DNA from: Promethearchaeia archaeon
GTDB lineage: Archaea; Asgardarchaeota; Lokiarchaeia; Sigyniarchaeales; SOKP01
DNA: 64,000 nt
Reading direction: 5' to 3'
NCBI GenBank assembly: GCA_046483985.1
Contig: JAWOCD010000022.1
Coordinates: 16-64,015 of the forward strand
Under the pieces are notes generated by a model. The model was not told the DNA's origin. It worked only from the letters and a program-made list of their open reading frames with translations, and ran no database searches. The translations under genes were made by a program, and so were the position numbers. This document shows positions 1 to 64,000 of this stretch, piece by piece (position 1 is the stretch's first letter; the number at the start of each line of letters is the position of its first letter).

Positions 1-2019
1 TTTACTATTGAAGATGCTACCGGGGATGTGAATGCATCCATTTGGGATCAAAATGAAGATATGTTAACTAGTTCTACTGATTCGCTTTCCTTTAATGCAA
101 CAAAAGATACGAACTATTTTCTTGTCCTTGATCCGGATGATCCTTGTACGACAAATGTTTCATTTGGCGGGATATGTTGGCCAGGGAAGAATCCAACGTA
201 TGCTAAATTAATGAATATCCCGTATGGTGGCGATTATGCAAATATTCAAGAAGGGGAAAGTGTCTGGTATTCATTTGATGCGAATTCAGGAGACCAAATA
301 AGTTTCTGGCTTTATGAGTTCAATGAAGCCGATAATTTGGATTTAACCCTCTATGATTCAAGTGAATCAGAAATTTCTGATGTAAATATTATTGAGAATA
401 ATACCAACAAAACATTGACTACAAACCTGGACTCAAGTGGCCGTTATTATCTTGAGGTTAACGGAAGCTCGGTCGTTTCTGGAGAAGGGGATTATAAATT
501 AGATTTTGGATATTCTGTAAGTGAGGAAGGTACTAGTAGCGGAACTCCGATTGATTTTGATACATCAACCGTTGAAGGAAATTTACGGGGAGCTGAAGTT
601 GAGACCAAAGGAGGAGTCTGGTATTCGATTGAATGTGAAGAGAAAAAGGAATACTCGTTTACATTTAATGGTGATGCCTCTGCTCTTTATGATTACGAAT
701 TAGTTGATTCCGACGGAATTACCGTGATCTCTCGAAAGACATTCTCTGGAAGTCCTTCAACCCTCGATTACAAATGCCTTTCGGCGGGAGAGAAATATAT
801 CCATATCTTACCCTATAAGGGCGGTGTCAACTATTCGATTTCGAAAGATGTGCAACCGTTTGATCATGTGGGAGAGAGTTCGGAGTCTGCACAGCCTTTC
901 AGTGAGAATTTCCCCTTACAGTCAAACTTACCGACTGGATGGGGTTCTTCCACGTATTGGGATGAAATTTCTCTTGAAAAGGACACGAAACTTCTCCTAA
1001 AATTGGATTATGACGATTCCACTAATTTTGATCTGTATTTATACGACCAACAAGGTTCGGAAGTCTTAGATTCCTCTTATCAAAAGAATCCGGAGATTAT
1101 CTCCTATGATATTTCCGACTCGGGCAATTATAAAGTTCTTGTGGATGGGATTGAGGGCTCGGGACAATATACATTAACCGCGGCTCCTGCGACTAAATTG
1201 AGCACCGGTGAGATCTCAGGTGAGTTTGCCCCAAGTAGTCTAAATGAATATCATTATGTCCACCTGAAGAAAGGAGAGACCTTAGAAATAGACTTAGAAA
1301 GTTCTGGCTTTCGATCACCTTATTTTGGAGTCTATCTCTATGATCAAGAATTCAGCGAAGTCGGGAAAGATGTTGAGGGGACGAAGATCATGCTCGAATA
1401 CACCGCAGAAGAGGAGGGGGATTATTATATCCGATTTTGTAATTCAGAAATGGGAAATGGCGATTATAGCGGAACCATTAATATTAGACCTCCCGATATT
1501 ACTGTCCTTTACACGATCTTAGCTGCTATTGTGATTCCGCTCGTGTTCGGATTGACTTTTATGGCAGTTTCCACACGCTATAAGAAGAAACACGGAGAAT
1601 GGTTCTGGAAAGATTCCGAATTCAGGGAAAAACTTTACGATATGAAGTTCAATTCAAAACGGAAATTAAGAGAAGTAAGAAAAGATATCTCGGAAAAATA
1701 TGAAAATTTCAAGGATAAATCATCTTCGACGATGGGAAACGCAAAGAAAAAGGTTTCCCGAAAAATATCTGATTTGAAAGCGGGAACTAAACGTACTGAA
1801 ACTTCCGCAGATTTATTTGACTTCCCAGATAAAACGGAATCGTTTTCGGAGTCTCCCGAATTTTCGTTTGAAGAAGACGAAGAGTTAGACGATGGTGCGT
1901 TAGATAACCTAAAAGATTTAGTAGATTCGGATTATAAAGTGTCTTTTGAAGAAAAGGAGAAATTAAGTGAAAAAGAATTAGAAAACCTAAGGAATCTCAT
2001 AGATTCTGACGAGGATTAA
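1..2019 (+). CDS. Surface-anchored protein, 5'-partial, with at least 5 tandem ~110-aa PPC (pre-peptidase C-terminal)-like beta-sandwich modules, one TM helix and a K/E/D-rich cytoplasmic tail
   Basis: The frame is open from nt 1, upstream of the listed GTG at 28. A module signature recurs: W/Y-Y-x-F/I..., then DLDL/FDLYLYD, then SG-x-YY/YK-x-V-x-G, then GDY/GQY-x-L. Examples are DLDLTLYDSSES...SGRYYLEVNG...GDYKLDF and FDLYLYDQQGSE...SGNYKVLVDG...GQYTLTA. A hydrophobic helix VLYTILAAIVIPLVFGLTFMAV lies at about nt 1507-1575, followed by a charged tail. Confidence 0.6.
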   Translation, partial: FTIEDATGDVNASIWDQNEDMLTSSTDSLSFNATKDTNYFLVLDPDDPCTTNVSFGGICWPGKNPTYAKLMNIPYGGDYANIQEGESVWYSFDANSGDQISFWLYEFNEADNLDLTLYDSSESEISDVNIIENNTNKTLTTNLDSSGRYYLEVNGSSVVSGEGDYKLDFGYSVSEEGTSSGTPIDFDTSTVEGNLRGAEVETKGGVWYSIECEEKKEYSFTFNGDASALYDYELVDSDGITVISRKTFSGSPSTLDYKCLSAGEKYIHILPYKGGVNYSISKDVQPFDHVGESSESAQPFSENFPLQSNLPTGWGSSTYWDEISLEKDTKLLLKLDYDDSTNFDLYLYDQQGSEVLDSSYQKNPEIISYDISDSGNYKVLVDGIEGSGQYTLTAAPATKLSTGEISGEFAPSSLNEYHYVHLKKGETLEIDLESSGFRSPYFGVYLYDQEFSEVGKDVEGTKIMLEYTAEEEGDYYIRFCNSEMGNGDYSGTINIRPPDITVLYTILAAIVIPLVFGLTFMAVSTRYKKKHGEWFWKDSEFREKLYDMKFNSKRKLREVRKDISEKYENFKDKSSSTMGNAKKKVSRKISDLKAGTKRTETSADLFDFPDKTESFSESPEFSFEEDEELDDGALDNLKDLVDSDYKVSFEEKEKLSEKELENLRNLIDSDED

Positions 2020-2030
2020 AATTAAATCAA

Positions 2031-2055
2031 TTTTTTTTATTTTTTTTTATTTTTT
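2031..2055 (+). terminator. Cluster of T-runs (T8, T9, T6) just after the stop codon, a putative archaeal oligo-T terminator
   Basis: The sequence ttttttttatttttttttattttt starts 12 nt after the stop at 2017-2019. Oligo-T tracts terminate archaeal transcription, but specificity is low in an AT-rich genome. Confidence 0.4.
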
Positions 2056-2146
2056 GAATACCTTTCCCAGTTTTTAGGAGTCATTAATTTTTTTGAGTTT
2101 TGGATATATTTGCATGAACTTCTGTCTATGTTCCATAGCGTGAACC

Positions 2147-2479
2147 TTAATCTTCCATTTGGGCATTTTTCAGAAAACCTAATCCTCTCGGCGTAATTTT
2201 CCATCCTTCTTCCGTATCCATTATATACCTCAACTGTTCGAGCATCGAAAGATGGTATTTCACTTGATCTTTTGTTAGATCTATATGCTCGAGAAAATCC
2301 TCTGTTTGCATTATATTAAGATCAAGTATCTTTAGAATTTTCCTCCTAATTGGATTGCTCATTGTTCGATAGGCTCGCGCATGGTCCTCCTTGCGTTCCA
2401 TCTCATCTACTCTATTCAGAAATTCTTCAAACTCTTCTTCCGTTAGTTTTGTATTATTCTCAATCTCACGATGTCCCAT
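2147..2479 (-). CDS. ArsR-family winged-helix transcriptional regulator
   Basis: SNPIRRKILKIL...QVKYHLSMLEQLRYI matches the ArsR/SmtB pattern (NP-x-R-x-x-IL ... HL-x-x-L). The protein is small, 110 aa. Confidence 0.6.
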   Translation of the reverse strand: MGHREIENNTKLTEEEFEEFLNRVDEMERKEDHARAYRTMSNPIRRKILKILDLNIMQTEDFLEHIDLTKDQVKYHLSMLEQLRYIMDTEEGWKITPRGLGFLKNAQMED

Positions 2480-2693
2480 ACAATAAATCCCTACCTTTTG
2501 TTAAATTTTTATATAACTTATTAAAAATAAATTAAGGATACTTTAAAAAAAATCATTTCTAATCTAAAATAATTGTTAAGTTTCTCAAATGGCTTCATTA
2601 AATCAAAATCTTGAAAAAGAGGTAATTTAAAGAAAAAAGATTAAACCTTTACTCCGTATTTATCCAAATTTAAAGAACAACGTGTTAGCCGAA

Positions 2694-3581
2694 TTAGAGA
2701 TGGAAATCTGTTACTTTTTCTCGTACTTCTAATTCTGGATAGTATTTTCCAGCTAATGGTGGTGAACTGTTATAACATTCTTCTATATCCACTATGCCTA
2801 CTTTCATTAAGCGGGAACGTTGATATCCTCTAAATGTCCCTTTCGCCACTTGGCTGGCTAAATCCGTGTTCAAGGCAATGACTGCCACTCTGGTCCCCTC
2901 TGGTATGAGGGTTAGTTCCTCTTTAAAAAGAGAAGGGGAAAAAACGAGTCGGTTATGGTCTACTGCACGCAGCTGAATAACTGGAACGATAATAGGATAT
3001 CCATCCCTTGGATCCACATATGCTAAAAATTTCGGATTCATAACACCCGTAAATAAATCATAACCGATGACATTCAGAGCCTCTTCCTCCCTATTTGTTT
3101 TCACTCCTCCTTTGGCAATGAGCGTTTTGATGATTCCGCTCATTAATCGCAGAAGTGAAAGCTTTTTGATCGCAGAAACAGCAACAACTTCGTTATAATA
3201 AGCTTTATAGACATTCATATAAGTCATATACCGGAGTAATTCACTATCATTGAAATGTTGAAGTGCCTTTCCTTCTTTTTTGGTATGTGTAAATTTTGCC
3301 TTGACGCGCATGCATTTAAACGGCATTTCAATGGTCATATAGAAAATCCCTTGTTTCGGATTTACGTTTTGGACGTTTTTCTTGGAATTTCCTCTAGAAA
3401 ACTGACCCCATACGATCTCGTTTTTATCAAATGCTTGATTACTCGTAATGATAGTCAAATGAGGCCACCCCCTTTCATCAATAGTGCCAACAAGTTTCAG
3501 CATCATCTCGGGTTGGGTGAATTCCATTTCTTTTTCTGATAATTCTGGTGCCCATTCTATATTTTTTCCTTTCTTACTCAT
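2694..3581 (-). CDS. Pyridoxamine-5'-phosphate-oxidase-like (FMN-binding split-barrel) family protein, tentative
   Basis: The N-terminal half (LVGTIDERGWPHLTIITS...NSKKNVQNVNPKQGIFYM) resembles the PNPOx-like pattern. No catalytic assignment is possible. Confidence 0.4.
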   Translation of the reverse strand: MSKKGKNIEWAPELSEKEMEFTQPEMMLKLVGTIDERGWPHLTIITSNQAFDKNEIVWGQFSRGNSKKNVQNVNPKQGIFYMTIEMPFKCMRVKAKFTHTKKEGKALQHFNDSELLRYMTYMNVYKAYYNEVVAVSAIKKLSLLRLMSGIIKTLIAKGGVKTNREEEALNVIGYDLFTGVMNPKFLAYVDPRDGYPIIVPVIQLRAVDHNRLVFSPSLFKEELTLIPEGTRVAVIALNTDLASQVAKGTFRGYQRSRLMKVGIVDIEECYNSSPPLAGKYYPELEVREKVTDFHL

Positions 3582-3722
3582 ATCTGTTCAACTTCAATAT
3601 TAAAGAGATACTTATGGTTTATTTAGTTTTTTAAATTATTTTTATACCCTTGATATTAATTTCCCCTGAAGATTTGTAATATAATATAGAAGAGAAACGC
3701 TATACTTAGAAGCGGTGATCTA

Positions 3723-4730
3723 TTAATCTGGACAACTAGGCAATGGCGATACATCGTTTTTCTCTTTTTTTTCCTCTTTTTCCTCTCCCTTTGTCATACC
3801 TGACCACTGCGCATTTTTTACTCCTGTATTCTGAGCAATTCGGCGAAAATCCTCCATTTTCTCTTCTGTAAATATGTCCAAATTGCGTAAGGGCCAAATC
3901 TTATCCAGCCGTTCATATTTTGAAACGCAGATATTATTAAACGCCAATAAATCCCAACGCTCTGGGATATTGTATAACTTATTTACGATAAACTCTCCAA
4001 TCTCTCTTATATTTCTTTCTGTGGCGGTATATTTAGGGATAATCGGAGTCCGAATCCACAACCTTTTCCCATTTTCTTTAACGTACTTCGCCAACCATAT
4101 GGCGTTCTCTAAAATCCTCTTGTTAGATACCCCCGTAAATTTTTTATGCAGATCGTTATCCATCACCTTGATATCCAGTAAAATTAAGTCAACGTAAGGT
4201 AACAAATCTAAATAGGTTTCTTTGGTGGCAATACCACAAGTATCCAATGCCGTCGAGATTTCACTTTCTTTACAGCGTTTTAGAAATCTCAACACAAAAT
4301 GCTTTTGTTGAGTGGGCTCTCCGCCAGAAACGGTGATCCCGCCGTCAGATTTAGTGTAATATATTTTGTCTTTCTCCACTTCCTTAATTAGATCGGCCAA
4401 GCTCCACCATTCGCCAATTAGGTTCAATGCCGTACTGGGACATTCTTTTACACAATCTCCACAAACGCTACAAAGATCACGATCTATATGAAGCCCTTCT
4501 TCATCAAGTAAGAGCGCTTGTTGTTCGCAAGTCTCTATACACCTCTCACATCTTATACATTTATTCTTAAACCATTGAAGTTGTTGATCTTTCGTAATAC
4601 TCTCTGGATTATGGCACCATTCACACCGTAGGGGACATCCTTTAAGGAAAACGGTGGTACGAATTCCAGGACCATCCTCAGTGGAGAGTTTTTGTATTTC
4701 GAACACTAAACCGTCTTCTCTTTTGCTCAT
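3723..4730 (-). CDS. Glycyl-radical enzyme activating enzyme (radical SAM, with an extra 2x[4Fe-4S] ferredoxin insert)
   Basis: It has the N-terminal GPGIRTTVFLKGCPLRCEWCHNPES motif (CxxxCxxC of GRE activases). This is followed by CIRCERCIETC and CSVCGDCVKECP ferredoxin motifs and the GGITVSGGEP SAM-binding motif. Confidence 0.85.
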   Translation of the reverse strand: MSKREDGLVFEIQKLSTEDGPGIRTTVFLKGCPLRCEWCHNPESITKDQQLQWFKNKCIRCERCIETCEQQALLLDEEGLHIDRDLCSVCGDCVKECPSTALNLIGEWWSLADLIKEVEKDKIYYTKSDGGITVSGGEPTQQKHFVLRFLKRCKESEISTALDTCGIATKETYLDLLPYVDLILLDIKVMDNDLHKKFTGVSNKRILENAIWLAKYVKENGKRLWIRTPIIPKYTATERNIREIGEFIVNKLYNIPERWDLLAFNNICVSKYERLDKIWPLRNLDIFTEEKMEDFRRIAQNTGVKNAQWSGMTKGEEKEEKKEKNDVSPLPSCPD

Positions 4731-4834
4731 TTCCTTTTATTCATTATTCTCTCTTCTTGCTATAGTAATAATATTGTAAAAACTAATAAAAGTTATTTAT
4801 AGATGTGAAAATGTATTCTTTCAACACGATATAG

Positions 4835-8140
<3,306 letters not shown>

Positions 8141-8154
8141 AATAATAAAAAATT

Positions 8155-8261
8155 ATTTAACGATCTGCGAAAGAAGTCCCCATCCCTTTAGGGTGGGGAT
8201 GAATTTCGTATTTATACAAACATTTTTAAATCCCCGTCCTTTAGGGCGGGGAGACTTCAAT
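8155..8261 (+). mobile_element. Gene-less miniature derivative (MITE/PATE-like) of the IS200/IS605 element at 63421, with left-end and right-end hairpins only
   Basis: Nt 8155-8232 match 63421-63498 with only minor differences (atttaacgatctgcgaaagaagtCCCCATCCCtttaGGGTGGGGatgaatttcgta...). The left hairpin is at 8178-8198. The right hairpin CCCCGTCCtttaGGGCGGGG is at 8232-8251. The end ...gagacttcaat is shared with 21851-21888. Confidence 0.8.
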
Positions 8262-8933
8262 TTCCGTTTTCTTTCTTAAAAAATAAAAACCAATTTCGAA
8301 AAACCAAAATATTATTGCAAAAAAGACCATCCACTCAATGAATCTTGTGGGTGCCGCCCGAAGATCTGTACTTTTTAATAGAACCATTAAATCAATTCCT
8401 TCAGTCATATATGGGACATAGCTGATTAAAAACGCAATAAATACCCCAGTAACTCCAAATCCAATGATTGCTTGAGAATTAGCAATCTCATCACAGAAGA
8501 TCATAGAAAGGCTAAAAAACAGAATCATAAACAGTCCAGCAAAAAAGAAGGTGGTCGATCCGGTGATATGTAATTGGGAATTATCCCTCATATTCCAAAT
8601 TGCGTTAATTTCTAATCCAATAATTGACAATATTCCGAAGAGAAAAGCACTCCAAATCATTATTTGGTGTCTTTCAATGTTATTCGATAAGAACTGAAAT
8701 AAAAATATGATGAAGATGGTCGCGAAAATGGAAGTAATCGTGAGCCCAACCATGAATACATATTGGGCCCCATTCGGACCTGCCCCTAAATGACTTATCC
8801 AATGAGAAAAAAGACTGAATGGTTCAGCAAGCATATATAATATTGACCCGATAAGAACCGTTAATCCCCCGCACATACCCGTTAAAAGTGCAAAATAAGC
8901 AGGTTTGATTTTTTCAAATAAAGATTTTAACAT
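8241..8933 (-). CDS. Polytopic membrane protein (about 6 TM), function unknown
   Basis: Six hydrophobic segments are present. The last 7 codons and the stop (EIEVSPP*) are encoded inside the miniature element at 8155-8261. Confidence 0.6.
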   Translation of the reverse strand: MLKSLFEKIKPAYFALLTGMCGGLTVLIGSILYMLAEPFSLFSHWISHLGAGPNGAQYVFMVGLTITSIFATIFIIFLFQFLSNNIERHQIMIWSAFLFGILSIIGLEINAIWNMRDNSQLHITGSTTFFFAGLFMILFFSLSMIFCDEIANSQAIIGFGVTGVFIAFLISYVPYMTEGIDLMVLLKSTDLRAAPTRFIEWMVFFAIIFWFFEIGFYFLRKKTEIEVSPP

Positions 8934-9295
8934 TTCTGTTCTCCTAATAATTTGCTTTCCTCAAATCTATAAACATATTTAATGGAAAAAATATTTAAGG
9001 TTATTGGTTTGCTATTTTTAGTTTATATATAAAGCCATTTCCCTATTTTATATAAAGAAAATGACATATTTTTATAAATAAATTTGAAAAATTTTCAAAG
9101 AGAAATTAGACAAATGCGAGGATATTGAAGATTCTGGAACCCAGCGGGACTGTAAGATTAAGGTCTTGTAAGATGCCGTTCTGAAGATTGGAGAACATCA
9201 GAAACCCGTCAGTTGGCGGTTAGAGGTTATTGCTGAGGGAAAAAAACCGTTATTCGATGATCTAAATAAACGGATAGACGGTTTCCCGGCTATTT

Positions 9296-10585
9296 TTACA
9301 TTAGCGTTTGAGTAAACATCTTTATTTTGTTCTTTAAGACTTTCAAACTGGTCATACGCTTATCTCCTACATCAAGATCCACTACCAGCATGGGGATTCC
9401 TAACTCATCCTTAAGGGCTTCCCGTAAAATCTGCGTAACACTTCCAAATTGCTTGCAACCGATATGAGCGGTAAAAACAAAGCAATCCGCCTTATAATCT
9501 CTCGCCAAATTGATGGAGTCTTCTATAAAGGAATAGTAGAAATCAGTAGATTGTTTCATCATAGGAAATTCCATCCCCTTTTTTGCCATTCCGTAAAACA
9601 TCTTTTCCATTCCATTAGTAGTATCAATGGGTTCGGTAAAATTATAATTGAAGATATCAAACAACACGCTCATGCCGAGCTCTCTATCCAACCACTCACA
9701 TAGGGAAAGATCAAAAAAGATTAACATGTAGGGCCAGATTGAGCGAACCCTCTCCTCTCCTCCATGGTGAATCCCCTTTTTATAATTATTCTTGGCTACT
9801 TCGAGCATTTCATTATAATATTTTTCTTTTTCTTTAGTGCCCGCCATAAAAACGGAGACTGCCGCTGACATTGCATTAAAAATATTTTCTACAGGACACG
9901 GAACGGCTTTTTTTAATTCGAATATTTCAAGTTCGGTCTTGGTAATATTATCATCTAACTCTATTGCCTGCTCCATTTTATCCCAGTTGGGCTTTTGTCC
10001 GATAATTTCTCCAAGATCTTCTAAACTTTTCCGTATCTCTTCTCCATAATAATGATATCCCTCTTCCGAATGTCGAAAGGGCAAATCAGGCAGTACCAAG
10101 GGGGTATCCTCTTTATGTTTAAAAAAGGGATAAGAAGCGTATGTATTATCACAAGGGGCTGTGGGGGTGATAATTGCGTCGAAATCGAATAAATCATCGA
10201 GAGTCATCCCCATCACCCCTTTTTGTGAGGAACACGTATGAAATGGATGGCCCCAGCTTTCAATAAGGTCATAATATGCTTCTACACCTTCGGGCAATAA
10301 TGCAGAAAGAATATAAGAAACACCCTCGATACAAACAGGTACGATGTCAAAACATTTTAAATATTCCGCTTGAAATGCAAAATGATGTCCTACAATCGGC
10401 AGACCATCTCTTGCCTTTTCCACAAACTCTTCCAGTTTTTTTCCTAAATATTTAAGACCGATCCTTAAAGAGGGTATGGTTTGCTTTAGTAAAATAGTAT
10501 CCACTAACTGATGCGTATTTTGGAGAGCTTCCAGTAACATTTTAAAGGGAATTACTCGATTATCTAATTTAGCTGTTTTTTGCAT
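9296..10585 (-). CDS. 2-hydroxyacyl-CoA dehydratase / benzoyl-CoA reductase B/C-family subunit (HgdB-like)
   Basis: The size (429 aa) and the GHHFAFQAEYLKCFDIVPV pattern are typical of HGD-D family subunits. It lies directly downstream of a paralogous subunit. Confidence 0.7.
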   Translation of the reverse strand: MQKTAKLDNRVIPFKMLLEALQNTHQLVDTILLKQTIPSLRIGLKYLGKKLEEFVEKARDGLPIVGHHFAFQAEYLKCFDIVPVCIEGVSYILSALLPEGVEAYYDLIESWGHPFHTCSSQKGVMGMTLDDLFDFDAIITPTAPCDNTYASYPFFKHKEDTPLVLPDLPFRHSEEGYHYYGEEIRKSLEDLGEIIGQKPNWDKMEQAIELDDNITKTELEIFELKKAVPCPVENIFNAMSAAVSVFMAGTKEKEKYYNEMLEVAKNNYKKGIHHGGEERVRSIWPYMLIFFDLSLCEWLDRELGMSVLFDIFNYNFTEPIDTTNGMEKMFYGMAKKGMEFPMMKQSTDFYYSFIEDSINLARDYKADCFVFTAHIGCKQFGSVTQILREALKDELGIPMLVVDLDVGDKRMTSLKVLKNKIKMFTQTLM

Positions 10586-10611
10586 TTTTTAATCTCCTCA
10601 TTTATTATAAT

Positions 10612-11775
10612 CTATTTTATCATTTCTAAAAATGCTTCTATCCGTGTTCTTAATCTTGTATAATCTGATTGGGTTGCTTCTCTATCTATGTTAAAGACGG
10701 GGATTCCAAGACTCTTTAAATCATGCTCACACATCATGTTTTCACATCCATGAAGATCGCAGTTGTTTATCCGCTGCAGGATTACGCCTTCCACATTGCC
10801 TTCCTTGATTTCCTTGATTATATAATCGAATCTTCTGGAATGGTCGTCCATAAAGCGCGGACAAGATAATCGATAATAAGTTCTTTCTACGATGCTCTTA
10901 AGGGGATCACTTGTGGTTTTTACATCATCGATAATATTCCGGGTTCCAAAACATAACATGTCGGATACAATACTTGCTCCGGCTTTCTCAACTAAGGTAA
11001 TAAAATCGACGTTATCGATTACACTCCCGACCAGCATAATTCGTTTTTTGTTATTCTCAAGTGCAAGCCTTTCTTTTAATTTTTTTAGAATCCTTTTCAG
11101 TTCTCTATTTGCTATCTCCTTGGGCACGGAGGAATTTGCCATTGTTATTTTTAAAAATTCTTTTCCTGTCAGTTTCGGTTGTTTTCTTTTTCGATATCCG
11201 TGAATTTCGCGTAAAAGCTCTCTATTTTTGTTATAAATTTCTATTGAATTTGTTAACTTTTTTGCAGTTATTTCTGGTATATTATATTCGTCTAACAATT
11301 CATTTTTAAAATTTCGAACCTCTCGCTTATACCATTCGAGTCCTTCCTCTGTTAAAACATGGGGAACCGCGGTATAAAAGCAAGGGGGTTTAGCTGTATA
11401 GGTATCTCGCTCAAATACAGTAAGATCAAAAATTTCATACATTCTTCGACTATGATCGCACGAATTTGAAACAAAAAGACCATCAAGAAAGTTATATCCA
11501 CCTCTTAAGGCCATATCAAGGGATAATCTGACATATCCACATGTGAATCGAACCATATAGATATCTGCTAAATTATCGCTTATATGACCAGTTGTGCGGA
11601 TCCGATATGGTAAAATTCCCGCCGCATGGATAAGTTCTTCTGGAATATAAGTACAATAGTAACCTAATACCTTTTTGCCTTCTTGCTTCCATTGCTGTAC
11701 ATAGGAATTTTCTATTGTCTCAGAGAGTTTTAGGAAAGGATCATTCTCTAAATTCAAAATTTTCTTTTGCTCCAT
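10612..11775 (-). CDS. 2-hydroxyacyl-CoA dehydratase / benzoyl-CoA reductase B/C-family subunit (HgdA-like)
   Basis: KVLGYYCTYIPEELIHAAGILPYRI is the characteristic N-terminal block of this family. Conserved Cys residues are present, and it is paired with 9296-10585. Confidence 0.75.
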   Translation of the reverse strand: MEQKKILNLENDPFLKLSETIENSYVQQWKQEGKKVLGYYCTYIPEELIHAAGILPYRIRTTGHISDNLADIYMVRFTCGYVRLSLDMALRGGYNFLDGLFVSNSCDHSRRMYEIFDLTVFERDTYTAKPPCFYTAVPHVLTEEGLEWYKREVRNFKNELLDEYNIPEITAKKLTNSIEIYNKNRELLREIHGYRKRKQPKLTGKEFLKITMANSSVPKEIANRELKRILKKLKERLALENNKKRIMLVGSVIDNVDFITLVEKAGASIVSDMLCFGTRNIIDDVKTTSDPLKSIVERTYYRLSCPRFMDDHSRRFDYIIKEIKEGNVEGVILQRINNCDLHGCENMMCEHDLKSLGIPVFNIDREATQSDYTRLRTRIEAFLEMIK

Positions 11776-12212
11776 TATTTATTTGGTTTTTCTTTATATA
11801 TTTTATTTTTGCCAATCATCATCAGCCTACAGAGAGTCAGAGCGCTTAAAAAACTCCCTTTAATTTTAATTTTTCCCGTTAAAATTTTTGGGACAATTTT
11901 CAGAAGCCCAAAAATATTACTCTTCGAACGAATTATCTTGCTTACTATATCGGTGGCTTTATATTTATCCTCCACGTTGATGATAATAACGGCGGCTGGA
12001 TTTTCAGCTTTTTCCACGCGTACCTCGAAATTCTCGATCTCCCGAGTAAGCACAAACTTTAGGGAACCCGTAAGCGCGGGAAACTGCATCTCAATTTGTT
12101 CTCCCTCTTGTTCTTCCTTTACATATTTCTTAAATGATTTTTCTAGGCCAAATAAATCAATTAACATATTTGCCATTTTGGCAAAGTTCGCCAGCCGAGT
12201 TTCCCTTACCAA
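11775..12212 (-). CDS. SCP2 (sterol-carrier-protein-2)-like lipid/acyl-binding domain protein, tentative
   Basis: The C-terminal LTGKIKIKGSFLSALTLCRLM resembles the SCP2 signature (K-x-x-G-x...L). The first base of its stop codon is the last base of the downstream dehydratase start codon (nt 11775), which suggests translational coupling. Confidence 0.45.
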   Translation of the reverse strand: MVRETRLANFAKMANMLIDLFGLEKSFKKYVKEEQEGEQIEMQFPALTGSLKFVLTREIENFEVRVEKAENPAAVIIINVEDKYKATDIVSKIIRSKSNIFGLLKIVPKILTGKIKIKGSFLSALTLCRLMMIGKNKIYKEKPNK

Positions 12213-12432
12213 ACGTTCAGCCCGTACATCTCGATTTTCTTGAATTGATGAAGTTATACCTCTAACACCTTTTTAGAATTCCAATCTCAAAATCAATATA
12301 TTACATTTCAACCTTACTCATATATTTAATTTTACCTTTGGTTCTTGATAATAAGATTATAATAAAAAGAATAAAAAAATAGCTGATGTTGGGCTTGTCC
12401 CGATATTTCCAGATTTTTTCTGACAGTATATC

Positions 12433-13665
12433 TTAAAATATCAGCGAAATAAGGAACCATATTACCCATATAAATCCTATCAATATTACAATCGCTCCCA
12501 CTCCAAGCCACGAGGTCAACACATTTTTAACAATGTTAACCTTGAAATCTACAGCTTCATATGGACATAGTTCTGCGCAGCAATAACAAGTGATGCATTT
12601 ATCTTTATCCCATGAGGGAACATATTTACTGGGGTCATTGATTTCTGGCTTAGAAATGGCATCCACTGGACAATTTTCCCAACAAGTCCCGCATAATCTA
12701 CATTTTTCCAAATCAAATTTTACCGTAGACTTAAAAATCACTTCACTGGCATAATCAGCCAAGAATCTGGGTAACGGAAAACTGATGGGGCGACCAGGAG
12801 GACTTGTGAATTTCTTTTCCATTGATTTTATAGACTCTCCGAGAATCTCGAAAGATCGTAACTCTGTGGTTCCTAAATTTCTTATTTCTCCCTTCTTTAG
12901 GTATTTAATCTCTTTAGGATCAAAACCAATTAATTTACAGACCAAGGTGTCAAGGGCAACGGGATCAAACCCCGCAATGATGGTATCCATTTTCACAATA
13001 TCACCGGAAGAGGGCCCATTCCCTTCCATTCCATAATATCCGTCAATGACGGTCAGTTGGGGTCTGGAAACCGAATAGATATCGGTCAATGCCGCGCAGA
13101 AATCCTCAAGTTTCGGGAACTTAGCGTGAGTAGCTGCTTTATTTCCAAGGATTAAGGTCCCGAACATGTTCTTGATGCAACATGTGACCGTACATTGCCC
13201 GTGTGTTTTAATTTTCGGGAGATTGATGATTATATCCGCTTCCTCTAAAAGGGTGGATGAGGAGATCTGATTAAGCACGAGTGGATTCTCTACCTTGTAT
13301 AATTTTCGCGGTGTGGCTTCAAATGGAGTCCATTTTACATCTTCACGTTCACACACTTTTTTTAATCCGCTTTTTTCAAACGATTCTTCCGTTTTTCCGC
13401 GTTTTTGAGTCCCGCTTGAGTCTGCTACAATAATCTCTTCTGGGTTAAATTGTTTTACCCATTGGATTACGGCAGACAATACAGAAGGGTGTGTGGTTGT
13501 TCCCTCTTTGGGTGCCTTGGGCATGAGAAGATTGGGTTTTAGGAGAACTTTTCTTGGATTATTGTGAAACAACTTTTCTGCATGAATGAGTTCCAAGGCT
13601 TCAAAAACTGCCTCTTTTACGTTCTCATTTCGTATTTTGGTGAGTGATATTTTTTTATTGCTCAT
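12433..13665 (-). CDS. DUF362-domain protein with a C-terminal 2x[4Fe-4S] ferredoxin domain and a terminal TM anchor
   Basis: VLLKPNLLMPKAPKEGTTTHPSVLSAVI is typical of DUF362. CRLCGTCWENCP and CITCYCCAELCP are ferredoxin motifs. The last ~30 aa are hydrophobic (WLGVGAIVILIGFIWVIWFLISLIF). Confidence 0.65.
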   Translation of the reverse strand: MSNKKISLTKIRNENVKEAVFEALELIHAEKLFHNNPRKVLLKPNLLMPKAPKEGTTTHPSVLSAVIQWVKQFNPEEIIVADSSGTQKRGKTEESFEKSGLKKVCEREDVKWTPFEATPRKLYKVENPLVLNQISSSTLLEEADIIINLPKIKTHGQCTVTCCIKNMFGTLILGNKAATHAKFPKLEDFCAALTDIYSVSRPQLTVIDGYYGMEGNGPSSGDIVKMDTIIAGFDPVALDTLVCKLIGFDPKEIKYLKKGEIRNLGTTELRSFEILGESIKSMEKKFTSPPGRPISFPLPRFLADYASEVIFKSTVKFDLEKCRLCGTCWENCPVDAISKPEINDPSKYVPSWDKDKCITCYCCAELCPYEAVDFKVNIVKNVLTSWLGVGAIVILIGFIWVIWFLISLIF

Positions 13666-13740
13666 AGATCTTTTTAACCTTTGTAGACTTTTTTATTTTT
13701 GCCTATAGATCATTAATGAATTGTTTGATATTTCGATTTC

Positions 13741-14919
13741 TTATATCTCTTTTTCCACGAATGTTCTAAGTTTGTCTATTGCAATTTTTATCTCATTTAG
13801 TTCGGTTGCATAGGAGAGACGGATAAAATCGTCTCCATGAGGACCGAACGAAACCCCAGGGCAAGTTGCCACATGAGCCTTTTCAAGTAATTGGGTTGAA
13901 AAATTCATGCTATCCTTGCCCGTTTTTTTTATATTTACAAAAATATAGAAAGCTCCAGGGGGAGTCAAGCAGCTTATTCCTTCTATCTTGTTTACTTCTT
14001 CCACGATATAATCCCTTCTCTTTTTATAGGTTTGAATCATATTCTTCTTATCGTCTTCGCAATTTAAAGCATACATCCCCGCCACTTGAGAAATGGAAGG
14101 GGCGCAAATAGAGAAATTTTGCTGGATTGGAATCATTGCCGCATTAAATTTCGGTGGCGAGATAATATATCCCAAACGCCATCCCGTCATGGCATAAATT
14201 TTGCTGAATCCGTCCAAAATAATTAATCTGTCCTTTACTTTGTCATATAGTTCTTTATCGCTTAACGATGGTGCGATGGAACCGGTATATGTTAATTCCG
14301 AATAGATCTCATCCGAAATGACCCAGAATTGGTGATCTTGCACCAAGTCAGCAACTCCTTCTAAAGTTTCCTCGGGTATTATTTGTCCCGTGGGATTAGA
14401 TGGGCTGTTTAAAATAAGTGCCTTGGTATTAGAGGTAATTTTATCTTTTAACCGTTCCATGTCCAAATTAAACTCATCCTTTTCATAAATCGGGAGCATG
14501 GTTACCTTTCCATTAAAAAAATTGACGAAATTCACGTAACAAGGATAGCCGGGATCCGTAATTATTATTTCGTCCGGAGAATCTATCAAAACAGACATGA
14601 TATTAAAAAAGGCTGGAGATGTCCCTGAAGTGATCATCATTTCCGTTTCTGGATCAAATTGGACTTCTCGCTGATCGTATTTATTCTCTGCAATAGCTTC
14701 TCGTAATTCTAAGATTCCTAATGAATGCGTATAGTGCGTTTTCCCTCTGGAGATCTCATCCATGCAACCATTTATAATGCGTTGCGGCGTATCAAAATCG
14801 GGCTCCCCAATCTCTAGATGTTTTACATCAATCCCTTTTCTTTCCATCTGTTTTGCTTTTTCTAATACTTCCATTACAATAAACGGTTTTATCCGCTCTA
14901 ATCTCCTTGAAAATTCCAT
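13741..14919 (-). CDS. Class I/II PLP-dependent aminotransferase (aspartate/aromatic type)
   Basis: NSPSNPTG and the PLP-lysine block FSKIYAMTGWRLGY are present. The length is 392 aa. Confidence 0.85.
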   Translation of the reverse strand: MEFSRRLERIKPFIVMEVLEKAKQMERKGIDVKHLEIGEPDFDTPQRIINGCMDEISRGKTHYTHSLGILELREAIAENKYDQREVQFDPETEMMITSGTSPAFFNIMSVLIDSPDEIIITDPGYPCYVNFVNFFNGKVTMLPIYEKDEFNLDMERLKDKITSNTKALILNSPSNPTGQIIPEETLEGVADLVQDHQFWVISDEIYSELTYTGSIAPSLSDKELYDKVKDRLIILDGFSKIYAMTGWRLGYIISPPKFNAAMIPIQQNFSICAPSISQVAGMYALNCEDDKKNMIQTYKKRRDYIVEEVNKIEGISCLTPPGAFYIFVNIKKTGKDSMNFSTQLLEKAHVATCPGVSFGPHGDDFIRLSYATELNEIKIAIDKLRTFVEKEI

Positions 14920-15056
14920 TTTCTTATAACTCTCTTCTTTTTAGTTTTCGTTCCATATCTGATTTAAATCAATTATCCATTATAATATAAATATCCTTTA
15001 AAATATTAAAAATAAGACGATGTTATAACTTTAAAAAGAGAAATATAAAGAAGAAT

Positions 15057-17555
15057 TTAAATATTATGTGACTCCCGCGCAATTATCTCATCTTGCAATT
15101 CCTTCCCTATACTATTGAAATAGGCATTATAACCTGTAACTCGTACAAGAAGGTTTGGATAGTCCTTAGGATGCTTTTGGGCATCTTTAAGCATATCCAC
15201 ATCAAGCATATTAATTTGTAATGAGGTACCTCCGTTTTCAATATATCCTCGAAGGTATGCCTTAAATTTTTCTCGATGTTCCGGGTCGCGGATAATTGAT
15301 GGATTAAAGGTGATTGTGTGACTGGCTCCGTTGGGAAGATAATTGATGTATTCTCCATCCTCATTTTTACCGCCTAAAGCCCTTCCCACAGAGTTAGTGA
15401 CCGCAGTTGGACCCTTTTTGTCCGCTCCGGTATTAGGACATATGGCGTTTGACATAAAAGTTCCTTCATTTCTTCCATCTGGAGTTGCCGCCGTGAATGA
15501 TGCATCAGCTCCTGCCCAATAATTCCAAGAAAGCATGCCGGGTCGATATTGGAACCCCGTCGGAGTTTTATACTTCCAAGTTTCGTCCGCCCACGTTTTC
15601 ATTACTTTTCTGGCTAACTCATCGGGTTCCTTATTATCATTTCCGTATTTTGGTGCTTTATTCTTTAGGAAGGTTTGCATGATTATATTTTCTTTTCCTT
15701 CAAAATCATCTCTTAAAGCTTGTTTGACCTCCTTAATGGTATATCTTTCTTCATCATACACGAAATGTTTAATTGCAAGTAATGAATCCACCGTTGTGGC
15801 AAAACCTACTCCTTCGACGGTGACAAAGGAAAGTTCTGCCCCTCCATTTCTCACGTCTTTTCCTTGTTCAATGCATCCCCGAACGAGGGTTGATAGATAT
15901 GGGGTTGGTAAAAAGGCTCCGCGTAATTCTTCTGTCTTATTATTTACCTCCACTAGGTATTTAATAATGAACCTAACTTGCTCTTGCCATGCATTCCATA
16001 AATCCTCCCAACTCTCAAAATCTTCTGGTCTTCCCGTTTCAGGACCAATTTGTTCTCCATCTTTTGTGGCTTCATTATTGCCTGGCATATTCTTCCCGTT
16101 CCATAAGGTTAATTCTATACTTTTGGCAAGGTTCGGATTGCAATTAACTGTTCCGGATCTGTCGTTTCCTTGCATTGTATTTTCTAAGCACCCCACACAG
16201 GCGTAATCCCATGCATCCTCTTCTGGAATTCCCTCTCTTACCATACCAGCAATACTTCGCTCGTCAAAATTCAAGAGAAAGGGAGATCCTTGAGATCGGG
16301 AGATCATATCGATAATAATGTCTAATAGTTTATCTGGCGAATTTCTATTGAGTCGAATATTCGGTTTTGGCTCCAAAATTGGTGACCATTCATCAATTAC
16401 TTCTAAGATCGTGTAAGTTAATTCATTTGTTAGGTCTTCTCCATTTGGTCCACAGCCCGATAAGGTCATCAGTTGACCGAACGCGCTGGTGATCCCTTGT
16501 TTCCCTAACTTAATTTGAGCATCGTAGGCGGTATTACAATGAAACCAAAAGCTCCCCAAGATATCTTTGGCAAAATCTTTGGTGATGTTTCTTTCTTCAA
16601 TTACGTCCCTTTTATAAAGTTCCCATAAATATTGATCTGTTCTGCCAAATGAGGTTCCTGGGCCAGGATAGGATTCCTCGGCCATAATTAACATATGCGT
16701 TAACCATAGGGCTTGAACTCCTTGCCAAAATGTTTTCGCCGGTTCCCACGGTACTTTTTCTAAATTGATTGCCATTTGCTCTAGTTCTTCTTTTCTTTCT
16801 GGAGATTCCGTTTCTGAGATTAAGCGTCTGCATTCATCCGCATACTTTTTTGCCAATTTCCGTGGAATTTCCGTGGCTTTAATCATTGCTCTTAATTCTT
16901 CTCCCTTGGGTCCGTTTTTTTCTTTTTTTGATAGTTGTTCGTAGGACTTTTTGGCTTTTATGTGTAAATATTTAAATCCTTTCTTGATAATCGTATCATG
17001 ATCGGGAATAATGTGGCCTGCCGTTGCTCCCGTATTGCCGAATCCGGAACGATGAAATTTAAAAAGTGCATGTCTACATTCCAAATTTTTCTCCCAATAT
17101 TCCTCTGCCTCCGTTTTGGTGAGACATTTACTCAACTGGGTATTGAATCGTCCTCCCGCAATGAGATCATTTTCTGAAATGATTTCTTGGGGGATATAAT
17201 TTAATATGCCCTCCTCAAAGAAAGTTATCCGCCTTTCTGGCAACGATAGTTCCCAAAAATTATCCGGCAGCTCAACTTTTTGAGCCATCGAACGTATAGA
17301 GGCTACAAATGGTCCATATTCGTCCTCTCCGATATAGTAATATACCTCTGGAGCTACATAATAATCCCCTTCGTGCCAGATGACATCCCAATCAGTTCCT
17401 GTAGTTAAGGGGGTAAACTCATTTGCCCACTCTCTATCTGCTCCCTTAAAATAGTATTCCCGGAGCCATTGTTGTCTGGGGGAGAGATCATGCGATTCGG
17501 CAATTTGAAACTGCCGTTCGCGGGATAATTTAGATTTATTTTTACTCTTACTCAT
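15057..17555 (-). CDS. Glycyl radical enzyme, PFL2/dehydratase-like clade, divergent
   Basis: The C-terminal glycine-radical loop LLVRVTGYNAYF has Gly808 (nt 15117-15143). The thiyl loop DYACVGCLE has Cys456 and Glu458 (nt 16182-16199). The length is 832 aa. Confidence 0.9.
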   Translation of the reverse strand: MSKSKNKSKLSRERQFQIAESHDLSPRQQWLREYYFKGADREWANEFTPLTTGTDWDVIWHEGDYYVAPEVYYYIGEDEYGPFVASIRSMAQKVELPDNFWELSLPERRITFFEEGILNYIPQEIISENDLIAGGRFNTQLSKCLTKTEAEEYWEKNLECRHALFKFHRSGFGNTGATAGHIIPDHDTIIKKGFKYLHIKAKKSYEQLSKKEKNGPKGEELRAMIKATEIPRKLAKKYADECRRLISETESPERKEELEQMAINLEKVPWEPAKTFWQGVQALWLTHMLIMAEESYPGPGTSFGRTDQYLWELYKRDVIEERNITKDFAKDILGSFWFHCNTAYDAQIKLGKQGITSAFGQLMTLSGCGPNGEDLTNELTYTILEVIDEWSPILEPKPNIRLNRNSPDKLLDIIIDMISRSQGSPFLLNFDERSIAGMVREGIPEEDAWDYACVGCLENTMQGNDRSGTVNCNPNLAKSIELTLWNGKNMPGNNEATKDGEQIGPETGRPEDFESWEDLWNAWQEQVRFIIKYLVEVNNKTEELRGAFLPTPYLSTLVRGCIEQGKDVRNGGAELSFVTVEGVGFATTVDSLLAIKHFVYDEERYTIKEVKQALRDDFEGKENIIMQTFLKNKAPKYGNDNKEPDELARKVMKTWADETWKYKTPTGFQYRPGMLSWNYWAGADASFTAATPDGRNEGTFMSNAICPNTGADKKGPTAVTNSVGRALGGKNEDGEYINYLPNGASHTITFNPSIIRDPEHREKFKAYLRGYIENGGTSLQINMLDVDMLKDAQKHPKDYPNLLVRVTGYNAYFNSIGKELQDEIIARESHNI

Positions 17556-17907
17556 TTTTAAATCCCTTTCTTATTTGGTACTTACGATAAAGTAATAAAA
17601 AATATATTATATATAGATTGGTTTTACAAAATAAAGTGTTAAGTTTTAGAATTATTCTGATAAATTGAGATGGTATTTTCACCCTCTACAAAAACCTCAA
17701 AAATCTCTTTTACTCACCCGTTTTCGGCCATTTTTGTATCTTTTTTATGAAAATCCATAGCGCGCTCTTCTTGGGAACGGTAAGGCTTTAAAACTTCTAA
17801 AAGAAAAGAGAAGTAATTATGGCGACTTTTGGTGAAAATGTTAATGATTTATTTTTAAAATATATATCATTCATTAATATGACGATTACTAAATAAAGTG
17901 ATTTTGA

Positions 17908-18999
17908 ATGAAAAATGTATTAGGGGTCGATCCGGGTACGAAATCTTGGGACTTTTTTGGGTTATCTGATAAAGATGTTGTTGTCGATACATCAATTCCC
18001 TCCAAAGAGTTAATGGAAAAGCCGCAGAAAGCAATTATGATTATTGAATCGATGGAAGATATAGATTTAATGGTGGCACCAAGCGGATTTGGGCTGCCGC
18101 TTAAAAAAGTCCAAGGTCTTGATAAAGATGATATATTTTTCACGCTGTTAAAATTTAAGAAAAAAGCAAAGGATCAATTACTCGGGCTGGGAGATGTCTT
18201 ACGTTTAATTAAGAAAGCGGATATTCCAGGTATAATGGTTCCTGGTGTAAAGCATCTATCCACGGTCCCTACCTATAGGAAGATAAATAAAGTAGATATG
18301 GGCACTGCCGATAAACTTTGTACCAGTGTGGTGGGAATTAAACATCAAATGGAACGATTTCATATTCTCCCGGAAAAAACGAATTTTATTATGGTTGAAA
18401 TAGGACACGGATTTACCGCAGTATTAGCCGTTGAAAATGGTCAAATTATCGATGGAATCGGCGGATCTAATATAATGGGATTCAGAGCATGTGGCAGTTT
18501 AGATGGCGAATTAGCATATTTAATTAAAAATATTAGGAAGAAAAATATTTACCGTGGGGGAGTGTCGTATATCTCTGGTTATCCGGATTTGAGTATTAAG
18601 GAAATTACATTCCTTGCTGAAAAGGATGAACATGTGAGAAATGCCTTAAAAGCTTATGTAGATGATGTTACAAAAGCAGTCTATGCGATATCATCTTCTT
18701 ATCTCGAAACCCATGAGAATATGGAGATTTTATTGGCTGGGAGGGGCGCGAAGATCGATTATTTACGTAATATGCTAGTAAACTCGATAGAATCGATCGC
18801 ACCGGTAAAGTTAATGGGAAATTATAGTCAAATCGCGAAGCGAGCAGCTCAAGGAGCTGCCTTTATCGCAAATGGCCTTTTAGACGGCGAATATGAGCCA
18901 ATAATCGATAATCTAAAGCTCAAAGAAGCTTCGGGGTCGATCCTTGACGATATTTATATCCCCCTCGATAATAAAGAACTCAAACCATATTTGCCCTAA
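17908..18999 (+). CDS. ASKHA-fold (acetate/sugar-kinase-like) protein resembling the archaeal DUF1464 family
   Basis: The N-terminal VLGVDPGTKSWDFFGL has a phosphate-1-like DxGT motif. The size is about 360 aa. The family assignment is from memory. Confidence 0.5.
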   Translation: MKNVLGVDPGTKSWDFFGLSDKDVVVDTSIPSKELMEKPQKAIMIIESMEDIDLMVAPSGFGLPLKKVQGLDKDDIFFTLLKFKKKAKDQLLGLGDVLRLIKKADIPGIMVPGVKHLSTVPTYRKINKVDMGTADKLCTSVVGIKHQMERFHILPEKTNFIMVEIGHGFTAVLAVENGQIIDGIGGSNIMGFRACGSLDGELAYLIKNIRKKNIYRGGVSYISGYPDLSIKEITFLAEKDEHVRNALKAYVDDVTKAVYAISSSYLETHENMEILLAGRGAKIDYLRNMLVNSIESIAPVKLMGNYSQIAKRAAQGAAFIANGLLDGEYEPIIDNLKLKEASGSILDDIYIPLDNKELKPYLP

Positions 19000-19055
19000 T
19001 TCATACTGTATTATCTAAAGAAGAAGATTATTATTTATCTACTGAGGAGAAAATT

Positions 19056-20636
19056 ATGAACATAGTTATCATTACCGGTGAGCAAAGCTATTCCATTCTT
19101 GAGGAGATAGTTAAAAATCTCCAGGAGCACCAATTCTCCATTGAAGTGGCTCCTGTTTCCATCTCTGCGTTTATAACAAAACAAATGGTTCGTTCTCTAC
19201 TTTCTTCTTTGCAAATCTCTTCGGTTGATTTAGTCCTACTTCCGGGTTTTATTCAATGGGATACTGTTTCTTTAGAAGGACAATTCAACGTTAAAATCAG
19301 AAAAGGCCCAGAATTTGCTTCAGATCTCCCGGTCATTATTGAACAGCTTGAAGATATCGAATTATCAACGACTATTCCTGCAAATAAGTTACTGCAAGTC
19401 TCTGGTGAAAAAGAATATAAAAACTTGGTGCAAAGAAAGCTCAAAACTGCAAAAGAACATATCTGCCATCACACTTTTTATGTGAAAAAAAGCCGCTCGG
19501 ATTTAATGATTGGTAAATATTTACCGCCCCCCATTATTGCTGAGATAGTTAATTGTACAGAAAAAACAGATGCGAAAATTATTAGGAAAGTTGCCCATTA
19601 TTCTAAGACGGGAGCGGATATTATTGATATTGGATGCGTATCAAATAAACCTAACCCGCAACGAGTTAGGGAGATTATAAGATTAATTCGAGATAAATTT
19701 AACATTTTGATTAGTATCGATTCAATGGATTCTAATGAAATTTCTGCTGCAGTCCATGAAGAGATTGATTTGATTTTAAGCCTTGATCTCAGTAATTATC
19801 GGACCTTCTTAGATATTCCCAAAGATATTCCAATTGTATTACTCCCCACGAAAATTAAGGAAGGGTTTTTCCCCCAAGACGCTGAGACACGAGTAAATAA
19901 TCTACTTGAATTAACGGAGATTATGCAGCAGCACGGCTTTAAAAAATTAATTGCAGATCCCTTATTAGAGACGCCCATAGCTCCCGGTATGTGCAATTCA
20001 CTAAAAGCATACTTTTTGTACCAAGAAAAGGTCAGTCAAAAGAAAAATTTACCTTTGGAGCTGCCGCTCTTTTTCGGAATCTCAAATGTGGTGGAACTTA
20101 TGGATGTGGATTCCATAGGGATAAACGGTTTACTAGCGAGTATTGCGACCGAATTAGAGATAGGAATAGTTTTTACCGTCGAGCATAGCGCAAAACTCAT
20201 GTACGGGGTGGCTGAGTTAAAACAGGCACTTATGCTTAATTATTTGGCTAAGGGGAAAAAAACGCCGCCAATCAATCAAGGGATCTCCGCATTTAAAGCG
20301 AAAGGAAAGACACGCGAAAAAATCCCCAACGAAGTTCGAAATAACCTCGAGGAGAACGTTATCCAAGCCGAAGAACAGAAAGAATATAAGCCCGATAAGA
20401 ATGGCTATTTTCGAATATATATTGAACATTATTCCGGGAAGATTTTCGTGTTATTTTATGATAACGCTGATAATTTTCTTCATTCTTTTCAAGGTAACAC
20501 CGCTGAAGATCTCAGTAAAAAGATCATAGAAATGAATTTAACTCAAAATATACAACATCTGAATTATCTTGGACGAGAATTGGCAAAAGCTGAATATTGT
20601 CTGAAGTCTGGGAAACCTTATTTACAAGACCAGTAA
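19056..20636 (+). CDS. Dihydropteroate-synthase-like pterin-binding protein (MJ0107-like architecture)
   Basis: The central GADIIDIGC is a pterin-binding TIM-barrel motif. The ~525-aa three-part architecture with N- and C-terminal extra domains resembles the methanogen DHPS-like proteins. Confidence 0.65.
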   Translation: MNIVIITGEQSYSILEEIVKNLQEHQFSIEVAPVSISAFITKQMVRSLLSSLQISSVDLVLLPGFIQWDTVSLEGQFNVKIRKGPEFASDLPVIIEQLEDIELSTTIPANKLLQVSGEKEYKNLVQRKLKTAKEHICHHTFYVKKSRSDLMIGKYLPPPIIAEIVNCTEKTDAKIIRKVAHYSKTGADIIDIGCVSNKPNPQRVREIIRLIRDKFNILISIDSMDSNEISAAVHEEIDLILSLDLSNYRTFLDIPKDIPIVLLPTKIKEGFFPQDAETRVNNLLELTEIMQQHGFKKLIADPLLETPIAPGMCNSLKAYFLYQEKVSQKKNLPLELPLFFGISNVVELMDVDSIGINGLLASIATELEIGIVFTVEHSAKLMYGVAELKQALMLNYLAKGKKTPPINQGISAFKAKGKTREKIPNEVRNNLEENVIQAEEQKEYKPDKNGYFRIYIEHYSGKIFVLFYDNADNFLHSFQGNTAEDLSKKIIEMNLTQNIQHLNYLGRELAKAEYCLKSGKPYLQDQ

Positions 20637-20680
20637 GAAATATTTATTCTTTATTATATTGAATGATTTCATTCGGTCCT

Positions 20681-21667
20681 TTAAGTATGGAGCCTATACA
20701 AAAGATTAAACTGATTTACATTTTTGCTTAACCCATGATGTTTAACAATATATACATCTTCTATTTCATTTTTTTCCACCACTTCAGCGAGTTTGTTTCC
20801 GGCAATATCCAAGAATTTTAACTTGGGCATTCTTTTTAGATAGTCGATATTTTTTTTTTCTTTAAGTTTATTGTTTGCCAAATACAGATGGGTTATTGAA
20901 CCGATTGTTGATAATGTTCTTATATTGGTCAAGTGATTATTGTTAAGATTTAATTCTTTTACATACGTTAATCTTTTGATTTCTGGAATTTCTGATAAAT
21001 TTTTAATTCGCTCAGCATATTTTTGCCTCCACACATTGACATTCCATCCGATTTCCGATAAATCAAGCTTTGTAATAACCCCTTGCTCCCATTCAAAGAA
21101 AACCGTATAAAATCTTTCGGTTAACCTTTTAATGGTTAAATAATTGATGAGAATCTCTGCTAGCCGTTCAATAGGAAAATCTTGGTATTCCTTTCCCTGA
21201 AATAAGGTGGTAATATTTTTTCTAAATTCTTTATTTGAGTAGTTCCGATGCTTATCCAGATATTTTCGCTCTATTATTTCTTGGATTCGGTTCCAAATGA
21301 TAGTCTGTGCTTTATGGGTATTAATTTCTATTAAGGTTTCGATAATTTCAATTAAACATTCATAATCTGACTCGTGAGTGATGGCCCATGCCATCGGAAT
21401 TAATGCTCTCTCGAGGAATCTTCTTCTAATGATATGAGCTGCTAAAGTTCTAACCTTACTATTAGCATCTGTAACTAATAAATTCTCTAGGAGTTTGAAG
21501 AAGAAATCTTGGTTTTCTTGAAGATTGTTCAAATAGATGATGCTCTTCTTTCGCGTTTGTGTATTTTTGCTATTTTCAATTAGCGATAATAATAACTGAA
21601 TCGCTGTTTCCCTTGTAATTCTTTTATGATCAAGATCTTCTAATATTTCAGCAAGCTTAGAGTCCAT
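20681..21667 (-). CDS. HEAT-repeat plus leucine-rich-repeat (LRR) protein
   Basis: The N-terminus has HEAT-like helices (DANSKVRTLAAHIIRRRF). The C-terminus has LRRs (VKELNLNNNHLTNIRTLSTIGSITHLYLANNKLKE...LKFLDIAGNKL). Confidence 0.6.
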   Translation of the reverse strand: MDSKLAEILEDLDHKRITRETAIQLLLSLIENSKNTQTRKKSIIYLNNLQENQDFFFKLLENLLVTDANSKVRTLAAHIIRRRFLERALIPMAWAITHESDYECLIEIIETLIEINTHKAQTIIWNRIQEIIERKYLDKHRNYSNKEFRKNITTLFQGKEYQDFPIERLAEILINYLTIKRLTERFYTVFFEWEQGVITKLDLSEIGWNVNVWRQKYAERIKNLSEIPEIKRLTYVKELNLNNNHLTNIRTLSTIGSITHLYLANNKLKEKKNIDYLKRMPKLKFLDIAGNKLAEVVEKNEIEDVYIVKHHGLSKNVNQFNLLYRLHT

Positions 21668-21773
21668 ATTACTAATGTTAATAGTATTTTCTATAGATTT
21701 AAACCTTTAGAGTTTAGTGTTTGCATTATTTAACAGGATATATAACCCTGGTGGGTATAGAGTTCCATTTCCG

Positions 21774-21888
21774 ATTTAACGATCTGCGAAAGAAGTCCCC
21801 ATCCCTTTACAGCCCTAAGATATGCCCACCAGCTAACGCTTAGTGGACTCGTAGGAATCCCCGTCCTTTAGGGCGGGGAGACTTCAAT
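21774..21888 (+). mobile_element. Second miniature IS200/IS605 derivative (rearranged left hairpin, longer right-end segment)
   Basis: The first 36 nt are identical to the first 36 nt of both the 8155 and 63421 copies (atttaacgatctgcgaaagaagtccccatcccttta). The last 32 nt (aatccccgtcctttagggcggggagacttcaat) are identical to 8230-8261. The 3' arm of the left hairpin is replaced by unrelated sequence. Confidence 0.8.
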
Positions 21889-23017
21889 AATGCTGGATTG
21901 TATTATATACAGTGTCCCTCTGAATGGGTTTTTTTCCTGCCGCCTTGATGATTTTAATGATCTCTTCGGGCAAAATAAACTCTCCATAGTCTGCTCCCGC
22001 GCTTTTTGAGATATTTTCTTCCATCAATGTTCCGGAAAAATCGTTTACGCCATAATTCAAAGAGACTTGAGCAAATTTTGGCCCCAATTTAACCCACGAA
22101 CATTGAATATTGTCAATATAATCTTTTAAAAATATTCTAGCCACCGCAAACAATTTTAAATCTGCCATACCATAACAGGGTTTCAGCGGGTATTTTTTTA
22201 TCCGCGCGAGTTTCGGGTTTTTTTTCACAAACGGTAAGGGAACAAATTCTGTAATACCCTTTGTTTCTTTCTGCACCTCACGTAATACACTTAAATGTTC
22301 TATCCGGTCTTCCAAACTCTCAATATGTCCATACATCATTGTAGAAGTGGTTGGAATGTCTAATTGGTGGGCAATAGTGATGATCTCTTTCCAATGTTCC
22401 ACATTAATTTTATTCGGACACATAATTCTTCTTATTTCATCAACTAAAATCTCTGCCGCGGTCCCGGGCATTGAACCCAGACCATTCTTCTTTAGCTCCT
22501 TTAAAGTATTTTTAATACTCAATCCGGTTATTTCTGCCATATGGAAAATTTCTTGAGGGGAAAAAGCATGAATGTGTATCTCAGAATCCACCTCTTTAAC
22601 GGTTTTGAGGATATCGATATAAAATTGAAAATCTACTTCAGCATTTATGCCTCCTTGGATGCAAACCTCCGTACATCCTTTACTTTTAGCTTCTTTCACT
22701 TTATTTTTGATTTCTTCGAGAGACAAAAGAAAAGCTTCCTCGTGATTGGGGGGGACACTGAAAGAACAAAAAAGACATCCTTGCTGGCAAATATTGGTAA
22801 AGTTTATATTACGATTTATAACAAAAGAAACCATGTTCTTGGTTTTTTCAACACAAATTCTATTTGCGACTCGTTGTAGGCCAATAAATTCTTTCCCCGT
22901 AACTTTAAGTAATTCAACAGCTTCTTCCTTCTTTAATTGGTGACCATCTAAGACCCTGCTAAGAATATTGTTGATATCCGCTTTAATTTCGTGTTTAAAA
23001 AAGTCGAAACTTCCCAT
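21884..23017 (-). CDS. cofH: FO (7,8-didemethyl-8-hydroxy-5-deazariboflavin) synthase subunit CofH (radical SAM)
   Basis: VSFVINRNINFTNICQQGCLFCSF is a CofH/MqnC-type CxxxCxxC block. It lies immediately downstream of a CofG-type gene. Confidence 0.72.
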   Translation of the reverse strand: MGSFDFFKHEIKADINNILSRVLDGHQLKKEEAVELLKVTGKEFIGLQRVANRICVEKTKNMVSFVINRNINFTNICQQGCLFCSFSVPPNHEEAFLLSLEEIKNKVKEAKSKGCTEVCIQGGINAEVDFQFYIDILKTVKEVDSEIHIHAFSPQEIFHMAEITGLSIKNTLKELKKNGLGSMPGTAAEILVDEIRRIMCPNKINVEHWKEIITIAHQLDIPTTSTMMYGHIESLEDRIEHLSVLREVQKETKGITEFVPLPFVKKNPKLARIKKYPLKPCYGMADLKLFAVARIFLKDYIDNIQCSWVKLGPKFAQVSLNYGVNDFSGTLMEENISKSAGADYGEFILPEEIIKIIKAAGKKPIQRDTVYNTIQHY

Positions 23018-23027
23018 ATACTTTCAA

Positions 23028-24128
23028 TTATCTTAAATTATTTATCACATTTAAAATCATATCGGAACAAAAGCCTTCTTCTTGAATATATTTTTCATAA
23101 ATGGGAAGCCTTTCCTTCAGAGTAAATCCGTTTTGAGAACAAATCCTTTTTAAAGTATTAATTTTGGGCCATGGTTTTTTGGGGTTAATTTGATCTGCTG
23201 TAAACGGGGAAATACCTCCGAAATCATCGATTCCCATCTTTAAAAACTTCTCGGCATGGTTTTCGATAAGATTGGGGGGGACTTGTACTGGAATTTCATT
23301 ACCAAAAATTAGTTTCGCAATTCCTACGGTTTTTAATATTTCTTGGATGCTTATCGGTTCGGGGGGGTGAAATGCAATTCCTGGTTTCTCGATGAAGTTC
23401 TGAATTATCACTTCCTGGATATGTCCAAATTCTTCATGAATTTCCTTTATTATAAGAAGATCTTTTATCCGATCTGAGAGGTTCTCGCCAATTCCAAGTA
23501 AAAGCCCTGTAGTGAAGGGGATTTTGAGTTTTCCCGCATTTCGTAAGTGTTTAATTCGTTTTTCTGGGGTTTTTTTCGGAGATTTTTCATGAACTTCTCC
23601 TTTTTCAAATAACTTCATGCTGGTACTTTCAAGCATTAACCCCATACTTGCATTAAACTTTTTCAGATCTTCTAACTCTCGGTAAGAAAGATATCCAATA
23701 TTCGTATGGGGGAGAATGTTAAAATCCAACAAATAGGAGGAAACATCTTTTACAAATTCAATAAAGTCAGCACACCCTCTTTTTTCCAACTCGGACTGGA
23801 CTTCCTTGTAATGATTTGGCCTTTCTCCGGAAATTAATAAACCCTCTTTACAATTGTGTTCCAATCCCTTTTGAATGAGCGAGGTCATTTTTTCGTTTTC
23901 GATTAAGACCACATTTCCTTCTCCCTTTAGTTTGGGGACTTTATAGTTGTAAAAGCAATATCCGCATTGATTTTGACAATAGTTGGATAATGAAAGGGTA
24001 AAATTTCGGGAGTAGGTAATGACATTTCTTTTTTCCTTCGGCAATCGGCCTTTGATTTCGTGAACTCGTTCCCGAATGGTTCTCAAGGATAATGCTTTTA
24101 GCTCTTTTATCCTTTGTTCCTTATTCAT
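23028..24128 (-). CDS. cofG: FO synthase subunit CofG (radical SAM)
   Basis: ITYSRNFTLSLSNYCQNQCGYCFY is a CofG-type cluster motif. It is adjacent to CofH. Confidence 0.72.
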   Translation of the reverse strand: MNKEQRIKELKALSLRTIRERVHEIKGRLPKEKRNVITYSRNFTLSLSNYCQNQCGYCFYNYKVPKLKGEGNVVLIENEKMTSLIQKGLEHNCKEGLLISGERPNHYKEVQSELEKRGCADFIEFVKDVSSYLLDFNILPHTNIGYLSYRELEDLKKFNASMGLMLESTSMKLFEKGEVHEKSPKKTPEKRIKHLRNAGKLKIPFTTGLLLGIGENLSDRIKDLLIIKEIHEEFGHIQEVIIQNFIEKPGIAFHPPEPISIQEILKTVGIAKLIFGNEIPVQVPPNLIENHAEKFLKMGIDDFGGISPFTADQINPKKPWPKINTLKRICSQNGFTLKERLPIYEKYIQEEGFCSDMILNVINNLR

Positions 24129-24801
24129 TTGACTTATCCCTCCGTGTATAATATAACGTTACATACCCATCCCGATGAGCGACATCTTTTACTTTGTATC
24201 GAGGGCAATCTCTCATCTCCCCAAAACCGAACCCTTCCACTAAACTTGTAGCATCTTCTCCCCCAACCATCCAAGGCGCGATAGTCACACGTATCTCATC
24301 TATCAAGTCATTTTTTACAAAACTCCAATTTAGTGTGCCTCCTCCCTCCAAAAGGATTGATTTAATGCCCTTTTTATACAATTCTGGCATAAGACTAGGG
24401 AGTGCAACCCTCTTACCCTTTCCTGCTTTAATAATTGTGATTTCTTTTTCTTGGAAATTACGTTCCTTATGGGGTGTAATATTTTCTGTGGTGCAGATAA
24501 TAGTTGGATATAAATCTTGTTGATATGTGACCACCTTTGCTTCCAAGGGAATAGAAAGATTACTATCTAATATAATTCTGTAATAACCAGAATGCTCGTA
24601 GTATTTAATATGCAGTTTCGGGTCGTCTTTCAAGATTGTTCCTTTGCCTACCATGATGGCATCTACATTCGTTCTTAATTTATGAACCTCCCGCCAATCT
24701 TGTTCATCCGATAACTCGGGATCGCCCGTTCTAGAAGCGATTTTCCCATCTATCGTCATTGCGGCACTTAATATTATATATGGATTTTTATCCTCTTTCA
24801 A
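24121..24801 (-). CDS. 2,5-diamino-6-ribosylamino-4(3H)-pyrimidinone 5'-phosphate reductase (RibD C-terminal domain type, archaeal ArfC/Rib7-like)
   Basis: MTIDGKIASRTGDPELSDEQDWREVHKLRTNVDAIMVGKGTILKDDPKL and LLEGGGTLNWSF are RibD_C/DHFR-like motifs. It overlaps cofG by 8 nt. Confidence 0.8.
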   Translation of the reverse strand: MKEDKNPYIILSAAMTIDGKIASRTGDPELSDEQDWREVHKLRTNVDAIMVGKGTILKDDPKLHIKYYEHSGYYRIILDSNLSIPLEAKVVTYQQDLYPTIICTTENITPHKERNFQEKEITIIKAGKGKRVALPSLMPELYKKGIKSILLEGGGTLNWSFVKNDLIDEIRVTIAPWMVGGEDATSLVEGFGFGEMRDCPRYKVKDVAHRDGYVTLYYTRRDKSNE

Positions 24802-25951
24802 ATACTAATTCACCATGGATATATACTTTTTTTATGTTTTCTGCTGTTGTCCTTTGGACTATTATGGAATAAATATTTTTTTTATTGAGTTGATAAACAA
24901 AATAATTGGGATCGTTTAAATTTACCAAGAAAAAATTTCCCTTCTTTCCGTTTTCGATATATCCTTGCTTTTTATTCAATTTAAAATTTTCTGCGGCATT
25001 TATCGTTACCATTTTCAATAAATCTTTCGCAGTTAGGGATTTTATATCAGTTCCTTTTGTTAATGCCCTAGAGATCAAATATAAATAACGCATTTCCTCA
25101 AATAAATCTGGAGATACCGCCATGATATTATCTGTGCCCAAAGATATTTGTACTTTCCTTTTTTGAATCTCTATTATAGGGGGAAATCCCATTTGAAAAT
25201 AACTATTACTTCGAGGACACAACACTAAACTTTTGTTTTTCTTTTTTATTCTCTCCAGATCCTTACCTTGGAATTGAGTTCCATGTACAATGACATCCAC
25301 GAGGTCATCGGCAAATAGTTCATTAATTAATTTTTTCCTACGTTCTTTTTCTGCACAGTGGACAGCAATGATCTTCTTCAATTCTGTGTGATATTTTCTC
25401 AATTCTTTTTTATCCTTCTGGGAAATGTGCCGGTAACTGACTAACCCGATCCCGTCCGCTTCTCTGAAGACAGATTGAATTTGCTCAGTCTTCTGAAATC
25501 GCCCTAAAATGACCGTCTTTATTTGAAAATCACGTTTAGCAGTCTTTAATACCTCTATCCCGTCCATTTCCCGCTCTCTAAAATCAACAAAACAAGTTAT
25601 TCCCCTTGAAATCATATCTTCGATTGCGTTTTGGATTCCTTGCTCTTTAAGTTGGTTAGAAGTTGCTTCAAGGAGTTTATGTTTGATGCCTCCTGGTGGG
25701 GCAACCACAGAGTCAAGATCTCTGTTGAATCCCGCCTCTTTAGCGAAACTATCCCCAATATGAACATGGGAATTAATAAGGCCGGGAATAAGCAAAAAAT
25801 TGTTTTCATGGTCTGAAAGGATTAATTTTTTATTACACTGCTCATAATAGAGATTTTGTATTATCCCGTCAGAGTTGACATTGAATTCAATATTCTTTTT
25901 TAGGGATAACTGTTCTCCAATGAGTCCATACTTGTATGAAAATCTCGGCAT
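24788..25951 (-). CDS. Amidohydrolase-superfamily deaminase (COG0402-like, the guanine/cytosine/MTA-SAH deaminase branch)
   Basis: Metal ligands appear in the expected order: GLINSHVHIGDS (HxH), AVHCAEKE (H-x-x-E), IVHGTQF (H) and LGTDN (D). It overlaps the reductase gene by 14 nt. Confidence 0.7.
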   Translation of the reverse strand: MPRFSYKYGLIGEQLSLKKNIEFNVNSDGIIQNLYYEQCNKKLILSDHENNFLLIPGLINSHVHIGDSFAKEAGFNRDLDSVVAPPGGIKHKLLEATSNQLKEQGIQNAIEDMISRGITCFVDFREREMDGIEVLKTAKRDFQIKTVILGRFQKTEQIQSVFREADGIGLVSYRHISQKDKKELRKYHTELKKIIAVHCAEKERRKKLINELFADDLVDVIVHGTQFQGKDLERIKKKNKSLVLCPRSNSYFQMGFPPIIEIQKRKVQISLGTDNIMAVSPDLFEEMRYLYLISRALTKGTDIKSLTAKDLLKMVTINAAENFKLNKKQGYIENGKKGNFFLVNLNDPNYFVYQLNKKNIYSIIVQRTTAENIKKVYIHGELVFERG

Positions 25952-26267
25952 TGCTTATCAAATCATATATTACAATACTGTGTAAATATATTAATTTTTT
26001 AGTAAATTTTTAGAAAGGGTAATATAGGGGTCACTTTACTCATATGAGGCGGGTTTTCCCAATTCTTTTTATTGCTCATATACGATATGTAATTCTTTTT
26101 ATCAATTCTGTATTTTGAAAAAGAATCATAACTTATTATTTATTTTTCAGATTAAATTGTAAAATACTTATTTTATCATTGTTTTTACTACGTGATTTAA
26201 GCTAATCGGTGATTGAATTATTCATAAATTCAAAAAAGATCTTCAAAACTCTGAATCGACCATCGAT

Positions 26268-27194
26268 ATGGGAATCGATAAGGTCGGGATTGTAGGAGTT
26301 GAGAAAAAAGTAGAAATTGTACAAGAGAATAAGAGATATTCTTTTTATCCGGAGATCTCAGCGCTAATTTCCCTGCCGGCACAACAAAGGGGAATTCATA
26401 TGAGCAGGACCTCCGAGACAATCGAGGAGATTATTAATGAGGTCGTTTTTAAACCGACTCCTACCATTGAAGTTGTGGGAGATCGTATAGTTCGACGCCT
26501 ACTGGAACGCCATCCATATACTTCCAGAGTAGAGGTCAAATTGGAAGGTAAACTTATAATTCAAGTAAGAGAAACCGAAAAGCGGAACATTCAAAAAGCC
26601 TATGATGTCAGTTCTTGCGTCCATGCAAAAAGAAAAAAATCGGGGGAGATTGATTACAATTACTATATTGCAGCAAAGGCTAAAGGGATGACGTGTTGTC
26701 CTTGTGCTTTGGGTATGTCTAAAGAATTCGCGGAAGAAGTCATTAATACCAGAAAAGATATTGATATTTCAGAAGATCAGTTGGCAAAGATTTTGAAATT
26801 AATGCCTCTTTCTTCTCACAACCAGAGGGCTATCGGTACAATCAAACTGCAGATCAAGGATTTGGATGTCCACAAAATTGATGTCTTGGATATAATTGAA
26901 ATAATCGAGGATAGTATGTCCGGGAAGATCCAGTCTGTTTTAAAGCGCCCAGAAGAGGCGGAGCTTGTACGTTCTGCCCATCTGAAACCTCTATTTGCCG
27001 AAGATGCAATACGAGAAATGGGAAAAAACTTTATCCTTCGCGATTTTCCCAATCTGGAAGATTCTTTTCATGTGACTTTTAAAATAGAGAGCCTCGAATC
27101 CATCCACCCTCATAACGTTTATGCTGAATTAAATACCACGATTGGAGAACTTAAGCAAGCTATATTAAATAAGGCTAACTCTCTAAATGATTAA
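26268..27194 (+). CDS. mptA: GTP cyclohydrolase MptA/FolE2 family (type IB/IV)
   Basis: QRGIHMSR, MTCCPCALGMSKEF and SSHNQRAIG are the FolE2/MptA signature blocks. The conserved N-terminal DLQN block lies upstream of the first ATG, so the true start is probably near 26217 (see findings). Confidence 0.78.
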   Translation: MGIDKVGIVGVEKKVEIVQENKRYSFYPEISALISLPAQQRGIHMSRTSETIEEIINEVVFKPTPTIEVVGDRIVRRLLERHPYTSRVEVKLEGKLIIQVRETEKRNIQKAYDVSSCVHAKRKKSGEIDYNYYIAAKAKGMTCCPCALGMSKEFAEEVINTRKDIDISEDQLAKILKLMPLSSHNQRAIGTIKLQIKDLDVHKIDVLDIIEIIEDSMSGKIQSVLKRPEEAELVRSAHLKPLFAEDAIREMGKNFILRDFPNLEDSFHVTFKIESLESIHPHNVYAELNTTIGELKQAILNKANSLND

Positions 27195-27200
27195 CTCAAA

Positions 27201-28241
27201 ATGAAAGAGATCAAGGGAATAGAAGGAGATTACCTTCAAACAAAAGAAACTAATCTTTTTTTCGACATCAAGGGATTAGTACATCCTGAAGAAAGAAAAA
27301 TCTGTTTTATCCGATTTTATCAAGATCCGGACGGAGATCGGGTAAGAAAAGGGAAAAAATATACAAAGATTTACAAGTTAGCCGAGCGTTATGAGTTTTT
27401 AAAGGAAAAGTATCCCCAATATCTCTTTTATTCGGATCAACGGGACCTCTTGCTTCAAGGAGTCCCAAAAGAGGAGATAAAGAAGATTTACACGCCCAGG
27501 GATTATTTTAATCGTTTGCAAGATAAACACTCCTTGTCAAGAATGGAAAAATGTTCTCTTCAACTATGCCACTTCTTAATTGAGAATAGTCACCTTCCCG
27601 AAGATGCGATTGGCATCACCGGCTCCCCTATGGTAAGCTTAAGTAAGGAGAAGTCTGACATCGATTTAATCATTTATGGAACCGAAGTTGGTCGGAATTT
27701 TCAAGATAGTATGGCAGACATTTTAAGAGCTGGAGATTTTTGCAGAAAATATAATATGCGTGAGTATCAATCGCATTATCGATGGAGGGCTGGTGGTTCT
27801 GGGATCCCGTTTGATAAATTCCTTAAGAGTGAAAAACGGAAACTCCATCAAGGAATGTATAAAGGATTTGAATTTTTTATTCGCTATATAAAAAGTCCAG
27901 AAGACTGGCCAAGTTCTTATTATGATTACCAATATAAAGATATGGGGAGAATTAAGATAAATGCCAAGGTCATTGAAGATAAGGATTCGATATTTACCCC
28001 ATGTACGTATAAAGTTGATAATGTTCAAATCTTAGAAGATAAAAACCTAAATGATGCAATAGATGATAAATTGGTTGATCAAGTTAAATCCTACCGAGGT
28101 CGTTTCTGTGAACAAGCCAAGAAAGGGGAAAATGTACTAATTGAAGGAAAACTGGAGAAGGTTATGGAGAAGAAGAAGGATTTTTATTACCAGATTCTAC
28201 TTCAAGACCAGACAAGAGATAAAATGCTCATTTTAAACTAA
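27201..28241 (+). CDS. Predicted Pol-beta-superfamily nucleotidyltransferase with a C-terminal OB-fold-like region
   Basis: IGITGSPMVSLSKEKSDIDLIIYG is a G-S...D-x-D minimal NTase motif. The C-terminus (KKGENVLIEGKLEKV) is OB-like. It starts 6 nt after mptA ends. Confidence 0.45.
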   Translation: MKEIKGIEGDYLQTKETNLFFDIKGLVHPEERKICFIRFYQDPDGDRVRKGKKYTKIYKLAERYEFLKEKYPQYLFYSDQRDLLLQGVPKEEIKKIYTPRDYFNRLQDKHSLSRMEKCSLQLCHFLIENSHLPEDAIGITGSPMVSLSKEKSDIDLIIYGTEVGRNFQDSMADILRAGDFCRKYNMREYQSHYRWRAGGSGIPFDKFLKSEKRKLHQGMYKGFEFFIRYIKSPEDWPSSYYDYQYKDMGRIKINAKVIEDKDSIFTPCTYKVDNVQILEDKNLNDAIDDKLVDQVKSYRGRFCEQAKKGENVLIEGKLEKVMEKKKDFYYQILLQDQTRDKMLILN

Positions 28242-28378
28242 AATATGGTTTCTTGGAACCTTTCCGCTCTATATATAATATTTAGACCGTATGTTCAAAT
28301 TGGAGAAATCTTTAAATATTTTAAAGCCTTAATAATTCCGAAATTAAACTTTTTATTGAATTGAATTTTTAAGAGTAT

Positions 28379-29692
28379 ATGGATACTTATAACGCAGATT
28401 TGCATATTCACAGCCCGCATTCCATTGCTGTTTCCCAATCGTTAAATTTGGACACGATGCTGAAAACTGCAAAGATTAAGGGGTTGCATCTTATCGGGAC
28501 TGGAGATATTCTGCAACCCGATTGGTTTCAATATATGAAGAAAAATCTTACAAAACATGATGATGGAAGTTTTTCCTATAAGGAAATTAATTTTCTTCTG
28601 CAAACCGAGATAGAAGACAAGGAAAGTATTCACCATGTTGTCTTTTTTCCCGATTTTGATACTGTGAAGGAGATCCAGACCCAGTTAGAACCGCATTCCA
28701 AGAATATTTTAAATGAGTGGGGGGGACGACCCCGGGTTAATTTATCTCCTCCGGAACTGGTAGACATCGTTACAGATTCCAATGCGATTATCGGACCCGC
28801 CCATGCTTTCACACCTTACCGGGCTATTTTCCGCCAAGGTAAATTCAATTCTTTAGAAGATTGTTATCAAGATGCCACCAGTAAGGTGGATTTTCTTGAA
28901 TTAGGTTTATCGGCCAATACAGAATTAGCAGATAGGATGGAATGTCTCAAAGATGTCTCCTTTTTGAGTAATAGTGATGCGCATTCCCAAAAACCCACCT
29001 CATTGGGACGAGAATTTAATAAATTTGCTTTAGAGACTCCGTCTTTTGAAGAAATACGTCTCGCTCTTCGTCGAAAGGATGACAGGAAAGTAACATTAAA
29101 CGTGGGATTACACCCCAAGCTGGGAAAATACTACAATATGTTCTGCGGAAAATGTAGACGCCGCGTCTTATTTAAAAAAATGAAAAAAAAGAACAAAAAC
29201 CCCTTTACCAGTTATTCCATTACCGAAAATTTTATTATTTATCAGGTAGATAATCCAGCAGAACGTCGCAAAAAATATATTAATAAGGTTTCCAAAAAAA
29301 ACGTCACGTGTCCAGCGTGTAAACAGAAAACTGGAAAAAATTATAAAATGAAGCTGGGGGTAAGCGAACGAATAGATGTGATTTCCTCCTATCCAGAACC
29401 CAAACATCCGACTCACCGACCGGAATATATAAACGCGGTTCCATTGTATGATATTTTAAGGGCGATAAAAGGCATTAAGAGCAAGAATAGCAAAACAGTG
29501 AACAGAGCATACGATAAAATAATTAAGCACCTGGGCAACGAATTTGATATCGTTTTAGATATACCCCTCGCAGAGGTTAAGGAATATAATGAGAAAATTG
29601 GGAAGATCATTGAAGCAATCAGAGAAGATGAAATCGAATACACTCCCGGTGGCGGCGGGACATACGGTGATATTAATCTTCCACAATTTTGA
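28379..29692 (+). CDS. Endonuclease Q-like PHP-domain nuclease with a Zn-ribbon insert
   Basis: The N-terminal ADLHIHSPHS...KGLHLIGTGDILQPDW is PHP metal-binding and closely resembles Pyrococcus EndoQ as I recall it. Cys pairs CGKCRRR and CPACKQK are present. The size is ~430 aa. Confidence 0.7.
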   Translation: MDTYNADLHIHSPHSIAVSQSLNLDTMLKTAKIKGLHLIGTGDILQPDWFQYMKKNLTKHDDGSFSYKEINFLLQTEIEDKESIHHVVFFPDFDTVKEIQTQLEPHSKNILNEWGGRPRVNLSPPELVDIVTDSNAIIGPAHAFTPYRAIFRQGKFNSLEDCYQDATSKVDFLELGLSANTELADRMECLKDVSFLSNSDAHSQKPTSLGREFNKFALETPSFEEIRLALRRKDDRKVTLNVGLHPKLGKYYNMFCGKCRRRVLFKKMKKKNKNPFTSYSITENFIIYQVDNPAERRKKYINKVSKKNVTCPACKQKTGKNYKMKLGVSERIDVISSYPEPKHPTHRPEYINAVPLYDILRAIKGIKSKNSKTVNRAYDKIIKHLGNEFDIVLDIPLAEVKEYNEKIGKIIEAIREDEIEYTPGGGGTYGDINLPQF

Positions 29693-29794
29693 ACTTAAAT
29701 TTTGACTTTCAATATCCCTGGAAAAAGTTGGAACTTTTAGATCTGCTTTTGATTTTGGATAACGAAAAAGAAAAAGATTGTATATGAGTTTATC

Positions 29795-30031
29795 TTATAT
29801 CTCAAATTCCAATTCCAATTCTAAAAGCTCTCCGCAATCGCAAGTTAACCAATCGAAACATTTAATTGCCACAATCATGGATTCAATATTTTCTCTGGTA
29901 AACTTATTACGAAAAACCTTATTATAATCGCAATTTGGGCATGTGATAATCGCTCTTACTCGAATTAGATTTGATCTGGACTCAGAATCCACCAGCTCGT
30001 TTTGCTCGCGATTATTATAATTTATTTCCAT
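29795..30031 (-). CDS. Small Cys-containing (Zn-ribbon-like) hypothetical protein
   Basis: It carries CPNC...CDCG in 78 aa. No recognisable family. Confidence 0.35.
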   Translation of the reverse strand: MEINYNNREQNELVDSESRSNLIRVRAIITCPNCDYNKVFRNKFTRENIESMIVAIKCFDWLTCDCGELLELELEFEI

Positions 30032-30599
30032 CTATAATCCACATACCCTTATTATATTATAAATGAAACAAATCAGCTATATAAATTTTTATACTTTTAT
30101 TTATTTATCAAAAAAGCTTAAAAAATGAATTTCACGCCTTTAGGCGTTAGTAGTTCAAACTCATAGGAAAAAGATTAAAATGTGAATTTTTAGAAAAAGA
30201 AGGGAATTATTTCCCCTCTTTTTTAGTCGGTGTAGTCGGAGTAGTACTTAGCGTAACCGTATCCTTCTGTGGGTGGAGGGAGGAATAATTTTTTTTTTGT
30301 TTTATTCCTTGTTTTGCTTCTATCTAATATTATTTTCCACATTTCATATCAAATGCAGTAATATCTATGTGATATCAAATGAGATCAACTTTATCACTCG
30401 ACTTCTAGATTAAAAAAATTGGGGATGTAAACATCCTTGGATATGGGTTTCTGATTTCCGTGCTCATATCGTTTATTACGATGATAGGCTTAATATCCAT
30501 TTATCGGAAAGAAAGAAAGAAGTTTTAAAATCTTTTAATTTTTATTTTTTTTTATTTGCTTAGATATTTTCGTATTTGAATTGCAGTTGAGAATATGTT

Positions 30600-31754
30600 T
30601 TAACCAGCGTCACGGATCTTTTTTTCGAGTTCGCTCAGATCCTCATCTTCCTCCCCCTCCTCTTCAGAAGTTTCCGATTCATCAGTTTGTGTTCCCTCTC
30701 CAGCAGCTTGAATTTGTTTTTCTAACTCACTTAAATCCTCATTCTCGGAGGGGGTTGCTTCTGAAGTGTCTGTATCCGATCCAGCGGCTTGAATCTGCTT
30801 TTCTAAGTCCGTTAATTCTTCTCCGCCTCCTTGAGATTCCTGCGATCTGTCATCCTTAGAGACCTCTTGGGCCATATTTTCTAAATCTTGTGCGAATTTG
30901 GCTTCTCTTTTTTCGAATTTCTTCTGAAATTCTGTTGCCTCCTTTTCTGCTTCCTTTTTCTGCTTTCGATATTCCCGATTTTCCTTTACTTCCTGCTTGG
31001 CTTTTCTCAATTCTCGTTTGAATTGTTTCAATTGCGTTCTGAGCATTTTGGGCACAATTTCTCCCTCTTCTTCAAGTTCCTTTATATCTTTTTCCAATTG
31101 GACAACATTTTTTTGCATCATTTCCACATAGCCCTCTTCGAATTGTTTGCTCATCCCTTCGGTCATTGCCCAATAATTCGATTCAAAATCCCTCTGTTTT
31201 TTGTAGGCATCCTTGAGTTTTTGATCCACCTCTTCGGGCTTTTCCGAGATGCTGGAGGGAGTAAGCGTCACTTGTTGGTTCATCATGATTTTTGTACTTT
31301 TTCCCAAGTCCTTATGCGTTATTTCAGCATATCCCGAAACTAATGCAACTGATACTTTCTCCTCATCTTTCACATGAATCCAGAAGAAATGATCCGAATC
31401 GACTAGATACTCAATTTCAGCTAGGGGTAGGGAGATCGGCCCGTAGGTTCGCACTCGAAATAAGCCATCCATTAAAGTGACCTTTGTAATAGTGGCGCCC
31501 TTAATATTCAGCTTCGCTTTCGAGTTCGGAAATAGACTGACATAGGTGTAATGATCTGTATTTTCATCGCTAATATCGATTGCATATGAATCTTCCCCTG
31601 TGATGATGGTATCACCGTCCTTGATCGGCACCACGAGGTCCTTCTCTAAATCCTCCTCATTTTCGGGGGCTCTCGCTTCTACTTTCTGTTTTTCCCCATT
31701 CCTTTTGATATATACGGTACCTTCCGTTTGATTTAATTCTACTTGTTTCTTCAT
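30600..31754 (-). CDS. Hypothetical protein with an N-terminal FecR-like beta domain, a central coiled coil and a C-terminal acidic region with three DL(S/T)(D/E)LEK(Q/K)I(Q/R)(A/D)AG repeats
   Basis: The N-terminus (TVYIKRNGEKQKVEA...PIKDGDTIITGEDSYAIDISD...LFPNSKAKL) resembles the FecR-domain pattern. The K/E heptad-rich middle is coiled-coil-like. The triple repeat is seen directly. Confidence 0.5.
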   Translation of the reverse strand: MKKQVELNQTEGTVYIKRNGEKQKVEARAPENEEDLEKDLVVPIKDGDTIITGEDSYAIDISDENTDHYTYVSLFPNSKAKLNIKGATITKVTLMDGLFRVRTYGPISLPLAEIEYLVDSDHFFWIHVKDEEKVSVALVSGYAEITHKDLGKSTKIMMNQQVTLTPSSISEKPEEVDQKLKDAYKKQRDFESNYWAMTEGMSKQFEEGYVEMMQKNVVQLEKDIKELEEEGEIVPKMLRTQLKQFKRELRKAKQEVKENREYRKQKKEAEKEATEFQKKFEKREAKFAQDLENMAQEVSKDDRSQESQGGGEELTDLEKQIQAAGSDTDTSEATPSENEDLSELEKQIQAAGEGTQTDESETSEEEGEEDEDLSELEKKIRDAG

Positions 31755-32089
31755 ACAACATTAATATTGTCTTTTCTTATAAATCCATGGAATTGGTTAA
31801 AGTTTTGAGGAAAGAATTTTGCCATGATAATAATTTGAACTATCACACCCTAAAGGGGATGGATTCGTGATTCATTGAAGATTTCTGACATACCATCAGT
31901 CTGACATCTTCTCCAAATGCCAGCCCCGTAGTCCTTACGGTTGAAGATGAACTTGGTTATCGTCCATCAATTACATTATAGTAGCGCTCTTTTATAAATA
32001 TATATGCGATTCAGCACCCCCCTAAAAGACGGTGTTTTCTCGCACTTTAGTGATAAAAAGAAAAATTAAAAATAAAAAACCAAATCTCT

Positions 32090-32887
32090 TTAATTATTTT
32101 CCCTTAGGATTACTACGTCTACATATAACTCATAGTTTTCATCTTCGTCCATATCATGGATTTTTACCTTTTCTACGGAGTTTGTTCCCAAAATTTCCAA
32201 AAGTTCGGACTGATATAAGGTTTTCACGTCAGATCGTTTCAATTTTTTCTGCAGTTCTTTATTACCGGGTGGATTTTCGCTTGATGTGACTAACACCACT
32301 CTTCCGGTGTGTTTAGTCAGTTGGATCGCTAATTTGATAGATTTATCTCCAGTATCGATAACAAGCACTCGTTTATCAGTGAATTGTTTCAAGTTTTCTA
32401 CTTCTTCATATACCCCTTTTCCTGAAAATTCATCAATACCTTTAATTATTTCAAAATCGATTGCTTCACATGTTGTTTTAGCTTCAACGGATTGCTCTTC
32501 GCCTGTTCTATAATTGTCTATTGCAGCTTTAAGAGCACCAGCAGCAAGATTGGAGCAATGCATCTTGATGGGGGGCAATCCTTCCAATTCCTCTGCCACA
32601 TCGCTTCTTGTTATTGTATATGCTTCTTCTAATTTCATCCCTTTTGCCATTTCGGTGGTCATTGATGAGGTTGCCACCGCTGAACCACAGCCAAATGTTT
32701 TAAATTTTATATCCGTGATGATTTCCTCTCCTTTTTCATTTTTTCCCACATTGATAAACATTTCCATGATATCCCCACAGACGGGATTTCCGACTTTTCC
32801 ATAACCATCGGGGTTTTCTATTTCCCCCACATTTCGTGGTTTTCGAAAATGGTCCATTACTCGTTCGGAATATTGCGTTGATTTCAT
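32090..32887 (-). CDS. iscU: IscU/NifU-N scaffold fused to a degenerate thioredoxin-reductase-like NAD(P)-binding domain
   Basis: The N-terminal 130 aa contain GNPVCGD, FKTFGCGSAVATSS and MHCSNLA, the three IscU Cys ligands. The C-terminal ~125 aa align to the TrxR central domain (GKGV...KRVLVIDTGDKSIKLAIQL...RVVLV) but lack its CxxC. Confidence 0.8.
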   Translation of the reverse strand: MKSTQYSERVMDHFRKPRNVGEIENPDGYGKVGNPVCGDIMEMFINVGKNEKGEEIITDIKFKTFGCGSAVATSSMTTEMAKGMKLEEAYTITRSDVAEELEGLPPIKMHCSNLAAGALKAAIDNYRTGEEQSVEAKTTCEAIDFEIIKGIDEFSGKGVYEEVENLKQFTDKRVLVIDTGDKSIKLAIQLTKHTGRVVLVTSSENPPGNKELQKKLKRSDVKTLYQSELLEILGTNSVEKVKIHDMDEDENYELYVDVVILRENN

Positions 32888-32890
32888 GAT

Positions 32891-34084
32891 TTATTCATTC
32901 ACCTCCTTATAATTACTAAATTCAGGGGGAGTTAATGGCGAGAGGGTTCTTAATCGCTTAACTATATCTGGCAAAACTTCAATTACTTTATTTATATCAT
33001 CTTCTTTTGTAAATCGTCCTAATGTGAATAAGAGGCTCCCATGGGCTTCTTCATGTAGTAAACCCATTGCAATCAAAGTATGAGAGGGTTCTAGAGTTTT
33101 TGAAGTGCACGCCGATCCTGTTGCAGCTGCAATTTTCTCGTCTTTTAACCCCAAGATCAAAGATTCCCCTTCAATAAAATCAAATCGGAAGTGAGCATTA
33201 TGCGGTAATCGATTTGTAGGGTGTCCATTGAGGTATGACTTCGGGATAGTATCCAAGATACCCTCTATTAATTTATCACGTAAATGTGCAAGCCTTTTCG
33301 CCTCTGCATTGATCTCGCTCTTCATGATTTCAGCGGCCTTTCCAAAACCAACAATTCCAGGCATATTATGAGAACCCGAGCGCATCCCTCGTTCTTGACC
33401 TCCTCCGATGATGATCGGATTTACTCTAACTCCTTTTTTAAGATATAAGGCTCCGACCCCGCGTGGACCGTAGATATCATTGGAAGACAGCGTAATCATA
33501 TCTATTGGGTTTTTCTGAACATTTATATGTATGTCGCTTTCACTGGCAACCGCATCTGTATGAAATAAAATGCCATTCTCTGCGGCGAGCTTACTTATTT
33601 CTTTTATGGGCTGGATAGATCCCACCTCATTGCTCGCGGTGGAAATGGATATCATGATCGTCTCATCGCGTATAAGATTCCTTAATTTATCCAAACTTAC
33701 AATTCCATATTGATCCACTGGCACTCTACTCACTTCAAATTCTTCGCGTTCCAAATATTTTCCTAAATTCAAGATCGAAATATGTTCAATTTCAGAAATT
33801 ATTATATGATTTCCTTTCTGCTTATTTCGTAAGGCGCCCCCAATTAATGCCAAATTATTAGATTCTGTTGCACTTCCGGTAAATATAATACTTTTTGGAT
33901 CGGGTGCATGGATAAATTTGGCAACTTTTTCTCGGGCGTGTTCCAGAGCTTCTGTTGCTATATCTCCAGTTCCATGCAAGGATGCGGGATTTGCAAATGT
34001 ATCTGTAAAATAAGGTTTCATTTCCGTAAAAACCCTTGGATCTACGGGCTTTGCCGCTTGATAATCTAGATATACTTGTTTCAT
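32891..34084 (-). CDS. iscS: Cysteine desulfurase (IscS/NifS, class V PLP)
   Basis: LSSNDIYGPRGVGALY is at the PLP-Lys position, SGSHN is present, and the active-site loop is ATGSACTS. It is followed by iscU. Confidence 0.9.
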   Translation of the reverse strand: MKQVYLDYQAAKPVDPRVFTEMKPYFTDTFANPASLHGTGDIATEALEHAREKVAKFIHAPDPKSIIFTGSATESNNLALIGGALRNKQKGNHIIISEIEHISILNLGKYLEREEFEVSRVPVDQYGIVSLDKLRNLIRDETIMISISTASNEVGSIQPIKEISKLAAENGILFHTDAVASESDIHINVQKNPIDMITLSSNDIYGPRGVGALYLKKGVRVNPIIIGGGQERGMRSGSHNMPGIVGFGKAAEIMKSEINAEAKRLAHLRDKLIEGILDTIPKSYLNGHPTNRLPHNAHFRFDFIEGESLILGLKDEKIAAATGSACTSKTLEPSHTLIAMGLLHEEAHGSLLFTLGRFTKEDDINKVIEVLPDIVKRLRTLSPLTPPEFSNYKEVNE

Positions 34085-34156
34085 TATTTTATCACAAATT
34101 TTAATCTTTTTAATTTTTTTCTATGTTCTAATTTTGTAAATATATCGATTCCGGGG

Positions 34157-34519
34157 TTAAAACCATAATGTCCCGTCAGCTTCAAGTACTAAATCATTTA
34201 AGGTTGCTGCGCCGACAATCTTAACTCCTGGAATCAGATCAACTTTCTCCCAGCCCAACATTCTCTTAGAAGCCTCGCAAACTAAAATTTCAACTCCGAT
34301 ATCCAAAGCTTTATCGATCATTTTCTTAACAGAGGGAAAATCGCCTAATTTAATCTTTTCTGCGGTTCCAGGCTTTAGAATTTTTAAGCCCATTCCCAAA
34401 TAATAAACCGTAGCTTTGATATCCATTGCTTTAGCAGTTTGAGCCAACACTAAAGGAGAATACTGACGTGCTGGAGCCTCGCTTGTTTGTACATATAATA
34501 AATATTTGTTTTCCATCAT
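34157..34519 (-). CDS. DsrE/DsrF-like sulfur-relay family protein
   Basis: The 120-aa Rossmann-like protein shows the DsrE2-like pattern (LVLAQTAKAMDIKATVYYLGMG...LVCEAS). It is adjacent to a TusA gene. Confidence 0.6.
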   Translation of the reverse strand: MMENKYLLYVQTSEAPARQYSPLVLAQTAKAMDIKATVYYLGMGLKILKPGTAEKIKLGDFPSVKKMIDKALDIGVEILVCEASKRMLGWEKVDLIPGVKIVGAATLNDLVLEADGTLWF

Positions 34520-34529
34520 TTTCCACCTC

Positions 34530-34781
34530 CTAATTGATTATTCTAAAATAAAAGATAAATTCATTTTTTTCTTTCTTGAGATCTAATAATTCTGTACCAG
34601 TTCTTTTAGCCCATCGCTTAAAATCTTCTTCAGCTGCTGGATCGTCTGCTAAAACCTTTAAGATTTGTCCTTTTTCCAAGGTTTCAGAGGTATTTCGAAC
34701 TTCAAACAACGGTTCTGGACAAAAGAGTCCTCTGGTGTCTAACTCTTTATCAAATGCCTTTTTTTCACCTTTTTCGGTCAT
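34530..34781 (-). CDS. TusA/SirA-family sulfurtransferase
   Basis: LDTRGLFCPEPL carries the conserved CPxP motif. The length is 83 aa. Confidence 0.8.
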   Translation of the reverse strand: MTEKGEKKAFDKELDTRGLFCPEPLFEVRNTSETLEKGQILKVLADDPAAEEDFKRWAKRTGTELLDLKKEKNEFIFYFRIIN

Positions 34782-35056
34782 TTTTAACCACCCAATTCTG
34801 AAATTTAAAATTTATTTGCATTAAACTAACTTTTTTCGATATTTATATTAATTAAAACGATATCTTGTTTTATCCAAAAATTAAATAGACGGTCAAGTCT
34901 ATAAAGGTGATCTTTATATTTTCAAAGTTTTGTTTTAGTATTGGGTTTTCTCGAATAACTGAAATTTAGACTTATTAATAATAAATAAGCTGCTTAAGAG
35001 TAATCTGGATTTTTAAATTCTCTTTCCCGTTATTCATATTTTTATTAAAGTTAATT

Positions 35057-35959
35057 TTAAGGGAGTGTCTCGGAAAGAGGTTCATTTAGGCTCCCAGTCC
35101 GATAGCCTTCTAAATCGAGTGAGATATAGGTAAAACCTAACTTTTTGATTTTATCTACTATATCTGAATTCTTTAAAATTACCTGAAAATCATTTTTTTC
35201 AATTTCGATACGTGCCACTTCTCCATGGAATCGAACGCGAACTTGATGAATTCCTAAATCTTTAATTAATTGCTCTGCTTTATCAATTTTTTTAATTTTT
35301 TTTTGGGTAATTTTAACACCGTATGGGAATCTCGAGGATAAACAAGCTAAAGATGGTTTGTCCCATGTTTCTAAGCTCATCTTCTTCGATAGTGCTCTTA
35401 TTTCTTTTTTGGTTAATTGAACTTCCTTTAATGGACTTATAATATCCAGTTCCTCCAATGCTTTTATTCCTGGGCGATAATCTCCTAAATCATCGTAGTT
35501 TGTCCCGTCCAAAACATAATTTATTCTTTTTTTCTCCGCCAACTTTTTTATTTTTGAAAAAAGCTCTTGTTTACAGAAATAACAGCGATCCTTGGGATTT
35601 TTGACGAAATTTTGATTTTCCATCTCTTTTGACTTGATGATGATATGTTCGAAACCCCACTTTTTTGCTAATTTTTTAGTAAAGTCCAATTCATCCCTTG
35701 GAAAGGTAGGAGAGTTACTAGTAATGGCAATAACATTATCTTTTAGAATAACTTGGGAAACTCTTAGAAGAAAACTGCTATCAACCCCTCCGGAAAAAGC
35801 TATTGCGACTTTTTCCATTTTCTTCAAAATTTTCTTCAAATTCCTAAACTTTATTTGAGTCGTTTCCTTCATTTCCGTCATTCTCTGTATTGGAGTTAAT
35901 TTTAAATCTGATTTAAATTTAAGAGCAATATTTGCATTAAAAGAAAAATTATAGGACAA
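35057..35959 (-). CDS. PP-loop ATP pyrophosphatase of the LarE / TIGR00268 type (ATP-dependent sulfur transferase-like)
   Basis: VAIAFSGGVDSS is the PP-loop, and LACLSSRFPYG is the LarE-type Cys motif. The true start is probably an internal Met (MTEMKETT, about nt 35881). Confidence 0.7.
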   Translation of the reverse strand: MSYNFSFNANIALKFKSDLKLTPIQRMTEMKETTQIKFRNLKKILKKMEKVAIAFSGGVDSSFLLRVSQVILKDNVIAITSNSPTFPRDELDFTKKLAKKWGFEHIIIKSKEMENQNFVKNPKDRCYFCKQELFSKIKKLAEKKRINYVLDGTNYDDLGDYRPGIKALEELDIISPLKEVQLTKKEIRALSKKMSLETWDKPSLACLSSRFPYGVKITQKKIKKIDKAEQLIKDLGIHQVRVRFHGEVARIEIEKNDFQVILKNSDIVDKIKKLGFTYISLDLEGYRTGSLNEPLSETLP

Positions 35960-35971
35960 ATAACGAATTCT

Positions 35972-36964
35972 TCAAGTAAATTTTTCGATGTATTTACAAT
36001 ATGTGCAAGTTTTTCCATTACTACAAGGATAACCGCAGTTTTTGCAAAAATTGTAGTTTACTTGAGGTTTTATTTTGTCCCTGTTTTTATATAAGATTTT
36101 TGATAATCTTAAAAAACTCTCTAAAAGATTATATTCAATTTCAGGCACCAAATTTTTCAATCTTTGAATAATCTGGAGCACTTTTTTTCTCGTTATGGGT
36201 TCCTCCTCTCTGTAAGGACAATGAGATCGATAGTACCTGAGGTTTTTTAAATTACAATACAAGAAAATTTCCTCCTCGGGGATATGCATTAACGGAGTTA
36301 TTTTTTTTACATAATACTTTTTTAATGTTTTTGACCGTTCTCTAAAGATGTATTGATTTCCAATTAAATAAAACCGTTTGTATAAGATGTTCATAAGGTA
36401 TGTTTCGGCTATATCTGTCAGGTTATGACCCATGGCAAGAACGGTCCCCTTTAGTTCTTTTGCACCTTCATTAAGCAGTCGTCTTCTAATTATTGCACAA
36501 TAGTTACAAGAATATCTTTTATTTTCTTTACCTTTCATTGTTTTAATGATCTCGTCTAATGTCATTCCGACTCTTCTTCTGAACGAAATAATCTTATATT
36601 CTACATCTAATTTCTCACAGAAGGCCTTCGCGAACTCAACACTCTTGTCTCGATATCCTTTAATACCTTCATCAATGATTAAAGCAGTTATAGAATTTAA
36701 ATTGTCGTTATTAAGTAAAAGTTTATTTAAGTTGTAAAGCAAAGCAATTGAATCCTTACCTCCAGAGAGCCCAATGATCAATTGATCCTCGGGAGTCCAT
36801 AGTTTTGACCTTGAAATCATCCTTTTGATTCTGTTTTCAATGGATTCAATAAAACAACTTCGGCATAAATTACGGTCAGAATATCTCTGTTCAATGACTG
36901 GTGATTTCCCACATTGCGTACATTCATCTAACTTTAAATGAATTTGATAATTTGAACGATTCAA
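35972..36964 (-). CDS. TtuA/NcsA-family tRNA 2-thiolation enzyme (PP-loop, Fe-S dependent)
   Basis: There are N- and C-terminal CxxC...CxxC Zn fingers and the PP-loop GLSGGKDS. Cluster ligands are CNYCAIIRRR and SHCPY. Confidence 0.8.
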   Translation of the reverse strand: MNRSNYQIHLKLDECTQCGKSPVIEQRYSDRNLCRSCFIESIENRIKRMISRSKLWTPEDQLIIGLSGGKDSIALLYNLNKLLLNNDNLNSITALIIDEGIKGYRDKSVEFAKAFCEKLDVEYKIISFRRRVGMTLDEIIKTMKGKENKRYSCNYCAIIRRRLLNEGAKELKGTVLAMGHNLTDIAETYLMNILYKRFYLIGNQYIFRERSKTLKKYYVKKITPLMHIPEEEIFLYCNLKNLRYYRSHCPYREEEPITRKKVLQIIQRLKNLVPEIEYNLLESFLRLSKILYKNRDKIKPQVNYNFCKNCGYPCSNGKTCTYCKYIEKFT

Positions 36965-37009
36965 GAAAGTTTTCCTCCTGAAATTGAAAAAAAGAGCGGA
37001 TTACCTTAT

Positions 37010-37396
37010 TTATGATTCTTTTTTCTTTTGGCGGTATTTTTCAACTGCTTCATGCAATCCATCAGCGGCTAAATTACTGCAGTGCATTTTAACTTGTGGT
37101 AATCCATCGAGCGCGTCTGCGACATTCTTTCTCGTTATCTTCATACCTTCGTCTAAGGTTTTTCCCTTTGCTAATTCTGTTATCATACTTGATGTTGCTA
37201 TAGCAGCTCCGCACCCAAAAGTTTGGAAGGAAATATCCTTAATGATTTCTTCTCCATTTTTTTCTTTAACTTTTAAATAAATATACATGAGATCACCGCA
37301 TACTGGGTTTCCAACTTCTCCAACTGCATCGGGATCTTTCATTTCTCCCATGTTTCTTGGGTTTTTGAAATGGTCCATAACTTTATCTGAATACAT
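37010..37396 (-). CDS. iscU: IscU Fe-S scaffold (second copy, stand-alone)
   Basis: GNPVCGD, FQTFGCGAAIATSS and MHCSNLA are present in 128 aa. Confidence 0.9.
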   Translation of the reverse strand: MYSDKVMDHFKNPRNMGEMKDPDAVGEVGNPVCGDLMYIYLKVKEKNGEEIIKDISFQTFGCGAAIATSSMITELAKGKTLDEGMKITRKNVADALDGLPQVKMHCSNLAADGLHEAVEKYRQKKKES

Positions 37397-37444
37397 ATTT
37401 TTCTTTCTCCTCTTTGTTTAAATTTATCTACTTTTAAACATATC

Positions 37445-38662
37445 TTAAACTTCTTTTTTCAGCGGGGACATTTTTCTAAGCCGTTCAATAACTGGAGGTA
37501 GTTTCTCTAAGAAAAAATCCACATCCTCTTCTGATGTAAATCTTCCTAATGTAATTCTAAGAGAACCATGTGCCTCTTCTGTCTCTAATCCAATCGCTAG
37601 TAGTACGTGAGATGCTTTTAACTCCTTTGAAGAGCAAGCTGATCCGGTGGAAGTTTCTATACCTTCCATGTCTAAACTTAATACCATTGACTCACCTTCA
37701 ATATATTTAAATCCCACATTGACGTTATTTGGAAGACGCCGAGACGGATGACCGTTTAAATAAGAATCCTCGATATTATTTAAGACGGTATCTATTATCT
37801 TATCTCTTAAGCTCTTTAATCTTTTTGCCTCTTCTTCCATCTTGTTTTCTGCTAATTCCGCTGCTTTGGCAAATCCTGCGATTAATGGTACCGCTTCGGT
37901 GCTAGGTCTTATTTTTCTCTCATGACCTCCTCCTTCCATTAATGGTTTAATGAATCTTCCTTGTCCCTTCTTCCTACCTCCGTTCCGGATGTAGAGTAAT
38001 CCTATACCCTTAGGCCCATAAATTTTATGACCGCTAACCGAAAGTAAGTCTATATTCATTTCATCCACATCAATGGGGATCTTTCCAAATGCTTGAACCG
38101 CATCAGTATGAAAAAGGATATCGTGCTTTTTTGCAATCTTTCCGATTTTTTTAATTGGTTGGATCGTGCCTATTTCATTATTAGCAAACATAACCGAGAT
38201 AAGAATTGTATTTTTAGTTATTGAATCCTCCAATTCCTTTAAATCAATTAATCCATTCCTATCTACGGGTAAATAGGTAACATTAAAACCTTGCTTTTCT
38301 AATTCTTCACAAGGATGTAATACTGCGTGATGTTCTATTTTTGATGTGATAATATGATTTCCTCTTTTTTTATTTTTATAGGCAACTCCTTTAATTGCTA
38401 AGTTATCTGCTTCTGTTCCTGAAGAGACAAAAAAGATATCATCTTTATCACTGTTAATAAGATTAGCAATTTTCCCTCTTGATCTTTCCATCACTTTTGT
38501 AGCCTTTTGTCCGAGGGAATGTAAACTTGATGCGTTTCCATAATTAGTTTTGAACTGTTTACATATTACTTTTATAACTTCTGGATCCATTGGAGTGGTA
38601 GCCGCGTTATCCAAATATATATAATGTAAATCTTTCAAATTCTTACCCTTTAAGATTAGCAA
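37445..38662 (-). CDS. iscS: Cysteine desulfurase (IscS/NifS, second copy)
   Basis: DNAATTPMDP, SGHKIYGPKGIGLLY (PLP Lys) and the active-site loop STGSACSS are present. Confidence 0.9.
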   Translation of the reverse strand: MLILKGKNLKDLHYIYLDNAATTPMDPEVIKVICKQFKTNYGNASSLHSLGQKATKVMERSRGKIANLINSDKDDIFFVSSGTEADNLAIKGVAYKNKKRGNHIITSKIEHHAVLHPCEELEKQGFNVTYLPVDRNGLIDLKELEDSITKNTILISVMFANNEIGTIQPIKKIGKIAKKHDILFHTDAVQAFGKIPIDVDEMNIDLLSVSGHKIYGPKGIGLLYIRNGGRKKGQGRFIKPLMEGGGHERKIRPSTEAVPLIAGFAKAAELAENKMEEEAKRLKSLRDKIIDTVLNNIEDSYLNGHPSRRLPNNVNVGFKYIEGESMVLSLDMEGIETSTGSACSSKELKASHVLLAIGLETEEAHGSLRITLGRFTSEEDVDFFLEKLPPVIERLRKMSPLKKEV

Positions 38663-38694
38663 TTTATTTTTATTTTTTTCGAATTTATCTTCCG

Positions 38695-38952
38695 TTAAAT
38701 GGTAGCCTCAAAAATACTTATTCTTTTATCATCATCGTCCTTATAGCTCCTTATAAAATGGGAATCTTTAAGCTTTCTTAGAGAGTATGCCACCGTCCGA
38801 TTTGGGAGAAGCGTTTCTTTTAAGATCTTTTGCCGATTCATGGGGCCATATTGTTTCAATAAATATAATATGAACTTACTTGAGGGAGCTAAAGAATACA
38901 ATTCTTCTTTTTCCTTTAGATCGGATATAATATACAAATCACTAATTATCAT
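38695..38952 (-). CDS. Small winged-helix (MarR/ArsR-like) DNA-binding protein
   Basis: The 85-aa protein has FILYLLKQYGPMNRQKILKETLLPNRTVAYSLRKLKDSHFI, which is HTH-like. It sits at the head of the iscS-iscU-ttuA-larE string. Confidence 0.5.
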   Translation of the reverse strand: MIISDLYIISDLKEKEELYSLAPSSKFILYLLKQYGPMNRQKILKETLLPNRTVAYSLRKLKDSHFIRSYKDDDDKRISIFEATI

Positions 38953-39124
38953 ATTATCACCTTTTTCAAATAACTCAAATTTCTAAAGAGTTATCTAAAA
39001 TTAAGAAAGAGCTAATTATATTTAAGACTTTGGGTTATATGCAGATCTAAACACCCTAATGCCGTTCTGTTTCAATTTAAAACCCAGAACGTAAAAAAGT
39101 TTCAAAATGAAACTCCTGAAAAGA

Positions 39125-39688
39125 TTAAAATTTACCGCATCCATCACACTTCCCAGAAAGAAAAGCCTCACAATCTTCACAAACATTTTCACATTTACAT
39201 TCTTGACTCTCGTTGGTGAACAGCTTAACAGGCAAGAATCTTTCCCCCGGAAAACTGAGAGCGAAAAGAATCTGAGAGTGTAAAATCCCTTCTTTATTCG
39301 TAGGACCACAATGGTTTATGTATCTATGGAGAATATCCATATTTTGACCGACAATCCCCATAATTAAATCATATTGTCCAGAGATATGAGATAATAAAAA
39401 TACCCGGGGGCAATCGGTATAACCTTTAATAATTTTTTTCGTAACCTCAAAATTTTTTGTTTCTAAAAGAATATAACACGCTTTATAGCCTAAATTATCA
39501 ATATTAATATCCCCTTGAATTTTCAGAACTTTCCCCTCTTTTAATTTCACAATTCGCTTCTTTATTCCGGTATGGCTCATTGTTTCGTTGTTACTTTTAA
39601 CAATTTTATCTTTAAGGTCGGTTAAGCTTTCACGTCCATCTTTGAAAAGTTCCCTAATTATTTGTTTATCAATATCGTCTATATTCAT
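39125..39688 (-). CDS. Lrp/AsnC-family regulator with a C-terminal Cys-rich extension
   Basis: The N-terminal DIDKQIIRELFKDGRESLTDL is HTH_AsnC-like, followed by a RAM-like domain. The tail CKCENVCEDCEAFLSGKCDGCGKF contains 8 Cys. Confidence 0.7.
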   Translation of the reverse strand: MNIDDIDKQIIRELFKDGRESLTDLKDKIVKSNNETMSHTGIKKRIVKLKEGKVLKIQGDINIDNLGYKACYILLETKNFEVTKKIIKGYTDCPRVFLLSHISGQYDLIMGIVGQNMDILHRYINHCGPTNKEGILHSQILFALSFPGERFLPVKLFTNESQECKCENVCEDCEAFLSGKCDGCGKF

Positions 39689-39865
39689 TTTTCATTTCTA
39701 TATAATTATAGGGTTTGGCATTTTTTTATTTTGCTATACATAGTCCCGAAATTTTAATAACTTAAAGATTCTGTCTATTTCTTGTCCATAGATATTATTT
39801 CTGCAATAGTTGCAGTTTTATTTTTAAGTATAAAAAGGATTTATATATTGAGAACAACTGGGGTT

Positions 39866-40681
39866 GTGATAAAATTGAATTTAACCGAGGAACAAATTGA
39901 GAGATACTCTAGACAAATCGTACTTAAAGAAGTGGGAGGAAAAGGTCAAGAAAAATTATTAGATTCTACTGTGACTATTTTGGGATTAGGTGCTCTAGGC
40001 TCTCCTACTGCATATTATTTAGCTGCAGCAGGTATAGGCCGTTTAAGATTAATTGATTTTGACAACGTGGAACTATCTAACTTACATAGGCAAATATTGC
40101 ATTCCACTCGAAATATTGATAAAAAAAAGACTTCAAGCGCATACGAGAGATTAAAACAAATTAATCCGGACTGTGAAATAGAACTCGTTGAGAAGAGAAT
40201 CACCCCAAATAATGTAAAAGGGATTATAACAAATTCAGATTTTTTAATTGAGGGTTCTGATAATCTTCCCACCAAAATGTTGATTAATGATGCTTGTATT
40301 AATTTAGGAATACCCTTTACGATTGCTGGTGTACTAAGATTCCATGGGCAAATATTAACCGTAGTTCCTGAAGAAAAAACCACTTGCTATAGATGTTTGT
40401 TTGGAGGTAATGAAGAATCCTCCCAAGCGATGTCTTGTTCACGTGCTGGCGTAATCGGATTAATTCCAGGGGTTATGGGATGCTTTGAATCTATGGAAGC
40501 GATCAAATATATTTTAGATATGGGAGATCTAATAACAAATAGAATTCTGTATGTAGATTTACTGAAAATGAGTTTTAATTTCATCGATGTCCATAGAAAT
40601 AAGGGTTGCGAAGCTTGTGGAGATAAACCAAAGCATTTAATTTCAAATTATGACTACGGATTTGATAAATTATGTCTTTAA
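39866..40681 (+). CDS. E1-like adenylyltransferase (MoeB/ThiF/UbaA/TtuC family, no rhodanese domain)
   Basis: EEQIERYSRQI and ILGLGALGSPTAYYLAAAGIGRLRLIDFDNVELSNLHRQ (GxGxxG) are present, with Zn pairs CYRC and CEAC. I prefer the GTG at 39866 (MIKLNLTEEQ) to the listed TTG at 39782, which adds a hydrophobic non-homologous leader. Confidence 0.85.
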   Translation: MIKLNLTEEQIERYSRQIVLKEVGGKGQEKLLDSTVTILGLGALGSPTAYYLAAAGIGRLRLIDFDNVELSNLHRQILHSTRNIDKKKTSSAYERLKQINPDCEIELVEKRITPNNVKGIITNSDFLIEGSDNLPTKMLINDACINLGIPFTIAGVLRFHGQILTVVPEEKTTCYRCLFGGNEESSQAMSCSRAGVIGLIPGVMGCFESMEAIKYILDMGDLITNRILYVDLLKMSFNFIDVHRNKGCEACGDKPKHLISNYDYGFDKLCL

Positions 40682-40920
40682 ATAATTATTCAAAGAAGTT
40701 AGATATAAGGGGTAAAACGTGTCCTATGACCTTTGTATATACTAAGTTAGCTTTAGAGGATTTAAAAAAAGGGGAAATTCTCAAGGTTATTTTGGATTAT
40801 CCTCCAGCTGTGGAAAATATTCCGGAAAACAGTAAAAGACAAAGTTTGGCTGAGACTCTCAAGGTTAAGAAACAAAAATCCCGTTCAAATGAATGGGTAC
40901 TATTATTACAAAAAAAATAA
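40672..40920 (+). CDS. TusA/SirA-family sulfurtransferase (second copy)
   Basis: LDIRGKTCPMTF carries the CPxx motif. It overlaps the E1 gene by 10 nt. Confidence 0.75.
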   Translation: MSLNNYSKKLDIRGKTCPMTFVYTKLALEDLKKGEILKVILDYPPAVENIPENSKRQSLAETLKVKKQKSRSNEWVLLLQKK

Positions 40921-41125
40921 CATCTGTAAACGATGTGGAATTGGTTTCATAAGCAAAATTTGCAGTTATTTTTAAAAAGAACAAAATTTTTCATATCATG
41001 ATTAAAGAACTAATATCTTGAATTCTTTAAAATTTTAGGAGAATCAATTTTACAAAAAAAGCATTTCTATGCAGTTATTGCCACACAACGAGTGATTATT
41101 GACTTAAATTTTATTTATCAATTAA

Positions 41126-41824
41126 GTGGTGAATGGGATTAATATATACAAAAAAGTAAGAAAGAAAATTAATCTAAAATACTATTCAGTGGGTGTTAAA
41201 CTGATAACTAATGAAAATAAAGGGATTAATTCAAATAAGGATTTTAAAGTACCGAAAAATTCGCATAGGTACTGTGAATTTGTTAAAAGAGCTTCAGAAG
41301 GAGAATTTCTCAAAATTTCTAAAGAGAAATTATCTTGTGTAACTTCTCAAATAATGTTGGGGTTCAAGAAACCGAGAAAGATCAAAATGGATATGCGAAT
41401 GGATTTAGACAATCTTGATTCCGTTATATTATTCCCGCTGGATGATTTTCCAACTAAAAATTTTGATAGTATTGTGCTTCGAGTAAATCCAAAACACGCT
41501 ATGGATATTATCGAAGCATATCGAAAGGTATTTCATAAACCCTTAGAGGTAAATTGGGGGTTATATTCAGGTATTTGCAGCGAGATAACTGCTTCGGTTA
41601 TAAAAAATCAAGATATTAATTTTTCGTTTTTATGCTCTGGTTCGAGAATTTATACCGGATTTGATGATTGTGAATTAATGTGTGGTATCTACAATGCATT
41701 GGTTGAAAAGATATTCAAAAAACTAATTGAAATCTCTAATGAGAGAGAAATGGATCTTCAATTAGTTAATGAATTAGATAATTATGAAAATAAAAACTAT
41801 AATAAAGGCAAAATAGAAGAATAA
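41126..41824 (+). CDS. DUF169-like uncharacterised protein, tentative
   Basis: The size (~230 aa) and the pattern ...YSVGVKL...HRYCEFVKRASEGEF...LSCVTSQIMLGF resemble the DUF169 (COG2043) family as I recall it. Confidence 0.4.
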   Translation: MVNGINIYKKVRKKINLKYYSVGVKLITNENKGINSNKDFKVPKNSHRYCEFVKRASEGEFLKISKEKLSCVTSQIMLGFKKPRKIKMDMRMDLDNLDSVILFPLDDFPTKNFDSIVLRVNPKHAMDIIEAYRKVFHKPLEVNWGLYSGICSEITASVIKNQDINFSFLCSGSRIYTGFDDCELMCGIYNALVEKIFKKLIEISNEREMDLQLVNELDNYENKNYNKGKIEE

Positions 41825-41834
41825 AGAGGTAATC

Positions 41835-42677
41835 GTGTTGGAAGACTTTTTAAGATGCTTAGGATGTGGAAGAAAATTAGGGGATAAAGAAGGAAGACAC
41901 TACAATTATTGTTCAGAATGTCTTTTGAATTTAGAATTCCAGATCAATGATTTGGATATTGATACGATAAAAACTAACCTTCAAAAGATCTTAAATTTCT
42001 TTGTATCCGATGTAAATGCCGCATTTAATAAAGACCCAGCAGCTCATTCTCTAATGGAAGTTCTTACAAGTTATCCTGGAATTAAAGCGGTGTTATTATA
42101 TCGAATCGCGCATTTCTTTTGGGATCTTGATATGCCTTTTGTCCCTAGATATCTTTCAGAAGTGGGGAGAGAAAGTACGGGAATTGAAATCCATCCTGGG
42201 GCTCGAATAGGGAGCGACTTTTTTATCGACCACGGTGGTGGAGTAGTAATAGGAGAAACTGCCGAGATAGGGGATAATGTGACCATTTATCAAGGAGTTG
42301 TTTTGGGAGGTACAACTCTTGATCCGGTTAAGCGCCATCCTACTTTGGGTAATAATGTTGTTGTGGGGACGGGAGCAAAACTCCTAGGTCCTATTACGAT
42401 TGGAGACAATGTTAGAATCGGTGCAAATTCCGTCGTTGTAAAGGATATTCCTTCAAACTCTGTTGTGGTAGGAGTTCCAGGAAGGGTTATCTCAAGAGAA
42501 GGTGAAAAGATAGATAAAATAGATCTCAAACATGGGGATCTTCCCGACCCTTTATCTATTACCTTATCTACTTTAAATTCGAGAATAGAATTCCTAGAAA
42601 AAAAGATACTTGAAAGTAAGGAACAAAATAAGGAAGAAATAAAAATAGAATATGGTAAATATGGCGGTGGTATATGA
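41835..42677 (+). CDS. cysE: Serine O-acetyltransferase (CysE) with an N-terminal CxxC...CxxC extension
   Basis: DPAAHSLMEVLTSYPGIKAVLLYRIAH, GIEIHPGARIG and hexapeptide repeats are present. The N-terminus carries CLGCG...CSEC. Confidence 0.85.
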   Translation: MLEDFLRCLGCGRKLGDKEGRHYNYCSECLLNLEFQINDLDIDTIKTNLQKILNFFVSDVNAAFNKDPAAHSLMEVLTSYPGIKAVLLYRIAHFFWDLDMPFVPRYLSEVGRESTGIEIHPGARIGSDFFIDHGGGVVIGETAEIGDNVTIYQGVVLGGTTLDPVKRHPTLGNNVVVGTGAKLLGPITIGDNVRIGANSVVVKDIPSNSVVVGVPGRVISREGEKIDKIDLKHGDLPDPLSITLSTLNSRIEFLEKKILESKEQNKEEIKIEYGKYGGGI

Positions 42678-42805
42678 AGAATGCGGACAATTATAATGAT
42701 TATTGGGTCCAAATTAAAATTGATACAATTATTGCAAACATCTTTAAAAGACTTCGCTTCCCATTTTCTTATAAATTATTCTAAAAATTAAAGTCGTGAT
42801 TTACA

Positions 42806-43732
42806 ATGGTAAAAGTATATAGCAATATTATTAAGGCAATAGGAAATACGCCTTTAGTAAAATTTAACAGAATTACGGAAGATATTAAACCTAATATTTA
42901 CGGTAAAGTCGAAGCATTTAATCCAGGAGGAAGCGTGAAAGATAGAATTTGTATGGCAATGATAGAGAAAGCAGAAGAAAAAATAATAAAAAAAGACACT
43001 ACAATTGTTGAACCGACTTCCGGAAACACTGGAATCGGCTTGGCTTTAGTCTGCGCTGTGAAAGGATATAAACTTATCCTCACAATGCCTGAAAGCATGT
43101 CTGAAGAAAGGCGAAGGATATTAAAAGCATATGGTGCAGAATTAATATTAACTCCCGCAGAAAGAGGAATGAAAGGAGCAATCGAAAAAGCGGAGCAATT
43201 AAATGAAGAAAACGGAAAAGTTTATATACCTCAGCAATTTAAGAATGAAGCGAATCCCGAAATCCATCGGAAAACGACCGGAAGAGAAATTATCGAGGAT
43301 CTAGACGGCAAAGTGGATGGTTTTGTAGCGGGTATAGGAACTGGAGGCACTATTACGGGAGTAGGAGAGGTTTTGAGAAAAGAACTCGGGGAACAGGTAA
43401 AAATTTATGGAGTAGAACCAAAGAATTCCCCGGTACTTTCGGGAGGACAACCAGGATCTCATAAGATTCAAGGGATTGGTGCGGGTTTTGTACCAGATGT
43501 ATTGAACACTAAAATCTATGATGATGTAATCCAAGTTGAATCTGAGGACGCACGAGATACCTCAAGAAAATTAGCGAAATTAGAAGGTATTTTCGCGGGT
43601 ATATCTTCTGGAGCGGCTACTTGGGCAGCATTAAATATTGCTAATGAAGAATTTGATGAGGGAGAAAATATAGTTATCATCCTTCCAGACACTGGAGAAC
43701 GCTATTTAACAACAGATTTATTTAATCTCTAA
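42806..43732 (+). CDS. cysK: Cysteine synthase / O-acetylserine sulfhydrylase (CysK/CysM family)
   Basis: IGNTPLV, NPGGSVKDRI (PLP Lys), TSGNTGIGLA and GIGTGGTITG are present. Confidence 0.9.
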   Translation: MVKVYSNIIKAIGNTPLVKFNRITEDIKPNIYGKVEAFNPGGSVKDRICMAMIEKAEEKIIKKDTTIVEPTSGNTGIGLALVCAVKGYKLILTMPESMSEERRRILKAYGAELILTPAERGMKGAIEKAEQLNEENGKVYIPQQFKNEANPEIHRKTTGREIIEDLDGKVDGFVAGIGTGGTITGVGEVLRKELGEQVKIYGVEPKNSPVLSGGQPGSHKIQGIGAGFVPDVLNTKIYDDVIQVESEDARDTSRKLAKLEGIFAGISSGAATWAALNIANEEFDEGENIVIILPDTGERYLTTDLFNL

Positions 43733-43926
43733 ATATTTCTAATAGAAATAAGGATTTAATTAAATCAACGAAATAATCAATTTTAACAAAGTTTTTTTTA
43801 CTAAAAGATTCCAAAATTGGGTGTATTGATATTCAGCATCTATTAGATAACTATACAAATGTTAAATATTTTTATTCGGAAAAAGAATTTGGACTTGAAT
43901 CAAGTCAAATTTTACCCAATTTTAGA

Positions 43927-44946
43927 TTGGCATATGAAACTTATGGAGTATTAAATAAATCTAAGACTAATGCTATCCTAATTTTTCATGCTCTTTCTGG
44001 AAGCTCTCATGTATATAGTGATGATACTGAAATAGGCGGGTGGTGGGATGAAGTCGTTGGTCCAAATCTTCCTATTGATACAAATAAATATTTTGTAATT
44101 TGTGCTAACATGTTAGGAAGTTGTTATGGCTCGACTGGTCCCGCATCCACTAATTCTAAGACTAAAAAACCTTACGGACTTGAATTTCCCATAATTACCA
44201 TTCATGATATGGTAAAAGCAAATAAACTTTTGATTGACCATTTGGGAATTGAGAGTCTCTTAGCTGTTGTTGGAGGGAGTATGGGAGGGATGCAAGCGCT
44301 CGATTGGGCAATTAGTTATCCCAAAATTACATACGCCGTCATTCCCATTGCAACTGCTGCTTACGCTACTACCTTTAATATCGCCTTTAATGAAGTGCAG
44401 AGACAAGCTATTTTTTCTGATCCCAATTGGAACCAAGGAAACTATTATGATAACCATTCTCCTCCCAATCAAGGTTTAAGATTGGCTCGACAAATTGGGC
44501 ACATTACTTATCTCAGTGAGGAATCTATGAAGGAAAAATTTGGAAGAGATCTCCGACACAATCCGAAATTAGTTTTCCAATTTACCGAAGAATTTGAGGT
44601 AGAAAGTTATTTACAATATAAAGGATCTTCTTTTACAAAAAGATTTGATGCCAATTCGTATCTCTATTTAACGAAAGCAATCGATTATTTTGATATACGA
44701 GAAAACGGAAATTTAGCACATCCACTTTCCAATTTAGAAACTATACAATTTTTAGTAATATCATTTACCTCTGATTGGTTATATCCCACCACGCAGGCAA
44801 GGGAAATTGTATGTGCTCTAAAAGCAAATGGTATAAAAACGAGCTTCGTGGAAATTGATTATAATTACGGACATGATTCTTTCCTGCTTGATTGTAAGGA
44901 TTTCAAAGTGATTTTATCCAATTTCTTGGAGAATCTTGAATTGTGA
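43927..44946 (+). CDS. metX: Homoserine O-acetyltransferase (MetX)
   Basis: AYETYGVLN...NAILIFHALSGSSH, GGSMGGMQAL (nucleophile Ser) and the C-terminal YGHDSFLL are present. The conserved N-terminal block continues upstream of the listed TTG start (see findings). Confidence 0.85.
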   Translation: MAYETYGVLNKSKTNAILIFHALSGSSHVYSDDTEIGGWWDEVVGPNLPIDTNKYFVICANMLGSCYGSTGPASTNSKTKKPYGLEFPIITIHDMVKANKLLIDHLGIESLLAVVGGSMGGMQALDWAISYPKITYAVIPIATAAYATTFNIAFNEVQRQAIFSDPNWNQGNYYDNHSPPNQGLRLARQIGHITYLSEESMKEKFGRDLRHNPKLVFQFTEEFEVESYLQYKGSSFTKRFDANSYLYLTKAIDYFDIRENGNLAHPLSNLETIQFLVISFTSDWLYPTTQAREIVCALKANGIKTSFVEIDYNYGHDSFLLDCKDFKVILSNFLENLEL

Positions 44947-44958
44947 TGTGATAAAAAG

Positions 44959-45570
44959 ATGTTGCTAAGAACAGATTTAAAGATTATTTATACTCTAATA
45001 GAACCAAACTCTAAAGTCTTAGATTTAGGCTGCGGAGAAGGAGTACTATTATACGAGTTAACTGAAAATAAACAAATTGAGGGATTAGGGATAGAAATCT
45101 CGATAGAAAGGATAAAAAAGTGTATGGAATACGGGGTTTCAGTTGTGCAAGAAGATTTAAATAAGGGGTTAAAAGATTTTAAAAAAAATTCATTTGACTA
45201 CGTTATATTAAGCCAAACACTTGAGGAAATCGCCAAACCAGTATATCTTATCAAAGAAATGATGAGGGTAGGTCGGAAGTGTATTATTAGCTTTGAAAAT
45301 TTAGCCTATTGGAAGAATAGGATACGGTTTTTATTTACAGGGAGTTTGAGAGGGAATAACTCGAAAGGGAATAACTCGAAAAAAGATTTTTTATACAATA
45401 ATAAAAAGCAGCAGTTATTGAGCATAAACAAATTCCTTAGATTCTGTGAATATAAAGATTTTATTATAAGTAAAGAAATTTATCTAAATCAAGATACCCT
45501 CAATTTTGGAAAAATATTTCCTAACTTTTTCTGTAAAACATCTATATTCGTTTTAAAAGGAAAAGAATAA
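44959..45570 (+). CDS. metW: MetW-like methyltransferase-fold protein (partner of MetX)
   Basis: RTDLKIIYTLIEPNSKVLDLGCGEGVLL...FDYVILSQTLEE has typical MetW organisation. It lies immediately downstream of metX. Confidence 0.72.
   Translation: MLLRTDLKIIYTLIEPNSKVLDLGCGEGVLLYELTENKQIEGLGIEISIERIKKCMEYGVSVVQEDLNKGLKDFKKNSFDYVILSQTLEEIAKPVYLIKEMMRVGRKCIISFENLAYWKNRIRFLFTGSLRGNNSKGNNSKKDFLYNNKKQQLLSINKFLRFCEYKDFIISKEIYLNQDTLNFGKIFPNFFCKTSIFVLKGKE
45352..45381 (+). repeat. Perfect in-frame 15-bp tandem duplication (gggaataactcgaaa x2) inside metW
   Basis: Seen directly. It encodes GNNSKGNNSK. Confidence 0.9.
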
Positions 45571-45614
45571 ACATATTTACATAAAAAGAAATTTAATCCG
45601 AGGTATTTTACTTA

Positions 45615-46778
45615 ATGAACATCAATTGGGAAAATATACGAAAAAATCAATTTCCATCACTAAAAAATCAGATTCACATGAAAGCCGCTGGAGGATCCCC
45701 CATGTGCAAGTCTGCCTATAGCAAGGGCACAAAATATTTTAGGAATATTTATAAAAAGGGAGATATCTTCTGGGACCACTACTTTAAGGAAATGGAGGAA
45801 GCTAGAGAGTTGGTTGCAGATTATTTAAACTCGAATACAAATGAAATAAGTTTTCTAATTAACACATCCTCGGGTATTAATATCATATCCCATCTACTGA
45901 ATCAAGGAACTATACTTTATCCAGAGGGTGAGTTTCCCTCCTCAATTCTCCCCTTCAAGTTGAAGGATTTTAATTGCATAAAAATTAGATCGAAAAATAA
46001 GAAATATCGAGCCGAAGATATTGAGGAAACTGTTCATTCAAATCACGATTATTTAATCCAAAGTTACGTTCAATATCTCACGGGATTTAAGCAAGAATTA
46101 GGTAAAATTGGGAGGATTACCTACAAGAATAAAGTTATTTATATAATAAATGCGACTCAAGCCTTTGGTGCTTTACCTCTGGATGTTAAAAGACAAAAAA
46201 TTGATATATTAGTGGCATCTGGCCTTAAATGGGCGTGTTGTGGCTACGGAGCCGCCATTCTCTATGTTAAAGAAAAAATTCTCGAAGATAAAAACTTACC
46301 TTGTCTCAGTTGGTTGAGCGTGAGAAATAAGTTTGCAATGGATAATGATAATACTGATGTAATCAAACAAACAAAAGCAATGGACAGTTTTGGGGGTACT
46401 CCCAATTTTCCCGCTTTAATGGCATTAAAAGGAAGTTTAGAATTGATAAAAGATATCGGTGCGGGTGATATCAATGTAGGCATCAGAGAAATTTACAAGA
46501 GGATAAAATTTCTCACAAATAAGTTTATACGAGAACTTCAAGACCTGGGTCACAAAATAATTAGCCCCTTAGATTTAAAGTATCGTTCGGGTATAATTAC
46601 AATGCAGCATCAGAACGCGAAAGCGATATATAAGGAGTTATTAAAAAATAACATCCATATCTCACTTAGAAATTATCCCTCCTCCCAAAATAAGGATTTA
46701 TTACGATTTGCCCTCCATTACTATAACAATTTAGAAGATATCCGGAACGTAGTTTCGGTTTTAAAGAGGTGTGGATAA
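45615..46778 (+). CDS. Class V PLP-dependent aminotransferase / cysteine-desulfurase-like enzyme
   Basis: NATQAFGALPLDVKRQKIDILVASGLKWACCGYGAAILYV has the PLP-Lys in an S-G-x-K-W context, typical of the class V fold. Confidence 0.65.
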   Translation: MNINWENIRKNQFPSLKNQIHMKAAGGSPMCKSAYSKGTKYFRNIYKKGDIFWDHYFKEMEEARELVADYLNSNTNEISFLINTSSGINIISHLLNQGTILYPEGEFPSSILPFKLKDFNCIKIRSKNKKYRAEDIEETVHSNHDYLIQSYVQYLTGFKQELGKIGRITYKNKVIYIINATQAFGALPLDVKRQKIDILVASGLKWACCGYGAAILYVKEKILEDKNLPCLSWLSVRNKFAMDNDNTDVIKQTKAMDSFGGTPNFPALMALKGSLELIKDIGAGDINVGIREIYKRIKFLTNKFIRELQDLGHKIISPLDLKYRSGIITMQHQNAKAIYKELLKNNIHISLRNYPSSQNKDLLRFALHYYNNLEDIRNVVSVLKRCG

Positions 46779-46781
46779 AAA

Positions 46782-48452
46782 ATGAAAAGAGAGGTAAAAT
46801 CTCATAATTGGAGATTTCTTACCCCTATTGGAGGCTTCCACGGAGTTTCTGCTGTTTTTCCCAGATTTCAAGATATTATTGATTACGAAGAGGACCGATT
46901 TTCAGTTTACCAAGGTTATCCTAGATTTGTTACACATCCTGCTATAAGGAATTTGGAAGATCAATGGAAAGAAAAATTCGATGCAGTGAACGCTATAAGT
47001 TTCCATAGTTATCGGTCATCTATTTTCTTTTTGATTGATTACTTTTTCAGGAAAGGCGATAAGATTTACATCGACTCCAGATTAACTTCAAAAATATTCA
47101 CGCTTCTAAATCAAAGTTTTCCCGATATCTTATCTAAAGTAACGAAAGTATCTGAAGCAGATATTCTAATATTTAACAAACCAGTAACTCAAGTTAAAAG
47201 GTCTTTTGAAGATAAGATTCTAATTTCTCTATTGGACAACCCAATGGACGAAAAAGATTTCAAATTTAAAGGGGATTTCTTAATTTGTCATGATCCATTA
47301 AACGATATAGGAGTAATTTTGAAATTCAATGATCAATTCAACAATTTGACGCTTCTCCGAAGACATTGCGGATTTAATGTAAGTTCACGAAAAATCTGTG
47401 GAAATAATGAAACTCTAATTCGAGAAAAATCAAAACTAAAGGATCAATTGAAAAAGCAAATTACCCATTTGGAAAATGTTGAGACGAACTATTGTTATTT
47501 TTATCCCTCTGGCATGGCTGCAGTGTTCATATCGATTTTTTCACTTTTATCAAGCCAAAAGCCGAATTTTATTGGTTTAGGTTCTTTATATGTGGATACT
47601 CTAAAGATTCTAGAAAAATGGTCAGAAAAGTATGGTTTATCGAAGACAGACTTTATTCGTGATGCAATTGAGAAAACTTTAAAGGAACGTATTAGCGAAA
47701 AAACCGCAGGCGTTATTGTTGAAATTCCCTCTAATCCCTTAATCCAACTAGTAGATATAAAAGAAGTAATCAATACAGTCCATTTATATGGCGGAAAAGT
47801 GATTGTAGACAATACTATTGCCACACCTTATAATTTTAATCCATTTGATTATGGAACCGATATCGTAGTTCACAGTTCAACAAAATTTTTAAACGGGAAA
47901 AATGACCATATTGGAGGAATAATCATTACAAAGGAGAAAGAATTGGGTGAAAAAATTAGAAAATTTAATAATCTCTTTGGATTAGATATGGCATTCAATG
48001 ATATAAGGACATTATCTGAAAATATCAAGGGGTTCGAAAGACGGATGGAAAGGATTAATAAGAATACCGAAATCATAGCCAAATACCTAAATAATCATGA
48101 ATATGTGGGGAAGGTATATTATCCCTCCTTAGCTGATAATCCCGATCGGGAAATTTTGAAAAAATATCTAAAGGGAGGAAGCGGTCTTCTTAGTTTTGTC
48201 TTAAAAAATTCAAATATCGAAGTTGCACGTCAATTTTATAATAATGTTTTACCTCCCATTTTAAAAGGTCCTAGCCTCGGTTCAGAAAGAAGTTTGTTAT
48301 CTCCCTACGTAATGATGACACACTATAAATATTCCGAAACAGAATTAAAACATTTAGGGTTAAATCGCTATTTAATGCGTCTATCCGTGGGAACGGAACC
48401 TTTTGAAGATATTATATACAGCTTAAAGTATGCTTTAAATTCTTTAAAATGA
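46782..48452 (+). CDS. Cys/Met-metabolism PLP enzyme (MetY/MetB/MetC family) with a ~230-aa N-terminal extension that looks like a degenerate copy of the same fold
   Basis: The C-terminal part has YFYPSGMAAV, VVDNTIATPYNFNP and the PLP-Lys block HSSTKFLNGKNDHIGG. The N-terminal part has YQGYPRFVTHPAIRNLEDQW...AISFHSYRSS, which is paralogue-like and has no Lys block. Confidence 0.7.
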   Translation: MKREVKSHNWRFLTPIGGFHGVSAVFPRFQDIIDYEEDRFSVYQGYPRFVTHPAIRNLEDQWKEKFDAVNAISFHSYRSSIFFLIDYFFRKGDKIYIDSRLTSKIFTLLNQSFPDILSKVTKVSEADILIFNKPVTQVKRSFEDKILISLLDNPMDEKDFKFKGDFLICHDPLNDIGVILKFNDQFNNLTLLRRHCGFNVSSRKICGNNETLIREKSKLKDQLKKQITHLENVETNYCYFYPSGMAAVFISIFSLLSSQKPNFIGLGSLYVDTLKILEKWSEKYGLSKTDFIRDAIEKTLKERISEKTAGVIVEIPSNPLIQLVDIKEVINTVHLYGGKVIVDNTIATPYNFNPFDYGTDIVVHSSTKFLNGKNDHIGGIIITKEKELGEKIRKFNNLFGLDMAFNDIRTLSENIKGFERRMERINKNTEIIAKYLNNHEYVGKVYYPSLADNPDREILKKYLKGGSGLLSFVLKNSNIEVARQFYNNVLPPILKGPSLGSERSLLSPYVMMTHYKYSETELKHLGLNRYLMRLSVGTEPFEDIIYSLKYALNSLK

Positions 48453-48579
48453 GGGAAATTTCGATATCTGCTAGATTTGCATTTAATTTTAAATCAGATG
48501 AGTGAATTACATAAATAGAAATAAATAAATTGACCCCCGAAGATTTTTATATATCTCTAATTACAATTAATTACAATCT

Positions 48580-48867
48580 ATGAGAACTGTCAAGATCAAA
48601 TTTTTATCGTTGCTCAAGGACTTAATTGGATCTGAGGAAATTGAGCTTTCGATTCCGGAAAACTCCACGATAAAAGAACTATTAGAAGAATTAAATTCAC
48701 AGTATGGCGAAAAATTTAAAGATATTCTTTATGAGAAACCAAATAAGTTAAATAAGGGGATCCTTATTGGACTAAATGGAAAAAATATCCGTGATATTGA
48801 TAACTTAGATACAAAGATCGAAGCGGAAGATGAAATCACCTTTATGCCAGCGATTGCGGGAGGATAG
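48580..48867 (+). CDS. MoaD/ThiS-family ubiquitin-like sulfur-carrier / SAMP-like protein ending in Gly-Gly
   Basis: The 95-aa protein shows a beta-grasp pattern (VKIKFLSLLKDLIG...INGKNI...DEITFMPAIAGG*) and a terminal GG. Confidence 0.75.
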   Translation: MRTVKIKFLSLLKDLIGSEEIELSIPENSTIKELLEELNSQYGEKFKDILYEKPNKLNKGILIGLNGKNIRDIDNLDTKIEAEDEITFMPAIAGG

Positions 48868-48900
48868 TTAGCAGATATACTTATTTAATTTTTAAAAGAG

Positions 48901-49851
48901 GTGTTTATAATTAATAAGGAGGAAAGTAAAATAAATATCGGTCATCTTTCAACAGCATACCATACAAATTTTATTTTAATGCAAGAAAAAAAGTTAGCGG
49001 AGGATCTGAATAAAAAAATCACTTGGCATCAATTTGGTACTGGACCAGCTATGGTGCAAGCGTTTCAGAGAAATGAGTTAGATATGGGGTACATGGGATT
49101 ACCTCCCGCCATAATCGCCATTGAAAAGGGGATTCCGATTAAATGCGTTGCCGGAGGACATGTTGAGGGAACTATTATGGTGGCTCCTCAAAAATATAAA
49201 ACTTTTTCAGACTTTGGTCAAGATTTAAACAGATGTTTTTCCCAATTCGAAGGAAGCTCCATTGGCGTTCCCAGTAAAGGTTCTATTCACGACATTATCT
49301 TGAATTTTTATCTTGATAAATTCGAACTTTTTGAGAAAATTGAGGTTTTGAATTACGGACAGGCAGAATTTATAGCTTATGATATGCAACAGGGTATTTT
49401 AGGTGGTGGTGTGGGAACTCCTGCTTTAGCTGCTTTTTCTTATACTATATTAAATTCCCATATTATTATACCCCCGGATTGTTTGAGGAAGAATAACCCA
49501 AGTTATGGTATATTTTTTCATCAAGATATGATAAATAATCAACCTAAAGTTGTAAGATCATTCTTAAAACACCATAAAAGAGCATCTATTATGCTAAGAA
49601 ATTCCCCAGACGAAGCAGCAGAGTTGATAACAAAAAGTTTTCCCCTAATGAATAAAAAATATGTGAAATCTGTATTAGAAATCTCTCCAAAGTATTGCAT
49701 TGACCTACCAGAGGGATATATATCTTCTACTATGAAATTTGTGGATGATCTCTATGTTTTAAATTATATTAAGAAACCTTTGAAAGAAAATGAGATTTTT
49801 CTACTAGATTTTGTCGAAGAAGTTCATCCAGAACGCCACCACTATCTCTAA
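48901..49851 (+). CDS. NMT1/THI5-SsuA-like (type II periplasmic-binding-protein fold) protein without a signal peptide
   Basis: IGHLSTAYHTNFIL...WHQFGTGPAMVQAFQRNELDMGYMGLPPAIIAIEKGIPIKCVAG resembles NitT/TauT/THI5-like binding folds. No N-terminal hydrophobic leader is present. Confidence 0.5.
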   Translation: MFIINKEESKINIGHLSTAYHTNFILMQEKKLAEDLNKKITWHQFGTGPAMVQAFQRNELDMGYMGLPPAIIAIEKGIPIKCVAGGHVEGTIMVAPQKYKTFSDFGQDLNRCFSQFEGSSIGVPSKGSIHDIILNFYLDKFELFEKIEVLNYGQAEFIAYDMQQGILGGGVGTPALAAFSYTILNSHIIIPPDCLRKNNPSYGIFFHQDMINNQPKVVRSFLKHHKRASIMLRNSPDEAAELITKSFPLMNKKYVKSVLEISPKYCIDLPEGYISSTMKFVDDLYVLNYIKKPLKENEIFLLDFVEEVHPERHHYL

Positions 49852-50792
49852 GAATACCGAAGCATTTTCTTTAGTGGGACAAGAGCTTTTTCTGCAATGT
49901 TCGGAGGAACTTTTACTTCAAACTGTTTTTCGATGAGATGTTCCAAGATATATTCTATTAATTCAATCGTATTTTTTTTCATATTATAACAGATCATTTC
50001 ATCCTTAGCTAAATGGAACATTTTATCGGGAAAATCATAACTCATACGATCTAATAATCCTTTTTCGGTACCTATGAGAAATTCCCCAGCATCTAACGGG
50101 TCTTTTTTCACACGATTATACATCCCAGCGGTGGATCCAATAAAGTCGGCCAGATTTCTTACCTCACGTGTACATTCGGGATGTACTAATAATTCTGCAT
50201 TTGGATACTTTTTCTTAATCTTTTGAACATCTTCTGGGTTTAGTCGGGAATGGGTAATGCAATGACCATCTTCAGGCATTTTGATCAAGTCAACATCTAA
50301 GTACTCCTCTATGTAACTAGCCAAATTAGCATCTGGACCGAATAAAACAGTCTCGGTATCAAATTCTTGCATAATTTTTTTAACCATTTTCACGGAATTA
50401 GAGGATGTACAACAAATATCCGATTCAGCTTTCACTGCTGCTGTACTGTTTACATAAGTCACCACGGGGAGATCAGGATACTTTGCCTTGTAATCTCTGA
50501 CCATTTCGTCAGTGAGAAAAGCAGCCATCGGACAACAAGCTTCAGAGTTTGGGAGTAAGATGTGTTTATTTGGGTTTAATATAGATGCAGTTTCTGCCAT
50601 AAAATCAACTCCTGCAAATATAATATATTTTGTGTTTGCTTTCTCTTTTGCAGTTCTAGATAATCCAAGAGAATCCCCTAAATAATCTGCAATCTCTTGA
50701 ATTTCAAGTCTTTGATAATAATGCGATAAGATGGTAACGTCTTTTTTCTTTTTTAGCGTTTGAATCTTATTTTTTAAATTATTTTGATTCAT
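49848..50792 (-). CDS. nadA: Quinolinate synthase NadA
   Basis: ILSHYYQRLEIQEIADYLGDSLGLSR and FAGVDFMAETASILNP are present, with conserved Cys in ACCPMA and DICCTSSN. The length is 314 aa. Confidence 0.85.
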   Translation of the reverse strand: MNQNNLKNKIQTLKKKKDVTILSHYYQRLEIQEIADYLGDSLGLSRTAKEKANTKYIIFAGVDFMAETASILNPNKHILLPNSEACCPMAAFLTDEMVRDYKAKYPDLPVVTYVNSTAAVKAESDICCTSSNSVKMVKKIMQEFDTETVLFGPDANLASYIEEYLDVDLIKMPEDGHCITHSRLNPEDVQKIKKKYPNAELLVHPECTREVRNLADFIGSTAGMYNRVKKDPLDAGEFLIGTEKGLLDRMSYDFPDKMFHLAKDEMICYNMKKNTIELIEYILEHLIEKQFEVKVPPNIAEKALVPLKKMLRYS

Positions 50793-50943
50793 ATTTAAAT
50801 TCGGTGCCCATAATTATCGTTTTGGTTCATAATAGCAATTCATCAAAATAAAGATTAGTGCAATTTTTACATCCTTTTGTAATCATCTTAGTACAAGGAA
50901 AAATAACTAATAAAAAAGAATGAATTAATGTTTTAGGTTTTGC

Positions 50944-51522
50944 CTAAAAAGAATGCCACGAAATTCCTCCTTGTTTTAGAATCTGCAGTATTATAAACCC
51001 TATAATAGCTCCGGGTATAGAACTTGCGGCAAATAAACCCCAGTAAAAAAGTAAACCGTTAATCCCTCCCAAGGGAACAATTAAATTAGCAATCGTTCCT
51101 CCAATGAATATTGTTCCAATGGGTTCAGTAAGAGCGGCGAAGGAGACATTTTCTGGAAATTTCTTACGCAAAAGGTAAGCAGTGAGACTGACCACGATAG
51201 CGCCCGAGATACCTCCATGAAATGCATGAATAGTTCCGATACCTAATGAAAATCTTACAGATGCGATTCCCGATGCGGTTATAACCGAAAAAATAAGACC
51301 AATCCATACTCCCATCATTGCATTAATTATATGCGCAAAAGGATTTATTTTGGTTCCGAATATAAAAAAATATGCGAATGGATTTAGATAACTCATAATG
51401 AGTCCTACAGCAATAAAAATCCCCGTGACGGCGACTTTTTTAGTCATAGATTTTTTCCCTTCAAGACTTTTTTCGTGAGATTTTTCGTTTTCCTTACTTT
51501 TTTCATTCATATTATTTTTCAT
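50944..51522 (-). CDS. Small polytopic membrane protein resembling the ECF-type S component ThiW, tentative
   Basis: It has five to six TM helices. The INPFAHIINAMMGVWIGL and GTIHAFHGGISGA blocks resemble ThiW as I recall it. The N-terminal 25 aa are K/E-rich, so the real start may be the internal Met (MTKKVAV). Confidence 0.45.
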   Translation of the reverse strand: MKNNMNEKSKENEKSHEKSLEGKKSMTKKVAVTGIFIAVGLIMSYLNPFAYFFIFGTKINPFAHIINAMMGVWIGLIFSVITASGIASVRFSLGIGTIHAFHGGISGAIVVSLTAYLLRKKFPENVSFAALTEPIGTIFIGGTIANLIVPLGGINGLLFYWGLFAASSIPGAIIGFIILQILKQGGISWHSF

Positions 51523-51651
51523 TTTCTCTGTAAATATTTAGGAATCAAAAAATAGAATCGCTTTTAAAAAATGATGCAATTTTTACTCAATTCTTTAAAT
51601 CTAAAAATATACTAATATTAAATTGATAAAACTACCTGTAAAGTTAAAACT

Positions 51652-52398
51652 ATGAAAATTTATTTTTTGGGAACTAACGGTTGGTATTCCTCCGCCCTTG
51701 GAAATACTACTTGTTCCCTAATTGACTCTAACTCACATTACATTATTCTTGACGCTGGAGATGGTTTGCACAAGCTAGACAGATATATCATAGAAAAATC
51801 TAAACCAATAATTTTATTCCTGACCCATACACATTTGGATCATATCAGTGGTCTTCATACACTAAGTAAATTTCGGTTTGAGCAAGGAATTACGATCTTT
51901 TGTGATAAGGGAACTCAAAACGTTCTTGATACTATTATACGACATCCATATACGAGCCCATTTTCTCATATCCCCATGGATATTGATTATTTCGAATTTG
52001 AAGAAGGTCACCATTCTAAACAAATAGATTTTACAGCGAAATATCTTCTTCATTCAGATAAATGCATGGGATACAGAATTAACATTGAAAACAAAATAAT
52101 TGCCTATTGTACAGACACGGGGGTTTGTGATAATTTATATTCCTTAGCAAAGAATGCGGATCTCCTCATTAGTGAATGTTCTTATAAGCCCGGTCAAGAA
52201 AAATGGGGTTGGCCCCATTTAAAACCCGAAGAAATTGCTACGGTTGCAAAAAAATCGAATGTGAAACAACTTTATCTGACCCATTTTGACGCGAGCATCT
52301 TCGAAACAAAAAACGACCGTAGAAGGGCAAGAAACAAAGCAAGAACCATCTTCCAATCCACATACATCGCATATGACGACTCTGAAGTATTTGTTTAA
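51652..52398 (+). CDS. Metallo-beta-lactamase-fold hydrolase (RNase Z/BN-like)
   Basis: LTHTHLDHISG (HxHxDH), DTG and LTHFD motifs are present in 248 aa. Confidence 0.75.
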   Translation: MKIYFLGTNGWYSSALGNTTCSLIDSNSHYIILDAGDGLHKLDRYIIEKSKPIILFLTHTHLDHISGLHTLSKFRFEQGITIFCDKGTQNVLDTIIRHPYTSPFSHIPMDIDYFEFEEGHHSKQIDFTAKYLLHSDKCMGYRINIENKIIAYCTDTGVCDNLYSLAKNADLLISECSYKPGQEKWGWPHLKPEEIATVAKKSNVKQLYLTHFDASIFETKNDRRRARNKARTIFQSTYIAYDDSEVFV

Positions 52399-52515
52399 AA
52401 ATTTAATAATTATGCGAGATTTCCTCTCCTTATTTATTTTCCTAACCGATTGGTGCAAATATTACAAGAATTAATTTAAGTCCTTATTTTCTTTTAGAAA
52501 ATAAAATAGATATCT

Positions 52516-53631
52516 ATGAATGAAATAGAAATTCTCCGGAAAAAGACCGAACTGTTGGTAAAAGGTGTAAATGTTTCTCACGATCTTTTAAAACATTTAG
52601 ATTTTGTGAGAAAAGGAGGAGCTGGCCCGTTAAACGGCAAATATTTTCTCCTTGATGCAGATAAAACTCTAGCAAATGTACCCTTATGGAATGAAAAATC
52701 ATCCCATTCTGATCTATATTTAAAATATTCCGGGGGATCAATGTTCGAAGTTTTTGATGAAAAAAATAAACTTTTTGACAGAATTGAGCTAATAGAATCC
52801 CCAGCCTTTTATGAATTGGAGACATCTGACGGAATTCCAATGAAGAAGATTGCGCTAATGCATGGGATTGATTGCTTAGCAAGTACAATTTATCAAAAAT
52901 GTAAACATTGGTCTTGTGGAAAAGCGTGCAAATTTTGTGGGATTGAATTGAGTTTACAGAACGATAAAACCATACTTGAGAAAAACGGTCGTCAGCTTTC
53001 CGAGGTTATTAGTGCGGCAAAAATGGAAGAGAGGTGTACTCATCTTACGTTAACTAGTGGAACCGTCCAATCAAAAGGTAAGGGGGCAGAAAAGTATATC
53101 AGAATCTTAGAAAATCTCAACGAAAAGTTTCCGAACTTGCCTATTCACGTACAAATTGAACCAGTAAATGATTTTCATTATCTTAGTTCGTTAAAGGAAG
53201 CGGGAGCCGATACAATTGGAATCCACATAGAGTTACTAAATAAAAAATTAAGAAAACAAATTACTCCAGGTAAAAGCAATATATCATGGGAAACATTCAA
53301 AAAAAATTGGAAGTTTGCGCTCAACACATTTGGACCGAACCAAGTCGAATCATATGTTTTGTACGGGTTCAGAAAGGATCCCGCTAAATTTATCCAAGAT
53401 GTTGAGAGAATTATTTCGCTGGGAGTCATTCCCTATATTACTCCAGTCAGAAAAACGGGAAATAATGATCTTCCCCTCTATCCCATTACTATAAATGATA
53501 TGGTCTTCGTCTATAGAATGGTGGCTATAATGATGAAAAATTATGGTGTCAATCCCTTGGCTCATAAGGCAGGTTGTGTCCGATGTGGTGGATGTTCTAC
53601 CATTAATGAAGCTTACAAGTTAATAGTATAG
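52516..53631 (+). CDS. Radical SAM protein with a ~125-aa N-terminal domain (RKGGAGP motif) and a C-terminal CxxCxxC
   Basis: CGKACKFCG is the CxxxCxxC cluster motif. It also has LTLTSGT, IHVQIEP and a C-terminal GCVRCGGCS. Confidence 0.7.
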   Translation: MNEIEILRKKTELLVKGVNVSHDLLKHLDFVRKGGAGPLNGKYFLLDADKTLANVPLWNEKSSHSDLYLKYSGGSMFEVFDEKNKLFDRIELIESPAFYELETSDGIPMKKIALMHGIDCLASTIYQKCKHWSCGKACKFCGIELSLQNDKTILEKNGRQLSEVISAAKMEERCTHLTLTSGTVQSKGKGAEKYIRILENLNEKFPNLPIHVQIEPVNDFHYLSSLKEAGADTIGIHIELLNKKLRKQITPGKSNISWETFKKNWKFALNTFGPNQVESYVLYGFRKDPAKFIQDVERIISLGVIPYITPVRKTGNNDLPLYPITINDMVFVYRMVAIMMKNYGVNPLAHKAGCVRCGGCSTINEAYKLIV

Positions 53632-53666
53632 TAAATCGATCATTAGTTATATAATAAAAAAATAAC

Positions 53667-54665
53667 ATGAGAATAAAAAAAATAAGAATCTCGACTGGTT
53701 CAGCCTCACTATTGGGTTTAAATTTTATTAAATTTAAATTCCCAACTACAACTTGTTATTTAATGACCCACATAGAAGGGAGCTGTAGGGCCAATTGTGG
53801 ATTTTGTCCCCAAGCAAGAACCACAAAAAATAAGGGAGATGAACTTTCAAGGATTAAATGGCCCTCCTACGATTTCAAGCTCTTTTTAGATAAACTAAAA
53901 CAAACATCTGCTCAGAATCTTTTCGGGAGGATTTGTCTACAGACATTAAATTATCCAGAAAATTTCGAAGATGCAAGAGAAATTGTTTCGGAGATTTCTA
54001 ATCTCTCAAATCTTCCTATATCGGTTGCTATACCTCCAATGCCGAAAAAGCAGTTAAGGGATCTGAAAAACGCGGGAGTACAAAAAATAGCGATAGCTCT
54101 TGATGCGATAACTCCTGAAATTTTCAACCGCGTAAAAGGAAAAGGCGTTAATGGTCCGTACGACTGGAATTCACACTTTAAGTGCCTTGAAAAAGCTATT
54201 GAGATTTTTTCCGAGGGTTTTGTAAGCACCCACTTGATCATGGGATTGGGAGAGTCTCATAAGGAATTTCTTACGATTGTTGAGAAGTTACATAATTTAC
54301 ATGTAACTGTCTCATTATTTCCATTTAATCCTGTACCGCACACTAAACTGGAACATAAACAGAGACCAAAAATTACAGAATATCGGAAAATGCAACTTGC
54401 CCACTTTTTGATTGTTAATAACAAAAAAAAAATTGAGGAATTTAGCTTTAATGACGATGGGAAACTAATAGATCTTAATATCTCCCGAAACCAATTACGT
54501 AGATTTGTCTTTCATGGAGATGCTTTTAGGACTTCGGGATGTTCACATTGCAATCGTCCGTATTACACGTCAAGACCATCGGGCCCAATATATAACTATC
54601 CAGCTCGTATGGAGAAAAGTGAAAAAGAGAAGATATTCGCTCTATTAATTAATTACATCAAATAA
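53667..54665 (+). CDS. Radical SAM protein, biotin-synthase-related type
   Basis: It has SCRANCGFCPQ (CxxxCxxC) and a TIM-barrel-like periodicity. Extra Cys residues are present (RICLQT, GCSHCNRPYY). Confidence 0.7.
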   Translation: MRIKKIRISTGSASLLGLNFIKFKFPTTTCYLMTHIEGSCRANCGFCPQARTTKNKGDELSRIKWPSYDFKLFLDKLKQTSAQNLFGRICLQTLNYPENFEDAREIVSEISNLSNLPISVAIPPMPKKQLRDLKNAGVQKIAIALDAITPEIFNRVKGKGVNGPYDWNSHFKCLEKAIEIFSEGFVSTHLIMGLGESHKEFLTIVEKLHNLHVTVSLFPFNPVPHTKLEHKQRPKITEYRKMQLAHFLIVNNKKKIEEFSFNDDGKLIDLNISRNQLRRFVFHGDAFRTSGCSHCNRPYYTSRPSGPIYNYPARMEKSEKEKIFALLINYIK

Positions 54666-54678
54666 TCAAAAGAGAATT

Positions 54679-55704
54679 ATGACCGATAACAGTTTACTGA
54701 GAAAATTCAAGACGGATAATCTTTCGTGGGTCGATTTTAAAAAATTTTTCAATCTTCAATCTGAGAACTTAGATCCTTACCTGAACCTTGCTCGAAAATT
54801 GACTATAAAAAGATTTGGGCACTTATTAAAGATTTATATTCCAGGGGAAAAATTTCCGGCAATAAGTATTACTGGGAATGAGTGTTCTCTGAGTTGCGAG
54901 CATTGTAATGAAAGATATTTGGAGAATATGCATCCTGTATTGAATTCTAAAGATTTAGAGGATTATTTGTTTAGTCTATCCGAAAATGGGGGTGTGGGAG
55001 CTTTAATTTCGGGAGGTTGTGATCCGGATGGAGCAGTACCCTTAGATATATTTTTTAACGCAATTAAAAAGGTAAAAAGGGAAACAGATTTGATCATAAA
55101 TGTTCATACGGGGTTGTTAAATGAATATACGGCATTAAAATTGGCAGAATCCCGAGTAGATGTTATCTCGTTTGATGTAAATATGGATCCAGCAATTATC
55201 AATAATATTTACCATTTAAATAAGGATATTTCTGATTATAAGTGTGCTATGAAGATACTAAAGAAATACAAGCTGAATGTTGTCCCTCATATTTGTATAG
55301 GATTATATTACGGGGAACTCCATAAAGAATTAGAAGCATTAAAATTTATAAAAGAATCTGGAATAAATCCTTCTTTGATTGTATTAATTGCTTTAATCCC
55401 TCCCACTAAATCGATTGATAAATTTGATACACCAGACCCTAAGGATATAGCAAAAGTAATAGCTTTAACAAGATTTATATTCCCTAATACTGAAATATCT
55501 TTGGGTTGTATGCGTCCAAGAAAAAAGATGAAGGTCTCATTAGAAAAGTATGCTATTAAAGCTGGAATCACAAGAATTGAAATACCCTCGAAGAAAACTT
55601 TGAAATGGCTTAAGACAAAAGATCCAAGCATTCAATACAATTTTTATTCGGCGTGTTGTGCAATTCCGAAGATGTATGAAGACTTTACAAGAACGAGGAT
55701 TTGA
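54679..55704 (+). CDS. Radical SAM protein, biotin-synthase-homologue type
   Basis: It has ISITGNECSLSCEHCNE (CxxxCxxC) and ISGGCDPDG. Extra Cys residues are present (HICIG, LGCMRP, SACCAIP). Confidence 0.7.
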   Translation: MTDNSLLRKFKTDNLSWVDFKKFFNLQSENLDPYLNLARKLTIKRFGHLLKIYIPGEKFPAISITGNECSLSCEHCNERYLENMHPVLNSKDLEDYLFSLSENGGVGALISGGCDPDGAVPLDIFFNAIKKVKRETDLIINVHTGLLNEYTALKLAESRVDVISFDVNMDPAIINNIYHLNKDISDYKCAMKILKKYKLNVVPHICIGLYYGELHKELEALKFIKESGINPSLIVLIALIPPTKSIDKFDTPDPKDIAKVIALTRFIFPNTEISLGCMRPRKKMKVSLEKYAIKAGITRIEIPSKKTLKWLKTKDPSIQYNFYSACCAIPKMYEDFTRTRI

Positions 55705-55882
55705 ACAATTGTGAGTGGAATCATCTTATCATCTATCTATTTTGATTGAGGGCGAAATTCAAAAACATAATAGAAAAAAAGGGCAGTTCTCAATAAAACT
55801 TATTGAAAAATTATTTTTCATAAGTGTTACCTTTTAATCTTTATTTGAATATTACCGATATTGTCAAACAAATAATTATGAG

Positions 55883-56413
55883 GTGAAAAAAAAAATTCCT
55901 CCACATTGTGACACTATGGATGGTCCCGTAGTAGAAGCTGCCAAATCGGCATTAAAATCAAAGGATGCTAACCTAATCTTGCCTTGGGTTCCAAAAGAAG
56001 CAGAAGAAGAGTTAACAGAAGCATTTAATAAGACCTTAAAAGTGAGAAAAAAAGGAGAAGATGAAAAAGAACTAGCAGATCGATGGTTCTTTGAGACTGC
56101 TGTTCGTTTGCATAGGAAAGGAGAAGGTAAAGGGTTTACTGGTTTAAAACCTGCCGGATTAGATTGGGGTCCTGTGGTCCCTAAGGCTGAGGATGCGATC
56201 GAAAGTGAAAATCCAAAAGAGGTTATTGACTTTATTTTGAAAACAGCCGAAGATGAATTAAATAAGCGTTTTCAGAAGGCAATGTCAAAGAAAGACTATG
56301 ATGAAGACGATGTTGAGAGTGCTCGAGAGTATGTCCATTCCATGCTAGGTTTCGTGTTGTTTTCACATCATCTATATAAATTTATCATAAGTGATGAACA
56401 TCACGGAGATTAA
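55883..56413 (+). CDS. Uncharacterised soluble protein with an N-terminal HCDTMDGPVV motif
   Basis: It has a GTG start, 176 aa, and a helical, charged sequence. I believe it belongs to a DUF family defined by an HCDTxDGP N-terminus, but I cannot verify this. Confidence 0.4.
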   Translation: MKKKIPPHCDTMDGPVVEAAKSALKSKDANLILPWVPKEAEEELTEAFNKTLKVRKKGEDEKELADRWFFETAVRLHRKGEGKGFTGLKPAGLDWGPVVPKAEDAIESENPKEVIDFILKTAEDELNKRFQKAMSKKDYDEDDVESAREYVHSMLGFVLFSHHLYKFIISDEHHGD

Positions 56414-56443
56414 GTCTAAGACAATATTCAGTTATTCTAGATT

Positions 56444-56481
56444 AATAAAATTAAAAAAAATGAATAAAATTAAAAAAAATG
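56444..56481. repeat. Perfect 19-bp tandem duplication (aataaaattaaaaaaaatg x2) in a convergent intergenic spacer
   Basis: Seen directly. Confidence 0.9.
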
Positions 56482-56505
56482 ATTTATTTTTTTGGCAGAG
56501 TTTGC

Positions 56506-59304
56506 TTACTCTACAATTTTCATAGGTTTTCCGTGATGTTCTGGAATTGGTTCGGATCCACACTCAGCACCCATCCAACATACTAAGTTATCATCTTCTT
56601 TAACCATGGGTTTACCACAATGAGTAGGTAGTTCTTGTTCATAATCACATTCCGAGCATTTTAATTTTCCCATTTCTTGACTCACCTCCCTTTCTTTTAT
56701 TTTACTTTGTTCATTTTCTTGTTGATGTGTAATCAATTGTTCTTCATGATCTGATATCTCCGATTTCCTTAGAGCATCACTTGAAAAGGATTTGGATAGA
56801 TATTGAGAATCTGGTTGAATGTTTTTTCTCCGTAACAAATTGGAGTTGGTAACGACAGTTACCGAACTTGAAGCCATTGCAATCTGTCCTACTACCGGGT
56901 GAGCAAACCCAATTATAGCGAGAGGTAACGCAATAGTGTTATAAATAAATGCCCAAAAGAGATTTTGTCTAATTTTTTTGAATGTTTCCCTTGACAATTT
57001 TAACGATGAAACTACTCCAGATAACTTTCCGCTGACTAATGTAATATCTCCTGCTTCTATAGCAATATCGGTACCAGTTCCGATGGAAATTCCAACATTT
57101 GCCGCCGTTAATGCAGGAGCATCGTTGATTCCATCTCCTACCATTGCAACCATTTTACCTTCTTTTTGTAAGTCTTGTATTTCTTCGACTTTTTCATTGG
57201 GTAGAACTTCAGCAATAACTCTTGAAATACCTGCCTTTCTAGCAATTGCTTTTGCAGTACGCTCGTTATCTCCCGTAAGCATAATTGTTTCAATCCCCAT
57301 ACTTTTTAACTCGGCTATAGCGGCAACGGAATCATCTTTAATTGCATCGGCAATTGCTAAAATACCCGCTAATTTACTATCTAGAGCCACTAAAATGACA
57401 GTCTTCGCTTCTTCTTCACGTTTTTGTATTAAATTATTAACCAAGTTATAATCTATATTATATTGATCCATTAATTTTTTACTTCCAACCAATATTGTTG
57501 ATTTTGACTTCGATTTTCTTGTACCCTTGACACCTTTCCCTGTGATGGATTCAAAATCCGAAATATCATAGAATTCAATATCTTTTTCCTTTGCCTTTCT
57601 TAAGACCGCATCCGCTAATGGATGTTCGGAGCCCGCTTCAATACTTGCTGCTAGTTTGAGTACCTCTTCTTTTGAAAAATTATTTGTAGAATGAATATCA
57701 ATGACTTCTGGGGTTCCTTTGGTGATTGTTCCCGTTTTATCAAAGACTATGGTTTCTAATTTCTCAAAGGTTTGAATTGCCTCTCCATGTCGTATTAAAA
57801 TTCCATTATTCGCCCCCATCCCGCTACCGACCATTAATGCCGTTGGGGTAGCAAGACCTAAAGCACAAGGACACGCTATAACGAGGGTAGCGATAAATGC
57901 AGATAAAGCTAAGGTTATTAATCCCAGATCAATATCTATCCAAGGTATTACATCTTGGAAGGGAGCTATTATACCAATCATAAAATCCGGAATAAACATC
58001 CATAGGATGAGAGCCATAATTGCTAGGAATAAGACCACGGGAACAAAATAGCCCGTAATCTTATCGGCATAATTTTGAATCGGCACCTTAGATCCTTGAG
58101 CCTCTTCGACTAAGCGAATGACTTGGGATAGAAAGGTTTCATCTCCTACTTTTGTGGCTTTAACCTTAAGAAGTCCACGCTGGTTTATCGTTGCACCTAT
58201 GACCTCATCTCCTTCTGTTTTTTTAACGGGAGTTGACTCGCCTGTTGCCATTGACTCGTCGACGGAGCTTTTTCCCTCAATGATAAGTCCATCTGTAGGT
58301 ATTTTTTCTCCGGGCCGGATTACCATTATATCTCCTTTCTTTAATTCATCAACCGGAATTTCTTGTTCTTTTCCGTTTCTGATGATTTTTGCTGTTTTGG
58401 CACCTAATTCTAATAATTTACGAATTGCCTGGGATGCCCTTCCTTTTGCTTTATTTTCAATGTATCTTCCCATAAGATGGAAGGCCATTATCATAGCTCC
58501 CACACCCGTATAATTCATTACAGGGATTATAAATGAGAGGGGGCCAGAAAGAAAGGCGGAGAGAGTACCTAATGCTATTAGTGTATCCATATTAGCGTTT
58601 TTATTTCGGGCTGCGTTAAAAGCCGAAGAAAGAGTCTTATTGCCCGCCCAAAATATGGGAAAAATACTCAATATTATCATTCCCACACTAAAAACTAATT
58701 CATTTGGCCATGTGATACCCAAGAACATCTCAAGAAACATCCATATGGTAACGGGAATCGTAAAGATCCAGACGATAATCAATCGTTTCCTCGCTTCCTC
58801 AAATTTTTTCTGTTCTTCTGTAATTTCTTTCTCATACCCTCCTCTAGCCGATTTCATATCAAACTTTTCTACTGCTCTGTAGCCCGTACTATTGATCGTA
58901 TTCTCAATATCAGAGTAATTAAGTACTTCGGGATCATAAAGAATTGTAGCTTTTTCAGTTGCTAAGTTCACATTTACCTCGGCAATACCTTCGGTTTTTG
59001 AGAGTGCTTTTTCAACTGTTTGAACACAGGAAGCACAATTCATACCGGCTATTTTCACGACTATCTTTTCCACTTGAGGACTAGCTTTATAACCCGTTTT
59101 TTCTATTGTGTCAATTATGTTCCTCTTTTTTAACTTATTTGGGTTATATTCGAAATAAGCTTTATTCGTGGCAAGATTGACATTAACATCCTTGATACCG
59201 TCTGCTTTATCTAATTCTCTTGTAATTGTTTGAGCACATGAAGCACAATGCATTCCGTGAATATCCAATGAAGATTTTTTAAATTCTTCTGTTGTTTTTT
59301 TCAT
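56506..59304 (-). CDS. copA: Copper-translocating P1B-type ATPase (CopA) with two N-terminal HMA domains and an extra C-terminal Cys/His domain
   Basis: It has GMHCASCA and GMNCASCV (HMA), [21 protein letters not shown] and GDGINDAP. The C-terminal 54 aa carry KCSECD...THCGKPM...CWMGAEC...EHHGKPM. Confidence 0.95.
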
Positions 59305-59397
59305 TAAAAGGCACCATTTATTTTTTTAGATTTTTATATATAATACTCCTGAGTATATGTCTCATAATATTATTGAAATTAAATATTCTAATGGATT

Positions 59398-59694
59398 TTA
59401 GATCTCTGCACCGCAAAATGTACAATATGAAGCGTCTTCATCTTCTATGTGATTTCCACAATTTGGACAGATTAATTTCTTTTCGGAGTGCTGTGTTGTT
59501 TTCTTTGGTCTTTTAACCGGTTCAACTTGTTCTTTCTTAACATCTGATGTCTGACTATGCGTCAAGAAATAAAGTAATATTATTATCAACGTAACCAACA
59601 AAATTAAACCAATTAGAATAAAAACCCCTAGATCGGGTGTCCAATCAAAATCCATCATCTGATCCATATGTTCACCTTCATGGAAGTTAACCAA
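59398..59694 (-). CDS. Single-pass membrane protein with a His/Met-rich N-terminus and a C-terminal zinc ribbon
   Basis: It has HEGEHMDQMMDFDW, one TM helix, and CPNCG...CTFCG. Confidence 0.5.
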   Translation of the reverse strand: MVNFHEGEHMDQMMDFDWTPDLGVFILIGLILLVTLIIILLYFLTHSQTSDVKKEQVEPVKRPKKTTQHSEKKLICPNCGNHIEDEDASYCTFCGAEI

Positions 59695-59705
59695 TTTTTT
59701 TCACC

Positions 59706-59993
59706 TTAACCTGTGTGAGATTCTTTTTCTCTTGATTGATTGATTTTGTAGTTCTTTCTAACAAGTAAATAAACTAATAAACCTACTACATTAAAGATCA
59801 GAGTAATTATTAACCACATCTCCGCGTTATCGATCCCTCTTTTTAGTGCGTCTTTATGTACATAATATGCGATTATTATGGATGTAGCGATAATAATTGC
59901 CCACCCAAGCACCATAAAAATCCACCAATATGGTCCGAATACATCAAACCACCAATCCATCATGTGATAACCATCATATTCATTTAATATCAA
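59706..59993 (-). CDS. Small three-TM membrane protein (PLD-N-terminal-like / YHKDALKRG motif)
   Basis: It has the N-terminus GYHMMDWWFD and three hydrophobic helices. YVHKDALKRGIDNAEMWLIITLIF is typical of a widespread small membrane domain. Confidence 0.5.
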   Translation of the reverse strand: MILNEYDGYHMMDWWFDVFGPYWWIFMVLGWAIIIATSIIIAYYVHKDALKRGIDNAEMWLIITLIFNVVGLLVYLLVRKNYKINQSREKESHTG

Positions 59994-60028
59994 AATTCTT
60001 CACCTATTTTGTATGGAAGAGTATATAT

Positions 60029-60715
60029 TTAAAAGTAATGATTATTATTTTTAATCTGTAAAATTTCATGGTCTCTTTTTCGGGCGGCCCGGGAAATCAT
60101 CGCTTTTATTATCCCTGCCTGATCTATGTTCCGAGATTTGACAACTTTGAACCCTGCAGATTTGAGATTGGAAATTTGGTCCCTTGCAAGGTGAAATCCG
60201 CGCATATTAGTTGTTAACGGGTCAAGAACCTTTAAAAGTAAATTCAAAAGTTCATTATACCCTAAACCGTGCTCTATCTGCACCAAAAAACCTTCTGTTC
60301 TTAATACCTTTTTCACTTTTTTAAGTCCCTTTATGGGATTTGGCACAGAGCAAAATACGCAAGTTGAAGTAACGAAATCAAATGAATTTTTATCAAAATA
60401 ATTGTCTAGGTGTTCGATATCCCCCTCTCTTATTTCTTTTACATAATTGAGATTATATTTCTTAATTTTGGATCGTGCAGATTTCAACATCTCGGGGCTG
60501 AAATCTAAAATCGTGAGATTAACGGAGGGATCATAATGAAATAAATTCAATCCTGTGCCAACTCCTACTTCTAAAATATTACCTCTTAAGGATCGGAACA
60601 GTTTTCTCTCAGAAGAAAAGATATGTTCCATTACTCTATTTTCAAGGTCGTAATATTTGGCGTGTTTGTTGTAAATCTCTTCAGCATTCTTTTCTCGAGC
60701 GATTAAATTAGACAC
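60029..60715 (-). CDS. Class I SAM-dependent methyltransferase
   Basis: ILEVGVGTGLNL is motif I, followed by FDFVTSTCVFCSV. Confidence 0.75.
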   Translation of the reverse strand: MSNLIAREKNAEEIYNKHAKYYDLENRVMEHIFSSERKLFRSLRGNILEVGVGTGLNLFHYDPSVNLTILDFSPEMLKSARSKIKKYNLNYVKEIREGDIEHLDNYFDKNSFDFVTSTCVFCSVPNPIKGLKKVKKVLRTEGFLVQIEHGLGYNELLNLLLKVLDPLTTNMRGFHLARDQISNLKSAGFKVVKSRNIDQAGIIKAMISRAARKRDHEILQIKNNNHYF

Positions 60716-60841
60716 TTTAAAATCATCGTATTATTAATTTAATTTACTTGGTATTATTTTATTAATATATATTTATGAATATATACTTTATGGTTATGAA
60801 TTTTAGAGTACATATTTAAAAATTTAGATAATTTTTAATTA

Positions 60842-61297
60842 TTGAGAAGGAATTTTATGAAGAACAAAAAAATAGAAGTTAAAAATCTGACAAAATTTTA
60901 CGCTCTTTCCTTGTTACGTGTGAAAGAAGCAGTAACGGGTTATTATATATTAAAACGTTTAAAGAATGATTTGGGAAGAACAGCAAGCCCTACCTACATC
61001 TATAAATTTTTAGATGATCTTAAAGCAAAAGGATATCTAGAAGATGTTGAGACCCCCAACTCAAAGAAATCTAAAGGGTCCCGTTTAACCCCTGATGGAA
61101 AAAAATTCGTGGATAAAATCTTAAACCGTTTTAATAATATAATTGAAGCCGCAATCCAAGACAAAATAAAAGTTTGTTCAAGCTGTGGAGTGAAACTTTA
61201 TAATAGCTCTCATAAAGAAATTATAGATGGAAATACAATGTATTTCTGTTGTAAACATTGTGCAAAAGCTTATAAAGAATCAAAAAATCACCCGTAA
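60842..61297 (+). CDS. PadR-like winged-helix regulator fused to a C-terminal TRASH/YHS-type metal-binding domain
   Basis: VTGYYILKRLKNDLGRTASPTYIYKFLDDLKAKGYLE is PadR-like. CSSCGVKLYNSSHKEIIDGNTMYFCCKHCAKAY fits the TRASH spacing C-x2-C-x19-C-x3-C. Confidence 0.65.
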   Translation: MRRNFMKNKKIEVKNLTKFYALSLLRVKEAVTGYYILKRLKNDLGRTASPTYIYKFLDDLKAKGYLEDVETPNSKKSKGSRLTPDGKKFVDKILNRFNNIIEAAIQDKIKVCSSCGVKLYNSSHKEIIDGNTMYFCCKHCAKAYKESKNHP

Positions 61298-61399
61298 ATA
61301 TATTTTATAGAAATGAGGTTAAATTTTTATTTGATTCTAAGAATTTTTTTAATCAACGATGTAATCGTAAATAGTTTAGCCGCCTTAGAATAATGGCTA

Positions 61400-62584
61400 T
61401 TATTTTTCTAACCGATTTCCACAATTATAACACTTGATATCACTAGATCTATTTATTGCAGAACAAACAGGACAAATAACCATATCAACCTGATTGGGAT
61501 CTCCAGAACGTTCTTCTGTCGATCGTGGAAGGGGACGAGCATGGGATCTCCTATCCTCTCCTGTACTCTGAGTAAATTCGGGTGAAATTTCCTCTTCATG
61601 ATTTTCTTTGTCTTCTGGCATTGCTAATGGATCCTCAACGGAAACAATTTGTGGTCGTTCTTTATCCTCTTGTTCTCGTAGGTAGGAGGTAATATCCCTT
61701 GCTTCAAATCTTATTTCGGCGGGAGGCTCCTCGCCTTTTTGCACTATTTTTGCATATTCCTCATCTAATTTTAATAAATTGAAACAGTTATGACATCTAA
61801 ATAGATGCGGCATCCCAATATTCCTTGTCTTAGCCCAATTTGCCCAGCAAGACATATGCGCAATGGTTTTACAGTTAGGACATCGAAAGAGGGTTTCATC
61901 TGTTTCTTTAAAACAAATTGAGCAAGTCTCTGGCTCTTTGAGAATTTCGACATTATCTGCTAAATTTTCATAGAATGCTTTATCCTTCTGGAATACTGTT
62001 AAGGATTTATTGTAATCAAGTCTATGTTTCTCCGCCAATTGTAACAAGGTTTCATGGAATTCATCTCTGGTGGCAACTTCATAGACTTTTCCTCCGCAGA
62101 ATTCAACCAGTCGTTCTAAATTCTTATGATTATGGGGTTGGCCAAGATGAATGACATCGATGATAAAAGGGATATCTTTTACTTTCTCTACAAGGTTTTT
62201 TAGAACAAGAAAATATTGATCTGAGATTTTTACGCTATTTTTATCGATCAAAATTAGTAATCGAAAGACCTTATCGGAAATCTTTTTAAATACGTCAATA
62301 ATGAATGTGGCGGCCACAAATATACCACCAGCGATATTGGACTTCACTCGAGAATCGCGATATTCATTTAATGCATCGATAATATTATTAAAATCGAAGG
62401 TGAAGTCCTCTAAATATGCGGGCCCGCTCTGCGTGAAAATGATGATATTGAATCTATCAGAGGGATCAATTCCTAACTTTTTATTTGCAAACTCCTCTAA
62501 CCCGTCATAGAGATTTTTTTTCTTTATTGCTTTAGACGAAAGCGCGATAAAGAGAAGAGTATCTTCCGAATTAGTCTGACCCAT
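61400..62584 (-). CDS. vWA-like domain protein with a C4HC3 RING/PHD-type zinc finger and a C-terminal zinc ribbon
   Basis: The N-terminal ~200 aa have vWA-like alternation (RFNIIIFTQSGPAYLEDFT...GGIFVAATF...RLLILIDKNS) but no DxSxS MIDAS motif. Residues 221-267 read C-x2-C-x10-C-x2-C-x4-H-x2-C-x17-C-x2-C. The C-terminus has CPVC...CYNCG. Confidence 0.6.
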   Translation of the reverse strand: MGQTNSEDTLLFIALSSKAIKKKNLYDGLEEFANKKLGIDPSDRFNIIIFTQSGPAYLEDFTFDFNNIIDALNEYRDSRVKSNIAGGIFVAATFIIDVFKKISDKVFRLLILIDKNSVKISDQYFLVLKNLVEKVKDIPFIIDVIHLGQPHNHKNLERLVEFCGGKVYEVATRDEFHETLLQLAEKHRLDYNKSLTVFQKDKAFYENLADNVEILKEPETCSICFKETDETLFRCPNCKTIAHMSCWANWAKTRNIGMPHLFRCHNCFNLLKLDEEYAKIVQKGEEPPAEIRFEARDITSYLREQEDKERPQIVSVEDPLAMPEDKENHEEEISPEFTQSTGEDRRSHARPLPRSTEERSGDPNQVDMVICPVCSAINRSSDIKCYNCGNRLEK

Positions 62585-62781
62585 ACTATAATTATAATTG
62601 TTAATCTCTTATTTAATATATTTTAAATCGAATCCGGAAACGATTCATTTAAATACCGAAATAAAAACAAGGAGGTCTAAAGTTAATAATATTTAATGAT
62701 AAAAAATCGGACTGGATACTGATTTCTTGTTTCTTCGAAAAGGATTTGGAAGAAAGAGATTATCGGGTCTGTGACACGTAC

Positions 62782-62833
62782 GCTCCACTATATGAATAAT
62801 AAATGCTCCACTATATGAATAATAAATGCTCCA
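62782..62833. repeat. 23-bp tandem repeat, 2.26 copies (gctccactatatgaataataaat)
   Basis: Seen directly at 62782-62804, 62805-62827, and a partial copy at 62828-62833. Confidence 0.9.
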
Positions 62834-62858
62834 GAACAGCTTTTGGTATTTTTAATTT

Positions 62859-63354
62859 TTATTTGATTGCCTCGATGACCACAAATGATCCCTTACCGTA
62901 TCCTTCTTCGATTCGTGCCGTTTCCTTTATAGCTGGGAGAGGACGAAAAATAGTTTCGATCGATGAAGCCTATTATTAACTCCCCTTCCTTCTTCAAAGT
63001 CCGGTATATCTCTTTAAACGATCCTTCGATGTCATCGATGAAACAAATGGTAGTCACCATCAGCACGTAATCAAAAACAGTGTTTTTGAAGGGTAAGCTT
63101 TCCCCAATAGAATCAATGAGGGTTTCTATCTTCTTCTTACAAATCATTCGCATCTTACGGGAGGGCTCCACGCCGATGCGGATCCCTAACGGTGCGGCAA
63201 ATCTGCCGCTCCCTACGCCAATTTCACACTCCACCCCCTCCTTGGGAAGGTGTTTTTTTACCGCTAATAGTTCAGATTCGTACGCATATGTATTTTTGAT
63301 GAACCATTTCTCGTATTTGTAGGGATGCTCGTTAAACGGTTTTGTTCGGGGCAA
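62859..63354 (-). pseudogene. Class I SAM-dependent methyltransferase remnant (internal deletion plus frameshift)
   Basis: The N-terminal 130 aa are a normal methyltransferase (EIGVGSGRFAAPLGIRIGVEPS...FDYVLMVTTICFIDD...LKKEGELIIGFIDR). The frame then runs into an Arg-rich tail and stops at 62893. The +1 frame continues as ETIFRPLPAIKETARIEEGYGKGSFVVIEAIK* to 62859, which looks like the family's native C-terminus. Confidence 0.5.
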
Positions 63355-63537
63355 TTTGACCTCACTACGGGTGTTTCGTTAAAAATTAAAGGTAGATAGT
63401 ACTTTCTATGAAGCATAAAAATTTAACGATCTGCGAAAGAAGTCCCCATCCCTTTAGGGTGGGGATGAATTTCGTATATTATACAAACATTTTTATATTT
63501 GTTTTTTGGTATTATCTTAGTAACCAAGTGAAATAGT

Positions 63538-63822
63538 ATGGGATACGAACTTGATAAAGGTGCTCATTCGGTGTATTCATTAAACTACCATTACATCTGT
63601 TGTGTAAAATCTCGAAGAAAAATATTCGATACCGATGAAATAATCAATAGATTAAAAGAAATTAATATATCGTTAGCGGAAAAAAATGATATTAAAATTC
63701 TTAATCAAGAAACCGATCTTGATCACATACACATTATATTCAAACCGAGTTATCTCTTGGTTACGACCGGTCAAGTTACATTAGATCAATTGAAAAAATA
63801 TGTTGACTCACAAGGTGAATAG
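63538..63822 (+). CDS. tnpA: IS200-type Y1 (HUH) transposase TnpA, abnormally short (94 aa)
   Basis: It has YSLNYHYICCVKSRRKIF, the HUH motif DHIHIIF, and the C-terminal KKYVDSQ (catalytic-Tyr region). About 35-40 residues normally found between the HUH motif and the C-terminal helix are absent. Confidence 0.7.
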   Translation: MGYELDKGAHSVYSLNYHYICCVKSRRKIFDTDEIINRLKEINISLAEKNDIKILNQETDLDHIHIIFKPSYLLVTTGQVTLDQLKKYVDSQGE

Positions 63823-63825
63823 AAA

Positions 63826-64000
63826 GTGCAATTAAGTCAAAAAATTCGGATATATCCTACGGAAGAACAATTACAAGTACTTTGGGATTTATCGGAAAAA
63901 TGCCGTTTGATATATAATTTTGCACTTTCGGATCGCATCAACACTTGGAAAAACCAAAAGAAAAAACCAAAGCAGGAAAGAAAATACATAACATACACAC
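63826..64000 (+). CDS. tnpB: TnpB (OrfB) RNA-guided nuclease, N-terminal 58 codons only (3'-partial)
   Basis: The GTG at 63826 gives VQLSQKIRIYPTEEQLQVLWDLSEKCRLIYNFALSDRINTWKNQ..., the typical TnpB N-terminus (K-x-R-I-Y-P-T-x-E-Q...G-x-x-R-x-x-Y-N). The frame is open to the window end. Confidence 0.8.
   Translation, partial: MQLSQKIRIYPTEEQLQVLWDLSEKCRLIYNFALSDRINTWKNQKKKPKQERKYITYT

Follow-up and report, generated by a model that had tools for sequence, protein, structure and literature searches.

The locus described here raises the question of whether six neighboring genes of an Asgard archaeon form a single metabolic unit. The window, a stretch of 64,000 nucleotides from a Promethearchaeia (Asgard) MAG with a G+C content of 36%, carries six open reading frames (ORFs) on the minus strand at 9296-17555, which the first-pass annotation had read as one unit coupling two radical enzyme systems. 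Its coordinates and gene kinds agree with the ORF calls and with Pfam (PFL-like plus Gly_radical, Aminotran_1_2, DUF362 plus Fer4, and HGD-D twice), the 145-aa ORF being placed through its SCP2 fold. The coupling did not survive the survey of related loci, since the glycyl radical enzyme (GRE) and the HGD-D pair are linked at 0 of 64 GRE loci and 0 of 86 HGD-D loci. The block probably consists of three modules, each conserved on its own, whose side-by-side placement is specific to the lineage (Table 1).

Table 1. Features of the block and its surroundings, with coordinates in the window.
Feature	Position	Strand	Module	Evidence
GRE (832 aa)	15057..17555	-	1	Pfam PFL-like + Gly_radical
Class I/II (aspartate/aromatic-type) PLP aminotransferase (392 aa)	13741..14919	-	2	Aminotran_1_2, E 4e-64
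DUF362 + 2x[4Fe-4S] ferredoxin domain + C-terminal membrane anchor (410 aa)	12433..13665	-	2	
SCP2-fold small protein (145 aa)	11775..12212	-	3	AF2/Foldseek
BzdN-like (N-type) HGD-D subunit (387 aa)	10612..11775	-	3	Best PDB match BzdN
O/alpha-type HGD-D subunit (429 aa)	9296..10585	-	3	HGD-D, E 1.7e-45
DUF998-like polytopic membrane protein	8241..8933	-	Inserted cargo	Weak DUF998/Frag1 matches; colinear in L086/L087
GH2 beta-galactosidase-like glycosidase	4841..8140	+	Inserted cargo	Colinear in L086/L087
GRE-activating radical SAM enzyme with ferredoxin-like insert	3723..4730	-	1	TIGR02494
Tandem PNPOx-like (FMN-binding split-barrel) protein	2694..3581	-	1	PNPOx_N in homologs
DUF1464 + pterin-binding/DUF4346 gene pair, divergent from GRE	17908..20636	+		Context

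The intergenic gaps across the block are 137, 75, 220, -1, and 26 bp, with the overlap and the 26-bp gap both inside the SCP2/N/O part. In both the 137-bp and the 220-bp gap, T-runs come before TATA-like A+T boxes, and the block need not be transcribed as one unit; these terminator-like motifs are weak evidence in a genome of 36% G+C. The layout is confined to close relatives (L084-L087), and even in this narrow clade the modules are separable, because three extra genes lie between the DUF362 and SCP2 genes in L084. At least three related MAGs (the window, L084, and L086/87) share the co-directional order, which leaves room for a local functional link among the block genes.

The conserved partners of the GRE lie elsewhere. 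In a survey of 80 species-level genomes or loci, 64 were informative, having enough downstream sequence (35 archaeal and 29 bacterial); most loci surveyed here and below are MAGs or short contigs. The gene immediately after the GRE is the activase in 18/35 archaeal and 28/29 bacterial informative loci, and a PNPOx-like gene follows the activase in 23/35 and 29/29, respectively. HGD-D genes or the aminotransferase were found beside the GRE in none of the 64. In the window, the activase scores 323.6 bits against TIGR02494 (cut-off 174). PNPOx_N matches 18 of 22 homologs of the 2694-3581 protein (best E 8.8e-8), whose N-terminal half has weak PDB profile matches to the FMN-binding protein 3in6 and HupZ, and whose C-terminal half has weak matches to 2htd/2hq7. 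Judged from these sequence comparisons, the GRE, activase, and tandem PNPOx-like flavoprotein are a three-gene cassette of Asgard archaea and diverse anaerobic bacteria. In the window, inserted cargo of about 10 kb breaks up this cassette and leaves the activase and PNPOx-like genes 10.3 kb downstream of the GRE. Other Asgards have differing cargo at the GRE–activase junction, such as thiolase/3HCDH/crotonase genes or an amidohydrolase with SIR2; several hold acyl-CoA genes there. In 20 of 31 bacterial loci a FadR/GntR regulator is encoded ahead of the cassette, and the DUF1464 and pterin-binding/DUF4346 pair is kept beside the GRE in Asgard loci only.

The GRE itself has the Gly loop RVTGYNAYF (residues 805-813) and the Cys loop DYACVGCLE(N) (residues 450-459). 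The Cys-x-Glu arrangement of eliminases, noticed in the first pass, is present: among homologs (44 archaeal and 32 bacterial), 220 residues are invariant, and these include H181, C456, E458, and the Gly loop. The predicted roles are radical Gly808, thiyl Cys456, and general base Glu458, with His181 in addition; this assignment of chemistry rests on the conserved residues. The enzyme is also as divergent as had been supposed, since it falls outside every characterised subfamily and below every NCBIfam equivalog cut-off. The unusual GCLEN loop was borne out as well, the PDB alignment having GCVEP at this site in glycerol dehydratase (GDH) and GCVET in HypD. The remark that the first 150 or so residues look unusual can be extended: in Pfam and the PDB, characterised GREs align only from residue ~173-182 onward, and the N-terminus is conserved inside the enzyme’s own family, including the bacterial members.

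The best PDB matches are GDH (1r8w, 317 bits) and HypD (6vxc, 305 bits). The GRE shares with them the fold from residue ~180 on, the RVxGY Gly loop, the G-C-x-E Cys loop, and a dedicated activase that contains a ferredoxin insert, and His164 of GDH corresponds to its His181. However, the GRE is far under the family cut-offs, and the N-terminal ~175 residues diverge. Substrate-contact residues of the known enzymes are also replaced: Ser282, Tyr339, Asp447, and Tyr640 of GDH become Gly300, Gly360, Val470, and Leu675, and Asp278, Ser334, and Tyr450 of HypD become Pro299, Gln353, and Asn473. The GRE has invariant motifs of its own (VGCLENTMxGNDRSGTV and RPGMLSWNYW), and we know of no tandem PNPOx-like partner reported for the known eliminases, although one is conserved with this clade. 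The GRE belongs to an uncharacterised eliminase-type clade common to Asgard archaea and anaerobic bacteria, and its substrate probably differs from glycerol, propanediol, choline, and hydroxyproline.

The HGD-D module was followed through 86 loci (831 kb). Of these, 61 carry the N-type subunit, 55 carry the SCP2 gene, always directly upstream of the HGD-D pair, and none carries the GRE family of the window. The neighbors are GH2 (adjoining in 19/86), DUF6125, CCG, and GlcD-like or CooC-like genes. SCP2, N, and O are an Asgard-wide three-gene unit, often in several copies. The 145-aa ORF has no significant match in the Pfam scan, but the first-pass suggestion of an SCP2-like protein was upheld by its AlphaFold model (pLDDT 89.9), for which Foldseek found UbiJ-SCP2 (E 8e-6, TMt 0.67-0.75) as well as alkylsulfatase C-terminal domains and rabbit SCP2. 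All of its 330 homologs that a source names are Asgard “hypothetical proteins.” UbiJ binds lipids and, as an accessory protein, offers hydrophobic substrates to enzymes. Its SCP2 domain (6h6o/6h6p) shares the alpha/beta fold with the 145-aa protein, which may be an accessory of the same kind; unlike UbiJ, it has no ubiquinone context, is only 12-15% identical, and belongs to a family found, in sources naming the organism, only in Asgard archaea.

The best PDB match of the 387-aa subunit is BzdN (8s02_B, 164 bits), ahead of HadC (126), MbdN, and DCCP. All six cysteines listed as ligands of the BzdN [8Fe-9S] double-cubane cluster (PMC11971306) are kept, at positions 41, 79, 106, 275, 305, and 339, and they are invariant in 120/120 homologs. 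In the 429-aa subunit, which has profile matches to MbdO, HadB, and DCCP, the BzdO ligand sites (placed by offsets) are occupied by Cys118, Cys145, and Cys377, which align to cysteines of the same three proteins. The 387-aa subunit is thus a predicted double-cubane carrier and the 429-aa subunit a predicted substrate-side [4Fe-4S] subunit. Since the six and the three cysteines are kept, the pair resembles the catalytic heterodimer of class I benzoyl-CoA reductases, and the original label of “2-hydroxyacyl-CoA dehydratase-like” is too specific.

Like BzdNO (8s02; PMC11971306), the pair consists of two HGD-D-fold subunits forming a heterodimer, with six Cys for an [8Fe-9S] cluster in N and three for an open-site [4Fe-4S] cluster in O. 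It differs in its very divergent O subunit, the additional SCP2-fold partner, the lack of adjacent BzdPQ ATPase genes, and neighbors that are not benzoyl-CoA pathway genes. DCCP (6eno/7yyl) also has the six-Cys signature, and among NCBIfam models the N subunit scores highest against “double_cubane” (199 bits, below the cut-off of 350); however, DCCP forms a homodimer and is served by an ATPase reductase of its own, DCCP-R, whereas module 3 is a heterodimer with an SCP2 protein. The (R)-2-hydroxyisocaproyl-CoA dehydratase HadBC (3o3m), with its activator HadI, is the second-best solved relative (126 bits) and shares superfamily and two-subunit architecture, but it carries single [4Fe-4S] clusters in place of a double cubane. 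HadB has been described with a single [4Fe-4S] cluster (PMC11971306), and unlike in the Had system, no activator gene is adjacent to the pair. As the first pass had noted, the window has no such gene: BcrAD_BadFG/HgdC has no match in the ~30 window ORFs scanned, and no HgdC/BcrAD-type ATPase was found around the 86 related loci.

Between these modules lies the local cargo of module 2, the aminotransferase and the membrane-anchored DUF362-ferredoxin. The aminotransferase is below every NCBIfam equivalog cut-off and adjoins the GRE only in close relatives (L084/L085). The DUF362 protein has the CxxCxxCxxxC motif twice, as expected, and ends in a hydrophobic helix (392-410), its PDB relatives cover the ferredoxin part only, and it occurs in 1/86 HGD-D module loci, itself a close relative of the window.

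If the six genes instead formed a single operon serving a new fermentation of amino acids or 2-hydroxy acids, the 2-oxo acid made by the aminotransferase, or its CoA ester, would pass through the GRE and HGD-D reactions in turn, and the DUF362-ferredoxin would replace the ATP-dependent activator. The common strand, the tight spacing of SCP2/N/O, the layout shared by close relatives, the window without an activator, and the acyl-CoA genes at the GRE–activase junction in other Asgards favor this reading. So do four colinear metagenome loci in which a different, HypD-like GRE is found at a distance of four genes from the HGD-D module, because of which some recurrent GRE/CoA-ester association is possible. 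It is nonetheless unlikely, given the absence of linkage in both surveys, the position of the GRE’s own activase and flavoprotein partner on the far side of the inserted cargo, the terminator-like T-runs, the three unrelated genes in L084, and the near absence of DUF362 from HGD-D loci.

Still less probable is a role in hydrocarbon or aromatic degradation, in which the GRE would be a synthase of alkyl- or benzylsuccinate and the HGD-D pair would form the catalytic subunits of a Bzd-type, ATP-dependent class I benzoyl-CoA reductase. Asgard GREs have been annotated as Ass/Bss and HGD-D genes as Bcr/Bzd (PMC8163825; bioRxiv 10.1101/763623), and the N-type subunit, closest to BzdN, keeps its cluster cysteines. 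However, the GRE bears the eliminase His/Cys-x-Glu set, scores lower against succinate synthases (8iof 228, MasD 198, TutD 164 bits) than against eliminases, and has no small BssB/C-like subunit genes after it, its partners in other genomes being an activase and a flavoprotein. The O subunit barely matches BzdO (E 0.12), with His131 of BzdO tentatively replaced by Thr148 (by offset), no BzdPQ/BcrAD ATPase was found in the window, and among the module partners SCP2, GH2, DUF6125, and CCG none was identified as Dch/Had/Oah, without a family-specific search. Least probable, and very much so, is that the aminotransferase yields a 2-oxo acid that the GRE splits into acyl-CoA and formate. PFL chemistry requires a Cys-Cys pair, whereas the GRE has an invariant Gly before the catalytic Cys (G455-C456). 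PFL equivalog models give 81 and 291 bits (cut-offs 994 and 1109), and E. coli PFL in the PDB aligns only to the C-terminal 210 residues. The reading draws on the adjoining aminotransferase, on the presence of the GRE clade in Promethearchaeum syntrophicum MK-D1 (67% identity, L039), and on the 2-oxoacid-formate lyases, from PFL-family genes, invoked for that organism (Imachi et al. 2020, PMC7015854).

Under the preferred reading of three modules, two of them can be given a tentative mechanism, in each case deduced from conserved residues. The activase would install a glycyl radical on Gly808, and Cys456, as a thiyl radical, would take hydrogen from a small substrate whose leaving group sits beside a hydroxyl-bearing carbon. 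Glu458 and His181 may then aid a 1,2-elimination, and the split-barrel flavoprotein might, with low confidence, handle the carbonyl or imine product. In module 3, the double-cubane cluster of the N subunit would keep low-potential electrons in store and pass them on to the O subunit, whose open-site [4Fe-4S] cluster would reduce or dehydrate a hydrophobic substrate, such as a thioester, delivered by the SCP2 protein. The source of these electrons is not encoded nearby and is most likely a trans-encoded BcrAD/BzdPQ-type ATPase. Two of the three modules are uncharacterised enzyme systems, each worth separate study.

All six open reading frames (ORFs) of the minus-strand block are present in the window, and for all but the 145-aa protein the families that the first-pass annotation gave them are correct by Pfam: PFL-like and Gly_radical domains in the glycyl radical enzyme (GRE), Aminotran_1_2 in the aminotransferase, DUF362 with Fer4 in the third protein, and HGD-D in both the N-type and the O-type subunit. 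The larger proposal, that the six genes form one pathway coupling the GRE to an activator-less dehydratase, finds no support in comparative genomics. When the window's proteins were compared with other loci, neither an HGD-D gene nor an aminotransferase was found beside the GRE in any of the 64 informative ones (35 archaeal, 29 bacterial), which are those that extend 2.5 kb or further downstream of the GRE. The intergenic gaps along the block measure 137, 75, 220, -1, and 26 bp. In the 137-bp and 220-bp gaps, T-runs are followed by A+T-rich TATA-like boxes, which fits separate transcripts, if weakly in so A+T-rich a genome (the window has a G+C content of about 36%).

Features of the window, with positions on the whole stretch
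Feature	Position	Strand	Remarks
ORF295, PNPOx-like	2694-3581		third member of the GRE cassette
GRE activase	3723-4730		TIGR02494 323.6 bits vs cut-off 174.35, which places it in the radical SAM family marked by CxxxCxxC and a ferredoxin insert
GH2 gene	4841-8140	+
O-type subunit	9296-10585	-	429 aa, HGD-D
N-type subunit	10612-11775	-	387 aa, HGD-D
SCP2 gene	11775-12212	-	145 aa, annotated TTG start
Conserved residues upstream of SCP2 start	12212-12275	-
DUF362 protein	12433-13665	-
Aminotransferase	13741-14919	-
GRE	15057-17555	-	832 aa
DUF1464 + pterin-binding/DUF4346 gene pair	17908-20636	+	divergent from GRE
Pterin/deazaflavin-type genes	21884-27194		CofH/CofG-like radical SAM genes, RibD_C, amidohydrolase, FolE2/MptA GTP cyclohydrolase
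ORF, 346 aa	27201-28241	+	no Pfam match at E <= 0.001
ORF, 437 aa	28379-29692	+	no Pfam match at E <= 0.001
ORF, 384 aa	30600-31754	-	no Pfam match at E <= 0.001

The conserved unit is GRE-activase-ORF295, since the activase and ORF295 recur beside the GRE across loci. The activase lies within 400 bp after the GRE in 18 of 35 archaeal and 28 of 29 bacterial loci, and a homolog of ORF295 stands directly behind the activase in 23/35 and 29/29, respectively. These figures come from a scan of one genome per species (GTDB) that gave 80 loci with flanks of up to 10 kb. Asgard archaea account for 47 of them, at 64-78% identity (67% in Promethearchaeum syntrophicum MK-D1), and bacteria for 33, at 52-55% identity over full length; the bacterial hosts are Chloroflexia, Clostridia/Oscillospiraceae, Desulfobacterales, Myxococcota, Izemoplasmatales, and Spirochaetaceae. 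Identity is 71% or higher for each of the best 120 GRE homologs, and the source names among them are all Asgard (Promethearchaeota/Lokiarchaeota, Hod-, Hermod-, and Heimdallarchaeota).

In the window, the activase and ORF295 are 10.3 kb away from the GRE, with the stretch from the aminotransferase to the GH2 gene in between, a layout seen only in close relatives. For example, a locus with an 86% identical GRE (L084) carries GRE-aminotransferase-DUF362, then three unrelated genes, SCP2, and the beginning of an HGD-D gene, and two others (L086/L087) carry DUF362-SCP2-HGD-D-HGD-D, followed by a 435-aa gene, DUF998, an oppositely oriented GH2, the activase, and ORF295. Because GH2 genes recur beside the HGD-D module, the evidence suggests that the stretch of cargo between SCP2 and GH2, both included, came as one block. 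A search for direct or inverted repeats flanking this block, as a mobile-element footprint, gave at most short, imperfect matches at chance level.

The junction between GRE and activase is a variable spot in Asgards, repeatedly holding acyl-CoA beta-oxidation-type genes or other cargo. Loci L013, L014, and L077 have a thiolase, a 3-hydroxyacyl-CoA dehydrogenase, and a crotonase there, with or without a molybdopterin oxidoreductase; L010 and L012 have a thiolase and an NMO-like gene, and L023 has an amidohydrolase and SIR2. The contig of L014 (DATKTW010000103.1) is labelled “Candidatus Nanopelagicaceae bacterium,” but it was probably binned wrongly and belongs to an Asgard, since it is colinear with Asgard L013 and L077 and carries an Asgard-type GRE (74% identity).

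The protein is a GRE by superfamily standards (PF02901, E 3e-125; PF01228, E 1.5e-22; the RVxG motif as RVTGYNAYF at residues 805-813). It also has the residues of a 1,2-eliminase: C456 and E458 of a G-C-x-E motif, together with H181, align with C433, E435, and H164 of glycerol dehydratase (GDH), all three of which are thus kept. When 44 archaeal and 32 bacterial members of the family are aligned, H181, C456, and E458 are invariant, and invariance reaches 97% or more at 220 positions. The near-invariant stretches include H181, Y451-x2-VGCLENTM-x-GNDRSGTV-x2-N473, the Gly loop, EE-x-YPG-x-G-x-SFGR-x-DQ (293-308), and RPGMLSWNYW (671-680). The strength of this conservation in the active-site loops suggests that the archaeal and bacterial members may use the same substrate.

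That substrate would not be one of those already characterised. The unusual thiyl loop noted earlier, DYACVGCLEN, is present, and where it reads GCLEN the aligned loops read GCVEP in glycerol dehydratase and GCVET in HypD; the N-terminus is likewise divergent, alignments with characterised GREs beginning only at residue ~173-182. As the first-pass annotation had suspected, the enzyme falls outside the characterised subfamilies, scoring below every NCBIfam equivalog cut-off: 394 bits for HypD (cut-off 1100), 366 for HpsG, the sulfopropanediol dehydratase (1000), 329 for CutC (1050), and 429 for the PFL2-3 subfamily (678). Among solved structures it comes closest to glycerol dehydratase (317 bits) and HypD (305 bits), and substrate-contact residues of both are replaced. 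Ser282, Tyr339, Asp447, and Tyr640 of glycerol dehydratase become Gly300, Gly360, Val470, and Leu675, and Asp278, Ser334, and Tyr450 of HypD become Pro299, Gln353, and Asn473. We conclude from these residues that the GRE is a putative eliminase-type enzyme with a substrate predicted to differ from the characterised ones.

Two other functions could be considered for it. Formate-lyase chemistry requires an adjacent Cys-Cys pair, which is absent here because an invariant Gly precedes the catalytic Cys (G455-C456), and the pyruvate formate-lyase model TIGR01255 gives 81 bits where its cut-off is 994; a pyruvate or 2-oxoacid formate-lyase is therefore rejected. An alkyl- or benzylsuccinate synthase is also unlikely, with 228 bits for BSS, 198 for MasD, and 164 for TutD vs 317 for GDH. 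No small-subunit gene recurs among the clustered bacterial GRE loci, and the conserved neighbours of the GRE are instead the activase and the PNPOx-like protein. The latter, ORF295, is read as a tandem split-barrel protein from its sequence relatives: PNPOx_N matches 18 of 22 homologs (best E 8.8e-8), the window protein itself reaching 20.7 bits vs a cut-off of 28.1, and both halves weakly match small FMN- or haem-binding split-barrel structures. It may process the GRE product, and its candidate cofactors are FMN, F420, and haem. Within the literature library searched, a PNPOx-like partner is not described for any GRE.

Genomic clues to the substrate are few. A GntR/FCD/FadR_C regulator precedes the GRE in 20 of 31 bacterial loci; besides this FadR-type regulator no conserved clue was found in these 31 neighbourhoods, where FAD oxidoreductases, an MFS_2 transporter, and ABC components occur sporadically, each in at most six. 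Neither the window nor any of six bacterial GRE loci holds an Rfam family that scores above threshold, so there is no riboswitch or other RNA clue to the ligand. In Asgards the neighbours are of pterin/deazaflavin type, and the cassette is therefore embedded in such a cofactor neighbourhood there. The DUF1464 and pterin-binding/DUF4346 genes are always paired, and in about 18 Asgard loci they diverge from the GRE; behind the GRE trio of Hodarchaeota L002 come DUF447, an archaeal DHNA gene, and a GHMP kinase. The bacterial GRE loci contain no homologs of the window's pterin/deazaflavin-region genes.

The SCP2 gene and the two HGD-D genes form the second unit. HGD-D (PF06050) in both subunits (E 7e-86 and 1.7e-45) places them in the BCR class I/HAD/DCCP superfamily. 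For the 387-aa subunit the best solved relative is BzdN, from class I benzoyl-CoA reductase (8s02_B, 164 bits), with HadC (126), MbdN (103), and DCCP (100-102) behind it. Fuchs et al. 2025 (PMC11971306) give Cys36/73/100/263/293/327 as the [8Fe-9S] ligands of BzdN; the aligned positions here are Cys41/79/106/275/305/339, conserved without exception in 120/120 Asgard homologs. By these residues, the subunit belongs with the double-cubane-bearing members (BzdN, DCCP), and such a cluster is predicted for it. The 429-aa subunit is highly divergent (family profile: MbdO, E 3e-6; HadB, 8.5e-5; BzdO, 0.12). Its invariant Cys118/145/377 align with Cys in HadB, DCCP, and MbdO and match the BzdO ligands Cys95/128/380 by offset, and the catalytic His131 of BzdO tentatively corresponds, by the same offset, to Thr148.

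The guess that the 145-aa protein is SCP2-like proved right, although its identity as an SCP2 fold is settled solely by the structure model, since sequence searches were near-empty: no Pfam family for the window protein, Pfam SCP2 in one of six members at E 0.024, and essentially nothing in a PDB profile search. The model is confident (pLDDT 89.9), and Foldseek matches it with probability 1.00 to UbiJ-SCP2 (E 8e-6, TMt up to 0.75), alkylsulfatase SCP2 domains, and rabbit SCP2, as well as to AF1534. Every source-named one of its 330 homologs is an Asgard “hypothetical protein,” and the gene is directly upstream of the HGD-D pair in every locus examined by hand. Residues conserved at homolog N-termini (…RDVRAERL…) are encoded upstream of the annotated start, and no in-frame ATG, GTG, or TTG lies between that start and the stop at 12275-12273; translation may begin at a non-canonical codon, or this genome may encode a truncated N-terminus.

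Scanning metagenomes with the O-type subunit added 80 loci, giving 86 with the earlier ones (831 kb, 782 ORFs). Many contigs are short; the N-type subunit is found in 61 and the SCP2 gene in 55. The neighbours include CCG-domain proteins (23 loci), DUF6125 (22), GH2 glycosidases (19), and aconitase-like genes (17), with DUF362 in a single locus, that of the window's close relative. The window's GRE family occurs in none of the 86; two BLAST matches to it are presumably a different, 791-aa HypD-like GRE. This HypD-like enzyme, whose loop reads SGCVETGAFGKEAYILTGY, is encoded on the opposite strand at a distance of four genes upstream of the module in L115, L132, L139, and L140, which probably represent one lineage because they are colinear. 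The SCP2/N/O module is often tandemly duplicated, as in L088 and L089. A sub-variant (L101, L102, L110, L117, and L145; rearranged in L114, L119, L147, and L166/L167) continues on one strand beyond SCP2, N, and O, with a second O. The genes that come next encode a GlcD-like FAD oxidase, a CCG protein of 421 aa, a Cys-rich protein of 260 aa that resembles CdhC, and a P-loop ATPase of CooC/NifH type that has a GPGCFCP motif. These extra genes may serve as an alternative means of maturation or electron input. In L102, L110, and L147 a methylmalonyl-CoA-mutase-like set (the mutase by Pfam, B12-binding and MeaB-like genes by eye) lies upstream.

The absence of an activator, pointed out at the start, holds for the window, where Pfam finds no BcrAD_BadFG/HgdC-type protein among about 30 ORFs and no HgdC/HadI-type activator, CoA-transferase, or 2-hydroxyacid dehydrogenase was found. 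It extends to other loci: no precomputed BcrAD_BadFG match lies within 10 kb of the module in eight annotated loci, and a crude screen found the ASKHA phosphate-1 motif in 0 of the 782 ORFs. A 2-hydroxyacyl-CoA dehydratase is also disfavoured by its own models (HadB/HadC NCBIfam 29/152 bits vs cut-offs of 750/700), and on such enzymes in Lokiarchaeota the literature library searched held nothing relevant. A class I benzoyl-CoA reductase is disfavoured by the lack, in the window and the loci just named, of a BzdPQ/BcrAD module with the catalytic subunits and, tentatively, by the apparent Thr148 in place of His131, which is catalytic in BzdO along with Glu65. The N-terminus of DUF1464, G(I/V)DPG(S/T)xSW, is ASKHA-like, and its C138 and C195 are conserved in 17/17 Asgard homologs. 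The idea that it is a hidden activator of HgdC type is a lead only, DUF1464 being without a sequence relative in the PDB, syntenic with the pterin-binding gene, and absent near HGD-D genes in the HGD-D loci with Pfam-annotated genes.

To our knowledge, every characterised member of the BCR/HAD/DCCP superfamily requires an ASKHA-type ATPase. The simplest assumption is that the activator is encoded in trans, since BzdQ-type subunits are reported from at least one Lokiarchaeota MAG (Farag et al., bioRxiv 10.1101/763623). An unlikely reading is that the SCP2/BzdN-like/BzdO-like unit is an Asgard-specific, expanded family that charges its [8Fe-9S] cluster without an ASKHA-type ATPase, takes electrons from local partners, and acts on a lipid-like substrate. 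The SCP2 protein would then hand this substrate to the N/O enzyme, and the electron partners would vary, being CCG/GlcD-like or CooC/NifH-like proteins elsewhere and the membrane-anchored DUF362-ferredoxin in the window. The latter has two CxxCxxCxxxC motifs and a hydrophobic C-terminal helix (392-410); its DUF362 domain has no solved relative by sequence. A weaker variant would have the SCP2/N/O unit metabolically linked to the adjoining GRE in the window's clade only. If the N/O enzyme truly needs no ATP-driven activator, the view of low-potential cluster chemistry in the superfamily would change.

For both enzymes, we infer any mechanistic step past the conserved residues. The GRE clade and the SCP2/N/O family are well-defined targets for enzymology, with three-gene cassettes small enough for expression, and the bacterial cassettes lie behind a FadR-type regulator and therefore offer a route to the GRE substrate.

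Asgard archaea are the nearest known prokaryotic relatives of eukaryotes, and scenarios for their syntrophy and hydrocarbon degradation rest on how such genes are read. Published reconstructions take PFL-family genes, this cross-domain and uncharacterised GRE cassette among them, as alkyl/benzylsuccinate synthases (Ass/Bss; PMC8163825) or 2-oxoacid formate-lyases (PMC7015854) and HGD-D genes as benzoyl-CoA reductase (bioRxiv 10.1101/763623). The present analysis points instead to a widespread Asgard GRE clade of eliminase type with a putative flavoprotein partner, which Asgards share with bacteria from rumen, gut, and sediment. For the abundant HGD-D pairs, it points to a distinct, SCP2-associated and BzdNO-like family that is Asgard-wide, has no ATPase found nearby, and is predicted to carry a double-cubane cluster.

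What the first reader, a model, noticed from the sequence alone, without database searches (positions are those of the whole stretch)
21884..25951. A COG0402-type deaminase translationally coupled to the archaeal riboflavin-pathway reductase and CofG/CofH
Four minus-strand genes are arranged deaminase, RibD-C-type reductase, cofG, cofH, with a 14-nt overlap, an 8-nt overlap and a 10-nt gap. The reductase makes the precursor of 5-amino-6-ribitylamino-uracil, the pyrimidine substrate of FO synthase. The intervening step is deamination of the 2-amino group of 2,5-diamino-6-ribitylamino-pyrimidinone 5'-phosphate. In archaea reduction precedes deamination, and to my knowledge the deaminase gene has not been firmly identified there. 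The first gene has the full metal-ligand set of the guanine/cytosine-deaminase branch of amidohydrolases (HxH, H-x-x-E, H, D), and the chemistry is guanine-deaminase-like. It is therefore a candidate for the missing deaminase. The alternative is a 5'-deoxyadenosine/MTA deaminase (DadD-like) that clears the radical-SAM by-product of CofG/CofH.
Basis: inference. Interest (0 to 1): 0.7.

Follow-up and report, generated by a model that had tools for sequence, protein, structure and literature searches.

The report
Predicted archaeal riboflavin-pathway deaminase, Asgard copy
The first gene of this four-gene operon is an Asgard-archaeal copy of an amidohydrolase family (MJ0699 type) that others have already proposed, but never tested, as the missing pyrimidine deaminase of archaeal riboflavin and F420 synthesis; gene order and gene fusions found here strengthen that proposal.

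Summary
Four minus-strand genes sit exactly where stated: an amidohydrolase, ArfC, CofG and CofH, with a 14-nt overlap, an 8-nt overlap and a 10-nt gap.

The amidohydrolase is not DadD, MtaD or guanine deaminase. It belongs to NCBIfam PRK07213 ("chlorohydrolase"), the family of M. jannaschii MJ0699 (Q58110). MJ0699 and HVO_2483 are the published but untested candidate "PyrD", carried in SEED as "Pyrimidine deaminase archaeal predicted".

Evidence found here:
- The gene is directly followed by arfC in 63 of 80 loci, usually overlapping it. These span Asgard, Bathyarchaeia, Thermoproteota and Nitrososphaeria.
- In Nitrososphaeria it lies inside ribE-ribB-ribH-arfA-AH-arfC.
- One archaeal contig encodes an amidohydrolase-ArfC fusion followed by cofG-cofH.
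- Other contigs encode a creatininase (ArfB-type) plus amidohydrolase fusion.
- The M. maripaludis ortholog is, by my locus mapping, a gene reported as essential.
- The AlphaFold model (pLDDT 94.7) has the COG0402 deaminase fold. The metal and catalytic residues are invariant, and several conserved basic residues are specific to this family.

No biochemical proof exists. The Asgard link to FO synthase is a variation in context, not a new kind of system.

The parts
24788..25951 (-). Amidohydrolase of the PRK07213 / MJ0699 ('PyrD') family. Predicted 2,5-diamino-6-ribitylamino-4(3H)-pyrimidinone 5'-phosphate deaminase. Metal and catalytic residues: H62, H64, H198, E201, H223, D274.
   Evidence: NF005552: 271.9 bits, full length, cutoff 294; invariant residues; 32% identity, E 1e-47 to MJ0699/Q58110; AF2 pLDDT 94.7; COG0402 deaminase fold, TM 0.84-0.87.
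24121..24801 (-). arfC: archaeal 2,5-diamino-6-ribosylamino-4(3H)-pyrimidinone 5'-phosphate reductase (RibD_C type). TTG start lies inside the 3' end of the amidohydrolase gene.
   Evidence: RibD_C 8.6e-48; TIGR01508: 195.7 bits, cutoff 186.45. Same junction in related loci.
23028..24128 (-). cofG: FO synthase radical-SAM subunit. CxxxCxxC motif is CQNQCGYC.
   Evidence: NF004884: 389.6 bits, cutoff 209.
21884..23017 (-). cofH: 5-amino-6-(D-ribitylamino)uracil--L-tyrosine 4-hydroxyphenyl transferase. CxxxCxxC motif is CQQGCLFC.
   Evidence: CofH_C; NF005609: 469.5 bits, cutoff 426.
24788..24814 (-). Amidohydrolase/arfC junction. A 14-nt overlap (24788-24801) and an SD-like GGTGA (24814-24810) 8 nt before the arfC TTG start.
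   Evidence: Sequence. The junction overlaps in 60 of 63 related loci; the overlap is 14 nt in 29 of 63; a GGAGG-like motif sits upstream. Coupling is inferred.
24121..24143 (-). arfC/cofG junction. An 8-nt overlap (24121-24128) and an SD-like GGAGGG (24143-24138) 9 nt before the cofG ATG.
   Evidence: Sequence. Inferred.
25952..26267 (.). AT-rich 316-bp divergent intergenic region between the operon and mptA. Presumed promoter region. Holds the palindrome TTACA-N6-TGTAA at 25970-25985, 34 nt upstream of the amidohydrolase ATG.
   Evidence: 2 matches in the window against 0.08 expected. Not conserved in related Asgard loci. Function unknown.

Best explanation
The operon encodes a supply line for the pyrimidine substrate of FO synthase.
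1. ArfC reduces 2,5-diamino-6-ribosylamino-4(3H)-pyrimidinone 5'-phosphate to the ribityl form. This follows from the known function of the archaeal ArfC family.
2. The amidohydrolase (24788-25951), a mononuclear-metal COG0402-type deaminase of the MJ0699/PRK07213 family, hydrolytically removes the 2-amino group. The product is 5-amino-6-ribitylamino-2,4(1H,3H)-pyrimidinedione 5'-phosphate. This step is inferred.
3. An unidentified phosphatase dephosphorylates that product.
4. CofH and CofG condense it with tyrosine to make the F420 chromophore FO. This is the known function of those families.

On this reading the amidohydrolase is a non-homologous replacement for the CDA-fold deaminase (RibD-N in bacteria, Rib2 in fungi).

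The proposed chemistry is that of guanine, cytosine and isocytosine deaminases. The metal is held by H62, H64, H198 and D274 and activates water, with E201 and H223 shuttling protons.

The conserved basic residues K90, R151, R247 and R367 are specific to this family. They are proposed, without a test, to bind the 5'-phosphate and ribityl chain.

What is shown: the gene identities, the fold, the conserved residues, the synteny and the fusions. What is inferred: the substrate and the reaction.
For: 1. Family. The best model is NF005552/PRK07213, matched full length at 271.9 bits. The next best model scores 100.9 bits. All ten sampled relatives also hit PRK07213 best, and MJ0699 scores 589 bits on it.

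2. Link to the published candidate. MJ0699 = Q58110 is in this family. It is 32% identical to the window protein, E 1e-47. Its locus lies next to fibrillarin and Nop5 on L77117. Close Methanocaldococcus relatives carry the name 'Pyrimidine deaminase archaeal predicted'.

3. Synteny.
- 63 of 80 genome loci have arfC directly downstream.
- 60 have arfA directly upstream.
- 47-57 also carry ribH, ribB and ribE, or ribC.
- The lineages are Asgard (Loki-type and Heimdall), Bathyarchaeia, Thermoproteota, Nitrosocaldus, Nitrososphaerales and Nitrosopumilales.

4. Junctions. The amidohydrolase-arfC junction overlaps in 60 of 63 loci, with 14 nt the commonest overlap.

5. Fusions.
- P0152 (636 aa) is Amidohydro_1 plus RibD_C. 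Its C-terminal part passes TIGR01508 at 197 bits. It is followed by cofG and cofH on a 108-kb archaeal contig.
- P0267 is a creatininase domain plus the amidohydrolase, found on 3 contigs, and extends to a complete 580-aa ORF.
- Creatininase-family enzymes are the formamidases of this pathway (PMC9478397).

6. Active site and fold. HxH, HxxE, H and D are invariant. The AF2 model has pLDDT 94.7 and pTM 0.94. The nearest structures are COG0402 deaminases at 13-20% identity.

7. Essentiality. The M. maripaludis ortholog lies two genes upstream of the Fru operon. That maps it to MMP_RS07110, which a preprint reports as essential. The mapping is my inference.
Against: - No enzyme assay or genetic test of any family member was found in the searchable literature. 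Pfeiffer 2021 states that confirmation is still required.
- The window protein scores 271.9 bits, just under the curated PRK07213 cutoff of 294.
- In the Methanobacterium-type, Methanocellales, Methanosarcinales and Thermoplasmata loci, and in M. jannaschii and M. maripaludis, the gene is not next to riboflavin genes.
- A few bacterial members sit in unrelated contexts (L017).
- The 63 syntenic loci are dominated by one class, Nitrososphaeria, so the number of independent lineages is about six rather than 63.
- A CDA-fold deaminase elsewhere in this genome cannot be excluded from a 64-kb window.
- The roles proposed for the basic residues were not checked against model coordinates, which were not available.
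Confidence: 0.75

Rival explanations
1. It is a DadD/MtaD-like nucleoside deaminase that removes 5'-deoxyadenosine, the inhibitory by-product of the radical-SAM enzymes CofG and CofH.
For: It has the same COG0402 fold and ligand set. The nearest solved structures include MTA, SAH and adenosine deaminases. It sits in one operon with two radical-SAM genes. A preprint calls the M. maripaludis ortholog 'adenosine deaminase', from annotation only.
Against: - It scores 74.2 bits on the DadD model (cutoff 522) and 28.7 bits on the MtaD model (cutoff 779), against 271.9 bits on PRK07213.
- Motifs differ from the aligned MTA deaminases: HxHxGD instead of HGHSAM, CPRSN instead of CPESN, GTDN instead of GTDG, and GLKH where those enzymes have HIWPAE.
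- The conserved partner is arfC and the rib genes, also where cofG/cofH are absent.
- It is found fused to ArfC.
- By established knowledge, M. jannaschii has DadD (MJ1541) as a separate paralogue of MJ0699.
Confidence: 0.05
2. It acts in the same pathway at a different hydrolytic step. It could be a formamide hydrolase replacing ArfB, or a deaminase acting on the ribosyl form before reduction, or on the dephosphorylated form.
For: The riboflavin operons ribE-ribB-ribH-arfA-AH-arfC contain no creatininase-type arfB, so a second step is also unassigned there. The amidohydrolase superfamily includes enzymes that cleave formyl and formimino groups; HutF appears among the structural neighbours. 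Its position between arfA and arfC would fit the ArfB step.
Against: - M. jannaschii has both the characterised ArfB (MJ0116; established knowledge) and MJ0699.
- P0267 fuses a creatininase domain to this amidohydrolase. That fits two different steps better than one duplicated step.
- The HxxE plus His/Asp arrangement is that of the COG0402 deaminases.
- A different candidate (HVO_1235) has been proposed for ArfB in haloarchaea.
Confidence: 0.1
3. It is a pterin, guanine or isocytosine-type deaminase of pterin or purine metabolism, placed here because of the adjacent pterin genes (mptA, DHPS-like).
For: mptA is divergently adjacent in the window and in L001, L002 and L005. Guanine and isocytosine deaminases are structural neighbours.
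Against: It scores 74.1 bits on the guanine deaminase model (cutoff 375.4). The mptA adjacency is limited to Loki-type Asgard loci, whereas the arfC/rib linkage spans phyla. The fusions are with riboflavin enzymes, not pterin enzymes.
Confidence: 0.04

Closest known systems
MJ0699 / HVO_2483 family: 'PyrD', SEED role 'Pyrimidine deaminase archaeal predicted', NCBIfam NF005552 (PRK07213, 'chlorohydrolase')
   Same: Full-length homology: 32% identity and E 1e-47 to MJ0699. Same best HMM. Same invariant residues. Same clustering with riboflavin genes that motivated the published prediction (PMC5397151).
   Different: This is an Asgard copy whose score lies slightly under the curated cutoff (271.9 against 294). 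It is joined to arfC-cofG-cofH (deazaflavin synthesis) rather than to a rib operon. Public annotation calls it only 'amidohydrolase family protein'. The family's activity is still untested.
RibD N-terminal domain (bacteria) and Rib2 deaminase (fungi), CDA fold
   Same: The proposed reaction is the same as Rib2's: deamination of the 2-amino group of the ribityl diaminopyrimidine phosphate after reduction. The fusion P0152 (deaminase plus RibD_C reductase) mirrors the two-domain layout of RibD.
   Different: The fold is unrelated: an amidohydrolase (beta/alpha)8 barrel with HxH/H/D metal ligands, not a cytidine-deaminase fold with a Cys/His zinc site. No dCMP_cyt_deam domain was found.
DadD (MJ1541) and MtaD 5'-deoxyadenosine/MTA/SAH deaminases
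   Same: Same COG0402 superfamily fold and metal ligands. TM-scores to the solved adenosine, MTA and SAH deaminase structures are 0.82-0.86.
   Different: Far below the family cutoffs. Different residues follow the HxH motif and occupy the CPxSN and GTDx motifs. Different genomic partners.
Guanine deaminase and isocytosine deaminase (COG0402)
   Same: They deaminate a 2-amino-4-oxo-pyrimidine ring, the same chemical unit as the proposed substrate. The fold is shared.
   Different: Only 14-17% identity. Score of 74 bits against a cutoff of 375. The proposed substrate carries a ribityl 5'-phosphate. The family has its own conserved basic residues (K90, R151, R247, R367).

Membership tests
PRK07213 / MJ0699 'PyrD' family | Best, full-length match to NF005552 | tested here: met
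   residues 10-379 match profile positions 10-378 of 382, E 7.6e-81. The next model scores 100.9 bits.
PRK07213 / MJ0699 'PyrD' family | Score at or above the curated cutoff (294 bits) | tested here: not met
   271.9 bits. Other accepted-looking members also fall below it (P0188 292.5, P0211 265.3). The model appears centred on Methanococcales (MJ0699 scores 589).
PRK07213 / MJ0699 'PyrD' family | Family-invariant residues: H62, H64, D67, K90, DFRE 123-126, R151, H198, E201, H223, C245, N249, GTDN 272-275 | tested here: met
   (the alignment includes MJ0699, M. maripaludis, Acidianus, Nitrosopumilus and both fusion proteins).
PRK07213 / MJ0699 'PyrD' family | Clustering with riboflavin-pathway genes | tested here: met
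   Window: overlaps arfC. 63 of 80 loci have arfC downstream and 60 of 80 have arfA upstream.
PRK07213 / MJ0699 'PyrD' family | Deaminase activity on 2,5-diamino-6-ribitylamino-pyrimidinone 5'-phosphate | not testable with these tools
   No published assay was found. It needs biochemistry.
COG0402 mononuclear-metal deaminases (amidohydrolase superfamily) | HxH, HxxE, H and D ligand/catalytic set, and the (beta/alpha)8 barrel with its composite beta domain | tested here: met
   pLDDT 94.7; TM 0.84-0.87 to 3LNP, 4DZH, 4V1X, 4GBD.
DadD / MtaD | Score at or above the curated cutoffs of NF005557 (522) or NF012037 (779) | tested here: not met
   74.2 and 28.7 bits, covering the C-terminal half only.
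Guanine deaminase | Score at or above the TIGR02967 cutoff (375.4) | tested here: not met
   74.1 bits. The PDB guanine deaminase match covers residues 219-367 only.
RibD-N / Rib2 CDA-fold deaminase | Cytidine/deoxycytidylate deaminase zinc-binding domain | tested here: not met
   only Amidohydro_1 and Amidohydro_3. No such domain in any scanned window ORF.
ArfB / BrbF formamidase (creatininase family) | Creatininase (PF02633) domain | tested here: not met
   The creatininase domain occurs as a separate domain fused to a family member in P0267.

The most novel reading that the evidence does not exclude
The amidohydrolase and ArfC work as one physically coupled deaminase-reductase unit, a non-homologous analogue of bacterial RibD. 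The evidence is the fusion in some archaea and the conserved 14-nt overlapping junction elsewhere. In Asgard archaea this unit has been recruited into a dedicated operon for the deazaflavin FO. A direct assay would then close the last enzymatic gap, apart from the phosphatase, in archaeal riboflavin and F420 biosynthesis, and would define a new enzyme activity for the amidohydrolase superfamily.
Probability: 0.6. Interest if true: 0.55.

Novelty: new member of a known kind. Interest (0 to 1): 0.4.

Why it matters
The deaminase step is, as far as the accessible literature shows, the only enzymatic step between GTP and lumazine in archaeal riboflavin/F420 synthesis with no experimentally assigned gene. 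NCBI names the family only 'amidohydrolase family protein' or 'chlorohydrolase'. One preprint treats the M. maripaludis copy as an adenosine deaminase.

Confirming the activity would:
- complete the pathway;
- correct the annotation across this widespread archaeal family;
- document a case of two unrelated folds (amidohydrolase barrel and CDA fold) catalysing the same step;
- show that Loki-type Asgard archaea encode their own route to the F420 chromophore.

The idea itself is not new. What this analysis adds is independent support: two domain fusions, a conserved overlapping junction, Asgard operons and a fold model. It also gives a clear choice of experiment.

Tried and rejected
1. Regulatory site. 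I looked for an RbkR-type operator. The palindrome TTACA-N6-TGTAA lies 34 nt upstream of the operon, with a second copy upstream of nadA (2 found against 0.08 expected). It is absent upstream of the orthologous operons in L001-L005 and L035. The published Thaumarchaeota-type motif TTAC-N10-GTAA occurs upstream of only 2 of 68 rib/AH operons. I draw no regulatory conclusion.

2. Bacterial-type signals. The promoter and terminator scan of 21500-26400 found no more than chance. There are no tRNA genes and no Rfam matches in the window.

3. Genome scan. The first scan with the 68-sequence alignment failed because no stretch was conserved enough. It was repeated with 12 sequences.

4. A wrong guess. 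I took P0163 to be a Methanococcales member, but it is a Nitrososphaerales protein. The route to MJ0699 went through Methanotorris igneus P0184 instead.

5. Literature. Searches for an experimental characterisation found none (terms MJ0699, HVO_2483, arfD, chlorohydrolase plus riboflavin). Supplementary tables of PMC5397151 were not available.

6. Residue mapping. Placing the conserved basic residues on the model was not possible because model coordinates are not exposed.

7. Rivals. DadD, guanine deaminase, pterin deaminase and ArfB-analogue readings were considered and ranked low, as set out under rival explanations.

Full report
**Observation**

- 24788-25951, 387 aa;
- 24121-24801, 226 aa, TTG start;
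- 23028-24128, 366 aa;
- 21884-23017, 377 aa.

The junctions are a 14-nt overlap, an 8-nt overlap and a 10-nt gap.

Profile searches identify the genes:
- Gene 1 is an Amidohydro_1 protein.
- Gene 2 is the archaeal ArfC reductase (TIGR01508, 195.7 bits, cutoff 186.45).
- Gene 3 is CofG (389.6 bits, cutoff 209).
- Gene 4 is CofH (469.5 bits, cutoff 426).

The ligand set H62-x-H64, H198-x-x-E201, H223 and D274 is present and invariant in the family. SD-like motifs lie 8-9 nt before the internal starts of arfC and cofG (sequence). The window is a Promethearchaeia (Asgard) MAG contig. Its protein is annotated only as 'amidohydrolase family protein'.

**Which amidohydrolase**

The best model by far is NF005552/PRK07213, 'chlorohydrolase'. 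It matches full length at 271.9 bits against a cutoff of 294.

The models for the characterised enzymes match weakly and only over the C-terminal half:

| Model | Score (bits) | Cutoff (bits) |
|---|---|---|
| DadD | 74.2 | 522 |
| MtaD | 28.7 | 779 |
| Guanine deaminase | 74.1 | 375 |

An exhaustive search of 1.84 billion cluster representatives finds 133 clusters at E <= 1e-30. All ten sampled relatives hit PRK07213 best.

The family is spread widely across the archaea. Members carry these names or record titles:
- Asgard: Loki, Thor, Hel, Hod, Heimdall, Njord and Jord groups;
- Nitrososphaeria, Bathyarchaeia and Thermoproteota;
- Sulfolobales (Acidianus);
- Methanococcales, Methanobacteriales, Methanocellales and Methanosarcinales;
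- Methanolliviera, Methanohalarchaeum, Thermoplasmata and Altiarchaeales;
- a few bacteria.

**Prior art**

Rodionova et al. 2017 (PMC5397151) state that orthologues of the RibD deaminase domain are apparently missing in Archaea. [quoted passage not shown]

Pfeiffer et al. 2021 (PMC8305020) name the candidates HVO_2483 and MJ0699 (Q58110, 34% identical to each other). They say the assignment requires experimental confirmation.

I traced the family through Methanotorris igneus (P0184) to its Methanococcales relatives. Among them, P0570 is MJ0699 = Q58110 = AAB98692, named 'atrazine chlorohydrolase isolog' and 'Uncharacterized protein MJ0699'. Methanocaldococcus lauensis relatives in a neighbouring 90% cluster carry the name 'Pyrimidine deaminase archaeal predicted'.

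MJ0699 lies on L77117 next to fibrillarin and Nop5, as its locus number predicts. It scores 589 bits on PRK07213. It is 32% identical to the window protein over 380 residues, E 1e-47.

The window gene is therefore an Asgard member of an already proposed, still untested candidate family. Further searches found no experimental characterisation. A 2026 review of riboflavin enzymology, in the passages my term search returned, mentions archaea only in passing and names no archaeal deaminase.

**Comparative evidence obtained here**

A scan of one genome per GTDB species returned 80 loci. I clustered the neighbouring ORFs without prior labels and annotated the frequent clusters.

- The gene directly downstream is arfC in 63 loci.
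- The gene directly upstream is arfA (GTP cyclohydrolase IIa/III) in 60 loci.
- Most Nitrososphaeria loci read ribE-ribB-ribH-arfA-AH-arfC.
- Three loci (Nitrososphaerales L006, Thermoproteota L007, Bathyarchaeota L026) carry the archaeal ribC (full order in L006/L007: ribB-ribC-ribH-arfA-AH; arfC follows in L007/L026).
- Loki-type Asgard loci (L001-L005) and a Heimdall locus (L035) read AH-arfC-cofG(-cofH), like the window.
- One Bathyarchaeia locus (L022) reads AH-cofG-cofH.

The AH-arfC junction overlaps in 60 of 63 loci. The same 14-nt overlap occurs in 29 of them, in Asgard and Nitrososphaeria alike. A GGAGG-like motif, formed by the C-terminal Gly-Gly codons of the amidohydrolase, precedes the arfC start.

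The caveat is sampling. The loci are dominated by Nitrososphaeria, so the independent lineages number about six. In the methanogen and Thermoplasmata loci, and in M. jannaschii and M. maripaludis, the gene is not clustered with riboflavin genes.

**Fusions**

Two family members are fused to neighbouring pathway enzymes.

P0152 (636 aa) is Amidohydro_1 plus RibD_C. Its C-terminal part passes the archaeal reductase model at 197 bits. On a 108-kb archaeal contig it is followed by cofG and cofH, the same order as in the window.

P0267 is a creatininase-family domain plus the amidohydrolase. It occurs on three contigs, and the ORF extends to 580 aa with a complete creatininase domain. A creatininase-annotated enzyme (bacterial BrbF) deformylates the ArfA product, the reaction of archaeal ArfB (PMC9478397); ArfB's own creatininase-family membership is from established knowledge.

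A deaminase-reductase fusion reproduces the architecture of bacterial RibD with an unrelated deaminase domain.

**Structure**

AlphaFold2 on the family alignment gives pLDDT 94.7 and pTM 0.94.

The nearest solved structures are all COG0402 enzymes: MTA and adenosine deaminases, atrazine chlorohydrolase, guanine deaminase, isocytosine deaminase and HutF. TM-scores normalised to the query are about 0.75-0.87, at only 13-20% identity. No structure of this family has been solved.

Against the aligned MTA deaminases, the family replaces several motifs:

| MTA deaminases | This family |
|---|---|
| HGHSAM | HxHxGD |
| HIWPAE | GLKH (K90) |
| CPESN | CPRSN (R247) |
| GTDG | GTDN |

The family also has conserved R151 and R367. 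Four family-specific basic residues would suit a phosphorylated substrate. That is inference only.

**Essentiality**

The M. maripaludis ortholog (CAF30936) lies two genes upstream of the Fru F420-hydrogenase operon. A preprint gives Fru as MMP_RS07120-07135, and calls MMP_RS07110 an 'adenosine deaminase ... essential in M. maripaludis S2'.

By position these are the same gene. This mapping is my inference. An essential gene fits a role in flavin and F420 synthesis better than a salvage role.

**Conclusion**

The most likely function is deamination of 2,5-diamino-6-ribitylamino-4(3H)-pyrimidinone 5'-phosphate, the product of ArfC. In this Asgard operon the product, once dephosphorylated, feeds CofH and CofG.

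The DadD, pterin/guanine deaminase and ArfB-analogue readings are much less likely, for the reasons given under rival explanations.

New here are the Asgard operon form, the two fusions, the conserved overlapping junction and the fold model. The decisive experiment, an assay on the ribityl diaminopyrimidine phosphate, has not been done.

Noticed in passing
window 26268-29692 (+); also L002: Three genes run divergently from the operon: mptA (TIGR00294, 252.8 bits), an unannotated 346-aa ORF, and a TIGR00375-like PHP-type metallohydrolase (264.9 bits, cutoff 326.6). The same three genes lie on that side of the amidohydrolase operon in L002. A PHP phosphoesterase next to mptA could be a candidate for the cyclic phosphodiesterase step (MptB) or for the unassigned riboflavin-pathway phosphatase.
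   Followed up: no
window 17908-20636 (+): A DUF1464 protein and a dihydropteroate-synthase-like protein (TIGR00284, 290 bits) lie here. Together with mptA and the operon, the region from about 17.9 to 29.7 kb forms a pterin, flavin and deazaflavin cofactor gene island.
   Followed up: partly
window 25970-25985 and 50867-50882: The perfect palindrome TTACA-N6-TGTAA occurs twice, against 0.08 expected. One copy is 34 nt upstream of the amidohydrolase ATG, the other about 75 nt upstream of nadA. It is not conserved upstream of the orthologous Asgard operons, so its meaning is unknown.
   Followed up: yes
L081:6001-7911 (P0152); L082:5887-7629 and L083 (P0267): Natural fusion proteins. One is amidohydrolase plus ArfC reductase, followed by cofG-cofH. 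The other is a creatininase (ArfB-type) domain plus the amidohydrolase. The gene call for P0267 starts 38 codons too late; the ORF extends to 580 aa.
   Followed up: yes
L010-L080 (Nitrososphaeria loci), amidohydrolase/arfC junction: The arfC start is embedded in the last codons of the amidohydrolase gene with the same 14-nt overlap in 29 of 63 loci. A GGAGG motif, formed by the C-terminal Gly-Gly codons, lies upstream. The arfA/amidohydrolase junction also overlaps by 4-10 nt in 53 of 60 loci.
   Followed up: partly
L017 (Chloroflexia bacterium) and P0413 (named Methylomirabilota bacterium): The family has a few bacterial members. In L017 the neighbours are an ABC permease and a zinc alcohol dehydrogenase, not riboflavin genes. 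This could be a transfer with a changed role, or MAG contamination.
   Followed up: no
L084 / L085 (M. maripaludis): The M. maripaludis ortholog sits between a thymidylate-synthase-like gene and a beta-CASP RNase, two genes upstream of the Fru F420-reducing hydrogenase operon. A preprint labels this locus 'adenosine deaminase' and uses that label in a purine-nitrogen hypothesis, which may rest on a misannotation.
   Followed up: partly
window 32090-40681: A sulfur-mobilisation cluster: two IscU/NifU plus cysteine desulfurase pairs (32090-34084 and 37010-38662), a DsrE-like protein, a TtuA-like PP-loop thiouridine synthetase (35972-36964) and a ThiF-family E1-like protein (39782-40681).
   Followed up: no
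window 3723-4730, 9296-11775, 15057-17555: A glycyl-radical enzyme (PFL-like, 832 aa), a radical-SAM/ferredoxin activase-like gene and a pair of 2-hydroxyacyl-CoA dehydratase D-component genes, all in an Asgard genome.
   Followed up: no
window 20681-21667 (-): A HEAT-repeat plus leucine-rich-repeat protein lies immediately downstream of cofH, after a 216-nt gap. This is a eukaryote-like repeat architecture of the kind common in Asgard genomes.
   Followed up: no

Follow-up and report, generated by a model that had tools for sequence, protein, structure and literature searches.

The 64-kb window, that is the whole stretch of DNA analysed here, derives from a Promethearchaeota (Loki) genome and carries a sulfur island of approximately 18 kb (32.1-49.9 kb). 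The right half of the island, from 39866 to 49851, is an array of eleven genes, all confirmed from their ORFs to lie on the plus strand as an earlier note on this DNA had stated. To the left the island extends to about 32.1 kb with genes for NifS/NifU, DsrE, a second TusA, a LarE-like protein, NcsA/TtuA and IscU/IscS. One Lokiarchaeon island hence holds genes for cysteine and homocysteine, for iron-sulfur proteins and for a ubiquitin-like sulfur carrier:

32090-32887, minus strand: NifU_N fusion (Pfam), left edge of the island
32891-34084, minus strand: second NifS-like protein (Pfam)
34157-34519, minus strand: DsrE (Pfam), sulfur-relay pair with the second TusA
34530-34781, minus strand: second TusA (Pfam), sulfur-relay pair with DsrE
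35057-35959, minus strand: LarE-family PP-loop sulfur transferase (TIGR00268, 341 bits; cut-off 150)
35972-36964, minus strand: NcsA/TtuA-like tRNA 2-thiolation enzyme (PP-loop and TtuA_LIM_N)
37010-37396, minus strand: IscU scaffold (NifU_N, E=2e-48)
37445-38662, minus strand: NifS/IscS cysteine desulfurase (TIGR03402, 540 bits; cut-off 531)
38695-38952, minus strand: small MarR-type regulator, 85 aa (Pfam MarR, E=3e-7)
39125-39688, minus strand: Lrp/AsnC-type HTH regulator, 187 aa (weak Pfam and NCBIfam matches)
39866-40681 (longer ORF from 39782), plus strand: E1-like adenylyltransferase, ThiF/MoeB/UbaA type (Pfam ThiF, E=7e-74)
40672-40920, plus strand: TusA/SirA-like sulfurtransferase (Pfam TusA, E=2e-18)
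41126-41824, plus strand: DUF169 protein (Pfam DUF169, E=8e-29), 10 nt upstream of CysE
41835-42677, plus strand: serine O-acetyltransferase CysE (TIGR01172, 227 bits; cut-off 210)
42806-43732, plus strand: O-acetylserine sulfhydrylase CysK, canonical type (TIGR01139, 450 bits; cut-off 351)
43825-44946 (canonical-start ORF 43927-44946), plus strand: homoserine O-acetyltransferase MetX (PRK00175, 486 bits; cut-off 331)
44959-45570, plus strand: MetW (Pfam MetW, E=1e-50)
45615-46778, plus strand: divergent class-V PLP protein, AT5 (Aminotran_5, E=4e-27; KYNU_C)
46782-48452, plus strand: long CGS-like gamma-family PLP enzyme, 556 aa (Pfam Cys_Met_Meta_PP, residues 214-552 only)
48580-48867, plus strand: beta-grasp sulfur carrier/modifier (Ubl), archaeal MoaD/SAMP1-like, 95 aa (ThiS, E=1e-13; TIGR01687, 72 bits; cut-off 49.5)
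48901-49851, plus strand: cytosolic SsuA/TauA/Thi5-fold protein (NMT1_2, E=5e-18)

ORF and domain searches recovered all eleven genes of the array with the domains named earlier, and thus agree with the parts list of the earlier note (E1, TusA, CysE/CysK, MetX/MetW, PLP enzymes and a GG-ended Ubl), which had left the DUF169 and SsuA-like genes undiscussed. The gene arrangement is syntenic in at least ten independent genomes and therefore does not result from chance. The MetX-MetW-AT5-long enzyme block is invariant in seven Loki genomes, and the Lrp/AsnC-type and MarR genes co-occur in most Loki loci that extend far enough, as well as in Odin, Hod and Hermod archaea. A DUF169 homologue adjoins the long PLP gene at one other locus (L010).

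CysE and CysK appear from their sequences to be canonical sulfide-type enzymes, with sulfide itself as the probable donor. The CysE tail reads GGGI, and its C-terminal Ile, the CysK-docking residue, is found in all relatives (GGGI, GDGI or DYQI). CysK stays under the cut-off of the cysM model (293 bits; cut-off 394) and its best PDB matches are CysK enzymes, including CysK1 of Mtb (E=4e-106), whereas the best 60 PDB matches listed do not include Mtb CysM; in that list the window enzyme is hence nearer to CysK1 than to CysM. In-frame codons 5' of 43927 specify the conserved N-terminus of MetX, which aligns with the MetX of L001, but they include no ATG, GTG or TTG, and ATT at 43825 is the likely start codon. 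MetW scores slightly under the cut-off of TIGR02081 (178.7 bits; cut-off 189.5).

The long enzyme has a complete catalytic domain with the gamma-family residues intact (K368, the PLP lysine, D343, Y270 and R533), preceded by an N-domain of about 210 aa with the motifs GGxHG and GYPRFVxHP. The earlier description of a MetY/MetB-like enzyme with an extra domain is therefore correct as regards the domain, but the enzyme is not placed with MetY: its N-domain shares ancestry with those of BesB and CndF (profile E=3e-12 and E=3e-8, respectively) and the fold is nearest BesB (AF2 model with pLDDT 92.6; Foldseek TMq 0.73 to BesB vs approximately 0.57 to MGL/CGL). Moreover, the enzyme is more like CGS/MGL/CGL than MetY, and all NCBIfam equivalogs are below cut-off, the sulfhydrylase models scoring no better than CGS and MGL. 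It thus belongs to the BesB/CndF-type gamma-replacement clade; the family of the long enzyme is rare, with 31 cluster representatives among 1.84e9 proteins. CndF itself uses a small-molecule nucleophile to replace the gamma substituent of O-acetyl-L-homoserine.

AT5 keeps the PLP lysine, but at the PLP N1 site Asn stands in place of the usual Asp and the stacking His is absent; its competence as a beta-lyase is for these reasons only putative. Every NCBIfam family falls below cut-off. The class-V PLP fold of the enzyme previously called desulfurase-like is present, but the catalytic Cys loop of desulfurases is missing, and a cysteine desulfurase is accordingly ruled out. The AT5 gene adjoins the long-enzyme gene in Loki, Bathyarchaeota and Myxococcales loci, and AT5 is the obligate upstream partner of the long enzyme in archaea. 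Such a class-V partner recalls LolT beside LolC. Since BesB and CndF are enzymes of secondary metabolism, the pair might, like CndF, LolC and BesB, turn O-acetylhomoserine into a gamma-substituted amino acid other than methionine, with homocysteine being made elsewhere. We regard this as very improbable, because the neighbours are primary sulfur and methionine genes (MetX/MetW, CysE/CysK, homoserine dehydrogenase, MetF, MetH) and the pair is kept across whole lineages and not sporadically.

Outside these pairs, a close orthologue of the long enzyme in L008 has no AT5 and lies beside MetF and an alpha/beta hydrolase, and many bacterial family members stand alone. Both observations, as well as the intact catalytic residues and the MetX gene upstream, would suit a MetY/MetZ-like enzyme adding free sulfide (or methanethiol) directly onto O-acetylhomoserine, with AT5 as an accessory or regulatory protein and the Ubl module unrelated. 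Free sulfide is plentiful in sulfidic sediment habitats, which also counts for this scheme. However, it seems unlikely, as it leaves unexplained both the strict AT5 pairing in the three groups and the JAB pairing in bacteria, and finds no preference for sulfhydrylases in the NCBIfam scores.

The distribution of partners is informative here. The AT5-long enzyme pair has CysK, MetX, CysE and homoserine dehydrogenase as neighbours in Bathyarchaeota, and MetX in Myxococcales; the locus DNA examined around these pairs contains neither Ubl nor E1 nor JAB, which suggests that the set is self-sufficient. In SAR324, on the other hand, a JAB protease is fused to the long enzyme (44 homologues), with ThiS-like and MoeZ-like genes in the operon, and a bacterial JAB-long enzyme-MetH array is also found, so that a protein thiocarboxylate is evidently within the reach of this family. 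At a Spirochaete locus, CysM-like, JAB, ThiS-, ThiF- and rhodanese-domain sequences share one stop-to-stop ORF, either as a fusion or as adjacent genes. The long enzyme pairs with either AT5 or JAB/Ubl but not with both, which fits two alternative routes for sulfur delivery and homocysteine release.

The carrier module consists of E1, TusA, Ubl and the SsuA-like protein. No rhodanese domain is present in the E1, which has two CxxC pairs and a conserved Cys near the C-terminus, kept in 8/8 Asgard E1s. No NCBIfam equivalog reaches its cut-off, and the nearest PDB entries are ThiF, MoeB and Uba4. A start at GTG 39866 is inferred from homologue length (271 aa; homologues 267-268 aa). The overlap of E1 and TusA claimed earlier is borne out; it measures 10 nt, is identical in the Odin, Hod and Hermod loci, and the two genes are translationally coupled. 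The 95-aa protein with a Gly-Gly end was likewise described correctly: this ThiS/MoaD protein ends in PAIAGG-stop, a C-terminus identical across ten Asgard loci. It scores 52.3 bits with the SAMP1 model (cut-off 60) and matches Ta0895, Pf MoaD, a SAMP1 homologue and, weakly, CysO (E=1e-3) in the PDB. The SsuA-like protein, 58-64% identical between Asgard phyla with invariant His and Cys residues, resembles SsuA and TauA in its AF2 model (Foldseek TM approximately 0.72-0.77), and its gene adjoins the Ubl gene at every locus holding either.

These carrier genes might supply the sulfur for both amino acids, as the earlier note proposed. Thiocarboxylated Ubl (Ubl-COSH), loaded by IscS and TusA after adenylation by E1, would then act as nucleophile in the reaction of CysK and/or in that of the long enzyme, which would lead from O-acetylhomoserine via Ubl-homocysteine to homocysteine; a hydrolase encoded elsewhere, or direct thioester hydrolysis, would release the amino acid. 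A carrier protein feeding sulfur into cysteine and homocysteine is plausible, and this route is a live rival, albeit a less probable one. It agrees with the bacterial JAB-linked relatives, with the likeness to CysO and with gene positions: the Ubl gene lies 128 nt downstream of the long-enzyme gene in this window, among about 7 distinct Loki arrangements the Ubl/SsuA-like pair directly adjoins the Met operon in three (L004, L006, L015), and in Odin and some Loki genomes Ubl is the first gene of an array that includes CysE (Ubl-CysE(-CysK) in Odin and L001/L007). Against it stand the canonical CysK and the docking tail of CysE, the archaeal partnership of the long enzyme with AT5 instead of JAB, and the Ubl-free pairs of Bathyarchaeota and Myxococcales. 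The N-domain is not a carrier-docking signature either, because BesB and CndF, which share it, use small molecules. Furthermore, the carrier module is Asgard-wide and occurs without MetX, AT5 or the long enzyme in three further phyla (Odin, Hod and Hermod archaea).

The lack of a JAMM/JAB gene, noted before, holds for the 64-kb window and for about 15 archaeal loci examined, and also speaks against the carrier route. The argument that the protease is dispensable because the Ubl already ends in GG is wrong, as Mec+ is needed for product release in the characterised system of Mycobacterium. HcyD plays the same product-releasing part in Wolinella. According to Iyer et al. 2006 (PMC1779556), ThiS/MoaD operons of the cofactor type lack JAB, which is typical of those for amino acids and assimilation.

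We therefore favour, with a probability of roughly 0.4, separable modules in which homocysteine would be made from O-acetylhomoserine and cysteine, and Ubl would not be an obligatory sulfur donor for either amino acid. The modules lie together and probably come under common control of the conserved regulators of Lrp/AsnC type and MarR type. CysE and CysK, on the basis of their domains, would fix free sulfide onto O-acetylserine, while MetX/MetW would provide O-acetylhomoserine, which the long enzyme may condense with cysteine to cystathionine; AT5 may then cleave the C-S bond of cystathionine to release homocysteine. Persulfide from IscS would pass via TusA to the E1-bound Ubl-adenylate, yielding Ubl-COSH that may serve mainly in thiolation (of tRNA or cofactors) or in some reaction carried out by the SsuA-like protein. 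We count for the modular reading the CysE/CysK scores above equivalog cut-offs, the docking Ile, the lack of archaeal JAB, the BesB/CndF-like N-domain with the small-molecule nucleophile of CndF, the carrier modules without Met genes, the Ubl-free AT5-long enzyme loci and the exclusivity of AT5 and JAB/Ubl. Archaeal Ubls have, in addition, been linked by experiment to tungsten cofactor and tRNA thiolation (PMC11323500). The JAB-linked bacterial relatives, the position of Ubl beside the Met operon or CysE, and the altered PLP site of AT5 (Asn at N1, no stacking His) count against the modular reading. So does the obvious alternative client, NcsA/TtuA (178 bits with the NcsA model, below cut-off): this possible client of an established type adjoins the carrier module only in this window and was found at none of the other loci.

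Compared with known systems, the island differs from the CysO system of Mycobacterium in having no JAMM in the window and a CysK of the sulfide type. On the other hand, an E1 without rhodanese, TusA, a GG carrier and a carrier-adjacent gamma-family enzyme together form the component set of Wolinella HcyS/HcyF/MetY and of row 4e of Iyer et al. 2006 (PMC1779556), which that study associates with sulfur assimilation and O-acetylhomoserine sulfhydrylase. This set and the JAB-fused bacterial relatives lend partial support to the earlier proposal of a thiocarboxylate-dependent cysteine and homocysteine pathway.

The sulfur gene island of the window, of which the cluster under study forms the right half, is best read as a set of separable modules that are probably co-regulated, a reading to which we give a probability of about 0.4. 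All the genes from which the earlier note had assembled a carrier-dependent route to cysteine and homocysteine were recovered by the ORF list and profile searches, on the plus strand and where they had been placed; its list omitted a DUF169 gene and left an SsuA-like gene undiscussed. The features are:

from ~32.1 kb (left edge of the island), minus strand: a NifS-like/NifU-fusion pair, DsrE with a second TusA, a LarE-family gene, an NcsA/TtuA-like gene, IscU, IscS, a small MarR-type regulator and a 187-aa Lrp/AsnC-type regulator
39866-40681, plus strand: E1, a ThiF-family enzyme with the rhodanese domain absent
40672-40920, plus strand: TusA, overlapping the E1 gene by 10 nt
41126-41824, in the plus-strand array: DUF169 gene
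45615-46778, plus strand: AT5, a class-V PLP protein
46782-48452, plus strand: the long enzyme, a Cys/Met-metabolism PLP protein of 556 aa whose Pfam domain covers residues 214-552 only
48580-48867, plus strand: the carrier (Ubl), a ThiS/MoaD protein of 95 aa that ends AGG-stop
48901-49851, in the plus-strand array: SsuA/NMT1_2-like gene

MetX is above its NCBIfam cut-off and MetW is clear by Pfam. The mechanical ORF start of E1 lies at 39782, while a GTG at 39866 gives a protein of 271 aa, in agreement with the 267-268 aa of its homologues. A conserved N-terminus of ~35 residues in MetX is encoded in frame 5' of the first ATG, GTG or TTG (window 43825-43927), so that either translation starts at a non-canonical codon (ATT) or the sequence contains an error; since these residues precede any canonical start, the ATT at 43825 is probably where MetX begins. 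For DUF169, the literature gave only a weak association in STRING, with YedE and selenium, and was not informative. The second TusA and DsrE are paired at 34157-34781, and in the Odin and Hod loci, too, a DsrE gene comes after the MarR regulator.

The GC content of the window is ~33-36%. Scans of the window for tRNAs and Rfam families found no element, and a search of the intergenic regions for a common operator motif returned AT-rich low-complexity words only. Outside the island, two neighbouring HGD-D (2-hydroxyglutaryl-CoA dehydratase D-component) genes at 9296-11775 are consistent with amino-acid fermentation. Three successive radical-SAM genes and then a DUF6448 gene occupy 52516-56413, with a metallo-beta-lactamase-fold gene upstream, and a 94-aa fragment of an IS200-like Y1 transposase is found close to the right window end (63538-63822).

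Homologues of every island gene were tabulated across 42 fetched loci. In the Loki genomes MetX-MetW-AT5-long enzyme forms an invariant block (the Met block), the Ubl gene always adjoins the SsuA-like gene, and the E1 and TusA genes always overlap; CysE, CysK, IscS/IscU and the two regulators share the island in shuffled order. In the window and in three of the Loki loci (L004, L006 and L015), no other gene separates the Ubl/SsuA-like pair from the Met block, while in two others (L001 and L007) Ubl is the first gene of a co-directional array, Ubl-CysE-IscS-IscU...CysK-MetX-MetW-AT5-long enzyme. Odin, Hod and Hermod keep the E1-TusA, Ubl, SsuA-like and regulator module without the Met block, and the Odin array is Ubl-CysE-CysK. 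In Bathyarchaeota, the AT5-long enzyme pair occurs together with CysK, MetX, CysE and homoserine dehydrogenase, with no Ubl, E1 or JAB (JAMM-type hydrolase domain) within <=10 kb on each side. Similarly, one Myxococcales locus has AT5-long enzyme-MetX, and the carrier is absent there. For the 556-aa and SsuA-like proteins, nearly every full-length homologue belongs to Promethearchaeota/Lokiarchaeota or to another Asgard MAG.

In locus L008 (7995-11641), a close archaeal orthologue, 53% identical to the long enzyme, has neither MetX nor AT5 beside it; its gene runs divergently from MTHFR (MetF) genes, and one for an Arf-family small GTPase lies nearby. Following the long PLP gene in both L001 (11672-12361) and L008 (11685-12383), two differently arranged genomes, is a small alpha/beta hydrolase of ~230 aa with a GFSMGG nucleophile elbow. 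This hydrolase, absent from the window, could be a thioesterase-type partner.

By sequence, CysE and CysK are both canonical, as judged from the NCBIfam equivalog cut-offs (CysE, TIGR01172, 227 > 210.65; CysK, TIGR01139, 449.6 > 350.95). The structures nearest to CysK are those of sulfide-using CysK enzymes, M. tuberculosis CysK1 among them (E=4e-106), and the carrier-dependent CysM does not occur among its best 60 PDB matches listed. The C-terminal Ile of CysE docks into CysK; CysE ends in GGGI here, and in GGGI, GDGI or DYQI in all relatives compared.

The earlier note had described the 556-aa enzyme as MetY-like, a description that its scores do not bear out: TIGR01326 gives 185.6, below the cut-off of 495, and the top-scoring models, MGL and CGS, are also under their cut-offs. 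Its catalytic part is nearest to CGS, MGL and CGL by sequence, and reaches no NCBIfam equivalog cut-off. A confident AlphaFold2 model (pLDDT 92.6) has an alpha/beta N-domain (residues ~10-210) with a complete CGS-like fold C-terminal to it, and the PLP lysine K368 together with D343, Y270, R533 and S365/T367 is invariant in 59 family sequences. The N-domain carries the invariant motifs GGxHG and GYPRFVxHP and is rare, with 31 cluster representatives in 1.84 billion proteins in a single-sequence search. Searched against the PDB, its profile picks up the extensions at the N-termini of BesB (E=3.4e-12) and CndF (E=3.3e-8), and in Foldseek the whole long-enzyme model aligns to BesB alone (TMq 0.73 over 575 columns; others ~0.57). 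CndF catalyses gamma-substitution on O-acetyl-L-homoserine (PMC11331486). With MetX immediately upstream, gamma-replacement on O-acetylhomoserine is the most likely reaction of the long enzyme, its nucleophile not being fixed by the sequence. Were that nucleophile sulfide, the enzyme would perform direct sulfhydrylation, which we consider improbable. A product other than methionine, made by AT5 and the long enzyme together, seems very improbable.

Two ideas about the N-domain lost ground. A carrier-docking function is weakened by the presence of the same domain in BesB and CndF, and an origin as a duplicate of the catalytic domain has no sequence support (hhalign probability 0.8%), the similar motif pattern of the two domains having been seen by eye only.

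AT5 retains the PLP lysine in SGLKWAC, with a conserved Cys three residues past it (KWAC). At the PLP N1 (pyridine-N) site it has Asn where fold-type-I enzymes have a near-universal Asp, and the stacking His is absent. It had been called desulfurase-like; however, in alignments with 5b7s and IscS none of its cysteines falls at the HHCA or SACS loop, and all NCBIfam desulfurase models score far under cut-off, so a cysteine desulfurase is ruled out. It may act as a C-S lyase, a role that is chemically plausible.

The Ubl is of the archaeal MoaD/SAMP1 type (TIGR01687 moaD_arch, 72 > 49.5; SAMP1 equivalog, 52.3 < 60) and weakly similar to CysO, and every Asgard copy compared ends PAIAGG-stop. E1 scores under the UbaA equivalog cut-off. 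All eight Asgard E1s compared (window 40660-40681; L001, L007, L010, L015 and L038-L040) have a conserved Cys 1-4 residues from the C-terminus, which we infer to be a persulfide-relay residue receiving from TusA. The E1 and TusA genes share the same 10 nt not just in the window but also in loci L038 (Odin), L039 (Hod) and L040 (Hermod). Between Loki, Odin, Thor, Hermod and Hod the SsuA-like protein keeps 58-64% identity, always with the Ubl gene as its neighbour, and its residues H15, H21, C82, H87, E89, H130, C266, H309 and H314 are invariant. In Foldseek its fold is generic SsuA/TauA/Thi5. A Thi5-type HMP-P synthase was rejected on this generic fold and on the catalytic Lys and His of Thi5 (K62 and H66), which are apparently not conserved in a manual alignment with a Thi5 sequence. 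A transporter component is also unlikely, as reading of the N-terminus indicates no signal peptide and the scanned neighbours include no ABC-transporter genes.

The earlier note had further held that a JAMM protease is unnecessary since the Ubl already ends in GG. This does not hold, because Mec+ is required to free the amino acid from the carrier (PMC3227635). A JAMM motif scan detected no JAB, either in the window or in the archaeal loci, and an HMM made from four JAB domains gave no significant match there (best E=3.9). In Wolinella, HcyD has the same releasing role as Mec+. JAB is never found in thiamine/Moco ThiS/MoaD operons and is present in the amino-acid and assimilation types (Iyer et al. 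2006, PMC1779556). By this criterion the Asgard module, having no JAB, looks like the cofactor/tRNA type, although its persistent neighbours are Cys/Met genes: an NcsA/TtuA homologue adjoins the carrier module only in the window (~3 kb away), whereas CysE, CysK and the Met genes recur in related loci.

Some bacterial relatives do combine the long enzyme with a JAB. In SAR324 (L021 7885-11767), a family member with the same N-domain motifs bears an N-terminal Prok-JAB fusion, and its gene comes after a ThiS-like gene (ending GG-RCAA) and a ThiF-rhodanese E1 gene; the fusion is kept in 44 SAR324-type proteins (44-99% identity). Beyond SAR324 (loci L042 6518-13471 and L024 233-5579), another bacterium has JAB, long enzyme, an HTH/methyltransferase gene and MetH in sequence, and in a Spirochaete the strand opposite the long enzyme carries a CysM-like gene, a JAB gene and one stop-to-stop ORF with ThiS, ThiF and rhodanese domains, which may be either a fusion or separate genes. 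Other bacterial family members stand alone. Judging from the JAB fusion or adjacency beside ThiS-like, E1 and MetH genes, this family can evidently use a protein thiocarboxylate together with a JAB hydrolase, with a product that would feed methionine synthesis, and the SAR324-type fusions may represent a new type of carrier-protein-dependent homocysteine synthase. These fusions, together with the recurrent adjacency of carrier and Met genes, speak for the carrier-dependent route to cysteine and homocysteine proposed in the earlier note, which for the Asgard island we nevertheless hold to be doubtful, though the strongest rival of the modular reading. Its JAMM-independent elaboration strikes us as unlikely: the translationally coupled E1-TusA pair would thiocarboxylate the pre-matured Ubl, sulfur would pass to the long gamma-synthase with AT5 and/or to CysK, the His/Cys-rich SsuA-fold protein would be a new relay component, and the JAB-fused SAR324 relatives would be the bacterial version, a third and as yet uncharacterised type of thiocarboxylate-dependent homocysteine synthase.

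As partners of the long enzyme, JAB/Ubl and AT5 exclude each other. This exclusivity of AT5 and JAB, and the Ubl-free clusters of Bathyarchaeota and Myxococcales, are explained if the modules are separable, and that preferred reading is also favoured because it gives a role to each gene of the Met block except the enigmatic MetW. CysK would take sulfide, the long enzyme would join O-acetylhomoserine and cysteine into cystathionine, and AT5 would convert cystathionine to homocysteine. The relay of E1, TusA, Ubl and SsuA-like protein would serve thiolation chemistry and be co-regulated with the other modules.

To our knowledge, the incorporation of sulfur into cysteine and methionine in archaea is still largely unknown, and the route matters most in Asgard, the lineage closest to eukaryotes. 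Should the carrier feed amino-acid synthesis here without a JAMM hydrolase, the known mechanism would have to be revised; otherwise the island amounts to a well-ordered but ordinary sulfur regulon whose two transsulfuration enzymes are unusual. The component logic has been known since 2006, and three carrier-dependent Cys/Hcy systems are characterised. As far as could be found, three elements are undescribed, and each offers a lead open to experiment: a long BesB/CndF-type gamma-family enzyme, itself uncharacterised, which has an obligate class-V partner and belongs to a primary methionine operon; an Asgard-wide E1-TusA-Ubl-SsuA-like module, a prokaryotic relative of the Urm1/Uba4 sulfur relay with Cys/Met genes as persistent neighbours; and the JAB fusion, abundant in marine SAR324, which points to a new carrier-dependent homocysteine synthase.

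Among known systems, HcyS/HcyF/HcyD/MetY of Wolinella succinogenes and "row 4e" of Iyer, Burroughs and Aravind 2006 (PMC1779556) share with the island a GG-ended ThiS/MoaD carrier, a rhodanese-free E1 with SirA/TusA, and a gamma-family O-acetylhomoserine PLP enzyme in the same neighbourhood. Unlike them, the neighbourhood described here has no JAB/JAMM and no sulfate-reduction genes, its carrier is already mature, its PLP enzyme is the long BesB/CndF type with an obligate class-V partner rather than MetY, and a cytosolic SsuA-like protein is constantly beside the carrier. The CysO/MoeZ/CysM/Mec+ system of M. tuberculosis is similar in having a Ubl gene near cysteine-synthesis genes, as in the Ubl-CysE-CysK array of the Odin relative, and in its CysO, which the carrier weakly resembles. 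It differs in using O-phosphoserine CysM in place of canonical CysK and CysE (O-acetylserine route), a rhodanese fused to E1 in place of TusA, and Mec+, which is missing here. Carrier-dependent synthesis of homocysteine is established for the Streptomyces MetM/MetO thiocarboxylate route, in which MetM has a threonine-synthase fold, takes O-phosphohomoserine and depends on Mec and MoeZ (Hasebe et al. 2024, as relayed by GapMind 2026); the long enzyme, in contrast, has the type I gamma-family fold, and its substrate is presumably O-acetylhomoserine.

The archaeal SAMP/UbaA and Thermococcus Ubl systems, which act in tRNA thiolation, Mo/W cofactor synthesis and protein conjugation, resemble the island in their MoaD/SAMP1-type carrier and UbaA/MoeB-like E1, and in the NcsA/TtuA-like gene 3 kb off. 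However, the SAMP1 and UbaA equivalogs stay under cut-off, the NcsA adjacency is not kept, and neither MoaE nor Moco genes were seen among the window ORFs scanned (all but about 15, at 4.8-8.1 and 13.7-24.8 kb). Finally, BesB and CndF have a homologous N-domain (GxxHxVS...GYPRFxxHP...HTGxxxSSR) followed by a CGS-like catalytic domain, and CndF accepts the acetylated homoserine presumed here. They are actinobacterial and fungal enzymes of secondary metabolism at ~20% identity, whereas the archaeal N-domain has an extra insert of ~100 aa and the long enzyme stands in a primary Cys/Met context.

Follow-up and report, generated by a model that had tools for sequence, protein, structure and literature searches.

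Three adjacent radical-SAM genes on a contig from an Asgard MAG (Promethearchaeia) raise the question of whether they make up one system. Asgard archaea are the closest archaeal relatives of eukaryotes. A first-pass annotation of 64 kb of this contig (the window) had proposed that the three genes are mutually unrelated and might form a three-component sulfur-insertion system of a new kind, placed at the edge of an island of sulfur genes.

We found that the arrangement is as described. An ORF listing gave exactly the same three consecutive plus-strand ORFs, separated by 35 and 13 nt (Table 1). Each contains a CxxxCxxC motif (CGKACKFC in gene 1, CRANCGFC in gene 2, and CSLSCEHC in gene 3), and all three products score above the gathering score for Pfam Radical_SAM. 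The description of the three as mutually unrelated holds only roughly. Gene 3 has no pairwise similarity to either of the other two. In contrast, genes 1 and 2 are 25% identical over 106 aa (E 2e-6, pairwise), and the profiles of their families can be aligned over the radical-SAM core with 96% probability.

Table 1. Features of the three-gene region, in window coordinates.
Feature	Position	Strand	Description
Gene 1	52516-53631	+	371-aa radical-SAM protein; Asgard-wide subfamily related to TIGR04043/MSMEG_0568
Gap before lipS2	53632-53666	+	35 nt, A+T-rich; possible lipS2 promoter
Gene 2 (LipS2)	53667-54665	+	332 aa; first half of two-protein lipoyl synthase
Gene 3 (LipS1)	54679-55704	+	341 aa; second half of lipoyl synthase
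DUF6448 gene	55883-56413	+	Pfam DUF6448, 188.7 bits; context only

Identity of genes 2 and 3

We found that genes 2 and 3 belong to the LipS2 and LipS1 families, as had been guessed. We used the NCBI equivalog models NF053743 (LipS2) and NF053742 (LipS1), which have curated cut-offs of 270 and 230 bits, respectively. Both were passed over the full length of the profile: gene 2 scored 329.6 bits against the LipS2 model (positions 1-292 of 292) and gene 3 scored 264 bits against the LipS1 model (positions 1-268 of 268). Gene 3 also has a weak match to the BATS domain (Pfam). Homologues of gene 2 that are 332-336 aa long span the whole ORF, and therefore the 300-aa NCBI call for this gene begins too late.

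The ligands of the auxiliary clusters are conserved as well. In Thermococcus kodakarensis these ligands were established by mutagenesis. LipS2 binds an auxiliary [4Fe-4S] cluster through C85, C276, and C279 (a mid-sequence cysteine and a C-terminal CxxC), and LipS1 uses C230, C276, and C277 (with an adjacent CC pair) together with a conserved H159 (PMC9585515). Besides its radical-SAM cluster cysteines (C40/C44/C47), gene 2 has C90, C292, and C295, conserved in 59-60/60 Asgard homologues; these correspond to the LipS2 ligands by pattern and position rather than by direct alignment with the T. kodakarensis sequence. Gene 3 has radical-SAM cluster cysteines C69/C73/C76 and, in the pattern of the LipS1 ligands, C277, C326, and C327 (a CC pair) plus H204, all kept in 43/43 homologues. 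The extra cysteines in these two proteins, earlier called conserved-looking, are thus conserved.

LipS1/S2 has been reported to be the predominant lipoyl synthase among Asgardarchaeota (PMC10332631). If the two proteins act like the Thermococcus enzymes, the radical-SAM cluster of LipS2 would take a hydrogen from C8 of protein-bound octanoyl-lysine, and sulfur would be donated from the auxiliary [4Fe-4S] cluster. LipS1 would then carry out the same reaction at C6, finishing the lipoyl group. The short distance of 13 nt between lipS2 and lipS1 suggests co-expression. It was an overstatement to call the target unknown: the substrate of LipS1/S2 is the octanoyl-lysine of lipoyl domains, and the acceptor and ligase are simply not in the 64-kb window.

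We found that the lip genes in the window are arranged differently from those at the usual Asgard locus, which reads leuS | lipS2-lplA/lipM-like-lipS1-cofE-cofD. Linkage of lipS2 and lipS1 was seen in 47/59 Asgard-type metagenomic loci, most of the others being truncated contigs. In 58/59 Asgard-type loci, lipS2 and lipS1 are separated by the lplA/lipM-like gene, which is missing from the window cluster. The annotation had reported no lipoate ligase, GcvH, or E2 gene in the window, and our searches agree. A tblastn search of the 64 kb with an Asgard LplA/LipM-like query found no ligase or octanoyltransferase, and there were no Pfam matches to lipoyl domains, GcvH, or BPL_LplA_LipB among the scanned ORFs of at least 90 aa. 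The usual partners leuS, cofE, and cofD were also sought in the window and are not present. The ligase/octanoyltransferase may be encoded elsewhere in the same genome. Its absence from the cluster and the presence of gene 1 as a neighbour are the two oddities of the window. Because the lplA/lipM-like gene is missing, the cluster has been remodelled, and a role for the neighbouring gene should not be dismissed outright.

Sequence and predicted fold of gene 1

Gene 1 belongs to a subfamily that is conserved across Asgard archaea. Its product has a counterpart of 100% identity in a Promethearchaeia MAG, and homologues at 54-58% identity are known from Loki-, Thor-, Heimdall/Hod-, Odin-, and Hermodarchaeota. 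The Asgard subfamily collapses into a single cluster at 50% identity. The best HMM match is TIGR04043; residues 11-364 align to profile positions 1-351 of 354, with a score (270.2 bits) under the curated cut-off of 303.7. An Asgard representative (P0100) scored 274.1 bits. The MSMEG_0568-type family had been suggested among the models to try; TIGR04043 is indeed the closest family to gene 1, but the score falls below the cut-off. Proteins that score above the cut-off are 500-aa fusions with the MSMEG_0567 GNAT, unlike gene 1. Gene 1 also matches NF045502 ('variant_rSAM'; 158 bits, above the cut-off of 125), a model defined at the level of the domain, with no functional name attached. No papers on MSMEG_0568 or TIGR04043 came up in a literature search, and Nit1C papers name the radical-SAM gene just as a member of the cluster, with no role assigned to it.

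The protein has a beta-rich N-terminal domain of ~125 aa, with an RKGGAGP loop at residues 32-38, followed by the radical-SAM CX3CX2C (C134/C138/C141). Six further cysteines (C120, C129, C174, C354, C357, and C360) are invariant, as are the three of the radical-SAM motif. The RKGGAGP motif and the C-terminal CxxCxxC (C354/C357/C360), both pointed out in the first-pass annotation, are present and do not vary across 43 homologues. The invariance of all nine cysteines suggests that the protein carries one or two auxiliary Fe-S clusters.

We found that the predicted radical-SAM core of gene 1 resembles lipoyl synthase. In a Foldseek comparison of an AF2 model (pLDDT 86.7) with the PDB, the top 16 matches were all lipoyl synthases (LipA/LIAS), with E values from 1e-8 to 3e-6 and target-normalised TM scores of 0.51-0.62. 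The N-terminal domain (residues 1-126, AF2 pLDDT 73) had no fold match in the PDB by Foldseek (best E 0.44), and a profile of the gene 1 family found nothing at E <= 0.1 among the sequences of solved structures. By sequence, the closest characterised family is LipS2. We rejected the identification of gene 1 as a true LipA: the protein has neither CX4CX5C nor a C-terminal RSSY and scores 16 bits against NF004019 (cut-off 203). The invariant cysteines and the LipA-like predicted core point to C-H functionalisation, possibly sulfur insertion.

Genomic context of gene 1 and linkage to lipS

We found that linkage of gene 1 to the lipS genes is not conserved. We surveyed 80 Asgard species loci containing a gene 1 homologue and looked for lipS within 8 kb. 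There was no lipS at 78/80 loci, and the other two (2/80) are close relatives from one clade. Among Asgard-type LipS2 loci, 40 extended far enough upstream to be informative, and these gave a similar picture. At 39/40 loci there was no gene 1 homologue upstream of LipS2, and the single exception (1/40) is from the same clade as the two above. The proposal of a three-component system had called for conservation of the trio as a unit, and these counts speak against it.

Gene 1 homologues are usually found next to other genes. The family is beside L10e/uL16 in 66/73 Asgard loci, with L10e divergently transcribed, and beside an ACD-alpha-like CoA_binding_2/Succ_CoA_lig protein in 52/63. L16 and/or ACD-like partners recur with relatives of 37-40% identity, and next to one such relative the ACD-like gene begins 6 nt past the radical-SAM gene. 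None of the usual partners (L10e, ACD-like, MCM, MeaB, and SDR) is present in the window. The closest relative of gene 1 (58% identity; L001) has no lipS neighbour, and the same MAG has a copy in the standard context (L047). Gene 1 has its own usual genomic home and probably came to adjoin lipS2 in the lineage of the window. The recurrent partners of the family are acyl-CoA-binding proteins; on the basis of this gene neighbourhood, the substrate of gene 1 may be of the acyl type.

These exceptions are a second case of adjacency. In their clade (L041, L053, and L091), a gene 1 homologue immediately precedes lipS2 in the same orientation, with 33 nt between the two. This clade is not sister to the window sequence in NJ trees, which have no support values and served solely to tell whether the two adjacent arrangements belong to sister lineages. 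The second adjacency exceeds what is expected from random arrangement and counts against our preferred explanation. HypE/HypD genes lie upstream of gene 1 in two of these loci (L041 and L053). We considered whether they echo the AIRS-like partner in Nit1C and rejected this as coincidence because they are confined to a single clade and are standard genes of hydrogenase maturation.

The gap between gene 1 and lipS2 may hold a promoter. Canonical Asgard lipS2 genes have a BRE/TATA-like element, AAAAnCTTAWYTT, at -30 to -32 from the ATG (35/57 loci), and a similar element is retained in the 33-nt gap in L041 and L053. In the window, the 35-nt gap carries TTATATAA ~20 nt upstream of the lipS2 ATG. 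Judged by sequence, this gap may contain a putative promoter of lipS2's own.

The sulfur island does exist in the window. It includes two IscU-like and three cysteine-desulfurase-like genes, DsrE, and LarE, and it further holds one NcsA/TtuA-like gene, one UbaA/MoeB-type E1, one SAMP/MoaD-like gene, and Cys/Met biosynthesis genes. The location of the trio had been taken as a hint of function; this position is not conserved, the Asgard lip operon being found between leuS and cofE/cofD. We rejected the island as a functional context for the lip genes because the canonical operon is away from such genes and because Cys/Met, NadA, and ThiW genes fill the ~14 kb that separate the two here. Downstream of the trio, the DUF6448 gene is the sole flanking gene that recurs near the closest relative of gene 1 (L001). 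Its product is 67% identical to an ORF there that lies 1.8 kb downstream of the gene 1 homologue, on the opposite strand, with no lipS genes between the two.

We think it probable that genes 2 and 3 encode a lipoyl synthase of the known two-protein kind and that gene 1, a member of a separate family, is no obligate third subunit. However, gene 1 might be coupled to LipS2 and LipS1 here, either as an accessory to lipoate synthesis or as its third radical-SAM step, in a lineage-specific three-gene operon. It could prepare or modify the acyl chain or offset the missing in-cluster LplA/LipM-type gene. Such coupling would fit the closely spaced genes on one strand, the family member directly upstream of lipS2 in the second clade, and the extra cysteines of gene 1, which are compatible with a sacrificial cluster. 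It would also fit the nearest characterised relatives (LipS2 by sequence, LipA by fold), which insert sulfur, and what supplies the octanoyl group to LipM homologues in archaea is acknowledged to be unsettled (PMC10332631). Nevertheless, we consider coupling quite unlikely: linkage to lipS is absent at almost all gene 1 and LipS2 loci, the nearest relative of gene 1 is away from lipS, and the profiles of gene 1 and LipS2 are alike solely across the generic radical-SAM core. Moreover, T. kodakarensis LipS1 and LipS2 are sufficient in vitro (PMC9585515), and the canonical promoter-like element that persists in the gap in L041 and L053 argues against obligatory co-transcription. It is very doubtful that the gene 1 family, LipA/LipS2-like and with auxiliary clusters, was recruited upstream of lipS2 in at least two Asgard lineages and joined lipoate assembly.

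Alternatively, the gene 1 family could have a housekeeping function connected with the genes it is usually found beside, either radical modification of uL16/L10e or action on an acyl-CoA-derived substrate with the ACD-alpha-like protein, and its position in the window would be an accident of rearrangement. The frequency of both partners, the L16 and/or ACD-like genes that also adjoin relatives of 38-40% identity, the fusion of bacterial TIGR04043 members to an acyl-CoA-using GNAT, and the presence of the family in all sampled Asgard classes are consistent with such a role. We nonetheless judge it somewhat unlikely. Within a single phylum, common descent and not function may account for conserved synteny, none of the partners is in the window, and the N-terminal domain has no fold match hinting at an RNA, protein, or CoA substrate. 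We know of no radical-SAM modification of archaeal uL16. The nearly full-length match to TIGR04043 might also indicate that gene 1 is a diverged Nit1C MSMEG_0568 member doing the same job in nitrile/cyanide or nitrogen-starvation metabolism, and an AIR-synthase-like gene comes after that of one relative (P0128), an arrangement also seen in Nit1C clusters. This is highly improbable given the score under the curated cut-off and the GNAT fusions above it. In addition, nitrilase, MSMEG_0567/Sll0786 GNAT, AIRS-like, and flavoprotein genes are absent from the window and from the common neighbours at the 80 Asgard loci.

Significance and comparison with known systems

LipS2 and LipS1 are already documented in Asgard archaea, and our results do not support a new three-part system. 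The trio is a known enzyme pair and a neighbour and should not be chased as a new sulfur-insertion system. If gene 1 did take part in lipoate assembly, the trio would be a genuine three-radical-SAM lipoylation module, and gene 1 might supply or process the acyl substrate, with a bearing on the octanoyl donor in ACP-less archaea. The stripped-down lipS2-lipS1 pair, with no in-cluster LplA/LipM-type gene, itself bears on octanoate loading onto lipoyl domains in these archaea. With or without a link to lipoate, the gene 1 family is a reasonable target for characterisation: it is conserved in Asgard archaea, combines nine invariant cysteines with a LipA-like predicted core and a novel N-terminal domain, and is consistently found by uL16 and the ACD-alpha-like protein.

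Genes 2 and 3 resemble T. kodakarensis TK2109/TK2248 and the bacterial sLpl(AB)-LipS1/S2 systems in passing the LipS2 and LipS1 equivalog models and in having the CX3CX2C motif and the auxiliary-cluster ligands. The two genes are adjacent, as in many organisms. In contrast to the usual Asgard-type loci, the window cluster has no LplA/LipM-type gene and no leuS, cofE, or cofD flanks. No lipT-like gene adjoins the pair.

Gene 1 is similar to LipA/LIAS in its predicted radical-SAM core and in having extra cysteines that flank the core. In contrast, sequence identity is 12-16%, C120-x8-C129-x4-C134 takes the place of CX4CX5C, and gene 1 adds the 125-aa N-terminal domain and the C-terminal CxxCxxC. 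Compared with TIGR04043 (Nit1C MSMEG_0568), gene 1 is alike over nearly the whole profile, including the N-terminal domain and the C-terminal cysteine motif. It differs in that it is not fused to a GNAT and lacks nitrilase, AIRS, and flavoprotein genes as neighbours, and it belongs to a separate Asgard subfamily.

Genes 2 and 3 and the Asgard lip operon

The trio is a run of three radical-SAM genes, genes 1 to 3 (table below). The window comes from an Asgard archaeon, since gene 1 and a Promethearchaeia MAG protein are 100% identical. An ORF listing bore out the three plus-strand ORFs of the first-pass annotation, with their coordinates, their cysteine motifs, and gaps of 35 nt between genes 1 and 2 and 13 nt between genes 2 and 3.

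We found that genes 2 and 3 match LipS2 and LipS1, the two-protein lipoyl synthase of Thermococcus kodakarensis, as had been suggested from the sequence. Gene 2 scored 329.6 bits against the NCBIfam LipS2 model NF053743 (cut-off 270) and gene 3 scored 264 bits against the LipS1 model NF053742 (cut-off 230), with the whole profile covered in each case; scores with the NCBIfam biotin synthase models were far lower. In T. kodakarensis, an auxiliary [4Fe-4S] cluster is bound by C85, C276 and C279 of LipS2, another auxiliary cluster is bound by C230, C276 and C277 of LipS1, in which H159 is conserved, and C8 is thiolated first by LipS2, then C6 by LipS1 (Neti et al., PMC9585515). Gene 2 matches the LipS2 pattern (C90, C292 and C295, kept in 59-60 of 60 Asgard homologues) and gene 3 the LipS1 pattern (C277, C326, C327 and H204, kept in 43/43). 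Judged from these residues and scores, genes 2 and 3 would encode an ordinary LipS2/LipS1 lipoyl synthase. The pair is of a kind already known, because LipS1/S2 has been reported in Asgardarchaeota, where it is commoner than LipA and co-occurs with LipM-type transferases (Tanabe et al., PMC10332631).

The GenBank call for LipS2 (protein P0270, 300 aa) begins 32 codons after the conserved N-terminus, which lies at 53667-53762. The full 332-aa ORF is aligned by homologues of 332-336 aa, including the invariant residues K5, R7, G11-A13 and C30.

A metagenome scan starting from LipS2 recovered 59 Asgard-type loci (L081-L139). The canonical order begins with leuS on the opposite strand, followed by lipS2, a 259-aa LplA/LipM-like gene (found between lipS2 and lipS1 at 58 of the 59 loci), lipS1, a cofE/nitroreductase fusion and cofD. 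At 35 of 57 canonical loci, the lipS2 ATG is preceded, at -30 to -32, by a BRE/TATA-like element, AAAAnCTTAWYTT; this position suggests a leaderless transcript. In the window, the lipS pair is no longer clustered with an LplA/LipM-type gene and has moved from its usual flanks.

Genomic neighborhood of gene 1

The gene-1 family normally resides beside uL16 and an ACD-alpha-like gene. A scan in which each GTDB species was represented by a single genome, with 8 kb of flank taken, recovered 80 loci, every one of them from Asgard archaea. A divergent ribosomal L10e/uL16 gene was present at 66 of the 73 loci with enough upstream sequence, and a 449-aa ACD-alpha-like CoA_binding_2/Succ_CoA_lig protein was encoded nearby at 52/63. 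Methylmalonyl-CoA mutase and MeaB genes were downstream at 30-48 of the 80 loci, and an SDR gene was immediately downstream at 26. The L10e/uL16 and ACD-like partners recurred around relatives with 37-40% tblastn identity (L162-L166); at one distant relative the ACD-like gene begins 6 nt past the radical-SAM gene, and at one an AIR-synthase-like gene comes next. This L10e/uL16 and ACD-alpha-like neighborhood is conserved. None of the usual partners of gene 1 or of the lipS set is in the window.

The trio is not conserved as a unit. By tblastn, lipS2/lipS1 lie beside the gene-1 homologue at only two of the 80 loci, the closely related L041 and L053, and a gene-1 homologue is upstream of lipS2 at 1 of 40 informative Asgard-type loci (L091). 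In a neighbor-joining (NJ) tree of LipS2, L041, L053 and L091 fall together, the window forming a separate deep branch. The proposal that the trio is a new three-component sulfur-insertion system was not supported, since linkage to lipS is rare and gene 1 has other usual neighbors. The adjacency of gene 1 to lipS2 is most likely a lineage-specific rearrangement.

We consider a true functional link of gene 1 to lipoylation improbable, even though, in two Asgard lineages that NJ trees do not place as sisters, a member of the gene-1 family immediately precedes lipS2 on its strand, 33-35 nt away. With random gene order, genomes of a few thousand genes and ~100 lineages, we infer that well under one such adjacency would be expected, the independence of the two cases being unproven. 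However, an element similar to AAAAnCTTAWYTT is kept in the gap after gene 1 in L041 and L053, which argues against an operon. Because of this element, and because the window gap contains TTATATAA ~20 nt upstream of the ATG, lipS2 may keep its own promoter after gene 1. Furthermore, six of the ~60 window genes are radical-SAM genes, which raises the chance of an accidental adjacency to some gene of this type.

Gene 1 has its nearest relative (58% identity) at locus L001 of MAG DZ3M.111. That copy is flanked by a TtuA-like gene on one side and an oxidoreductase on the other; a DUF6448 gene is close by, and the locus lacks lipS genes. The same MAG has a second copy (L047) in the standard context. 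This suggests a paralogue pair in that lineage, and the window gene may therefore be a second paralogue. Within L001 (6612-11397), the TtuA-like and DUF6448 genes are 49% and 67% identical, respectively, to those in the window.

Sulfur island and other features of the window

Features of the window
Feature	Position	Strand	Remarks
Glycyl-radical enzyme (PFL-like + Gly_radical), radical-SAM/ferredoxin activase-like gene, two 2-hydroxyglutaryl-CoA dehydratase D-component genes	3723-4730; 9296-11775; 15057-17555	-	
Two further adjacent radical-SAM genes	21884-27194		one with CofH/MqnC C-terminal domain
Three ORFs	27201-31754		346, 437, 384 aa; no Pfam match at E <= 0.01
IscU-like genes	32090-32887; 37010-37396		
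Cysteine-desulfurase-like genes	32891-34084; 37445-38662; 45615-46778		
LarE (ATP-dependent sacrificial sulfur transferase) directly adjoining NcsA/TtuA-like PP-loop tRNA thiolase homologue	35057-36964	-	LarE: TIGR00268, 340 bits, cut-off 150; TtuA-like gene at 35972-36964
DsrE-like, UbaA/MoeB-type E1, SAMP/MoaD-like protein			sulfur island
Serine-acetyltransferase-like, CysK, MetX, MetW, sulfhydrylase genes			sulfur island, Cys/Met
Cys/Met-metabolism PLP enzyme	46782-48452	+	~210-aa N-terminal extension without Pfam match
Gene 1	52516-53631	+	371 aa; own CxxxCxxC; Pfam Radical_SAM above gathering score
Gene 2	53667-54665	+	332 aa; own CxxxCxxC; Pfam Radical_SAM above gathering score
Gene 3	54679-55704	+	341 aa; own CxxxCxxC; Pfam Radical_SAM above gathering score; weak BATS match
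DUF6448 gene	55883-56413		
Short ORF	63538-63822	+	match only to N-terminal half of IS200-like Y1 transposase domain

The sulfur island described in the first-pass annotation exists, as seen from its IscU-like, desulfurase-like, thiolation and Cys/Met genes; NadA, ThiW and metallo-beta-lactamase-fold genes separate it from the trio. Sulfur insertion had been proposed from this location. The placement is not usable as functional evidence because the other, metagenomic Asgard-type lip operons are not near such genes. Pfam scans and tblastn found no lipoyl-domain protein, GcvH or ligase in the 64-kb window, as the earlier reading had stated, but its conclusion that the target is unknown does not follow from a 64-kb view.

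The LarE and NcsA/TtuA-like pair has DsrE-like, IscS/IscU-like, UbaA-type E1 and SAMP-like genes on its flanks. The PLP enzyme has a class-V aminotransferase on one side and a SAMP/MoaD-like gene on the other, a context that may indicate a protein-thiocarboxylate-dependent homocysteine or methionine route. The other radical-SAM pair adjoins RibD_C, amidohydrolase and type I GTP cyclohydrolase FolE2 genes and resembles a cofactor cluster for deazaflavin, menaquinone or pterin. The short ORF, close to the end of the contig, probably represents a fragment.

Gene 1 and its relation to lipoyl synthases

The best model for gene 1 was TIGR04043 (the MSMEG_0568 family of the Nit1C cluster), matched over nearly the full profile, but its 270.2 bits fall short of the 303.7 cut-off. 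Gene 1 did pass the domain-level model NF045502 (158 bits, cut-off 125). When 1.84 billion representative proteins were searched exhaustively, 111 clusters were recovered at E <= 1e-30. All Asgard gene-1 proteins fall in one 50%-identity cluster (454 bits; the next cluster, 298 bits). The proteins that exceed the TIGR04043 cut-off are ~500-aa fusions with MSMEG_0567/Sll0786 GNAT, a type belonging to bacterial Nit1C clusters; neither gene 1 nor its nearer relatives reach that score. All nine cysteines of gene 1 (C120, C129, C134, C138, C141, C174, C354, C357 and C360) and its R-x-GGAGP loop are invariant in 43 homologues. We assign gene 1 to an uncharacterised radical-SAM family, conserved across Asgard archaea and predicted to carry multiple Fe-S clusters. 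The family itself is worth studying.

A sequence search detected no solved structures related to gene 1, and a PDB fold search gave no match to its N-terminal 126 residues, which were modeled moderately. Among NCBIfam families, LipS2 ranked second for both gene 1 and its relatives. Genes 1 and 2 are 25% identical over 106 aa, and the profile-profile match of gene 1 to LipS2 is confined to the generic radical-SAM core. For the AF2 model of gene 1 (pLDDT 86.7, pTM 0.89), the best 16 PDB fold matches were lipoyl synthases (M. tuberculosis and T. elongatus LipA and human LIAS; E 1e-8 to 3e-6, target-normalised TM 0.51-0.62, identity 12-16%), followed by MqnE, RlmN, NifB and BioB. Gene 1 differs from LipA, however, in that the LipA motifs CX4CX5C and RSSY are not part of it.
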